Origin: Paraglomus brasilianum
Taxonomy: Eukaryota
Assembly: GCA_910592345.1 (NCBI GenBank)
Contig: CAJVPI010000048.1
Location: 1-64,000, forward strand
Direction: 5' to 3'
Length of the DNA: 64,000 nucleotides
Shown: in pieces, positions 1 to 64,000 of the stretch
How positions within the stretch are numbered: position 1 is the first letter of the stretch
Layout of the letters: every line of letters starts with the position of its first letter
The notes under the pieces: model-generated
Told to the model about the DNA's origin: nothing
The model's input: only the letters and a program-made list of their open reading frames with translations
Database searches by the model: none
Made by a program: the position numbers and the translations under genes

Positions 1-13099: not shown

Positions 13100-14116
13100 T
13101 TATCTAATCAAAAAGTGAAGGTTTCTTTCCTTGGCCAATTTTTGTAATTTTTTGAAGGCTTCTTGCTTCAAACGACGAGCCGTATTTTCTGATTTGCCAA
13201 GAATTTTGCTTATCTCCGAAAACTTATAATTTTTAGTAAATAGTGATAAATAATTTTTAACCGAGGGTAAATTGTGAATCTCCTTTTTTTCTCAAGAGTG
13301 TTTTTGGAGTAATTCAGGGCTAGATTTATCGCTCAATTTCATCTTTTTTTTTAATTCTTTTTTTTCTTCTTCGGTTGCTAGGTAATAGACATCCAGCAAA
13401 TTAGAAGGTTTTACTTTCGAGAGCAAGCGAACTAACAAGATCTCTTCTCGGTTCCCTAGGGCGTTAATTAAATTGTTAATTTGGATGGTAGTATCTTGAT
13501 GGCGAACTTGCTCGGCAGTCAACTCAGCATTTTCATCATCATGTAAAGTTTCCATTAATGAATAGGATTTGCTTTCCTTGTCATCATTTTGATAATTACT
13601 GTCATAATAAATCACGCTTTTTTCTTTCGTGCCAGACCCTTGATTAATAAATTGATTTTTGTTAATGAAACTTTGCATATATTGTTTAATTCAATAACCA
13701 GCATAAGTAGAAAATTTATTTTTGCTGTTTAAATCAAACTTTTCAACTGCTTTTATTAAAGAGGAAGTTCCCTCGGCTTTCAATTCTTCACGATCAACTT
13801 TTCTTCCGCCTGAGTAATATCCATTAGCAAGATACTCAACCAGATGTTGGTTATAATAAAGTAAAAAACGAATCGCCTTTTTGCCTTTAGCGACTTTTTC
13901 TTCACCCATTTTTTCTAGTTCTTTTTTCTTTTTTTTTAACTCACTTTTTAGTTTTTCAATCTCTCCTGGTGCTATCTGCTTGTTTTTTGTATTATTTTCC
14001 TTTTCGGCAATTTCCTTTTGCAGATTATTGATTGCGAGGAAAATTGTTATTACTGGTTTAGCCGCTTTCAGTAATTCTCTTTCTTCTTTGGCCGTGAGAG
14101 GAGTGATTTTATTCAT
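13100..14116 (-). CDS. rpoD: Divergent sigma-70 family factor, probably primary sigma (338 aa)
   Basis: Region 1.2 LTAKEERELL, region 2 LIKAVEKFD..SKNKFSTYAGYWIKQYM, C-terminal HTH; directly downstream of dnaG. Confidence 0.8.
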
Positions 14117-15767
14117 AATAATTTAAATTTAACAAAAATCTCTTAACGTTATCTAGTTCTTGTATGGTTGTATTAATAATTTTTTCTTTTTGAGGGTGGG
14201 GGGAAGAAAGAACGGAAGTCAAGTCATGGTTGCTGTCAAGTTCATTAGTGGGATAACTTTCCAAATGAGAATTATTGGAGGAGGAAGACATATAATAATT
14301 ATAGATATCATGGTACCTGGTCCGATTGACTTTGGTGGAAAAAAAAATAATTCTTTCACTAGAAAATAGCCAAAAAGTTCGCTCCTTAGCACAGAGATAA
14401 ATTATTTTTTTTTCTTTTTTTTCAATTAGTTCCCAGCCATAAATAGTTTGGCGATGGCGAGGATTGAAAGTCGGGAAATTTCATTTAACAAAATGAGGTT
14501 CAATTTCTTCTTTTTTTCATCCAGTTAAGGAGTTTATTTTTCCAATTAAGAAATCATAAATATTCGGTTTAAATTTTTGAAAAACCTTTGCTATTTCATT
14601 AATAAAGTGGTTGATTCTTTGCGGATTATCCTTGACTTCTCACTTGGCAAAATAGTGGTTGAGAATAAATGAGTAGGGATTTTCTCGGTTTTGGAGTATG
14701 GCCTGAATATTTTCTCTCTCTTGTTGACGGCAAATTTCATCTGGGTCGCCCTGGTAATCATTTTTTACCACTTCGCAGTCAATTTCTTGTAATAATAATT
14801 TTACGGCTACATTGACCGTGGCCTCTTGTCCGGCTTCGTCGCTATCTAAAAAGAGAATAATTCGCTTTTTCAATTCGGTTAAAAGTTTAATTTGTTCTTC
14901 CGATAAATTAGTTCCTAGCAGAGCCACACAATTTTCTATTCCTAACTTACTCAAACTAATGACGTCAAAAAATCCTTCTACTAAATAACATTCTTCTGCT
15001 CGGCTTTTTTTTGCTGATTGATAATTATATAACAAAAATGATTTTTGATAGTATTGATTACTAGGCAAATATTTATATTTTCCTTCTCCAGGTGGTATTT
15101 TTCCAATTTTTCGAGCAGCAAAGGCCACTAATTTTCCCTCTGGATTAGTTAAGGGGATGATTAAATTTTGAGCCGGAAAAAAATCACAAGTTCGATTATT
15201 TTCGGTTATTCAAACCAGATTAGTGGCTAGTAAATCTTCAGGAGAAAAGTTATCATTTTTCTGAGAAAAAAGCAAATTACTTAATTGTCAATTATTAATA
15301 CTACACCCTAAGTTAAAGTAATCAATAGTTTTTTTATCCAGTTGTCGCTCGTTTTGAAGATAATTCAATACTTCCCGACCTGGTTGCGTAAATAGGTTAT
15401 GTTGGTAAATATCAGTGATGAGAGAAAGTAAATAAAAGACTTTATTTTTCTCTTTTTGTTCCTGCTTTTTCTTCTCTTGTAGGATTGAAAGAGAAAAATA
15501 GCCCATTTGGCCAATTTCTTCCACTGCTTCTTCCAGGCTGATTTTCTTATACTGAGCCCAAAAATTAAATATGTCTTTGGCCTTAAAGCCACAAGTAAAG
15601 CAGGTAAATATTTTTCGATTAGGTTCAAAACTACAACTAGGATTTTTATCACTGTGAAAGGGACAAAGAAAAAAAACACTCCTTCCTACCTGTTTTAGAT
15701 TAAAATTTAACTGCTTAGTTAACAAACGAAGGATATCATTAGTGTTTAATAAATCCTTGTATCTCAT
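14109..15767 (-). CDS. dnaG: DNA primase (552 aa)
   Basis: CHC2 zinc finger CPFHSDKNPS..FTCFTC; TOPRIM LVEGFFDV, LFLDSDEAG, DPDE; one code-4 frame. Confidence 0.95.
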
Positions 15768-15877
15768 TAATAGATTTTACAAAAAACTAATCTTGAGGCA
15801 ACAGCCGAAAAAGTTTATCAAGATACTTATTTTCCATTACCATAAGGTTTATTTTCTTGCTGTTTTGTTATATAATA

Positions 15878-16048
15878 TTATTTTAGTCTTCTGCTTAATT
15901 CTTTTATTTCTTTCTTTAAATCATCAACATCATACTCTAAATCTTTAATTCTTTTGTCTTGTTTTTCGTAGCACATTTCAACACGGCTTTTGCTACTATG
16001 TCATTGTTTACAAAGAGGACAAGTTTTGGTTTCATAAACTTCATTCAT
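15878..16048 (-). CDS. Small phage-region protein, CxxC plus coiled coil (56 aa)
   Basis: MNEVYETKTCPLCKQWH...DLKKEIKELSRRLK*. Confidence 0.6.
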
Positions 16049-16057
16049 AATATAGTT

Positions 16058-16324
16058 TTATTTCTTCACCTTCTCTCATCCAGTAGGTTGTCATTGACTT
16101 TTGGGCTTATTTCCAGTTTTAACACTCACTTTGCCAGCAATACCACTCGCCGCACTACCACCAACGCCACTAAACAATAATCCTCTAATAAAAGCACCAA
16201 ACACAGTTAATAAAGCAATTCCAATTAAGTATCAAAAAGGACGAAAACCTCCAATACTCATTCCTTGCCAATAGACCACTATTTTAGTGATGAGTTCACC
16301 ACAATATTTAAAGATTGCTAGCAT
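16058..16324 (-). CDS. Phage small membrane protein (88 aa), virion-protein candidate
   Basis: MLAIFKY...FWYLIGIALLTVFGAFIRGLLFSGVGGSAASGIAGK; TM followed by Gly-rich basic tail. Confidence 0.7.
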
Positions 16325-16433
16325 AATAATTAATTTTTAGGTATTAAACAACTCAAATAAACACTATATTCACCTATACTACCACCAAAAAAAACCATAC
16401 TTTCACAAAACATACATTTCTCAAACATGATTT

Positions 16434-16757
16434 TTAATTCCCCGTGCTAACACTAGGACCTTGATTACTACCTTGGCTATCACTGGGAGGACTTTTTCAA
16501 TAACTTACTACTCAACTAATATTTATGAGAGCAAAAATACCAAGCACGGCAATATTAAGGAGGGGAGGAAACGCAAACCAACTATAAAGCATGTTGTAAT
16601 AGTAAATAAATACTCCGCTACAAGTGCCAGCAATAATTAGAATGTATTTGTTTTCTCAAAAAGTTAATAAGGTTTTTTTAGCATAACCTCAAATTCATTT
16701 GCCAACTTCTTTAAGGGCTTTAACAATAGTGGCTCCAATAGCGGCTTCGGTTAACAT
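16434..16757 (-). CDS. Phage membrane protein, 2 TM (107 aa)
   Basis: MLTEAAIGATIVKALKEVGKWIW...; two hydrophobic segments; TAA 16434-16436. Confidence 0.65.
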
Positions 16758-16805
16758 GATATTATAATTTTACTGAATTATTTAATAGAAAATACTCCAT
16801 AATTT

Positions 16806-16964
16806 TTACTTACTGTTTTTAATGGATTGTCAAATATCACTTAATTTTCATAAGTAATGGAGTTGAACGCACACAATAATAAAAATAGCGATAATAAGAA
16901 TTACTATCATTCATTTAACTCAGTTAGGATAATTACAATTACATTTATTTTTGGATTCTGACAT
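16806..16964 (-). CDS. Phage single-TM protein (52 aa)
   Basis: MSESKNKCNCNYPNWVKWMIVILIIAIFIIVCVQLHYLW... Confidence 0.6.
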
Positions 16965-16970
16965 AATTTT

Positions 16971-17261
16971 TTATAATTCTATTTTTTCGCTTTCATCCTC
17001 ATCCTTTTTCTCTAAATTTACTTCTTTTTTACCATTTTCTAAATCCTTTTCGGCTTGTTCTAATTTCTTTTCTCATTCTAATTGTTGTTCTTGCTCTTTT
17101 TCTTTTTTTCTCTCTTTACGATAAAAGATAACAAAGTCAATTATCATCAGTAAGAAAGTAATCGCCAAATAAATCCGCAAAGGTCATCAATTACCAATCG
17201 CGGTGGGGAGGATACAGAGGATAAGTCCCGTTAGTCAAAGAAAAAAATTTTTACCATCCAT
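16971..17261 (-). CDS. Phage protein, 2 TM plus charged coiled-coil tail (96 aa)
   Basis: MDGKNFFLWLTGLILCILPTAIGNWWPLRIYLAITFLLMIIDFVIFYRKERKKEKEQEQQ... Confidence 0.65.
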
Positions 17262-17268
17262 AATATTT

Positions 17269-20200
17269 TTATTTGTTTTTTTTAGTAGCAGCGGCCATAA
17301 TCGCAATAATTATCCCAATAAATAAGAAAATGTAAGTTAGGGGATGGCTAAAAACTACTTCTCAATAAGGTTTATTGGATTTCATGCCTTCTTCCATTCC
17401 CGCAGGTTTCATGGAACCAATATTTTTAAGTTTGTTAATCGCATTTAGACTATCGGTAAAGGAGAATTGACCGCTAAAATTATTATCAGTTTCAGTTCCT
17501 ACGCTTTCGTCTCCTGCTCCCACGTCATATTTGGCACCACTTTGTCAATAGTTAGTTCATTGCGAGGCATTTTCCCCAGCAGTAAAGCGTTGACCTTCCT
17601 CTTTAAACATTTTTTCTTTTTCTTTGGGAGTGGCTTTTAATCATTCTTCGTGTCTTTTTCGACGCTATTCGGTGTCAACACCAGGAGGACCATAACGAGG
17701 ATTTTTTTCAATTCATTCTTCCACAATTTTATCTCTTGGGTCAGGTTGGCGTTGTTCGGATGGTTTTTGTTCGTTTTCTTTGGCCTCTTTTTCTCGTTTT
17801 TGGCGGGCTTTTTCTGCCTCTCGATTAGAGGTTATTTCCTCCCACAGTTTCTTTTTTTGCTCCTTGGTTTTGGCTTCCTTGTAGACCTTCTTTAATTCTT
17901 CCTTTTCTTGCTCGGTAAAAACTGGGTTATGGTCGACCATTTGGTTATACATGGCTTCGGCACTTTTTTCGTGAATGGTATCGAACATTTTATCTAACAT
18001 CTCCGCCATTTTGGTCGGATTATGAGAGGCTAATTTTTTGAGAATGTTAGCAATCATGGCGGGGTCAGTATAAGCCGTTTTTAGGGCTTCATATTCCTCG
18101 GGGGTTATTCCTAAATCATTGAGGTCATTAGGTTTAACATTATCATCGGTGTTTTTTTTGGTTTCGGGAGTTTCGTTTTTGACTGGTTCTTTTTGGTCGG
18201 GAGTTAGTTCGGTTATTAGTTCTAGGGCGTCGGGACCTAGGCGAACCACAGTTCCTTTTAGTTTACCGACTAATTGAGCGAGGGTTTTGACATTGTTGGC
18301 AGGAGTTTTGCGGTTGATAAATTTTTCGTTAATTTCTTGGGTGGAGTAGTTAGAAAAAATGAGGTAGTGAGAAAAACCATTGTCGGAGTTGATGGTTTCA
18401 ATGTCGTCTCCTCATCAATCCTGCTTATCTTTTGAATAGTTTAATTGGTTGGTAATTCATAGGATAGAACGATTGGGGCCTGAGCCTCAATTGGCTATTT
18501 TACCATTTCCCATTGCCTTAAAACCACCAAATAATTTTTTTTCTTTTAATTTGCCAATAAAATGTCCTGTGTAATCCAAGTCAAAGGCTTTATCATAAGT
18601 TCGCATTCAACGGGTAAACATCATAGATTTTTGCCTTACGCCAGGGACGCCAAATTGCACTCCTCCTTTTTGGGCTCCTGACCTCCTAAAAGGCCAGTAA
18701 TTAAAACCTAGTTTCTTACTTCTTACATCCTCTTCTTGTTTTCCAGTAATTAATAATTTGGTCTCTTCTCCTCCTTCTTTGGCTGATTCAGTGTTTTTAA
18801 CTAATCGCTCATAACCTTTAATTGGTTCGGTTTTATCGCCGACTTGTCTTTCTAGGTTCGTAGGTCAAAAGAAATTGTGGAGGACATTGGAATAGTCATC
18901 TTTTCTTTCTACTTGCCTTAAACAAAGGAGTAAAGTAATGAAATCACCTTCGCCATGTCGTAGAGCAGAAGCAGTGGCAGGGTCTTTTACACTTCAATCT
19001 GGGAAGGTGCCACCTTGAAAAGGCGAGTGTTCAATATCCATATTAAACCCCATACAAATCCAAGGTAATTTGGCCGCTTCTTCCTTAGTAATAGTTCCTA
19101 ATGGCATACCTAAACCAGGAGAGGGAGTAAAAGGTTGATTATGACCTTGTTCTTTGGAGTCTTTATCTAAGGCGCCAGAGAGAGAATTCAGGGTCTCATT
19201 GAGGTCCGAGGAGTTAAAACCAGTTTCAACAGGAGGCTTAGTTTCTTTACCTTTTAGTTTGTCCTCCGCGGCTTGACGGGAGGGGGATTTGTCCCGTTTA
19301 GTGTTCTTGGGTGGCTCCGTAGGCTTAGGTTTGTCATTATCATCTATATTATCATTTTTATTATTTTTTAATTCCTCCTCCTTTTGTTCTTCGGGTTTGG
19401 CTTCTCATTCTTGGAATTCTTGTCTTAATTTGGTGTCATCTCCTTCATTTAATACTCAGTCCACATCAACTTTTTTAATATCTCTTAATCATTCAGCAAA
19501 ATTAGCATCTTTCGGTTTTAAACCAATATCAATTCATTCCCTCACTTCGGCATAAGTAAAACCTTTATTTTCTCAACTGGCTTGTAAATCAGGGTTATTT
19601 TTAAAAGCCTGGTTAATATTCGCTCAATCGGGGTTCTCTCTTTGGCGGCGTTCTTCTTCCTGGCGTTGTCTTTCTTCTCTTTCTCGTTGTTCTTTGGCAT
19701 AGTCGCGGTGAAAACCATCAGTGGTAGGAATTTCCTCTAAATTGACGGGAGTATCATCAGGATTGCCACTGACTACTCCCACTTTAGCAATTCAGGTTAA
19801 AATCTGTTCTTGGTAAAAGTTAAATTCGGTTTGATTTTGGGGTGGTGGGGGGTTATCGGAACCGAAAATTTTGACGAAAAATTTGTCCGCATTCTTACCA
19901 AATTTCTTTTTTAATCTATCTTTGACATCACTCAGAAAATTATTTCATTGGCCTTGACTGGTAAAACCCGGGACATCTTTGGGTATATAATCTGAGCGGA
20001 CAAAAGCGTCTAAAACTTGAAAGCGAACTCGTAAAAAATAGGCTATTTGAAGATATTTTTTGAGGGCTTGTAAACGAGGACTAGGATTATTTTGTAAATC
20101 AGGGTAATTTAAACCTGCTCGACTGAGGACACAATTATCAACCGCACTATATAAGCCCATACGAACCGAGGAAAATAATTGTTCAAAGGAACCACCACCA

Positions 20201-20625
20201 AAACCACCTAATCTTTTGAACTGGTCGTAAAAAAGTCGCACGGCTTCAATAAATAAGTCAGTATTAATTTTAAATCTCTTATAAACCAGAGCATCAGTGC
20301 CGACATTTTGACCTTTGCCGGGAAAATGTTGCTCTAATTCTTGGGCGACTTCTTCAAACTCTTTAATGTTATCCTCGTTGAGGATGGTTGGGAAATTTCG
20401 GACAGATTGTTTGTTTTCGCCTCTTTTTTGGAGAAACTGTCAAATAAGGGGCGAACACTTTTTTAGTCCAAAAATGAAGTCTTTTTCCCCTTTTTCGGTT
20501 AATTGAGGTAAACCGCCATAAAAATCATTTCAGGCAGGTCAATTCCGCTGATATCACTGATAAGCGGCTAATTCTTGCTCGTTTTCTAATTGTTCTAAAT
20601 CTTTTTGCGTAAATTTGCTAACCAT
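17269..20625 (-). pseudogene. Large C-terminally anchored phage protein (pIII/adsorption-protein candidate), 1118 codons with one in-frame TAG at 17665-17667
   Basis: Hand translation in code 4 shows no TAA/TAG from ATG 20625 to codon 987. The frame then stays open 131 codons to a TM (YIFLFIGIIIAIMAAA) and KKNK*. Confidence 0.7.
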
Positions 20626-20951
20626 ATTTTTTTAAATTTGTTGCTGTTTTTGCTAAATATTAGGGGGTTTATTAAGGATTAGTCAGGGTTTTACTTCTGA
20701 CCTTTCGGGGAGTGATTTGGGCTTGTTTTTCTTCATTATATTTCATGGGAGAAGTGATTTTTTAATAATTTTCCAAAATGGCTAATTTTGGTCTATTGAA
20801 GGTTAAGGGCTACCGAAGCATTATTATCAGGCACTTTGGCTAGAATAAAAAAAGAGCGGAACAGAAAGGGTCGAAAGGAGAGGAATAAACAGGTTATTTT
20901 TTTTTACTTTGTAAAACCATTTTTTTCAGGTATAAAGGTTTTAAAAAAACC

Positions 20952-21257
20952 ATGAAAAAAATTAAAAATAATTGAAAAAATTTTGAGTTTGAAAAAAGCG
21001 AAGTTGTTCCGGTGAATAAGGCCGTTGAGCCAATTGAAGTTAAGGTTGAAATTCGCCAATGTGACTTCTGCGGTAAGATAATTACTCGCGACTGATGCGA
21101 GGATGATGAAGTCGATGAAAATGATTTTGCTCGAAAAAGTGTTTTAAAAAGGGTAGCGACTGATATGGAGACTGATGAGATAACTAATCTCGCTCTGTTG
21201 CTCTGATTTTTAACGGCCTTTTTCGCTGTTTCCCATTACGCTCAACACACGGCCTAA
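20952..21257 (+). CDS. Counter-oriented phage protein with CxxC (101 aa)
   Basis: MKKIKNNWKNFEFEK...RQCDFCGKII...; the only clear + strand ORF inside the element. Confidence 0.55.
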
Positions 21258-21355
21258 ATCATGACTGCCGCCGCTCAGGACTGCGTCCTAGTAAAGGAGA
21301 TAGCGGTCGGAATAGTCGGAACAATAAACCTGGTCTCCTTTAACATTGGCCGCGT
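21247..21355. other. Multi-stem, pseudoknot-forming intergenic element in the prophage
   Basis: Complementary pairs 21247-54/21348-55, 21271-75/21302-06, 21277-81/21285-89 and 21292-300/21334-42. Confidence 0.55.
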
Positions 21356-21382
21356 TTTTTATTCACTTTACTCAACCACCGA

Positions 21383-21553
21383 TTAAATAATTTTGACTAG
21401 AAAACTTATTATCGAATAAGCCAACATTCCTCATATAAATAGTTCTTCTCATCGCTCAGCTTGTTCCAAAACAAAAATCTTTTCTCATTTTTTTCAGCAA
21501 AAAATTATCCAAACCACCAGAGCAATGGTGTCTAAAAGTCATAAGTCTAACAT
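21383..21553 (-). CDS. Phage small 2-TM protein (56 aa)
   Basis: MLDLWLLDTIALVVWIIFCWKKWEKIFVLEQAERWEELFIWGMLAYSIISFLVKII*; start overlaps the ATPase stop. Confidence 0.6.
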
Positions 21554-22521
21554 TTTTTATCTTTTGGGCTCGCCGTTTCACGGCTCCCAGGGTTTTTATC
21601 TTTGCTATTCAGCAAAGAGGACTTGGGTTTTTTTGTAAATCACTTTTTAACTTTTTGTCAGAAAGTAGGAGTTGGTTTTTCTTCCACGATAAAGAATTCA
21701 TCCTTGATAACGTCTTTTAAGGCATTAGGGACAGGGATTTTTCCTGGGGGAACTTTAAATTCTTTTCTATTCTTGTTTAATAACGGCAATAAGGCTTTAA
21801 AGAATTTAGTGTCATAATTTTGAAAATCTTTCTTTTGGAGGAAAATTTTGTATTCTTTAATATTCAGTCTTTTTTTGGCTTGGTCGTAATCACCACCACT
21901 AAACAGACTAAAAAAACCGCCTTTTTGGTAAGGGGCCATGTTAGAGGACCATTCCTCCGCTAATTTAAGGTCTTCATAGGCTTCAATTCTTAACACCGAA
22001 CACCAGGGCAAAAATAAAGGGGTGTAAATACCTTTAATTTTAAAGTAGATATTAGCGATGTCGCGAATTTCCACTCACAATTGATTGGTTCTCTGGACGG
22101 AAAAGAATACTTTTTTATCAAAATGGCGAGCAAAAACGCAAAAATCAGCAATACCTGAATTAACCTTGCGGTTTTTTAAGTATTCAGTGCCGCGAAAATA
22201 AACATTCACTTCATCGACAAAATAATTGGCAGGCTCTTCGGGTATCTTATATCTGCCCCGCACATCGGCATAATCTAATAATAAGGTCTTATTTCCTTTT
22301 TTCTTATGTCAGAAATTAGTATAAGTATTATCTAACCGATTAACTAACCAGGAAAAAAGGAGACTTTTTCCCTGGCCCAGCGAGCCAAATACCACCGCTA
22401 AACTTACTTGTTCCTTTACTAAACGCTTAAATTGATATTGTTTTCATCAGATAAGGAGAAATTGAACTAGTCCGCAGATTAAGCCGATTATTAGACATCA
22501 TTTAATTATTGTTCCAGTCAT
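21547..22521 (-). CDS. Zot/pI-like filamentous phage morphogenesis ATPase (324 aa)
   Basis: N-terminal TM, Walker A FGSLGQGKS, Walker B YFVDEV, family motifs ARHFDKKVFFSVQR and IRDIA. Confidence 0.88.
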
Positions 22522-22530
22522 TTTTTTACT

Positions 22531-22980
22531 TTAAATAGTTTCTTTATCTTCTTCTTTGCTCTTAGTTTGGCGATGAATTATCAATAATAAGACAGGTAAA
22601 ATCAAAATACTTCAAAAAGAACTGGTTATCTGGTAAACAGTAAAAGTTAGAAGAATCGCAAGACCGCCCAAAAAGAAAATTTTGGCAAGTTCTAAATCTG
22701 TTTTTCTACTTCTTTTTATTGCTTTACAAGCGTTATTACACACTTTTTCACAGCAATGACACCTTTTTTTGGTTATTTTTTTTCTACTTTTAAAAGCATC
22801 GAAAAGACAAGCCAAAGTTAAACCAAGCACTAATAATGTTAAACCAATTCCAAACCTAAATATGATTTTTTTGTCTTGCTGGTTAATCTTGGTTAAACAT
22901 TCTTCATGAAAATAACCTCTTTCTCTTTTTCACATTTCCTCACCACTAGGGATTTTTTGATAACATTTATTACATTTCAT
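22531..22980 (-). CDS. Phage membrane protein with Cys/His zinc-finger-like segments (149 aa)
   Basis: MKCNKCYQKI...FHEEC, TM, CHCCEKVCNNAC, then two more TMs. Confidence 0.7.
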
Positions 22981-23014
22981 AGTCTTTTTTTTGTTGATTT
23001 AATAAACTTCTACT

Positions 23015-23230
23015 CTACCATTCTAGACAACTAAGGATAAATTTCATTGTATTTCAGACTAATCAGACTAGTTTGTAGAGTATAAAAACTACAATTAAAG
23101 CACTAATTAGGACTACCACCTGTTCCATTTGCGGATTAAACGGAGCATTTAAACCTTGATAAACTATCTTGGAAACAAAACTCCGCACAAAACTTAACGA
23201 ATTATTTCTAAATAAATTGTTGTAGTCCAT
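23015..23230 (-). CDS. Phage single-TM protein (71 aa), coat-protein candidate
   Basis: ...QVVVLISALIVVFILYKLVWLVWNTMK...; start overlaps the upstream stop (TAATG). Confidence 0.65.
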
Positions 23231-23409
23231 TATTTTTTCTTAAACATTCACCGCACTAACCAATAAGGAGTTAAGGCTAACATTACCAAGAGCCAAAACC
23301 CAAACAGGGCGGCAATTAATCAAATAATATCTTTGGCAAATTGACCCTCAATTTTGGCTCCGTTCATAGTCTCGACCAACTTTAAAAAGGTTTGATAAAC
23401 TCCTGTCAT
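23230..23409 (-). CDS. Phage single-TM protein with basic C-terminus (59 aa), coat-protein candidate
   Basis: MTGVYQTFLKLVETM...IIWLIAALFGFWLLVMLALTPYWLVRWMFKKK*. Confidence 0.7.
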
Positions 23410-23433
23410 ATGGATATAGGGGGTGGTAAACCC

Positions 23434-23637
23434 TTATTTTTTAGGGTCATTTTTGTCTCGGTAAAGTTCGGCATAACTTTCCAACTGTCCTTTTTTACCT
23501 CAACTTCTTTCATTTTCTAAGTCTCTTAAAAATCCACTATAAAACACTTCCTCACCACTTAAATCATTACTGATTTTTAACACCACTTTTTTATATTCTT
23601 GGTGGTCTTTTTCGTATTTAACTATATATACTTTCAT
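23434..23637 (-). CDS. Small soluble phage protein (67 aa)
   Basis: MKVYIVKYEKDHQEYKKVVLKISNDLSGEEVFYSGFL...; function unknown. Confidence 0.55.
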
Positions 23638-23769
23638 ATTTTTTTTCTATTTTTTGATATTCCGCTCAATGTTGTTGATACTGAGGACAAACATATTTTT
23701 CTAATGGGTCCTCTTGGGCTTTTTTACAACCTCAACAACCCGAGCGATAAATTAATTGAGACATAATTT

Positions 23770-23925
23770 TTACTTTAAAATCTCGCTTTCAACGACTTTC
23801 TTCGCTTCATAATCGCGGAACTTGTTGGCTAGGCAGCCATAACAAGCCCCTAAATTGGGGTTTCAACGGACTCAAAATTGTTTGGTTTCTTTTTCCTTTT
23901 CACAATAGATACAAATTCTTATCAT
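23770..23925 (-). CDS. Small CxxC...CxxC zinc-finger protein (51 aa)
   Basis: MIRICIYCEKEKETKQFWVRWNPNLGACYGCLANKF... Confidence 0.6.
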
Positions 23926-23930
23926 TTTTT

Positions 23931-24050
23931 TTACTTATTTTTTCACATGTTAATTATCACTCATAGACAAATAATTAATCCTGCTCCTCAAAAAAATATC
24001 AACTTGATAATTTCTCAATTTTCTTTAATTTTTTTTCAAATCTTTAACAT
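23931..24050 (-). CDS. Very small single-TM phage protein (39 aa), pVII/pIX-sized
   Basis: MLKIWKKIKENWEIIKLIFFWGAGLIICLWVIINMWKNK*. Confidence 0.55.
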
Positions 24051-24087
24051 AACACTTTGCTAGCACATATTTTATCCTTGGACGTTT

Positions 24088-24270
24088 TTAGAAACCAGTG
24101 ATTAGTTTTCGAGTAGTTTTGACCCCTAAAAATAATAGGTAAAAACCCAACGGGAGTAAAAAAACTGGATTGGCTTGTAAGAAGCCACAGAATTTCATCA
24201 CTACCCCGTGGTTTTGGTCAAAAATAATTTCATACGCATAACCAATCGACTGTTTAATTTCGTTAATCAT
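24088..24270 (-). CDS. Major coat protein candidate (60 aa)
   Basis: Amphipathic N-terminus, TM (VFLLPLGFYLLFLGV), basic C-terminus (KTTRKLITGF), the pVIII-type layout. Confidence 0.65.
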   Translation of the reverse strand: MINEIKQSIGYAYEIIFDQNHGVVMKFCGFLQANPVFLLPLGFYLLFLGVKTTRKLITGF

Positions 24271-24543
24271 ACTTTTTTTTGCTTTTCTATTTTCCGTATC
24301 GCGAATGGGAGGGGAGTAAAACTAACAACCCTTTTTTTAATCTTTTAGGTAAAACATTCTCAACTTTTTTTCTCCTTTTGACCCCCGCTTAACGAGAAGG
24401 GGAAGGGAGAAGGAGAGGAACCGCCAAAACTCGGACTGATTAATCCTTTGGATAAAATATCCTTGAATGTTTTTCACAGTCATTAGTCTTTTTCATTTAT
24501 CCATTAGGAAGAGGGAAATTTAACCTAAAAACCCTTGCTTTAC

Positions 24544-26343
24544 TTAATAATCGGCGTATCTTTTGATAGCATCATCCGCAGTTAATCCTCAGGAGTAATC
24601 ACCTCCGCTAATTTGTGACCGAATTTCTTTTAAGTAAATGTGATTGTAAAGCACTTCGGTCGGGATGCTTTCGCGTCATTCTTCACTGTCGGCACTTTCG
24701 CCAATTTCCTCTAATGATTCATACTCATTAAGGGCTTTATTTCAGGGCAATTTAGCCTCTTGGGCGAATTTGATATAATCAGTGTCTTGGACCTGGTAAT
24801 CTTGGAATTTAGCGAAGGAGGGAAGACTTATTTTTGCTAAAGCGGGTAAAATATGAGTTTGATAATCAGAATAAGCCCTTTTTCCTTTAAACTCAAATTC
24901 TCACCTGATAATGGGTTCGGTGTGGTGGTCTTGACGGATAGGACAGTGGAGTTTTCAACCTTGACCTTGGATTCAAATAGCGTCTTCGCTAGTATCGCAA
25001 GGTTTTCAGAATTGGTTTTGTTTGATTTTGCTTTGGCTGGAATAAAAGAGACAAAGTTTTAAAATTTCGGTTAATTTCCAGTCTTTTTGCTTAGAAAAAT
25101 CCGGTAATTTTTCTTTTTCACGGAAAATTTTTCGCACTTTCTTTTTTAACTTTAAATCTTTGTCAAAATAATCGGAGAATTCTTTTTCCACTTCTTCGGT
25201 GAAGCCATAATCGTTATTGATAAAGACTTTGGAACTTACTTGCGGTTTTTGGACTTTGGCAACAATAAAAGGCTCACCATTCTCCCGATAACCATAAATC
25301 ACTCTAAAAAATTTATAGATGCTCATGCCTTTTAGCAAGCCGACTTTTTGGCTTAGTGCTTGGTCTTGTCTCATTTTAAAGGCTTTAACCAAATATTTGG
25401 CTAAATAAATTACTACTTGCTCGGCGGTTTTAATGGGACGGCCATGTTTACCTTGGCGGTCTTTGAAATGGCTAACTCTTTTAATGTCAACTAATCCATA
25501 AGGTCAAAGGTCATGGGCGATATAGGCTCGGTGGTCTCAACAACCTAACGGGGAACCCTGGTCGTCATGTTTTCCTAGTCCACAACGTTCATGCTGATAT
25601 TTAGGCGGCAGGAAGTCCGTAGTTAGCATGTGAATATGTCAATTACGACGGCAATCATGCTTAATTTGACAATGACAAAATTTTTGGTCGTGGTTTTTCC
25701 AACCTTTTTTCTTGGATTTTTTTCCTTGTCAATGGCAGGGAGTTTGACATTTATGGAGTTCGGGAACGGCCACTCATTTAAAGTTAGTGGGTTTTCAGAG
25801 TTTTTGGATGGTAGTGATAAACAAAGCAAATAAATCGTTCACGCCGTCGATTTCTCGGCCTAGTCTTTTTTTCGCCGTTTTCTTTTCCGCGAAAAAAGAG
25901 GTAGTTTCCAGTGGAACAGTTTGGAATAAATGCTCTTGTTGGCAGTTTTCTACCGGGCATTGCTGGTCTTGTCGTCAAGGAGCAAAAGAAAAACGCATTT
26001 CTTTTTGCTGATTGTTAAAAGTTAAAGTGAGAAAATAAAGGCCGCGTTGAAAATCCTCCTCCGTGAAATTCATTAAGCACTTATTATAGAAATTCCGCAA
26101 CGAAGCGTAATAATTGCCCTTAAAGGTTAATTCATGAATCAGTTGATAAAGGGCTTTATCTTTTTCCTGGTCGTGAAAAATAGAGGTGCGTTTAGGTTTG
26201 GAACCTTGCCGATAAATGCCTAAGGGAACATTACCGAAAGAGACTTGGGCTTTTTGGACTTGTTTGCCAAAATCAGTGATAGAGAAATTGGCAAGTTTGC
26301 CAGAACTAGCACTATCCGCAAAGAGATTAGTCAAGCCTTCCAT
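24544..26343 (-). CDS. HUH-superfamily rolling-circle replication initiator (599 aa)
   Basis: One code-4 frame; motif I FLTLTF, motif II WHIHML, motif III YLAKYLVK with two tyrosines. Confidence 0.9.
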
Positions 26344-26443
26344 ATGTGGAGTTTTTGAAAGGTTGAAGGTAGATTCATTTATAAAATATATATAAAATTA
26401 AATTAATACAATAAATAATAAATACAATGAATATCATGCCAGC

Positions 26444-26457
26444 AAAAAAAAAAAAAA
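26444..26457. repeat. A14 homopolymer upstream of Rep
   Basis: 14 consecutive A, the longest homopolymer I noticed in the window. Confidence 0.85.
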
Positions 26458-26634
26458 CAAGTATCTACTTTGAGAAAAAATTAAGAGAACAAAGTCATTG
26501 CCAACCCTGTGCCCTGTTGAGGTAGGACGCAAGCAAAAAGTAAAATGAACAAAATAATTACTAGATTAGCCAAAGCAAAAATAATGTTTTAAAACAATAA
26601 TCAATACAAATAAAAAAATTAAAGAATAAATATT

Positions 26635-28071
26635 ATGTCAGATCAATTTAATAATCAAAAGTGTAGCAAGTGTAACTCAAAGTATGTATATCCAGAGCAA
26701 AATAAGTTCTCTTCCGGTTGCGGTGACCATGAACACTTTATCAAAAAAAACGGAAAACTTTTTTGCGTTGATTGTTTAATATCCGAGGGACATGTTAAAT
26801 GTTCTAGGTGCCACAAGTTAATTACGCACCGAGGGGAACGGGATATTCCAACGCGGATTGTGTTTTTGTCGAATGAACACGAACATTGTTGTGATATCGA
26901 CAAATACCCTTCGACTTTTAGTTATAGTTGTGAAAGTTGTTGGAGTTCGGGGCGACCACACTTTCGTAATAAATGTAAAATTTCTTTTTGTCCTCAAAAG
27001 TCTCATTACGATTGTGTGGATTTATGTAAACAACATTCTAAGCCATGTCAAGGAATATACCATGGAAAAAAATGCAATTTTCCGATTGAAAGTAATGGAG
27101 GGGATCTTTGTAAGGGTTGTCAAAACCACACTGAGGAAGCTGAAAAATGTTACGAAAATTTTTGTCAAGCCCAAGCCAAAGCCCAAAGTTGATGGAATAC
27201 TCTTTCTAATTCCGAACGAGAAAGAGAATGTGAGCGAGTGGTGAAAAATTTAAAACTTGGAGAATACAAGGGGGGTAAAATGTGAAGAGGAAATAAGGAT
27301 ATGGAAGGTTACGTTTGCTTATGAGTCCCTGATGGTAGTTTTTGACAAATTAAAAACGGAAAATATGTTTCTGGCCAACCACACTTAGTTCCATATCAAA
27401 TAGCGGAGGAGTTTTATAAAAAAATGTTTGGAGATGATTCGTTAGTGTTAGGAGACTTCCAAGTTGTAATAAAAAAAGATAACGACGATAATGATGGAGA
27501 TAACTCACCCGCTACCTCTAATCAAGCAACTCCATCTTCTCAACCGATAACTAATTCAAACGAAAAAACCGATAATTCAGTAAACCCAGGCAATTCTCCG
27601 AAGCCAAATCCAGAAAAAGATAGTCTGTCCGAAGAAAAAAATAGTAAAGGAGACAACGCACCTAAATCTACCGAAAATTCGCCTATCAAAACTGATAATC
27701 AAACCCCAATATCTCAATATCTCAGGGACATTAAGCAAGTAACTTTAACTTCAGATGGCAATTTAATTATTGAATTTAATAACTCAGCAAGTAACCATTC
27801 AACAGGTAAGGTTATAACTTCTGAGCAAATAAGCACTAGTCAAGAACTCCAAAAAATTAAAAATTATTGCCAACAAAATGGCAAAAATAGTTTAAGTCAG
27901 CAGGAATTAAGTAATATTCTTGGTGTTAACTCCACGTCATCGACTGAAAAGCCTCCCACTACAAATAATATTCTTTTAGTAGGAATTATAGGCGGAACTT
28001 TGGCCATTGGAATAGGCATTGGATTGCTTTCAAAAAGGAGAAAAAATAAAAAAAAAGAAAAGTTAGTATAG
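26635..28071 (+). CDS. Cys-rich tail-anchored hypothetical protein (478 aa)
   Basis: Track ORFs 26635-27192 and 27424-28071 join via TGA. Many CxxC pairs, low-complexity linker, shared pre-anchor module, TM and KRRKNKKK. Confidence 0.8.
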
Positions 28072-28203
28072 TCAGACCAAAAATAATTTCTATCCTTATT
28101 CTCAAAAAAAAGTTGAGAAAAAATATTCAGTTGTCAGATTCGTTAAAAAATAACCACATATTATTATATTATTACTCCTCAATTTAGAAAGTTAAAATTA
28201 AAA

Positions 28204-29124
28204 TTGCTTAACCAAAAAGTTTTAGATAGAAATAAACTATATATCATAGCCGTTTCTGGCGGTCCTGATAGCATGTTTTTATTAGAAAAAATGCGTGATG
28301 AAAAATATAATTTAGTAGTCGCTCATGTCAATTATAAAAAAAGGAATAGCAGTGATTATGACGAAAAATTGGTGAGAAATTATTGTCAAAAATATTCTTT
28401 GCCATATGAAGTTTACCATTTTCAAGGATTTGAATACCATTCAATTAGTAATTTTCAAGATAGGGCCCGCCAAATCCGTTATGACTTTTTTCAAAAAGTA
28501 GCCGATAAGTATCAAACTAAATATGTGGTAGTAGCCCATCATTTAGACGACCATCTGGAAACCTATTTACTACAAAAACAAAGAAAATCATTAGTTGAAT
28601 ATTGAGGGTTGCCAGTCAAAGTTAAGTGAGGAAAATATTGAATATTGCGTCCTCTTTTGTCTCTTAATAAGCAGCAGATTTGCCAATACTTAGCCCAAAA
28701 AAAAATAAACTATGCGGTTGATATTACGAATCAATTGCCTATTTATCAACGCAATATTTTTCGAAAAAAATTAGACAATTTAAGTAAAGAGGAAAAAAAA
28801 ACTCTTGAAAAGGAAATTAAAGAGCAAAATCAAGAACTAAGAAAAATTAAAAAGTTGGTTAAAATCGCTGCTAAAAAATTAATTATTTCCCCTTTTGTCC
28901 TCAAACTTGATAAAAGGGATGAATACTTGCCAGAAGTATATAGACGTTTACTTTATTTCTGAATTAACCAAACCACAGGCGGAATCCTCCAAAAAAGAAA
29001 AAAAAAACTCCTTAATGAAGTTTATAAACAGTTGTTTACCAGTCAAAAAAAAAGTTTAATTATAAAATTAGGAAATAATTTCTCGATAGTCAAAACTGGC
29101 CGTCAGGCCCTTATTTCGTCTTAA
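28204..29124 (+). CDS. tilS: tRNA(Ile)-lysidine synthetase
   Basis: AVSGGPDSM, AHVNY, ARQIRYDFF, AHHLDDHLET, RPLL; upstream of ftsH. Confidence 0.94.
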
Positions 29125-29146
29125 AAATATATTAATATTATAAATA

Positions 29147-31138
29147 ATGAAAGAAAAAGAGCCGCCAAAAAAAAATAAAAAGTCTTCGGAAACAGGAAAA
29201 TGGCTAGGTCCAGTAATAATTTTACTTCTTCTGGTAATCGGGGGGGTCTTGCTTTTTATGAATTTCTTTTCTTCACCCGACAAAAAGCAGTTTGAAATGT
29301 GGAAGAAAGATGATAGAACAATTGTAATTTATAATCTTACTGAAGAAGAAATTGATAAGATAGATTGACAAAGGGTAGAGTGTGCTGGTCATCCGTGGGG
29401 AGAGAAGACTCAATACCGCCTCTATGGAGAAGGGAAAAATTTCTTCAAGAGGTTGATTGGTAAGCCAACCATCTATTCTGCTCTTGCTTCTCTTGAGCCT
29501 CACGAAGTAAGGGATAAGGACATTGAGTTTAGTGGTCTTACCAACAAAAACAAGGTAAAAAAAATTCACACTACTCAGCCTCTGAGTAGTAGGATTGACC
29601 TGTTCGAGGAGGAAAAGTCGCTTAGTATCTGGGATATACTTAAATTCCTATTTTACTTAGTTTCCTTCATTGTCTCTCTTTATTTTGTTGACATGATTTT
29701 TGGCACCAATTTTATTGGTTTTATTTCTTATCCTTTTCGAAACTGAAAAAAAGGAAAAGGGGAGGCTGGCATTCCGGGTACTAGGTTTAAGGATGTTGGA
29801 GGGCTACAAGAGGCCAAGGAAGAATTAGGAGAGGTAGTTTCCTATTTTCATAATCCGCAGTCCTTTTGGCAACGAGGAGCCAAGGTTCCAAAGGGGGTGC
29901 TATTAGTCGGTCCGCCTGGCAATGGCAAAACTTTATTGGCTAAGGCTTTAGCGGGGGAATGTCGTCTGCCTTTTCTCTTTCGTTCTGGTTCTGAATTTGA
30001 AGAAATGATGGTGGGAGTGGGTGCCCGTCGCATGCGGGAACTTTTTAAGCAGGCTCGTAGTTATCCCCAAGGCTGTATTGTTTTTATTGATGAAATTGAT
30101 TCAATTGGTCGTAAAAGATATTCCCGGAATACTGGTCACGCCGAACAAACTTTGAACCAATTATTAAACGAATTGGATGGCTTTCATCCCCGTGATAACG
30201 TTGTTATTTTGGCGGCCACTAACTCTTTAAAAGTCTTAGATAGTGCTCTTTTAAGACCCGGTCGGTTTGACCGTCAAATTTACATACCTCTTCCTAATTT
30301 AAAAGGACGGCGAGAGATTATTAGGATTTGTACTCGCAAACTCTCACTTAAATCGGACGTTGATTTAGAAGAAATCGTGGCCATGACCAAAGGCCTAAGT
30401 GGAGCACAAATCACTAATATGTTTAATGAGGCTTCTATTTTGAGCATCCGTCATGGAGAAAAATTTATTGACTATGAAATGATTTTTGAGGCTTATGATC
30501 GGGTACTAATGGGCCCTTCTTTAACCAGCCAAACCTTCACCCCTGCTAAAAAAAGAATAATTTCTTATCACGAGGCTGGTCATGCGGTTATTGGTATGAG
30601 TTTGCCCGAAACGATTGTCAAAAAAATTACGATTGTTCCACGTTTGCATGCGGGAGGTTATACTTGAATCGACTTGTATGGAGAACAAGGAGATGATTAT
30701 CTGCTTAACAAAGCCCAAATGCTCGCCAATGTTATGACTTTTTTAGGTGGGCGAGCCAGTGAAGAGTTAATTTTTGGCCTAGATTATATTACAGGAGGGG
30801 CCTATGACGACTTCAAAAAGGCTTCGGGAATTGTTCGTGATTTAATTTTACATTATGGAATGTCCGACTTAGGGATTATTCCCACCCAAGAATCTTTTTT
30901 TTATGGAGAAGAAATGTTAACTGCCGAATTACCCGAAACCGCTAAACAAAAAATTGAAAATGAACGAGAAAAAATAATGAACCAATGTTGAAAAAAGGTT
31001 AAAGAGATTCTCCGAAAAAAAAGAAGAGTATTAAACTTATTAGCCGAAGCACTTTTAACAAAAAATTCTCTTCAAAAGGAAGAGATTAATTACATTTTTG
31101 TTAATCAAATTTCTCCTCATACACCATTACTAAATTAA
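29147..31138 (+). CDS. ftsH: ATP-dependent zinc metalloprotease FtsH (663 aa)
   Basis: Two TMs, GPPGNGKT, FIDEID, ALLRPGRFDR, HEAGH, GGRASEE. Confidence 0.96.
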
Positions 31139-31147
31139 AAAAGTTCG

Positions 31148-32710
31148 ATGAAAAAAAACCAAAAAAAAACTGAATTAAATAATAACTCGTCAGACCAAGG
31201 AACTTACAATATTTGGCAGCAGTATAATGAGTTTATTCGCCGCCTTTATTTAGAAAAACCAATAAAAAAGCCAACTGGAAAGCAGTTAACTTTCAAATAT
31301 TTGAGCAAGTTAGCAATAGTTTTTATTGGTGCTTTATTTACCACCCTTACTTTTTACTTTTTGATTGACCCGAATGGTCTTTATAATAGCGGTTTAAATG
31401 GTTTATTGCAGGCTTTTTCCAAGTTAATAGTGGGCCGTAATACTAATATTGGTTGAGCCAATTATTACCTTATTTATTATGGTTTAGGATTACTGACCAA
31501 CTTGCTCTTTATTTTCATTTTGAGGACCTTTTTCAAGGCAAAATTAGAGATAATCAGCACCTCAATTTTTTATGTTTTATCTCAGATTATTTGAACTCAA
31601 ATATTTGGATTTCTTAAACTGCGAGAGTATGTTTTTAATCGCTTTAATCCCAGCAGTTGGCAAGGGTTAAGTTCCAGCAGCCAATTGTCCTTCACTTTGC
31701 CATATTATATAGTCATTGCGGTGGTGGCGGCGATTATTCACACTTATGGCTATAGTTTAATTTTCCAAGCCCAGGCTACTCCTGGCGGGTTGGAAATTTT
31801 TACTTCCCACTTTTCTTCACGCAAGGGGAAAAAAAAGGTTTCGATTAGCACCCTCATGAAAGTTTTCGGACTGGTTATTATTTTTTTAGTTACCTTAATT
31901 AATTTCACAATGATAGAGGATAATTCAAAAATGAAAGAAAGTCTGCTGCAAAAAGAAATTGAGGAACAAAAAGAAAAATTAGAAGAAAAAGGACTTAAAA
32001 TAAAAGGAGAAAAGACGGAAAAGATCTTGGATGGTTGAGAAGAGGACATGAAAGAAGCCAAGCGGTTAGAAAAAAAGGAGAATAAAGACAACCAGGACAT
32101 TAAAAAAATTTTTGAAACTAGAGAAAAAAATCGTTCTCTCACTTCCCTTCTGAAAAACAAAACAGGGTATCAACAATTAGAAAACTATCCCCAAGAAGTA
32201 GACTATTATCTGGCACGAGGTAAGGAAAAAAAGGATAAACTAGAAGCAGAGAGAGACAAAATTAACAAAAAAATAAAAGGTGCTTCGGGAGAAAAATTAG
32301 CCAGGAAGTTGCGAAGAAAAAATGACTTAGAAACAAGAATTAAGGAACTCGACAAAGAACAACAAAGAAATATTTTTCCTAAATATCTAAGTTATATTAC
32401 TAATAATGAACGGCTATGAGCAACCATGATTTATATTTTTCTTTCTTCTTTCTTGATTAGTCAAATCTTTCCGCGCGACCGAATTGTCTTACTTCGTCTC
32501 CATTCCTTGACCGAAGAAAACCGCAACAAAGGCTTGAAATTATTAAAAAAGTTTTCTCCTATTTACTACACAGTTTATCGGAGAAAGGGCGAGCAAGAGG
32601 AAGTTATTTATGTGACAACGTGCCACTTAAGCAAATGAAATTATTACCTTCTTACTCCTTATTTAAAACAAGTTGGAACACCTTACTCAAGTGAGGCGAA
32701 TATAAGTTAA
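31148..32710 (+). CDS. YitT-family membrane protein with long charged insertion (520 aa)
   Basis: GLYNSGLNGLLQ and ATPGGLEIF motifs, multiple TMs, one code-4 frame. Confidence 0.75.
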
Positions 32711-32719
32711 AAAAAATTA

Positions 32720-33472
32720 ATGATTTATCAACTAAAAAAAATAAGGAAAATAATTGAGAGCATTAAGGATACTGAACATTTTAAGCAGGCTTTTGTTCAC
32801 ACTTCTTATCTTAACGAGTTAAAACTAAGGAAGAACTCTGACTCGGAATCAGGCTCAGAAAATAATGAAAATCCTGTTTCTTCTTACGAAACTTTGGAAT
32901 TTTTAGGAGACAGCATATTAAATTTTCACACTAGCCTTTTTATTTATCAAAAATTTCCCAATTACGCCGAAGGACAAATGAGTAAGTTAAAACAGTTAAT
33001 GGTTCAAGAGAGCACGTTGGCTTACTTAAGTAAGGAAATTGGTCTAGGGGAATTTCTTCAATTAGGAATGGGGGAAAGAAAAAATCGTGGAGCCGAAAAA
33101 GAAAGTATATTAGCTGATGTATTTGAATCTTTTGTGGCAGCCCTGTATTTAGAGAAAGGCAGCAAAATAGTTCACCGCTTTCTTAACTTAACTGTTTTTG
33201 CTTGGAGTGAAGGCAAAGAAAACATGGTATGGGATTATAAAAGTCAATTACAAGAATATTGTCAGGCCCGCAAGGGTAGAGTTAATTACCGACTAAAAGG
33301 AAAAAAAATAGTAGGAGATGAACATCAGCAGTTATTCATTGTAGAAGTAGAAGTAAATGATGGACCAAGGACTTTTTGGGAAAGCGGAGAAGGTCGCAGC
33401 AAAAGTAAAGCAGAGCAGCAGGCTGCTGCTAAAGCAGTTAAAAAATTAGGAATTGAAAAGGAAAAGAATTAA
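32720..33472 (+). CDS. rnc: Ribonuclease III
   Basis: YETLEFLGDSIL, ADVFESFVAALYL, dsRBD (DYKSQLQE...KSKAEQQAA). Confidence 0.96.
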   Translation: MIYQLKKIRKIIESIKDTEHFKQAFVHTSYLNELKLRKNSDSESGSENNENPVSSYETLEFLGDSILNFHTSLFIYQKFPNYAEGQMSKLKQLMVQESTLAYLSKEIGLGEFLQLGMGERKNRGAEKESILADVFESFVAALYLEKGSKIVHRFLNLTVFAWSEGKENMVWDYKSQLQEYCQARKGRVNYRLKGKKIVGDEHQQLFIVEVEVNDGPRTFWESGEGRSKSKAEQQAAAKAVKKLGIEKEKN

Positions 33473-33633
33473 AAAATATTACATTTAATAAGAATAAAAA
33501 AATTTGGCAATTATAATTATTTTACACCAATTATATTTTTCCTTTTCGTTTTTGAGTGGAGGATTTTTAATTAATCAAAATGAAAAATAGGCTCTTTTAT
33601 TTGTTTTCTTAAAAGGCACTTTTAATTTTAAAC

Positions 33634-34668
33634 TTATTTATTTCCACCAGTGCCATTATAACCATCTCTAAACGAATTAAATTCCTCAATTTTTTGTTTT
33701 TCTAAACTATCTAATTCATCCTTGGTTTGACAAAGAATATATTTATAACAAAAATAATCGCCAGAATATCAATCCTTCGCAAATTCAGCATTTTTAGTAT
33801 TTATAACCTCACTATTTGGAAAGTGTTGGTTTAGTCTTACGCCTATACTTTTAGCCTGCCCTACATAACACTTATTTTTCGTTTCATTTCGTATAATATA
33901 AACTCCTTTTTTATCATTAAGGTTCCGAAAGGAAAAGTTGGAAGCAAGTTTTAAATCCTTTCAACCATCATGAATATCTTTATCTCACCATATTATTTCT
34001 TTTGCTTTGGTTCTGTGATAAAGATTTCAATTAAAACCAATAGTCTTATTACATTTTTCATTAAATTGTTGTATCTCTTTCAGAAGAAGAGAATTTTCTT
34101 GATCGATTTTAATTTTATGGTTCCCATTCCACTCTTTATTGTTTTTATTAGTTTCCTTATTTAATAAGGCTTGCTTCTGGCTATTATAACCGATAAATGA
34201 AAGACCAAGAGTAAAAGGAGCAAAAAATAAACGAAGTCAAAAGTTGCTTGGTTCTTCATTAAAATCCGTTTTTTTAAACGAATATTCTCTTTTCTCATTG
34301 TGATAGTTTCGTATTTTTCGTTTGGTATCATCTATTAAATCTAAAATCCTCTTTAACTCTATTTCCTTTTTTCTTCATTCTGGAACTGTTGGAATTTTTT
34401 CAAGGATAAGTAAAATGAATTTTCTACTTAAATCTAATTTCAAAATGTCTTCATTCACAAACTTTATAGGATTAATTGTCTTATCAAAATTTCTTACTAG
34501 TTTTGTTCTTTCTGAATAACCATCATATACTGGATATTTAACATAATTTCTTTGTTCATATCTAACTATTTTTGGAGTGTATGTACGAAGTTTAATGACA
34601 AAAGTTAATTTGTTGGTTCTTTTGTCAAAAGATAAATTGGTTATTCAGAGTTCTTTAATAATTTTCAT
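33634..34668 (-). CDS. GIY-YIG nuclease family protein with central hydrophobic segment (344 aa; missed by ORF track)
   Basis: C-terminal KGVYIIRNETKNKCYVGQAKSIGVRLNQH...LEKQKIEEFNSFRDGYNGTGG; hydrophobic FWLRLFFAPFTLGLSFIGY mid-protein. Confidence 0.85.
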
Positions 34669-34854
34669 AATACTTATTTAGAGAGAGGTTAGATTTTAAG
34701 GAATCAAAGAATTTTTTTAAAATTCAGCAACACATGTATCACATTTTATAAAATAAAATATAAAAGTTTATGATGAACTTCTCTTTTTTTAGTGTAAAAT
34801 AATACATAACTACCTATTATTATTTACTTCATTGCGATATATATTATTTTTTTT

Positions 34855-35628
34855 TTAAAAAATTTCTCTAATCCTTTTGATATTTAATAATTTATTACTA
34901 TCCTCGTCAAACTCAAAAATAACTCCATTAAATTGTCCGTTATCTTCATGAGGAGTCATTTTGGCTGGCAAGCCATATTTACCCCTTTGAAAAATTACCT
35001 CTGGCTTGGCGCCAATGACTCCCCCGTAAGGCCCAGTCATTCCTAAATCAGTGATAAATCCTGTACCTTTTGGCAATATTCTTTCATCGGCCGTTTGCAC
35101 GTGGGTATGAGTTCCCCATAAGGCACTAATTTTGCCATCAAAATATAAAGCCAAGGCAATTTTCTCAGCCGTAGTTTCAGCATGGAAGTCTATTAAATGA
35201 ATGTCTCAGTCTTGTAAATTTAGTACTTTTTCGAAGGCCGAATAAGGATTTTCGGGAGCACTTGGCATAAAATTGTTGCCAATCAAATTAGTAATCCGAA
35301 TTTTTTTTCCTTTAATCTTTGTCAAAATAGTTCCGAATCCAGGATGATAGGGATTAGAATTGAGTGGTCTTAACAAATCAGGTACTTCTGTGATATACTT
35401 TTTGGTTTCTTCGACAGCAAAGATATGATTGCCAGAAGTCATTATATCAATTCCACAATTTTTTAATTCTTGATAATGTTTGCGGGATATTCCTTTGCCA
35501 TGGGTAGTGTTTTCCACGTTAGCAATAATCAGGTCAATTTCATGTTCATTTTTTAACTTCGGTAGGTAATCCTTAATGACTTGACGGCCAGTTTTACCAA
35601 ATATATCACCAATTGCTAATATTCTCAT
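34855..35628 (-). CDS. ymdB: YmdB-family metallophosphoesterase
   Basis: GDIFGKTGR, NVEN, TSGNH, DFHAETTAEK, GTHTHVQTAD, TDLGMTG. Confidence 0.93.
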
Positions 35629-35720
35629 TTTAATTTATTTTTTGGGACAAGAGACAAAAACAAGTTCAGGAGTTAAATAGTAAATATAATTATAATGAGC
35701 GTTAAAATTATTTATTAGAT

Positions 35721-35849
35721 ATGAAACGAACCTATCAACCCAAGAAAAAGAAAAGAAAAAGAAAGCACGGATTTTTAACTCGCATGAAAAAAAACTATTC
35801 AGTAATCGTGGCTCGGCGAGCCAAAGGTCGCTGAAAGTTAACAGTTTAG
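35721..35849 (+). CDS. rpmH: 50S ribosomal protein L34
   Basis: [22 protein letters not shown]...RRAKGRWKLTV*. Confidence 0.95.
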
Positions 35850-35887
35850 AGAACAAAAATATATAAAATAAATTGTTCTGTTTATAT

Positions 35888-37976
<2,089 letters not shown>

Positions 37977-37995
37977 AATAATAAATAATAAAGCC

Positions 37996-39432
37996 ATGAA
38001 TAAAAACATAGAAAACCAAAAAATAAAAGTAAATAATGGACAAGAATTAATACAAAAAGCCCGAGAATATAAAAATTCGGGTGGAGAATGGAAGTTGCGA
38101 GAAAATTATTTTCAACTTCCAAGCAAAAATAATGAAAAAAGTGAATACGCCAAGTGAGGAATTGTGGTTGGCAATGGTCAACAAGAAGTAGAAATATATT
38201 CAGAAAACAACGAGATGTTAAGAGGAAAAAAAACTGAGAATGATTGCCTTGTTAATTTAATAGAAAGAGCAAGTTCATTGAAAGAACTAAGACGAGTTTT
38301 CCCCGAAATCGGCCAATTTCCCTTTTTATCTTCTGCTAATATTAGTGAAAGGTTAGACGCTACAAGTTATAAAAAAGTAAAAAGAGAAGACGGAGAACAT
38401 GAATTATACCGCCTTTTGGTAGCTGAAAACTCTTGGCACTTAACGCAAATATTAGGCCATTATGTTCGAGAAAATGAAAGCAAAATCTATCAATCTTCTA
38501 ACCCTCATTTTTCTGGTTGAGTAGAAATAATTGACGGTCAAGACGGAAATATGTATCTTTATGTTGGTGAAAAAAACAACAATAGTGGACGAGAAATTAA
38601 AATCGGCATTGAAAAAAATGAGTATGAAAATAGTGGCGGATCAAAATACGATAATCCTCACGAACGATTGGAAGGTCTTTGAAATCTTTTCACTATTAAC
38701 CGACCATTAAATTCAAATGAAAAAGAAAAATGTTATCGAAGTTTAGAAAAAATGTTTCAAGAGCAATGGCCACACCGCGAAAGACTTTGCCGAGGGTATT
38801 GAGAAAGCGTGCTTGAAAGAATGGAGGAAAAAGCGAATTATTGAAATGAAAAAGCTCAACAAGCGGAACGCCTTGGTAAGGAGGAAAACAGAAATTTCAC
38901 TCTCGCCGAAGCCCGTGCTGAAGTAATTAGAAAAGAATTAGATGAAAATAAAAACATTAAATTTTGTTCTGATAAATGCCAGCATTATTTATCAAAAAAA
39001 GCTCCGAATGAACCAGTGCAGGAACAGAATTCTCCAACTCCAATTTCACCAAAAACCGGCGGAGCAGGAAAAGCAGCAAGTAATAAAAATAACCAAATTA
39101 GCGACACCGAAAAATCTCAAATTCTTCAATACTTTATTAATAAAAGCATTAAAAAAATTACTATAAACAATGGAAAGTTAGTAATTGAATATAATAACAG
39201 CACTACAAAAACCATAGAAAACAAAGACCAGCAATTACAAAAATATTATCAACTTATTCAAACCTTACCTAATCAATCCCTTTCTCTTTCTGAATTACAA
39301 GAGAATAAAACTAATAATCCCACTTCTACTCCCAACAGAGATAATACTGGAGTTTACGTTGGCTTAACTATCGGTGCCTTTATCTTGGGAGGAACATTTG
39401 TTTACTTCTTGGCTCGTAAAAAGAAAAAATAA
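37996..39432 (+). CDS. Tail-anchored hypothetical protein (478 aa)
   Basis: One code-4 frame; module IKKITINNGKLVIEYNN, then TM and RKKKK. Confidence 0.8.
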
Positions 39433-39438
39433 TAATAT

Positions 39439-39930
39439 ATGGAGGTCGCTACCCGAAAAGAAAACGAACAATTACAAAAAACTACTATTCCCTCACCGCG
39501 GACTGCTACCCGCCACTGATATTTTTTGGATTTAAAAGATAAAACAGGTGGAAGGGTTGCCCCTAAAATAGTAGAAATATTGCGGGGGAAAAACAAAAAA
39601 GATTTTATGCCTAATTCAGACTCAGGGGATTATGTGGTTTTAGTGAATGCTAAACACATTAACTTTACTGGAAATAATAAATTAGATAATGAGTTTTATT
39701 ATAATCATTCAAGTTATCCTGGTGGACTACGAAAAAGAAGCACCCGTTTAATGTTAGAGGAGTATCCCCAAGAGTTAATTTTTCGGATTATCAAAGGGAT
39801 GATGCCCCATACTAAATTAGGGGATAAACAATTAAAAAGGTTATTCGTTTTTGCTGATGAAAAACTAATGAGAAGGAATAAAATTATTTTAGAAGCCCAA
39901 AAAAAAGATTTTATTAAAATAGAATTATAG
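39439..39930 (+). CDS. rplM: 50S ribosomal protein L13
   Basis: RHWYFLD, LRGKNK, DSGDYVVLVNA, HSSYPGGL, IKGMMPH. Confidence 0.95.
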
Positions 39931-39955
39931 ATAAATCTATTATATAATTAACATT

Positions 39956-41473
39956 ATGACAAGAACAGAAGCAAGAATTATAACTTACATAAGTTCAAAA
40001 AAACAAGACATAATAGCAAACAATGATAACTTTTCTTTCGATGTTTTACCTTTTTGTTTTGAATGGAATGGAAAAAGAGGAGAAATTAACCGAATAGAAA
40101 TAATAAATGATGGAACCAGGCACAATAATGAAAAATCCGCAGGAAAAAATTATCAAAAATACCAACAATTTGCTCCAGATGCAACTCAAACTGATTCTTG
40201 GTCAAGCGGTCAAATAAGTATTTCTTTCAGTGAGCCAGTAGCCAAAGCCGAGATAAAAGGACAAACTCTCATTATTGACGGGAACCATTGAGTAGACATG
40301 TGGAAAGGTATCTATATTAACTATTTTGAGTTAACGGAAATAGACGAGGATTATAGAAAGTGAGAAGATTGCAAACTTAGGCTGAAAATTAAAGAAAGAA
40401 AGATAATCAATAACAGCAATGTTTTTTTTGCTCCTACTATTAATGAATTAATAATTAATTTTGGAACTACGGGAGCAGGGATGCATGAATATGCTTCCAA
40501 ATTACAAGTTGGGAAAAAGTATTGTTTCAATGGAAGTAATTTAGAAAATACCAAGATTTTGGTCGCTAGGAATGGCGATAAAAAATTAGATATAAACAAT
40601 TCTGCTGATAATATTCCAGAAATAAGAGTTTTCAAAGAAGAACCCGAAATAATTACCCATGGACCAGTAACACCGAAAAAGCCACTTTCTTCCACAATCA
40701 AAGAAAAAATACTTCGTAATTTAGATAAAATAAGTTTCGACCAAGCCGGACATTTGGCTAATGCTGAGTTACTAAGAGACCCTCAAAATGAATATGGAAC
40801 TCAACAAAAAGAAAGCAAAGGAGTTTATCAAATAAAAATTGACAATGAAGAAATAAATCTACGAGATTTTGACAGGCTTGAGAATGAAAAGAGTTGGTTT
40901 GAAATTAGAAACGCCATAGTCAGTAGCATTAAACAAAATATTTCAGATTGGGAAATTAAAAAAGATAAATATAATGTTGAGTGTTTGGAAAACAAAAAAA
41001 ATGGAGTTAAAGTTTGAAAAGTTGCTTTTTGTGGACTAGTATTTGAAAATGGAGAGCAAGATTGAGCCGAAATTGAAGCATTATTAAAAGGTTCGAAATC
41101 TCCTATTAACAAAGAGAAAACAACAACAAATGATCTTGAATTAGAATGATTAAAAAACATTTTCCAAGAATTAAAGATTAGAAAAATAACTTTCGAAAAT
41201 GGCAGATTAACTATTGAATTTAATAATTCTCAAACTACTTCTTTTGCAAACAGCGATATTAAAAAATACAATATTTTAAAAAATTATTGCCAAAATCATG
41301 ACCAAAAAGAAATCACTCGCCAAAGTTTAAATTTAGAGGAGGAAAGTGATACCTCTGCTAACCCTAATCAAAATAAAAACAACAACCAACTTGCTATTGG
41401 TATTGCCATCGGTGCTAGTGTGGTGGTTCTAGTAGGAATATTTGTTTACTTGATTAGAAAAAAAGAAAAATAA
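39956..41473 (+). CDS. Tail-anchored hypothetical protein inserted between rplM and rpsI (505 aa)
   Basis: One code-4 frame; module IRKITFENGRLTIEFNN...KNYCQ, then TM and RKKEK. Confidence 0.8.
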
Positions 41474-41477
41474 ATTA

Positions 41478-41891
41478 ATGAATAGCAATAATTACTATAT
41501 TGGTGTAGGACGTCGTAAAGAAGCCACGGCTCGCGTTTATTTAAAAGAAGGAAAAGGACAAGCCCAAGTCCGAACTAATGACGGAAAGGAAAAGGATCTT
41601 AAAGATTATTTTTACATGGAACCTTCCCTCTGTGAGAATATTTATCAGCCTCTTAAATTATTTAATAAAGAAAACGATTATGACTTTTTTGTGCGGGTAA
41701 AAGGAAGTGGCTTTCATAGCCAGGCCGAAGCCATTAGATTAGGTATTGCCCGGGCTTTATTAAAAATTTCACCCGAATATAAAACGACTTTGAAAAGTTT
41801 TTCATTACTAACGCGGGATGCTCGTCGAGTAGAAAGAAAAAAAATTGGTTTAAAGAAAAGTCGCAAGGGACCTCGATTCTCCAAGCGTTAA
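41478..41891 (+). CDS. rpsI: 30S ribosomal protein S9
   Basis: GRRKEATARV, QAEAIRLGIARAL, LTRDARRVERKK, FSKR. Confidence 0.96.
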   Translation: MNSNNYYIGVGRRKEATARVYLKEGKGQAQVRTNDGKEKDLKDYFYMEPSLCENIYQPLKLFNKENDYDFFVRVKGSGFHSQAEAIRLGIARALLKISPEYKTTLKSFSLLTRDARRVERKKIGLKKSRKGPRFSKR

Positions 41892-42644
41892 ATGCTAAAA
41901 TATTTTCTGAATATTAAACAGAGTGGTAGAACTAAAAGGGATAATGAGCGAACTTTTGATTTAGAAACTTCGTTGCTTTTTCCTTCTACATTACCCAAAG
42001 TAAGTTTATCATTATCAGCAAACAGGGAAAAGTTTTGGCTGTCGTCAGGAATACATAAATTTCAATAGTACTGAAAGGTGTTACCCGCTCTCCCCTTGCC
42101 ATGAGCATTACGAAAAAAATCACTTTCCTGTTGGCTAGTTTTTATTTCTAAATGTTTGAATTCTTTTTCACCACCCAAAGCAGAAGGAAAAATTTATTTG
42201 GAACTTTACAATTTCCCTCATTCTACTCTCACCATAAAGCCCCAGGAAATTACTTGAAACAAGGACAATCTTATTCGAGTAAAAATAGAGCCAGTTAAAA
42301 TTCGTGAAGGATTAGAAATTAGGCAAATAGAATTAAAAGGTGAAGAATTTGGCAAGAAGAACAAAGATTATCAAGATTTAATTCTTAATGCTATTAGCAA
42401 AAAGGAAGAGTTGAAAATTAATTTCCGTTCTGATAACAATGCCTATTTTCGTAAGTCAACTTCACTTCAAGGCGAAACGCTCGTCATTTTACCCGACAGT
42501 TTACAAGAAAATTTATTAACACAAAATAATTCTTCTCCAACCTCCAAAAAGCCTCTTTATTTTTTTCTGGCAGGAGTTCTAATTCTCGCTTTTCTCTTTT
42601 TAGTTTTCTGGCTGATTAAACGCCGCAAACTCCATAAAAAATAA
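41892..42644 (+). pseudogene. Tail-anchored protein gene interrupted by an internal 194-bp inversion (250 aa when flipped)
   Basis: In-frame TAG at 42066-42068 as assembled. Reverse-complementing 41988-42181 gives an uninterrupted frame ending in TM and KRRKLHKK. Confidence 0.75.
41977..42192. repeat. 11-bp perfect inverted repeats flanking the invertible segment
   Basis: TTTTTCCTTCT (41977-41987) and AGAAGGAAAAA (42182-42192); 14 of 16 match when extended inward. Confidence 0.8.
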
Positions 42645-42646
42645 TT

Positions 42647-43333
42647 ATGGCAGGTCATTCTCACTCAGCCAACATTAAACATCGTAAAGACCGGCAAGAT
42701 AGTGCCCGCAGTCAACTTTTTCTGAAAGTGCGAAGAAAAATAGAAAACATTATCCGAGAAGAGCACGAGGTTAACGAAAAATCTTTGAGTATTGCCCGGA
42801 AAAATAAATTTCCCAAAGAAAAAGTTTATCAGATTTGAGAAAAAATTAAAAGTGGAACGGAGAAAAGTCATTCTGAACGGACTTTTTATCAAGCCCCCTT
42901 TGGTATTTTTATTTACCTCGAGGGCGATAATACTAATATTGAAGGTGAATCCCGAGAATTAAAATTAAAAAAAATGCCACTTTCTTCTTTACCGAGTTAT
43001 TTTCAATTATTTTATAGTTTAAAATTGGAATTAGAGGAAGAAGAAAATTACAATTTGGAAGAATATTTATTAACTTATTTTCCAGTTGAGGTTTTAGAAA
43101 AAATGAATTATAGTGAAAAAAGTGTAGAAGTTATTTCTAATGATAAGCAAATAATAGAGAGAATAAAAGACATTAACAAACAAAACGAATTAAAATTAAA
43201 AACAAAGGAAGAAAAAACTTTTTGGAAAGCATTAGTTTATCAGAAATTATTTGAAAAAGAAGCAATAAACTACTGGACAGAATTAGAAAAAAAACTTACT
43301 GGAGGTAAATTTTATATTAATATTGAAAGATAA
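42647..43333 (+). CDS. yebC: YebC/PmpR family protein, divergent
   Basis: MAGHSHSANIKHRK N-terminus; YQAPFG matches the YEGYGPGG position. Confidence 0.8.
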
Positions 43334-43335
43334 CT

Positions 43336-45279
43336 CTATTTAATAGCCTCATATAAATGTCTTTCCAGCTTTTTTATCTTAATTCCATTTAAGAAATTAA
43401 AATCTAAACAATTATCTCAATTAAGTTTTTCACTATCAATATTAAAAGTTGCCAAAATCTTTTCGCTTGTTTCTGGCATAATACAGTTGAGAAGAAAAGC
43501 AATAATTTTTATTCCATTAGACAAGTAATTAAGAGTGGAATGTAAAAGAGTTATCTCGCCTTTTTTGGCAAGTTCTCAGGGAGCGAAGTCAGTGATTAAT
43601 TTGTTGCTGTAATCAAGAAGATTTTGAATGTGAAAAAAAGCATTAGTTAGTTCATATTGGTTCATTTTTTTTTGAAATTCCTCTATTGTTAATTCACATT
43701 CGTGGTGATAATTTTCTAATTTTTCGTTTTTTTCAAATTCAGGGATAATTCCATCATTATATAAGTAAATCATTTTATTTACTCGAGAAACTAAATTACT
43801 TAAATTGTTAACTAAAAAACTTTGATAGAAATTTCTTAACAATTCTTCTGAACAAATTCCATCTTGTAAAAAGTTAATTTTCGCTACAGAATAGGCTCTT
43901 ATTAAATCAGGAGGATATTTTTTTAATAATTCTAGGGGGTCAATAACATTGCCTTTACTTTTACTAGATTTTTCTCCCTCGGGGTCTACTAGTCAACCAT
44001 GAACCAGTATTTTATTAGGCAAGCGAGCCCCCAAAAGTTTTAGAATAATCGGTCAGTAAATCGCATGAAAACGAGTTATTTCTTTACCAATTACTTGTAC
44101 AATTTCCCAAGACTTTTTTTCTTTTTTAGTGCCGGTTAACTTTTCCAGCACATATTCCACTCCCCTGTCAGGTTTTTGATTGATAATTTGTTGTATTTCG
44201 GGGATTGTCAAAAATTTAATTTCTCCTATTGTTTCTTTTTCTTGGTCTTTGATTTCAATTGTGCCAGAATATTTTTGGATTTGATAAAAATAACCTTTTC
44301 ACCAAATATTATTAACATAAAAAGTTTCTTCGCCAATTTTTTCTAAATCCGTAATTGTTAAATTAGTTTCTTCCCATATTTCTCTTTTGGCTGCGGTCTC
44401 TGGAGTTTCTCCCTTCTCCAATTTTCCACCCGGAAATACTCACCTATCTCTTTTTTTATTATAGACCAAAAGATACTGATTTTTTTGATTAGCAACAGCT
44501 ACACAAGCAAACTCTTTGACTTTGCTATCGCTAGGTGCTTCCGGGAAGAAAAAATATTCTCCAACTGGGGAATTAAGATAATTAAGTAGTGCTTCAAATC
44601 AAACATAAATAACCATTTCTGACTCACCAGGAACCGAAACACCTCACTTCAAATCTTGCCGAGTTATACATAAATCCGGAATGTCATTTTTTAAAAAATT
44701 TTCAAATAGTTCTTTTTTAGCATTAGTAGGTAAAAGAAAATCCGGATTTTTGGTGTAATATTCTATTAATCAAGAGCGATATTTGCTTACGCGGAGAAAA
44801 TAAGCTGGTTCTTCAATCTCACGAAGTTCGGAATGAAAAAAAGGACAAGTTTTTTCCTTGGTTATCTTGCCTTCACTAATATAATCTTCACAAGTAATAC
44901 AATAACTACCTTTATATTTTCCTAAGTAAATGTCTCCTTGTTCTAAAAGTTTAGTAAAAATTTTTTGGACTTTTTCTTTGTGGTGAGGAGAAGAGGTGCG
45001 ATAAAAAATGTGTTCAGAAATATTTAATTCTTTTCATAGTTTTTGGAAAAGAGAAACATTTTTATCAACTAATTGCTGAGGAGTTAAGCCCAAAGAAAGG
45101 GCTTTTTTCTCAATTTTTTCCCCATGCTCGTCGCTTCCAGTTTGAAAATAAACTCGATAACCTTGACTTTTTTTATAGCGAGCAATAATATCAGTCATTA
45201 TCATTGTGTAAGCATGACCTAAATGTAAGCGGTCGTTCGGGTAGAAAATAGGTGTGGTAATGTAAAAAGATTTTGGCAT
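43336..45279 (-). CDS. metG: Methionine--tRNA ligase with inserted Nudix hydrolase domain (647 aa)
   Basis: [54 protein letters not shown]; Nudix box in frame between the third and fourth motifs. Confidence 0.94.
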
Positions 45280-45322
45280 GTATTATTAAGTATTTTTAAG
45301 AGTAAAATAAAACTATACTCTA

Positions 45323-46003
45323 GTGCTTAAAAAAACAAAAAAAATAGTTCTAATTTCTCTCGTTTTTTTCTTACATTTGTTGGGAATTATAGTGGCCTTT
45401 TTTCGAACTGACATTCCTTTCCATTATCATCTTCTTCGCTTTTTTTCTTGGTGGTCGGTTCATACTTCAATTTTAACTGTCTTAGCGGCGGTTATGATAT
45501 TTAGAGAAAGAAAAAAAGTTTCTTCCTATTTCTCGCAATTTATTACTTTTTTAGCCACAATGTATAATTTAATTACTTTTGCCTTTTGAGTCTATTGTTT
45601 GTTTTTCCTGAGTGTAGGATGAGAAAAATCATTATTGTTAAATTGTCAGTCATTTTCTTGACACTTCATTGCTCCGCTTTTAACCCTTTTTTATTTTTAT
45701 TTTTATGCTCAGATAGATAAATTAAGAAAAAAAATAATAAAGACTTTGTTGTTTTCTTTTATCGCCCCAGTTTTTTACTTTTTTTATGTCTGAATTTTGG
45801 CCAAACTTAATGTTGGAGAGACTAGCAGTTTATTTCCCCATTTAGAAAAGTATCCTTATTTCATTTTTGAATGAATAGCCGAAAGAAAGTGAAAGTGATT
45901 TATCATTAATTTTTTAATTGCCTTTTTTACTTTTATTTCTCTTTGCTCATTAATAATCTGAACAAAGTTGGTTTATGACAAAAAGGTTAAAAAATTAGTT
46001 TAA
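45323..46003 (+). CDS. Multi-pass membrane protein, Pr6Pr/FAR-17a/AIG1-like (226 aa)
   Basis: About 6 TMs with FFSWWSVHT, WHFIAP and KYPYF motifs. Confidence 0.65.
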
Positions 46004-46004
46004 T

Positions 46005-47456
46005 ATGGAAATGTCCTTAGAAGATTTAAGAAGAAAAAAACTGGTCGATTTGTCATCAAGCCCTTTTCAGCAAACCAAATTCATTAGAACTAATAGTGTT
46101 GGAGAAATTGTTCAATTATTTTCTCAATTCAACAAGGAAGAATTAGTGAAAAAAAGTCAAAAAGCCAGTATTGCGGGAAGAATATTGAGAATAAGGAGTT
46201 TTGGCAATTTAGTTTTTGCTAATTTAGCCGACCAAACAGGGACTATTCAATTAAAAATTAGCAAAAATAAGGAGTTTGCTGAATTAGACATTGGTGATAT
46301 CATTGGTATAAAAGGGATTATTTGTAAAACTGATAAAGGAGAATTGAGTGTAGAAGTCAAAGAATTCACTTTATTAAGTAAATGTTTAAAGCCTCTTCCC
46401 GATATTCATTATGGATTTAATGATACCGAAGAAAGATTTCGCAAGCGCTATTTGGATTTTACTATTAACTCTGAAAAAAGAGATATTTTAATTACTCGCC
46501 ATAAAGTAATCCAAAATATTCGCCAGTTTTTAGAAAAAAAGGAGTTTATTGAAATTGAAACGCCCATTTTGGTTTCTGAAGCCTCCGGAGCCCAAGCTAA
46601 ACCTTTTATTACTCATCACAATAAATTACATAGAGATTTTTACTTACGCATTGCTACCGAAATACCCTTAAAAAAATTGCTAGTTGGTGGATTTGAGAAA
46701 GTTTACGAAATTGGCCGCATATTTCGGAATGAGGGGATAGATGCTCGCCATAATCCAGAATTTACTACTATTGAAGTTTATCAGGCTTATGAAAATGCTG
46801 AATATATGATGAGCTTAACCGAGAAGATATTTCATTATTTAGCCCAAGAAATTCTTAAAAAGGAGGAGGTTGAATTTAATTCTCATGTCATTGGTTTTAA
46901 AAACTCTTTCCGTAAACTGTCAATGGAAGAAGCAATCAAAGAATACACGAGTATAGATTTCAAAAAAATAAATAGTTTAGAAGAAGCCTTAGAATTAGCC
47001 CAAAAACATAACTTAAAATTAGAAAAATTTCAAAAAAGTATTGGACATGTTATTTTGGCCTTCTTTGAAGAACATGTGGAAAAAAAATTAATCCAACCGA
47101 CTTTTATTTATGATTATCCGATAGAAGTTTCGCCGTTAGCAAAGAGTAAAATCGATAGCCGAAATATTGCGGATAGATTTGAATTATATATTGGAGGATT
47201 AGAATTTGCTAACGGGTATAGTGAATTAAATGACCCTATCGAACAAAAAAAAAGATTTGAAGAACAAACTAAACAAAAAGAATTAGGTAATGAAGAAATT
47301 GCTAGTTTTGATAAAGAGTTTATTGAAGCGCTAGAATATGGCATGCCACCAGCCGGAGGATTGGGAATTGGGATAGATAGATTAATTATGCTATTCGCCA
47401 GTCAAAATAGTATTAAGGAGGTAATTGCCTTTCCGCAGTTAAAAAGCAAAATCTAA
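46005..47456 (+). CDS. lysS: Lysine--tRNA ligase (class II)
   Basis: RKRYLD, YLRIATE, FRNEGIDARHNPEFT, YGMPPAGGLGIGIDRL. Confidence 0.97.
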   Translation: MEMSLEDLRRKKLVDLSSSPFQQTKFIRTNSVGEIVQLFSQFNKEELVKKSQKASIAGRILRIRSFGNLVFANLADQTGTIQLKISKNKEFAELDIGDIIGIKGIICKTDKGELSVEVKEFTLLSKCLKPLPDIHYGFNDTEERFRKRYLDFTINSEKRDILITRHKVIQNIRQFLEKKEFIEIETPILVSEASGAQAKPFITHHNKLHRDFYLRIATEIPLKKLLVGGFEKVYEIGRIFRNEGIDARHNPEFTTIEVYQAYENAEYMMSLTEKIFHYLAQEILKKEEVEFNSHVIGFKNSFRKLSMEEAIKEYTSIDFKKINSLEEALELAQKHNLKLEKFQKSIGHVILAFFEEHVEKKLIQPTFIYDYPIEVSPLAKSKIDSRNIADRFELYIGGLEFANGYSELNDPIEQKKRFEEQTKQKELGNEEIASFDKEFIEALEYGMPPAGGLGIGIDRLIMLFASQNSIKEVIAFPQLKSKI

Positions 47457-47460
47457 CATT

Positions 47461-48343
47461 ATGAATATGAAGCAAAAGAAAAGCCTGACCCTTCTTCAGA
47501 AATTAAGAAAAGTAAAAATTGAAAGTGAAAAACTTGAAAAGTTCATTGAACGAGTTCTTAGCGAAGAAAAAAATATGGAAAAAGTTTTTTACTAACGAAG
47601 ATGAATATGCTGACTTTTTATTGAAGGATATAAAATTAGAATGAAAAATAAGGAGAGAAAACCAAGAAGATGCACTTTGACGCCTCATAAACGATAATAA
47701 AATCGCCATGGAAGAGGCTAAACAAGAATTAATTCATTTAGAAAAAAATAGCAATAAAGAAATAAGAAAAACATTTTTAAAGGGATTTGTTAGTGAAGAG
47801 GAAAAATCTTGGTGAATTAGAATGGAATAATCTTTAAAATTAGAAGTTTTGCTCGCAATTTTATTTGCTTTAAGATTTAAAAAGCATATAAAAGTTAACC
47901 CAAGATTTTTAAGTGATAATAATACTGGGTTACCAATTCATCATGCTCCTGCAAAGGAAAGTGACATAGAAATTAATTACAATAATGAGATGAATTTATT
48001 AGTAGAAGCTACATTGTTGAGAGACAAAGTAGGGCAGAAAAACAGTGAAACTAGTGCCATAATCAGACGTGCCCTAGATTTTCAAACTAAAACAAAATTA
48101 GTTACCTATGCTATTTTAGTAGCCCCTTATGTTCATAGGGATACATATTTATATTTCAAATGCTTGGTTCATAATGATATTGTTGATCTTGGAGAGTGTT
48201 ATGCTTTTCCATTAAGTATAAAAAGGTTTTTGGAATATTTTGTAGACGACACACAAAAGCCCTTTAAAGAGATATTAAAAGACAAGTTTGAGGCTTTTAA
48301 AAAGATTACTAAATTAGACGAGTTAGACAAATTTGTTAATTAG
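47461..48343 (+). pseudogene. Remnant of an AlwI-family-like type IIS restriction endonuclease (catalytic half)
   Basis: GLPIHHAPAKESDIE...LVEATL...Q...E PD-(D/E)xK-like core; in-frame TAA at 47828-47830 and a probable frame change near 47580; no methyltransferase beside it. Confidence 0.6.
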
Positions 48344-48419
48344 CACAAGGAGTGAGAAAGTGCTGCTCAAAACTTTTTACTTGTTAGGGATTATTAATAA
48401 AAATCTAGTATAGACTATT

Positions 48420-49022
48420 ATGCGCATTACCGATCCCATTTTTTTCATGGTTAGTGCTGATAAGTTGGCTCCTAAATTGCTTGGTAAGATACTGGTTCGG
48501 GACATTAATGGCAAAACCATCAAAGTTAAAATCGTCGAAACCGAAGCCTATATCGGAAAAATTGACCGAGCCTGTCATGCTCACTTAGAAAATAAATCAA
48601 GATGAAAATCTGCCGCCTTAAATAATCGTGGTGGCTGTGCTTACATTTACCTTATTTATAATACTTATTACTGTTTCAATATCGCCTCTTCTGTGGCTGG
48701 CGACCCGCAAGGGGTACTGATTCGTGCTGCTGAACCTCTGGAAAGTCATACTATTCCAGTCAGTTCCCACCAAGACGAAAGAAAAAAAATTCACTATTAC
48801 ACTAACGGACCAGGAAAATTATGCCGAGCACTTAATATTGATATCAGTCTCAACCATGTTGACTTAACCACTAGTGATTTAATTTACTTAGAAGACCAGC
48901 CCGAACTTAGCCAAGAGGAAATTATTATTACCAAAAGAGTAAATATTGATTATGCGGGAGATGACAAAGACCGCCTGTGAAGATTTTATATTAAAGATAA
49001 TCCTTTTGTTTCTCGAAAATAA
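48420..49022 (+). CDS. mpg: 3-methyladenine DNA glycosylase (AAG/MPG family)
   Basis: [46 protein letters not shown]. Confidence 0.92.
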
Positions 49023-49026
49023 AAAT

Positions 49027-49218
49027 ATGAAAATGTTTGAACTAATAAAAAAAATGATAACTAAATTTTATTTGCTGTCTCCTTGTCTTTATGCTTTTTT
49101 TAATTATTTTTTTGTCATTAATTCTGAACAAAGGTTCACTTTTATGGGTTGATGCTGATTAATAGTTTCAATAATATACTTTCTAATTGCCTTATATTTC
49201 ACTGTTATAAATTGGTAA
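49027..49218 (+). CDS. Small 2-TM protein (63 aa)
   Basis: Code-4 ORF filling the mpg-dnaE gap; resembles 52349-52594. Confidence 0.5.
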
Positions 49219-49266
49219 TCATTTTTTTTGTCTTTACAATAATTTCCAAAAAACTAATTAACTAGT

Positions 49267-52200
49267 ATGGAAAAAATTTTGCTCCCACATCTTAACACCC
49301 AAACTAATTCTAATCTCTCTTTTTCTTTTTTGACAATTCCTCAACTAGTTGACTGAGCCAGTGAGAACAAACTAAATTATTTGGCTATTGCTGATTATTA
49401 TCCTTATGAAATTACTGATTTTTTTCAGGCTTGTAAAACCAAAAAAATTAAACCAATTTGGGGAGTAAAAATCTTTTTGCAAGAAAAACCTGAAGGGAAA
49501 AAATATTCTGCCACCATTTATCCCCAAAATAATAAAGGTTATAAAGAAACTCTTCAAAAACTATTTTCTCCGGATGCTTCCAATGACCGAATTTTTTCCC
49601 TTGGCTACATTCTTTCTGGTCTAAGTAAAAATTGCTTGATTATCTTCGAAGCCCAAAGATTAGAAGAAATTAAATATTTTGCTTCTCAATGAATCTTAAC
49701 TCGTTTTCCTCAGAAAGAAGTTAATTACGAAAATCTTTTTATCGGATTTAATTTTTTTCTCCTTTCTCCCGCCCAATCTGTCCCACCAAATATTATTTCT
49801 TTACTTCTTCCTTTTTTTTCAATAAAATGTTTAACTCCCGAAGAAACAAAATTATTATTCCTATGAAAAAAAACTAGTTTTAACCGCTATTTTTTTCCTG
49901 CTGACACCAGCGGCGAATTTCTTTCTTACTTAAATACTCATGATTACTTTTCTCATTGCACTGACGACAAAGACTTTTATCAATTATTACTTATTCAATG
50001 AAAAACTTTCTTCGCCAAAATCAAACTTAGTCCTTCCTTTCATGGGGAAAAAGTGAATGAAACTAAAAAGCAAAATTCTCTCCTGCTAAGGAGACAACAA
50101 TTAAAAAGTAAATGTTGACAAAAATTGATAGCTTTAAAAAAAGAAAATGAGGAAACCTATCAGAAAACCCTCGAAAAAGAATTGGTTGTTATCGAGAAAC
50201 TTAATTATGCCGACTATTTTTTAATATTTAGCGAGGTAGCAAATCATTTAAAAGAAGAAGGGATTATCGTGGGGCCAGGGCGAGGAAGTGCTGTTTCTTC
50301 ATTGGTTGTTTACCTCTTAGGAATAACCAGTGTTGATCCTTTACAACATAAACTATTTTTTGAAAGGTTTTTAAATGAGAAAAGAAAAACTCTTCCCGAT
50401 ATTGACCTAGATGTCGAGGACCAGGAAGAAGTATTCAATTACTTGTGACAGAAATATCCAAAAAATCAGGCCGCCCGCATTATTACTAGGGAAAAAATTG
50501 GTTGAAAAACTTCTTTAAGGGAGGCTGGAAAGATTTTTAGAATTGAAGGATTGGTCCTAAAAGAGATTATCTCGACAGCGGGGAAAAATCCTGATTTCAA
50601 TAATTTAAAGTTGCAGAAATGACAAATTAGTTATCCAGCCTTTTTTGCCCTTGTTAAGAAAATTAGCACTTTGTATTATAATGTTGGAGTACATCCCGCG
50701 GGGGTTGTCATTGCTGAAAACTCCTTATTAGGTTTAGTTCCCTTGAAAACTGAGAAAAGTTTTACATTAGCACTTTTTGAAGCAGAAAAACTTGGCTATT
50801 TAGGATTAAAAAAATATGACTTTTTAAGTTTAAAGGAGACTTTTAGTTTTATTAATTTTGGTTTTATCCGCGAAGTAAGGGAATTTCTAAAACTTAATTT
50901 ACCTAATTATCAAAGCATAAACCTCCAGGACAAAAAAACTTGAGAAACGTTTAGTAATTTTTTGTTAACTGGTGTTTTTCAGTTGGATACTATCTCTGCT
51001 CGAGAACTACTTTTTGCATTTTGCCCGAAATCCTTTTCGGAGTTAAATCTTTTCCTAGCTCTGAACCGCCCTGGTATTCCCCCAAGTATTAAAAAAGAGT
51101 TTATTAGAGGAAAAAAAAATAATGAAAAAGAAAGTTTGTTCGTGACACCTAAGATTAAGGAAATTTTAAACGAAACTTATGGGTTTATCATTTTTGAGGA
51201 ACAGATAAGTCAAGTTATTGCGTTAGTTTATGATTGCTCATTTGCAGAAGCAGAAGTTAAAAGGAGGAATTTGCCAAAAAAACCTCTCGAAAAAGATTTC
51301 TTAATTCAGGCAAAAGCAAAAATGACCTTTTTGGAGGCTGAATTAATTTATGCACAAGTTACTTCCATTGCTGGTTATACTTTCAATAAATCTCATGCAG
51401 TAGCTTATGGTTATTTGACTTATTACGCTGCTTATTTAAAAGCAAATTTCTTTCCAGAAATCATTGTTCACCTGCTGAATGAAAAAAAGGAAAAGGAATT
51501 GTCCTATCTCCAAGAAGCATTTTTTTACGGGTTTCAAATCAAAGGACCAGACATTAATCATTCAGAAATAGAATGAATTAAGAAGGACAAAGAATTATTG
51601 ATGGGATTTAGCAGTCTAAAAAATTACAAGAATGAATTCTTTCAAGGGATAATTGAGGAAAGAAAAAAAGGAGGAATTTATAAAAATTGGGAAGATTTGA
51701 TTGACCGAACAGCAAATTATTGAGAAAAAATAGAAAGTAATTCTTTTGAGTTATGAGTTAAAGGCGGTCTTTTTAGGAGTCTGGGAATAGATATTGAGAG
51801 TTTGCTAAATAACCAGGAAGCAATTTTTCGTTACCTGTCAATAAGAAAAAAACTTGCTCCAATTAACAATAATTTACTACCATTTTTAGATTTGCCAACC
51901 AACAAAATAGAAGCTAACAAAGCAATAATTAATCAAAGAGAGTTTGAAAGTTTAGGGTTATATATCAGTTATTTCTCTCATTGAAAAGAACTCACCCAAA
52001 AAGATTATAAAATTTGTTCTTTTTTAATAGTCTTTCAAAAACTTGAAGAATATGAGAACAAGGAAAACTCCCTAAATGTCTATGCGGTTATTTATCAGTT
52101 AGAAAAGAAAGATGAAAATTCCTACGTCCTTTGACTACAAGATATTAGAAATTCTTTTAAACTGAATATAAGTTCAGAGTTTTACTGAGAAAATAAAGAA

Positions 52201-52311
52201 AATTTGGTAATTCACAATGAATTATTATTTACTTTAAAAATTGGAGTAAAACGAGGAAAAATTAACTCTTTAATTTGTGAAAATATTAGAAATCTGACAA
52301 TGTTTAATTAA
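49267..52311 (+). CDS. dnaE: DNA polymerase III subunit alpha (1014 aa)
   Basis: GPGRGSA, FERFLN, PDIDLD, VHPAGVV, KYDFL, GVFQL, FNKSHAVAY; all fragments in one frame. Confidence 0.95.
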
Positions 52312-52348
52312 AGAAAACTTATTTTCACCAAAATTATAAAATTATATT

Positions 52349-52594
52349 ATGCCAAATTGAATTAAACGAATAGAAGGAAAATTAATAAGTTTAGGAACAT
52401 TTTTGAAAGCTTACATATATCCTCTTGCCACCTGCTTTTTTGCCATTCTTAATTATAGCAAAATGAACGAAATATTAACAAAAAATGGTCATCAGAATTG
52501 AGCACTTTTTAGTCTCATTTTGTCGGTGGTGTATATCTTATTTACCTTGGGTTTTGGTATCTATTGAATAATCCTAGCCATTAGAGGAAATTAA
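52349..52594 (+). CDS. Small 2-TM protein (81 aa)
   Basis: Code-4 ORF with two hydrophobic segments. Confidence 0.55.
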
Positions 52595-52597
52595 GTC

Positions 52598-53257
52598 TTA
52601 ACCAAACATTTTATATTTTTCTTTAAGTTTTTTTTTATCACAATCAGGTTTTAGTAAACTCTTTATGGGTTCATAAGTTTTGCGATGTAAATCGCATATC
52701 CCATGCTGAAAGATAGCACTTAAATGGGTGCCATTGGGGTAACCTTTATTACCAAATCAGTCATAGAGAGGGTATTTTTTGTGCAGTTTTTGCATAATTG
52801 TATCACGGGTTACTTTGGCAATAATGGAAGCGGCAGCAATGTTGATAGAGCGACGATCTCCACCAATGATGCTTACGGTTTTAGTTTTTTCTACTACTAT
52901 TTTTTCTTTTCCATCAACTAAGCATAAATCAGGTTTATTTTTTAAGTTTAAAATGGCTTCTGACATGGCCTCTTTGGTCGCACCAAGAGGATTTTTAATT
53001 TCCACCTCCCGAGCACTTTTAGCAATTACATTGTATTCTAAGGCTTCTTTTTTGACTATTCGAAAGGCTTTTTTTCTTTGGCTGGGACTAAGTATTTTTG
53101 AATCTTGAATTAGGGGATTTTGAAAACCAACTGGTAAGACGACGGCTGCCACTATTATTGGTCCGGCTAAGGCTCCTCGCCCGGCTTCATCAACTCCGGC
53201 GATTATTGGATAATCCTTTCATAACCTTAACTCAAAATCTAAACTTTTTTTTGCCAT
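52598..53257 (-). CDS. rnhB: Ribonuclease HII
   Basis: AGVDEAGRGALAGP, DSK, LVDG, IAAASIIAKVTRD, NKGY, HRKTY. Confidence 0.95.
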
Positions 53258-53694
53258 TTTTTGACTTTCTACCGCTAAAATTTTTTAGTGTTAATTAATT
53301 TTTAGGCATAATAAAGAGTTAAAACTGCCATTACTATTTTTTTAGCAGTTATTGGTTTTTCTTTCATGTTTTCATTAGATCTGGTGTAAAATTATACATA
53401 ATTGCCAATTTTATTATGTCTGTTGTTGATTTTTTAATTGTTTTTTCTTTACTTGCTTTTAGTTTTGTTTTCTCGTTTTTTTGTTGATAATTGATTAGCA
53501 AGAACTTCTTTTGGAAAATTTTTTGGATTTAATTTACATCGCCTTTCTTTCCTCATTTCTTTTTTATTTTTCCTTGTCTTGTATCTTCTTATTTATTTTA
53601 TTGTTCGCCTTATCATTCGTCAGTTTGAGAAGAAAAAGAAGAAGTAATATGATAATTGCCCTATCTGCCGAGGAGACTTCTAAAACTTTTTATT

Positions 53695-53904
53695 ATGGCA
53701 AGTAAACGATTAATTCTTTTATTTACTAAGTCGTTGATTGTTTCATTACTCATCCTTATTTTTTCTTATTTTGTTCTTAAAAAATATGGAAATCGCAGAC
53801 AAAAATTCGGACGTCGTTTTGTTCCTCGTTTTTGGCGAATTTTTTTTGTTTCGCTCGCTTTCTTTCTTATCTCTTTGCTAGGAATAATCCTTGTTGTAGT
53901 TTAA
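53695..53904 (+). CDS. Small 2-TM basic membrane protein (69 aa)
   Basis: Two hydrophobic helices around an Arg/Lys-rich loop; ATG 53695. Confidence 0.45.
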   Translation: MASKRLILLFTKSLIVSLLILIFSYFVLKKYGNRRQKFGRRFVPRFWRIFFVSLAFFLISLLGIILVVV

Positions 53905-53926
53905 GTCTCGACTTAACTTTTTTTAC

Positions 53927-56900
53927 TTATTTTTTCTTTCTCCTTAATTTTGTTAATAATCCTCCAATCGTCAATAAACTAGCAGCCAATAAAGTTATTC
54001 AGATTATTCTTTCTTTAGGTGGTTGCTGAATGGCTGGCAAGTGAGGCTGAGTAACTACTTGCTGGTTGCCAGAATTTTTTGAAATATGTTTTTGAATAAA
54101 GTTTTGCCGAGCAGTGGCTAGTTGCTGATAATTAGTGGCTTGTCTAATTTGCTCTCGGAAATGATTATCTAACTGATTAGGGAATAATTGTTCTAAACTT
54201 TGTAAATCAGTCTCTTTAATAACTGCTAAATCTTCACCAAAAGGAGTGTCGGGTCTTTCCGCCAATTGTTTTTGTAATTGAATGATAGTTGCTTGTGCGG
54301 CGGCTAATTCTTTTTTAACATTTTCGTCATTCAGTGGGTCCTTGTTGATTAATTCTCGAATGCGAGTTATTACTTGTTTCAAGGTTGGATTTTGTAAATC
54401 AAGTTTTAAGGTATTATTTAGCTCTTCAATTATTTGTTGTTCAATCTTTGTCAGACTATCTTTAGTGCCTTGGTGGGCCTCTTTTTCTTTGTCTAATTCA
54501 TCCTTTAAATTATTGAGGTTTTCTTCGTATTTCTTTTGTTTATTTTGGTGGCTTGTTTTTTCTTTTTCAATTTCCTCTTTCAATTCCTTAATCTCTTTTT
54601 CTTGATCTTTAGTCTCTCACTTTTTATTCAATGAGTAGAGTCCAAGTAAAAAGGTTAGGGTATCTTCAACTCCTTCCCTAATTGTAGTTTTCTTAGTTTT
54701 TTTAAGTTTGTTTATTTCTGCTTTAATTTGCTGATTATTTTGAGTCTTTTTTTCTAATTCGCTTAAAACTTTTTCTAACTCTTGGTTAAGTTTTGCTTCT
54801 ATTTCTTGTTTTTCTGTAGTTAGCACTTCTTTTTCCTGCATGAGGGAAGTTTTTTCAATTATTTCTTGTTCCAACTGGTCTTCTAAGTTATTTTTCATGT
54901 CAAGTAATGACTCATTTTTTTGAATTAATTCATTATTTTCTTCTCTTATTTTTTCTTGGGCTAATTTAACCTCTTTTAACTTGTTATCTTTATCTGCTAG
55001 TTTATCATTTAAGGAGGTGATGATGCTTTGATAACCTTCTCGAATTTTCTTTTCTAGTTCTCGCCCCTCTTTCTCTTGAAGTAGTTGATTTTGGAGTTTT
55101 TCTAAATCATTCTGGAATTGCTTTAATTGCCCGCTTTGACGCACTAAATTTTTATATTGTTCGCGGCTAATATTAGGTCGCGAGTCTCTTTCTCACTCCA
55201 ATTGTTCGATTTGCTGGTCTTTTTCACTCAGGAAGGATTTGAGTTCACGAATAGTAGCAATTTGTCGAATAATTTTCTGTTCTCTTCTTTCTTTTTTCTC
55301 CTTTTCTGATTTTTTGGCTCTCTCTTCAATTTCTAGTTTATTTTTTCATTCTTTTTCTAATTTAGCAATATCATCAGGAGATTTTCATCCTTGGTATTTA
55401 TTATCTATTTGTTCTTGAGTTAAGCGATTTTGAAGTTCAATAATCTCAGTTTCTCAAGTAGCGAGGTTAGTATCATTAAGACCTAACCGTTTTTTTAATC
55501 TATTTTCTAAATCCCCTAACCCTGCCGCTGCATTTTTTCAATCCTGAACTTGTTGGAATCAATTATTTAAATTAGTAATACCCAATGCCTTCAATCCGTC
55601 TTGGTAATTTTTTACTTGCTCATTCGCATTATTCAAGTTTAGGTTTAAACTATTATTTTTTTCTGTTAATTGCTGCTGGGCTTTTAGCAATTTCTCATTA
55701 TCCGTCAATAACTGCTCCAAACTTTTTCCTTTCAAGTCTGGTAATTTAGTTAAGTCTCCTACTCCTAACTGGTTTTGGGCTGCGACAATGGTATCATTAG
55801 CATTAGTGAGTGCTGTTTCTATTTTTTTGTACTCAGCAGGATCAATCCAGTCTTTCCGGTAAGTATTAGGATCAACTCATCCTTCATATTGGTCCTCGGT
55901 ATCCTTGATTGCCTTATCTAAGTCGGTTTGGCGATATTCTAAGCCAATCTTTTTGGCTTCGGCTTCCAAGTCCTGGGGATTAATTCATCCTTCTCATTTG
56001 TCTTTCTCCTTTTTTACAGCATTATCAATATCTTGTTGAGTAAAACCAAAACCAGCCTTTTCAGCCTCTGGCTTTAATTGGTTTTTATCAGTCGGGTCAA
56101 TATAACCATTATATTTATTAGCCTCTTGTTGACGGGCATTGTTAACCGCTTCTTCTTTTTCTTGTTGAGTTGGTCGTTCTAGTAAAGTTTGGAGTGTTTC
56201 ACCTTCAGGTATTTGCGGAAGGGTAGTTAAGTTATCAGTCCGTAAATTTTGCCGACCTTGATTTCTTTCTTTTTCTGCCCCTTGAAGATTAGTTAGGTTA
56301 TCATTCGTTAAATTATTATGATTACCTAAACCTAATTGTTGGGCTATTTTATCTAACTGAGTATTTACTTCATTTTCTGTTTTTAATCCGGCTTGTTGAC
56401 GGGCTTGTTCATTATTAGGGTTGATTCATCCCTGATAATCAGTGGCAGGAACATAACCAACTCTTTTTAAAGTGTCTTGGTCATTGTCCGTAATGTTTTG
56501 GGGGTTGATTCAACCTTGGTAATTTTTTGGATCAACTAATCCATTATACTCATCTCTTACATTTTTTATGGCTTGGTCTAAATCCTCTTGACGATATTTT
56601 CAACCTGCTTCTTTGGCTTTTTGCTCCAAGTCTTTAGGGTCAATAAGATTTTTTGATTTTTCTTGTTCTTTAGTTAATTCGGCTAAGTAAGCATCGCGGT
56701 CTTTTTCGGCTTGGTCTAATCTAGTTTTGGTTGTGGCTGCATCATCAGAAAAAATATCAGTTCAAGTTTTTAATTGGTCTTCTAGTTGCTGGTGGGCAAT
56801 TTTTGCTTCTTGGGCCGTGCTATTAGGAAACTGGCTAGTTCAGTCGGCCAAATTAGTCTCCAGTTGGTTTTTTTTATTAATTAATTCCTGGTATTCAGAA

Positions 56901-59900
56901 AGAGAAGGGCGTTGGCTATAGTCATTTTCTCAGTCGCTTTTGGTAATATTTATCTCAGGTCTTTTGGCTAATTCGGTTATTTGTTTGGTAATTTCACTCG
57001 GATTTTTGTTATCAAAAGTCTTATTTCATTCCTCTAAATCACTTTTAATTTTATCATAGTCCTCTGGTTTCTGATTGGCTTCCAGCATCGGTATTCTTTT
57101 TAACTTAGTCTCTCAGTTATCTGGTAAGTTAGCGGGTTTTAATTCGGCCTTTTCATATTTGGTTTTTCATTCATTTTTTTCCTTTTCTAAGTCTTGATAA
57201 GCATTTTTAGTTTTTTCTAATTCATCTCTTGACTGCTGGCTTTTTTTCTGTGATTTTATTCTTTCTTTTTCTAGTTCAGTTATTTTTTCTATTAAGTCAT
57301 TAACACCACTGCCATGAACCGTTAAGCCTTTTTCTGATTTTTGTTGTTCGATTTGGGCTTGTAAGTCACTAATTTCTCTTCGCTTTTCAGCCAATTTATT
57401 AGTCAGATTGAATATTTTAACTCCTCTCTGATTGGCTAAATCTGGATTTTCCACCAATCCTTTATCTTCTAATTGTCCGACAAATGATTTAATATCAGTT
57501 AATTCTTTATTTAAGTCATTGTTAAATGTTAATTGTTGGAGCAAATCGTTTTCATTTTTATTGAAAGGAATATTTTGATAAATATTTTGGGTAAAATTTG
57601 GTCAGTCAGAAACATCGATAGTATAGTTGAGAGGAGATAAAGTCGAGTTATTCGCTCCATTGATTTTTCCTTGGTTTCAATAATGGGTACCGTGGCTTCC
57701 TCAGGCCGCTAAGTAACCAATTCCTATTTTGGCAATAGTTGATTTTCAGGAGGAAGTTTTTGTTGGTTTTTGCTGGTTCTGTTTTGTTTTTTCTGTTTGG
57801 GCCTGGATTTTTTTTAATTGTTCTTCTTTCTCAGAAAGTAAATTTAACGCTTCTTCGCCAGCCTTTTTTAGTGCCTCGATTTGCTGGTTAGCATTAATTA
57901 GTTGCCCGGCCAATTCATTGTTTCTATCTTGAAGATTTTCATTTTCTTCGCTAATTATTTGGTTTAATTGGCGGTCAATAGATAAATCTTCGTTGAGATT
58001 ATTAATTTCCTCGGTGGTTTTTCTACCGTTTCTAATTGCTGATTGGCGGAATTTATTTTGGACTTGTTGCTGAGTAATTTGAATTCTCGTTAATTTATTT
58101 TGGAGGTTACTTATTTGGGTTTGATATTCACGGTTTTGGTTTTGCAATGTCCTAATTTCTTTTCCTTGCCTTGTGCTGTATTCTTCTCCTTTTCCTAATG
58201 CTTCTCAGTGGGTTTGAGTTGTAGTTTGGGCGATGTCTAGGTTTTGCTTCACTTCTGCCAATTCCCCTTTTAGATTTACTATTTTTAGTTGCAATCTTGC
58301 TACTGTGTCTTGCAATTGTTTTCTTTCGAGAATTGTTCCCTTTTTGCTATGACTTTCTAACTCTTGGATTTTGGCGGTTAATTCCTTGATAGTGTCTTGT
58401 AATGCTTCAGCGGACTTGCTTTCTGCTTCTAATTCTTTGTTTCTTTGTTGTGTTTCAGTTAACTGTTTAGCCAGTCCGTCCTTTTGGCTTTTTAAATCTG
58501 CTAATTCGGCTGCAGTGGGACGGGCGTCTCTTTCATTTTCAGCCTGAGTCTGGGCGGCCTGAGCAGCATCGCGTTCTTGCTGAATAGTTGACAATTGATT
58601 GTTTAATTCCTTAATTTGTTGGGTTGGACTTTTCTTTTGGCCTAGTGAACCGGCCGACCTAGTTGTTTCACTATTTTGACCTCTTTTGGCTGGCTGATTA
58701 GTTCTAGTTTTTGGAGTATTAGTTGCTGAATTTTTATTAAGTTCTTGATTTTTTTTACTCTTTTCTTTCTCAACCTCAAGGTTCCTTTTTAATTTTTCTA
58801 AGTCAGCATCTTTTTTTGCGAGTTGCGCGTCTAATGTTTTTTTATTCTTTTCAACTTCTGCTTTTTCTTTCCTTACTTCTTTCAATGTCTTTCCAATATC
58901 AGCCCTATTTTTCTTAACGTCTTCTAATTGTTTTTTAACTCTTTCCAATGCGTTGTCTGCCTTATTCTTATCACTTACTAATTTATTATAACCTTTTTGA
59001 CTAATATCAGGGCGTTTTTCTAGTTTCTTTACTTTATCTCCCAGTTCTTTTGCTTTGATTTTTGCTTCAGTTAGTTCTTGGTTTTTATTGTCTGATTGTT
59101 GTTTTAAATCAGCCGGAGACTTTGTGGGTTTAGCATTGTTTTTTTTAGGCTGATTTTTTGGTTTTGGGGCAGTTTGTTGAGGCTTTTGAGTTTTTGCCAA
59201 ATCTGCTTTCAACTGAGCGATTTCAGTTTCAAGAGTTTCCACTTTGTCTTCAGCCTTTTGTCTCGCTTCAATTTCTTCATTTAAGGCTTCATTCAATCCA
59301 TCTTCTCCTTCATCTCCATTCAACTCGTTCCGCAAACTTGCTGCTAACTGAATCTCTAAATCCAATATTTTTCCATGGGCCGTAGCCAGTTCTTTTTCTA
59401 ATTCTTCCTCGGTCTTGCTTGACTTCTCGGGTGAAGTTAGTGGCTGTTCCTGTTTCTCATCATTGTTGTTTTTAATCCCCAACACTTCCTCTACTCTCTT
59501 CCGTCATTTAATCCTTTCTGGTCCAAACTTTTTATTTAAATCAGAAAAGTTGGCATTTAGCCCTTCTTTTATCATTCTTTCAGTCAGAGCAATTACTGCT
59601 ACCCCACAATCATGGCCGTTACCTTGTTTGATATCATGTTTTTTCACTAAATACTGTTCTAAATCAACCTCATTATTCTGGTGAATTTGCTTTAATAAAT
59701 CTTGAACTAATGGCTTTGCATACTCATAATTAACTCCTTTTAAACTGCTGTCAAAATGATAAAATTTCTTACTGTTAGTTTCATAAACCAAGAGAGACCA
59801 GTGAAAATCAGGGTTATTGACCGGAATGAAAACTAATTCTTTGCTTTTGTCATTTATTTCATTTATTAATTCAGGGAAGGCCAAAAAGGCTTCGGCTTCT

Positions 59901-62719
59901 GCTTTCTTGCCGGCTTCTCGTGCATAACTAAATTGATAAGCGGGGATTATTTTATGGTTAGCAGAAATTGGTAATTGGGCCAGGGCTCAATCAATTTCTT
60001 TATCGGTTAATCACTTTTGGTCTTTAAATCAATCTGGTTCAGGAAAAATATCGCTTCTTTCTTTCTTCATTGAGCCCGTTGGACTCTGTTCATTTAGCAA
60101 AGCCTCTAAACTAATATTTTGACTTTTTAAGTCAGAATTTTTTCTTTTAATGTCTTCATAATCACCATTGATACAGCATTTATTTGAACAATTGTGTTCT
60201 CCTGATTTAGAGAGTGCCAATTCTCTTTTTATTTCCTCTAACTCGCTCTGTAAATCAACTATCTTTCTATCCTTATCATCAGGATTAAAATCGTTAGGTT
60301 CAAGCGTTCCAGAAATGTCAGTGTCATTGCTAGTTTCACGGCTGTGATGGGCTTTTGTCGAACGGTTATCATTTACTCTTTCTAATTCTTCTTCTAAACG
60401 GATTTTTTCTCCTTCTAGTGCTGCGCATCTAGTATTCAGACTTACCACTTCATTTTCCTGCGCTTTTAACTGTTCTTTGAGTTGGGCAATTTTTTGAAAA
60501 CTTTCGCTAACATCGAAACTGCCGCTGCGGCGGAAAGAATTGCGGCTGCTGCTCCTTGAATGGCTTCTTTTTGATTTGTCTGAATTGGCTTCTGGATTAG
60601 AATTTGCCCCACATTTCGGACAAGAATGATTATTTCCCTCATTACCAGCAACGGAAGGAAAATTAAACCCATTTAATTCCTCAACAGGAGTACTTGCTAA
60701 ACTTCTTCTTGCCTGCGATAGCGCTTCTTCGGCATTTTTAATTAATTTTCCTGCGTGGTCTTCTTCGTTATTTTCTTTACTTTCCTCGTTTTGTTGGGAA
60801 GATTGATCAGTTTTTTGTTCTCTTCTTCTTTTTAGTTCCTTGTCTTGTTCCTCTATCACTCTTCTCAGTTCATCCATTTCTTGTTTAGATTTTTCTTCAT
60901 ACTCCTTTAATAATTTTTTCATTTCTTCAACAGGAACCCCCGAAGCAATTTTTTCCACTTCCTCGGGATAAGTGCCCACGGCAACTTCCGATTGACTATT
61001 TTCCTCAGCAACTAATTCTCTTTCATCAGTTTCGGGATTTTGACTTGTGGTGTCGTCAGCAATTTTCTCTAATTCCTCCTTTAATCGGTTAATATTACTA
61101 ATCACTTCTTCCCCGTATTGACCCCAGAGTTTTACGTGTCAAGGAAGTCCAAAGGGCCATGTTTCTTTAACGAATTCCAATCCAGTAAGTTTATTTTCCT
61201 TTTCCTCATTACTATTTTCTTCCTGGTTAAGTAATTCCTCAATAAAATTTTTTTCAACAAGTTCCGAATGTGCTTCAATGCCAGTAAATCTTTCAGAGAC
61301 AGGAAGGGTAGGAGGAGGGGAAACCGGGGCGTCAATGTCAATTCCCATGTCGTTCATTCGTTTCTCGCCTTCTTCAATTTTAGTTTCATGGTCATTGATA
61401 GCCTCCGCCTGGTCAGTTCGGTTTTTATCTATCATTTGGTTAAGTTCATCCCCAATTTCCTTAATTGTCAATTTTTTTTCTAATTCCTCAACCTTTGCGG
61501 TCAAAGAACGACTTCGCTTGTCTAACTCCTCGTTTTCTTTATTCAGTTCTTGAATTTCGGTGTTTTGTTCTTCAATTGTTGTCTGTTGGCTATCTAAACT
61601 TTCTCGTTGTTTCCTAGCAATATCATTCAATTTTTCAATCTTCAGTTCCAATTCTCTAATTTGTTCTTGGTTAGTTGTTTGGAAGGGCTGAATTAATTGC
61701 TGCCATTCAGCAAATTCTGGACTTTCAAATTCGCTAACTCTTCCTGATAATACCTCCAATTCTTCATCTTTGACTTGTAATTTCTTTTCATAACCTTCTC
61801 TTTGCTTTTCTAATTCAGTTGCTAATTGATTTCCATAAATAATTCTAATCTCTTCAAATTCTTGTTTGGTTTTTTCAACAAGAATCCCTATTTCTGTCTG
61901 TAGTCCTTCGTTCTCGGCAATCAATTGTCCTTTTTCTATAATTAATGTTTCATTTTCGTTTCTTAGTCCTAAATTTTCCTGGTCTAGTATATTCTTTTCC
62001 GAAGTTAATCTAATATTTTCTTCATTTAATTCGTCTTTTTTTTCTTTAAGTGCTTTTAGTTCTTTTTCTAACTGTTCAACTTCCGGTTTTGTGTTTTCAT
62101 TTTTCAATTTCCCTGTTTGGCTTTTTAGTTCCCTTTCTTTCTCCGTCAGTTTTTTCCCCAGTTTTATCTTTTCTTGTCTAATTTGGGTTAATTCAGAAAG
62201 CAATTGACTTTCCTGTGATTCATAAATTGAAAGTTCTGCTTCGTATCTCTCGATTTTTTTGGCTTGTTCATTAATAGTTGTAAGAAGTCTGCGTGTTCGA
62301 TCGGCAATTTGATTTTTATCGGTAAATTCTAATCATTTCTCTTTTTCCGCGTTTACTTCTTCCTCTTTTTCTAAATCTTTCTCCTTTTCTAAGTTGGTGA
62401 AAATGGTTTGGAAATTATTAATTGTGTTAACCACTTCGCAAAGGTCGTCATCAAGGGTATCGGTTCCGACAGCATTTCGGTTAACTAGTTTAGCAAGCTT
62501 AATTCTGAGTTCAGAAAAATTATTCTCTAATAATTTCTGTGGTGGGAGGGTCTTTTCTTTCCCTCGCGAAGCCGGTTTTGGTCTTTCTAAAAACTTTTTG
62601 CTCTCTCTCTCTCTCTCTCTGTTATCTGCCTCTTTTTGTGTCCCTAGTAAACTGTTGTGTTCATTTTTCGTTGTTTTTTCTGTTTGCCCTTTTCGGCGCT
62701 GCTGTGTAGTACCTTTCAT
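53927..62719 (-). CDS. Giant coiled-coil, tail-anchored protein with internal Ulp1/C48 cysteine protease domain (2930 aa)
   Basis: Nine track ORFs share one frame; each ends at TGA and the gaps have no TAA/TAG. Protease motifs WLTDKEI, PVNNPDFHWSLL, FDS, QGNGHDCG at ~59550-60030; C-terminal TM and RRKKK. Confidence 0.88.
62601..62620 (-). repeat. (AG)10 microsatellite inside the 5' end of the giant gene
   Basis: Perfect (CT)10 on the + strand, encoding RERERE(S). Confidence 0.9.
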
Positions 62720-62897
62720 AATGAAATATTTTAGCACTTAAAAGTAGGCGAACAAGCATTTATTATCTATTGTAAATTACCTGTTATTAGTAGACTTTTA
62801 ATGCTTAAAAAAGTAAAAAAGTAAAATTTGGTGAAAAATGATTAATTATCAAACTATTTCTCAACTAAAAATTGGCCAGATTTAACTATTCCTTTTT

Positions 62898-63887
62898 ACT
62901 ACTTTTTTGTAATTTGCTTAATATTTTTTGTAAAGATTTATGGTGAACCTTAATTTTACTGATTTCTAATGAATTATCAGTGATTTCTCTAGCTTTTCAA
63001 AATATGGTTTGGATCGAGCCGGCAATTGCAAAGACTTCTACAAAGTTTTTAATCTCCCAGCCGGTTCCATAGTTCATGACGTAAATAAGGCAAAAGAGGA
63101 TGCTCAGTCCAGGAATAATCAAATTAGGCAGATAAGAGAGGGTTTTGTTTTTCAGAGAAGGACGAGTTTTTTGAAAGTTAGAATTAATTAACTTTTCCAC
63201 TTTTTGCGGTCCGGTTTTTCCTTCTAAATATTTTTCCATGGCGAAGTTTTCCTGTTGACGAAAGTGATTTTGCTGTTGGTTAATTTTCTTTTGAACTTGA
63301 TAAGCAAAAAAACTTAAAAAAGCGATGATTAGGGAAACAATTATGACAAAAAAGATGGCAAAGGCACGAACTGGAGAATTATCCTCTCCAAATTTAGCCA
63401 CAAAAATAAGAGTTAGAATAATGTTAACAATGGCCGCATATATCCGTTGAGGAACTGAAATAAAAAGGGGTACAAATAATTCGGATTCTCCAATAAAATT
63501 ACTTGATATTTCTTGATGATGTAAGCGAGTACTTTGGGGATTTTTTGCACTTCTACTAATTATTAGTTTTCGTAACTTTTTGCGGCACAGTTCCAAAGTA
63601 TAATTTTTTCAATAGTCACAGATCAGACTAGTTAGCAAACTACCAATAAAAAAACAGAAAAACGTGTACAACAGCAGGCCTCCGCGGGTTTTGATAGTAA
63701 TGGTTTTAAAAAATAATGAAGTTGGAAAGGCTGTTTTTTCATAACCTCATTTTTTTAGTCCAAAAACTGCTTGATAATAAAAAAAGGATGAAAGAAAAGT
63801 AAAAAAGTATCAGATAATTAATTCCTTACGAAGTTTTTTGAATAGTCAAGGGTACAAGGAAAAAGATTTTTTTTTAAATTCAGGCAT
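62898..63887 (-). CDS. Multi-pass membrane protein, ABC-exporter TM-domain-like; paralog of 9358-10371 (329 aa)
   Basis: Continuous code-4 frame from ATG 63887; motifs shared with 9358-10371. Confidence 0.7.
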
Positions 63888-64000
63888 AAAGGTATTTTAA
63901 AGTTTATTAGTCAAATTTCAGATCTGCTAGTTTTAAAAATTGTCCCTATTTAACTTTCTTTATAAGAAAGAAATATTTCCAAGTGTTGAAGATTATATTT

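Follow-up and report, generated by a model that had tools for sequence, protein, structure and literature searches.

What kind of mobile element occupies a block of code-4 genes within the window (the whole 64,000-nucleotide stretch that was analysed), and how did it enter a bacterial chromosome? The answer put forward here, in which as a whole we have reasonable confidence, is that the block is a plectrovirus-like prophage in a likely fungal Mollicutes-related endobacterium (MRE), likely inserted by its own Rep at the heptamer TATCTTG, and that infectious particles can probably not be produced from this copy by itself. Such endobacteria have not been cultured; they lack a cell wall, live inside mycorrhizal and other soil fungi, and have unusually rearranged genomes. 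The element is very probably an integrated phage of plectrovirus-like type and a relative of the Spiroplasma phages SVTS2 and SVGII3.

A preliminary description had placed an integrated filamentous ssDNA phage at 15878..26343. The block itself stands; its extent is slightly wider, from 15819 on the left, where the heptamer ends it, to about 26387 on the right, a boundary set by register with the relative L009 and less certain (15819..26387, about 10.57 kb; this and all following features lie on the minus strand unless stated otherwise). The gene families are those of extruding ssDNA phages of the Tubulavirales type, as that description held; as to the filament shape, plectroviruses are described as rigid rods and not as flexible filaments. 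In code 4 the element encodes a two-tyrosine HUH Rep, a pI/Zot ATPase, and about a dozen small membrane ORFs. TGA and TGG codons number 14 and 2 in the Rep gene, 7 and 3 in the pI gene, and 5 and 3 in the host dnaG, so UGA is read as Trp; translation table 11 yields only four fragments of at least 100 aa, which bears out the near-invisibility of the element under the standard code. Its GC content is 35.8%, against 32.2% in the remaining window. Also as previously described, the 18 element ORFs include no recognisable integrase, transposase, or secretin family (Pfam and PHROGs, E ≤ 0.1). No flanking long direct repeat was found among the repeat families listed, no exact terminal repeat of at least 15 nt in 26 loci, and neither an Rfam match nor a tRNA within the window; promoter and terminator scans gave chance-level results.

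The Rep (24544..26343; 599 aa) bears the motifs FLTLTF, WHIHM, and YLAKY, together with conserved insertions rich in Cys and His and an extended C-terminal portion. Residues H236, H238, Y313, and Y317 are invariant among homologues (16/16 close and 14/14 broad), in agreement with its earlier designation as a two-tyrosine HUH Rep. We assign it to the PF23343/phrog_3419 family: the window Rep itself, at 19.1 bits, falls short of the 27.8-bit PF23343 threshold, and five relatives (P0061, P0069, P0083, P0089, and P0092) score above it and match phrog_3419, these being the families of SVTS2 g5; hhalign gives 89%. The quick version of the Rep tree, which has long branches, does not settle the link to SVTS2 either way. 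Searches by tblastn against phages and plasmids (72,556 plasmid records) returned no match at E ≤ 1, the Y2_Tnp family did not match the Rep, and IMG/VR scans yielded nothing, whether the query was the Rep alignment, a degenerate Rep motif, or the DNA motif of the ends. The structure model is poor (pLDDT 46.7) and had no PDB match with E < 0.001; the best PDB row, rudivirus ORF119 (E 0.26), was discounted. The gene fits rolling-circle replication, an activity predicted from sequence.

The second diagnostic gene encodes a 324-aa pI/Zot-family morphogenesis ATPase (21547..22521; phrog_11343, E 2.6e-22) with the N-terminal TM segment already reported (residues 5-23), Walker A GSLGQGKS, and Walker B YFVDE. 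It matches SVTS2 g1 (E 3e-13), SVTS2 being the only phage matched among 50,697 records; its profile matches the same protein at E 1.4e-29, and hhalign gives 99.5% to plectrovirus pI. The best eight matches of a viral-fold search include five named rows, all of them Inoviridae Zot. Grouping with VirB4, VirD4, or FtsK proteins, which the preliminary description had set out as one part of what would overturn a phage reading, was looked for, and the sequences group with plectrovirus pI instead: the Zot family is matched by 20 of the 21 ATPase members, and VirB4, T4CP, and FtsK by none (E ≤ 0.1). Against solved structures the pI model gives a near-tie between RecA (Z 10.3), HerA (9.9), VirB4 (9.4), and Neisseria Zot (9.3), and the fold therefore does not discriminate; the pI profile had no match among PDB sequences. 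In the pI tree, 14 MRE-type rows stand apart from three Spiroplasma rows with support 100/100. The 3' end of the gene contains a GNA-triloop hairpin (GCCGT-GAA-ACGGC, 21572..21584), both arms of whose stem are altered in L008 and L009; it is a candidate packaging signal or complementary-strand origin, and a second GNA-triloop hairpin (21277..21289) is also present in L001/L006.

Among the small ORFs, 14 on the minus strand were scanned and 11 of these have a predicted TM segment, as has one plus-strand ORF, consistent with the 'about ten' counted earlier. One encodes a 60-aa coat-like TM protein (24088..24270), an orthologue of SVTS2 g12, SVGII3 ORF7, and SpV1 ORF7 (phrog_29787, E 1.6e-4; hhalign 97.4% to g12/SVGII3 ORF7), and a candidate major coat protein; the ICTV legend names g13 as the major coat of SVTS2 (PMC8295915). 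It is followed by a 39-aa TM ORF (23931..24050), a conserved 51-aa CxxC-rich ORF (23770..23925), and a conserved 67-aa soluble ORF (23434..23637; 17 members), which has no family match and is, by size and position only, a candidate ssDNA-binding protein. Two single-TM core ORFs precede the ATPase region: one of 59 aa (23230..23409; 19 members) in the position of SVTS2 g13, with no significant sequence similarity to it, and one of 71 aa (23015..23230; 18 members) in the position of SVTS2 g14/SpV1 ORF10, which matches R8A2B ORF10 at E 8.5e-4 among 47 reference proteins. On either side of pI lie accessory ORFs of 149 aa with three TM segments (22531..22980; elsewhere only in L001/L006) and of 56 aa with two (21383..21553). 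A 101-aa antisense ORF (20952..21257, plus strand), partly conserved in L001/L006, is of uncertain reality. Towards the left end are a 111-aa two-TM ORF (16971..17306), a 52-aa TM ORF (16806..16964), a 107-aa TM core ORF also found in L002, L008, and L018 (16434..16757), an 88-aa TM core ORF weakly like SpV1 ORF5/SVTS2 g2 (16058..16324; E 2.9e-4 to R8A2B ORF5, hhalign only 10%), and a 56-aa accessory ORF with CxxC and a coiled coil, missing from L008 (15878..16048).

The large protein had been described as anchored; here it is not. Its N-terminal 986 aa (17665..20625) form an ORF without TM segment that ends at a premature TAG (17665-17667), and this single codon separates it from the in-frame remainder with the C-terminal TM anchor (17269..17664, with a 113-aa ORF from 17610). 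Relatives have it intact: its length is 1095 aa in L008, and P0105, which is 92.6% identical, has 1118 aa. Readthrough is unlikely because relatives have a sense codon at that position, and since the TAG cuts the large anchored protein, this copy would probably need help to form infectious particles; we regard it as probably defective. The intact P0105 has no PHROG, NCBIfam, or ESM Atlas match, and identification of the anchor with plectrovirus ORF9, at a probability of only 27-42%, was set aside. Neither the nonsense codon nor the end motif featured in the preliminary description.

The virions of Plectroviridae are rigid non-enveloped rods that are extruded and contain circular positive-sense ssDNA; SVTS2 (genus Suturavirus) and SVGII3 (genus Virgulavirus) both belong to this family and have a Rep (PMC8295915). 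Because these known plectroviruses encode a Rep of the same family, the HUH Rep does not distinguish the element, and its use as a mark of novelty against SpV1 falls. Indeed, SVTS2 (NC_001270) and SVGII3 (NC_073761) share with the element code 4, the PF23343/phrog_3419 Rep with YLAKY-type motif III, the phrog_11343 pI, a coat-like gene of phrog_29787 with two small TM genes and pI next in order, GNA-triloop hairpins, CTTGAT within the stretch preceding rep, and no annotated integrase or transposase. They differ in size (6.8-7.9 kb vs 10.6 kb), in a Rep of 309-345 aa against 599 aa with Cys/His-rich insertions, and in host, which for the element is likely fungal-endobacterial; no link was detected between its 1.1-kaa C-terminally anchored protein and ORF1/g4. 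SpV1-type Vespertiliovirus (R8A2B, X51344) has homologues of pI, ORF7, and, weakly, ORF5 and ORF10, but a transposase replaces the Rep (PMC8295915), whereas the element has a Rep and no transposase in its 18 ORFs.

Several Plectroviridae traits are present in the element: a wall-less host with UGA as Trp (the latter a trait of Suturavirus and Vespertiliovirus), a pI homologue, a small TM coat homologue, and a Rep gene, the family replicating either by rolling circle or by transposition. The family range is 4.5-8.3 kb and 4-13 proteins (PMC8295915); the element (about 10.57 kb, about 16 ORFs) lies outside it and is therefore called plectrovirus-like, while its relative L018 (about 5.1 kb or slightly more) lies within it. 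Membership of a genus is set at >50% identity x coverage for the major coat and maturation proteins (PMC8295915), and relative to Suturavirus, Virgulavirus, and Vespertiliovirus the values are only 15-17% for pI and 25-32% for the coat-like protein. The element is thus probably a divergent, genus-level clade of an already known kind of phage, represented here by a probably defective copy.

Gene order is conserved in 22 metagenome and three IMG/VR loci, the relatives occupy four different host neighbourhoods, and an identical Rep is present on two contigs of RV_VA103A; a pI search of GTDB genome contigs found no relative. The labels of close homologues read Ca. Moeniiplasma or MRE. These Mollicutes/MRE labels and UGA as Trp accord with the code-4 wall-less bacterium, probably inside fungal cells, proposed previously, and judged by the homologue labels the host is likely an MRE of soil fungi. 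A 'historical invasion by plectrovirus' of MRE (Ca. Moeniiplasma glomeromycotorum) is already reported (PMC4916391), and GenBank labels the RV_VA103A pI orthologue 'plectrovirus SVGII3 orf 2 transmembrane protein'; the Rep orthologues are 'hypothetical', and in the literature examined we found neither a map of the genome nor its ends or a route of integration, nor a description of the element or of Rep-mediated plectrovirus integration, though earlier MRE/plectrovirus work may cover part of this.

The route of entry has to be read from the ends. In element sense the last bases are TATCTTG (15819..15825), the only sense-strand copy in the element and likely the Rep nick/termination site. The heptamer, whose background frequency is one per 11.8 kb, also occurs in L008 (9413), L009 (288), and L018 (370), and hence at four of the six element ends examined (downstream in the window and L008, upstream in L009 and L018), a count to be read knowing that the heptamer was chosen after the ends had been viewed and that two of the four bearing ends are homologous phage DNA. 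The window and L008 share a terminal block, TTATGGTAATG-NN-AAATAA-N-TATCTTG (15819..15845); on the 5' side of the heptamer they are 85% identical over 20 nt, on its 3' side 37% over 30 nt, with agreement at 5/7 nt just beyond it. In L008, a host LRR frame is interrupted exactly at the heptamer. The window's own upstream end lacks TATCTTG, its equivalent, on what would be the host target side, being the poor match TATATAT (26388..26394). The upstream heptamer of L018 is 3 nt out of register, and there is none in that locus's downstream 150 nt; a further CTTG lies within a hairpin after its last gene. In SVTS2 and SVGII3, CTTGATTAA lies in the gap that separates rep from the last structural gene; unlike in those phages, no strong hairpin adjoins the heptamer (-4 to -6 kcal/mol). 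Weak evidence of an empty site comes from one contig of run X2, which joins 15816 to 26632, 2 nt from the heptamer (28-nt short side, 85% likeness). In run X1 (contigs only), no back-joint indicative of a circle was found among 15 of the 22 joints listed, and raised depth was not seen, one left-junction unitig standing at 3210, below the right flank (4090-4990).

TATCTTG is the circle junction of a RepH origin (PMC7072734), and IS91 targets CTTG without target duplication, an ssDNA circle being the insertion substrate (PMC13181058). The element resembles the IS91 family in having an HUH enzyme and may share its layout, target-CTTG / element ... cleavage motif / host; it differs in its virion genes and in a Rep without Y2_Tnp match, for which transposase activity is inferred. 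Rep may have inserted the element because the ends sit at its likely cut site, and a known nick heptamer at four of the six ends in an IS91-like layout therefore makes Rep-mediated integration at TATCTTG our best guess, to which we give an even chance. By analogy with the family, Rep would nick the plus strand and produce ssDNA circles, which the small TM proteins would coat at the single membrane, and pI would extrude the rods without lysis, a wall-less host needing no secretin; for integration, we suggest that cleavage at TATCTTG|A opens a circle, which is then linked to a host strand in the way the IS91 transposase works at CTTG. More tentatively, with the balance tilting slightly against it, the clade may be an unnamed, widespread phage genus or family of fungal endobacteria, with a zinc-laden Rep that would start replication and also act as an IS91-like integrase, at host sites of loose resemblance.

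CTXphi-type inoviruses, which have pI/Zot, small coat proteins, and a rolling-circle Rep, likewise lack an integrase of their own and use one dif site. Here, too, host XerC/XerD-like recombinases might have acted at degenerate dif-like sites, with TATCTTG as part of the att core, a reading that we consider unlikely. XerC/D copies occur in most MRE, and a role in phage integration has been suggested (PMC10507103). The right end of the window has an 11-6-11 AT-rich layout with central TATATA, and the likeness of the ends extends a few bases beyond the heptamer. L018 carries, 20 nt before its heptamer, a perfect TTATGTTAAAT, which corresponds to the XerD arm of E. coli (the MRE dif may differ from it), but the other four ends match that arm at 7-9/11, near background, and one-mismatch copies in the window are at chance (8 observed vs 7.4 expected). 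Nor do four differing host sites without consistent dif arms, one of them within the LRR gene, fit a single dif well.

SpV1-type viruses integrate into host chromosomes, and Spiroplasma genomes hold scattered plectroviral fragments with few common sites (PMC3698928), a pattern in keeping with recombination, illegitimate or driven by homology, with plectroviral remnants already in place, in which the ends would mark the start of a linear rolling-circle intermediate joined without Rep. The window has a degenerate upstream junction, and back-reading from proteins gives the same for P0028, P0036, P0065, P0073, and P0084; yet downstream the ends stop sharply at the heptamer, and a 12-nt upstream stretch, AATAATATCTTG, is common to L009 and L018 despite other host sites and divergent Reps, and we judge this origin distinctly improbable. 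A last reading, that no phage is present and that a rolling-circle plasmid or mobilisable element has integrated here, its ATPase conjugative or FtsK-type and its small TM ORFs a transfer pore, could draw on the near-tie of pI folds and on the element being known from its genes and not from particles. Against it stand the Zot matches of the ATPase members, two morphogenesis genes directly orthologous to those of virion-forming plectroviruses, and a Rep without plasmid match, and it is very improbable.

The ends of the element bear on how tubulaviruses without integrase or transposase enter chromosomes. Should host Xer proteins integrate it, the result would be a modest range extension of Plectroviridae. 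Should Rep be the integrase, chromosome entry would proceed without integrase, DDE transposase, or host Xer, one enzyme would link viral rolling-circle initiators with IS91-type transposases, and integration of SVTS2-type plectroviruses could follow the same route; intact copies would still form rods in the fungal cytoplasm, with the variable anchored protein (240-1120 aa) serving adsorption. For the MRE themselves, a phage clade still inserting at new sites would be a concrete candidate for part of their genome plasticity, and it might serve as a DNA vector in hosts without genetic tools.

Read under code 4, the element (15819 to about 26387, minus strand) is a plectrovirus-like genome of about 16 minus-strand genes, lying between dnaG (14109-15767) and a 478-aa orphan (26635-28071). 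The preliminary description had listed an HUH replication protein (Rep), a pI-type ATPase with an N-terminal transmembrane (TM) segment and small TM ORFs, with no integrase, transposase or secretin, and this inventory holds: 11 of the 14 small minus-strand ORFs scanned in the element have a TM segment, and none of the three families was found among 18 element ORFs. The region is also nearly invisible in the standard-code ORF track, as had been stated, translation with table 11 leaving just four fragments of at least 100 aa. In the core small genes, synonymous codon changes outnumber non-synonymous ones in seven of eight pairwise comparisons.

The 324-aa morphogenesis ATPase (pI) combines an N-terminal TM segment with Walker A and Walker B motifs, and HMM searches place it in the Zot/plectrovirus pI family. 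It matches phrog_11343, to which ORF2 of the Spiroplasma plectrovirus SVGII3 belongs (E 2.6e-22); compared by profile with plectrovirus pI, it scores 99.5%; and its only two phage matches among 50,697 records are both records of SVTS2, likewise a Spiroplasma plectrovirus. A grouping with VirB4, VirD4 or FtsK, which had been named as the outcome that would speak against a phage, was not observed at the sequence level: Pfam Zot was matched by 20 of 21 ATPase members, and the VirB4, coupling-protein and FtsK families by none of the 21. In the viral fold library, Inoviridae Zot supplies the four named rows of the top eight (ranks 3, 5, 7 and 8; ranks 1, 2, 4 and 6 are unnamed). Among solved structures, RecA, HerA, VirB4 and Zot are level within about 1 Z unit, and this comparison therefore does not discriminate.

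The 599-aa Rep carries HUH motifs I-III, with H236, H238, Y313 and Y317 unchanged in all 16 close and all 14 broad homologues, and many invariant Cys/His residues lie within its insertions. HMM searches with this protein gave a divided result: the window Rep itself scores under the PF23343 cut-off, but five distant relatives from a profile search exceed it and match phrog_3419. These are the families of SVTS2 g5 and SVGII3 rep (the latter scanned in PHROGs only), and hhalign of Rep against SVTS2 g5 gives 89%. Members of the family include the distant long Reps P0061, P0068, P0069, P0077, P0083, P0089 and P0092 (21-29% identity), seen on contigs spanning 2-36 kb. Directly upstream of Rep is a conserved AAYGAA, with an out-of-frame 52-aa ORF starting there (window 26220-26378, minus strand, and 26344-26387); because AAYGAA reads in Rep's frame in several relatives (xNE[FS]xF), Rep may begin at an upstream non-ATG codon.

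Among the small structural genes, the 60-aa ORF is orthologous to SVTS2 g12 and SVGII3 ORF7 (97.4%), the 71-aa and 88-aa ORFs have weak links to plectrovirus proteins, and the 59-aa ORF is linked to plectroviruses by position only. The large anchored protein of the preliminary description exists as a gene, but not as an anchored product in this copy: a single TAG (17665-17667) parts a 986-aa ORF without a TM segment from an in-frame 113-aa ORF bearing the anchor. The gene is uninterrupted in the related locus L008 (1095 aa) and in the homologue P0105 (1118 aa, 92.6% identical), which has Glu at the TAG position; in locus L002 it is broken too, by a different break. Rep and pI are intact, but with the anchor cut off the window copy probably cannot give infectious particles. 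Residues 331-412 of the large protein (window ~19390-19635, minus strand) recur (E 4e-11) in P0047, which is unrelated in its other parts and is fused to a C-terminal fragment of a Rep; the common segment is possibly a captured host module.

The search for other copies, made with pI, returned 24 proteins together with 22 loci from metagenomes and 3 from IMG/VR (two of the IMG/VR loci overlapping metagenome loci), with gene order conserved as far as contigs extend. Host sites differ: dnaG and the orphan in the window, an LRR gene in L008, an orphan in L009 and, in L018, a gene that we call ksgA-like from its sequence. L018 is a compact relative of ~5.1 kb with an anchored protein of 237 aa. Named homologues are labelled Ca. 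Moeniiplasma, MRE-type Mycoplasmataceae, one 'Spiroplasmataceae bacterium' and Glomeromycotina assemblies, and from these labels we infer that the host belongs to the Mollicutes-related endobacteria (MRE) of soil fungi. One MRE population has identical Rep on two contigs, and soil runs X2 and X3 contain close strains covering prophage and flanks alike. A related prophage has a tRNA-Phe(GAA) gene between pI and the large protein (L006, 3051-3126), found neither in the window copy nor in 13 other loci scanned. In the probable source run, a single unitig covers 12620-26408 at depth 3210, lower than the right flank, and the joints shown include no back-joint closing a circle, in contig-level data that cannot prove absence. 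The proposed signs of activity, a circular junction and raised coverage, thus did not appear, and nothing in these contig-level data suggests replication of the window copy.

In its own sense the element ends in the heptamer TATCTTG (15825-15819), the sole sense copy in 10.6 kb. L008, where a host LRR frame is interrupted at the heptamer, ends in the same terminal block: in the 20 nt leading up to the heptamer the two are 85% identical, and in the 30 nt that follow, 37%. In L009 and L018, AATAATATCTTG lies 8 and 11 nt ahead of the conserved AAYGAA preceding Rep; the equivalent upstream position in the window reads TATATAT. Five sense-strand copies of the heptamer occur in 72,035 bases, four of them at ends; of six ends examined, four carry it, and its background frequency is 1 per 11.8 kb. 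The nominal P of ~1e-7 is inflated, the motif having been picked post hoc and two ends being homologous; counting upstream ends alone (two of three) gives ~3e-4. When Rep N-terminal extensions are back-read, P0029 and P0030 are compatible with an in-register heptamer, P0028 and P0036 retain just Tyr and a hydrophobic residue at its position, and P0065, P0073 and P0084 are not compatible. The search for an empty site yielded one X2 contig joining 15816 to 26632, its left break 2 nt from the heptamer; with a short side of 28 nt, this is an apparent but weak empty site.

One comparison for these ends is a RepH origin, which we take to be that of pC194. TATCTTG|ATA is the junction of circular ssDNA from the RepH origin (PMC7072734). 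SVTS2 and SVGII3 have CTTGATTAA after two GNA-triloop hairpins (L004 2235-2280; L029 6539-6582), in the interval that separates rep from their last structural gene, the same interval in which the present element is opened; the shared hairpins with CTTGATTAA are a candidate double-strand origin of these phages. IS91 inserts adjoining CTTG, without duplication, from an ssDNA circle (PMC13181058). Together the three comparisons suggest that Rep would open the circle at the heptamer and then join it to a host strand, a route to which we give about an even chance. Against it stand imperfect upstream ends, matches that continue 5/7 beyond the heptamer, the lack of a hairpin at the heptamer and a further CTTG inside a hairpin in L018.

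Integration might instead be the work of host XerC/D, which are common in MRE (PMC10507103). L018 has a perfect arm-like 11-mer, but L018 only, near-matches being at chance level. A perfect TTATGTTAAAT, presumably the XerD arm, occurs at window 34536-34546 (minus strand), probably by chance, within a GIY-YIG-like gene (33634-34668; TIGR01453 E 7e-11, under cut-off). At the 3' end of pI lies a GNA-triloop hairpin whose stem is preserved despite two-sided changes in L008 and L009; as SVTS2, SVGII3 and R8A2B, which lacks a Rep, have hairpins like it, we read it as a candidate packaging signal or complementary-strand origin.

Elsewhere in the window, translation alone indicates a Type I restriction-modification-like cluster (1890-7081, minus strand) with a 982-aa HsdR-like protein and HsdM apparently in two pieces, one of 189 aa and one of 546 aa that continues into an HsdS-like part. 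It likewise indicates a methionyl-tRNA synthetase-like gene (43336-45279, minus strand) whose middle appears to hold an inserted NUDIX-like domain, and a 2936-aa repeat-rich coiled-coil protein with a C-terminal TM segment (53927-62737, minus strand), an internal segment of which, with an H...D...Q...C motif, resembles a Ulp1/C48-type protease domain. An orphan protein family with a common C-terminal region and TM anchor is dispersed among housekeeping genes (11454-12512, 26635-28071, 37996-39432 and 39956-41473).

Plectroviral invasion of MRE is already published (PMC4916391), and plectroviral labels on MRE proteins are already in GenBank; the accessible parts of PMC11423566, PMC13375369, PMC6813254, PMC6668415 and PMC3698928 do not describe the present element. 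The HUH Rep had been thought to set the lineage apart, but is not a distinction, because the ICTV Plectroviridae profile includes rolling-circle members; its legend gives SVTS2 g1 as adhesion and g4 as maturation (PMC8295915), whereas in our comparisons g1 is the ATPase homologue. The element falls below the genus threshold (pI 15-17%, coat-like protein 25-32%) and exceeds the Plectroviridae size range, and would best be filed as a putative new genus-level clade near Plectroviridae. Known here from its genes, it appears to work like a Rep-encoding plectrovirus. As a phage, the element extends an already known kind to a moderate degree; its likely nick-site ends turn an integration question into a directly testable one.
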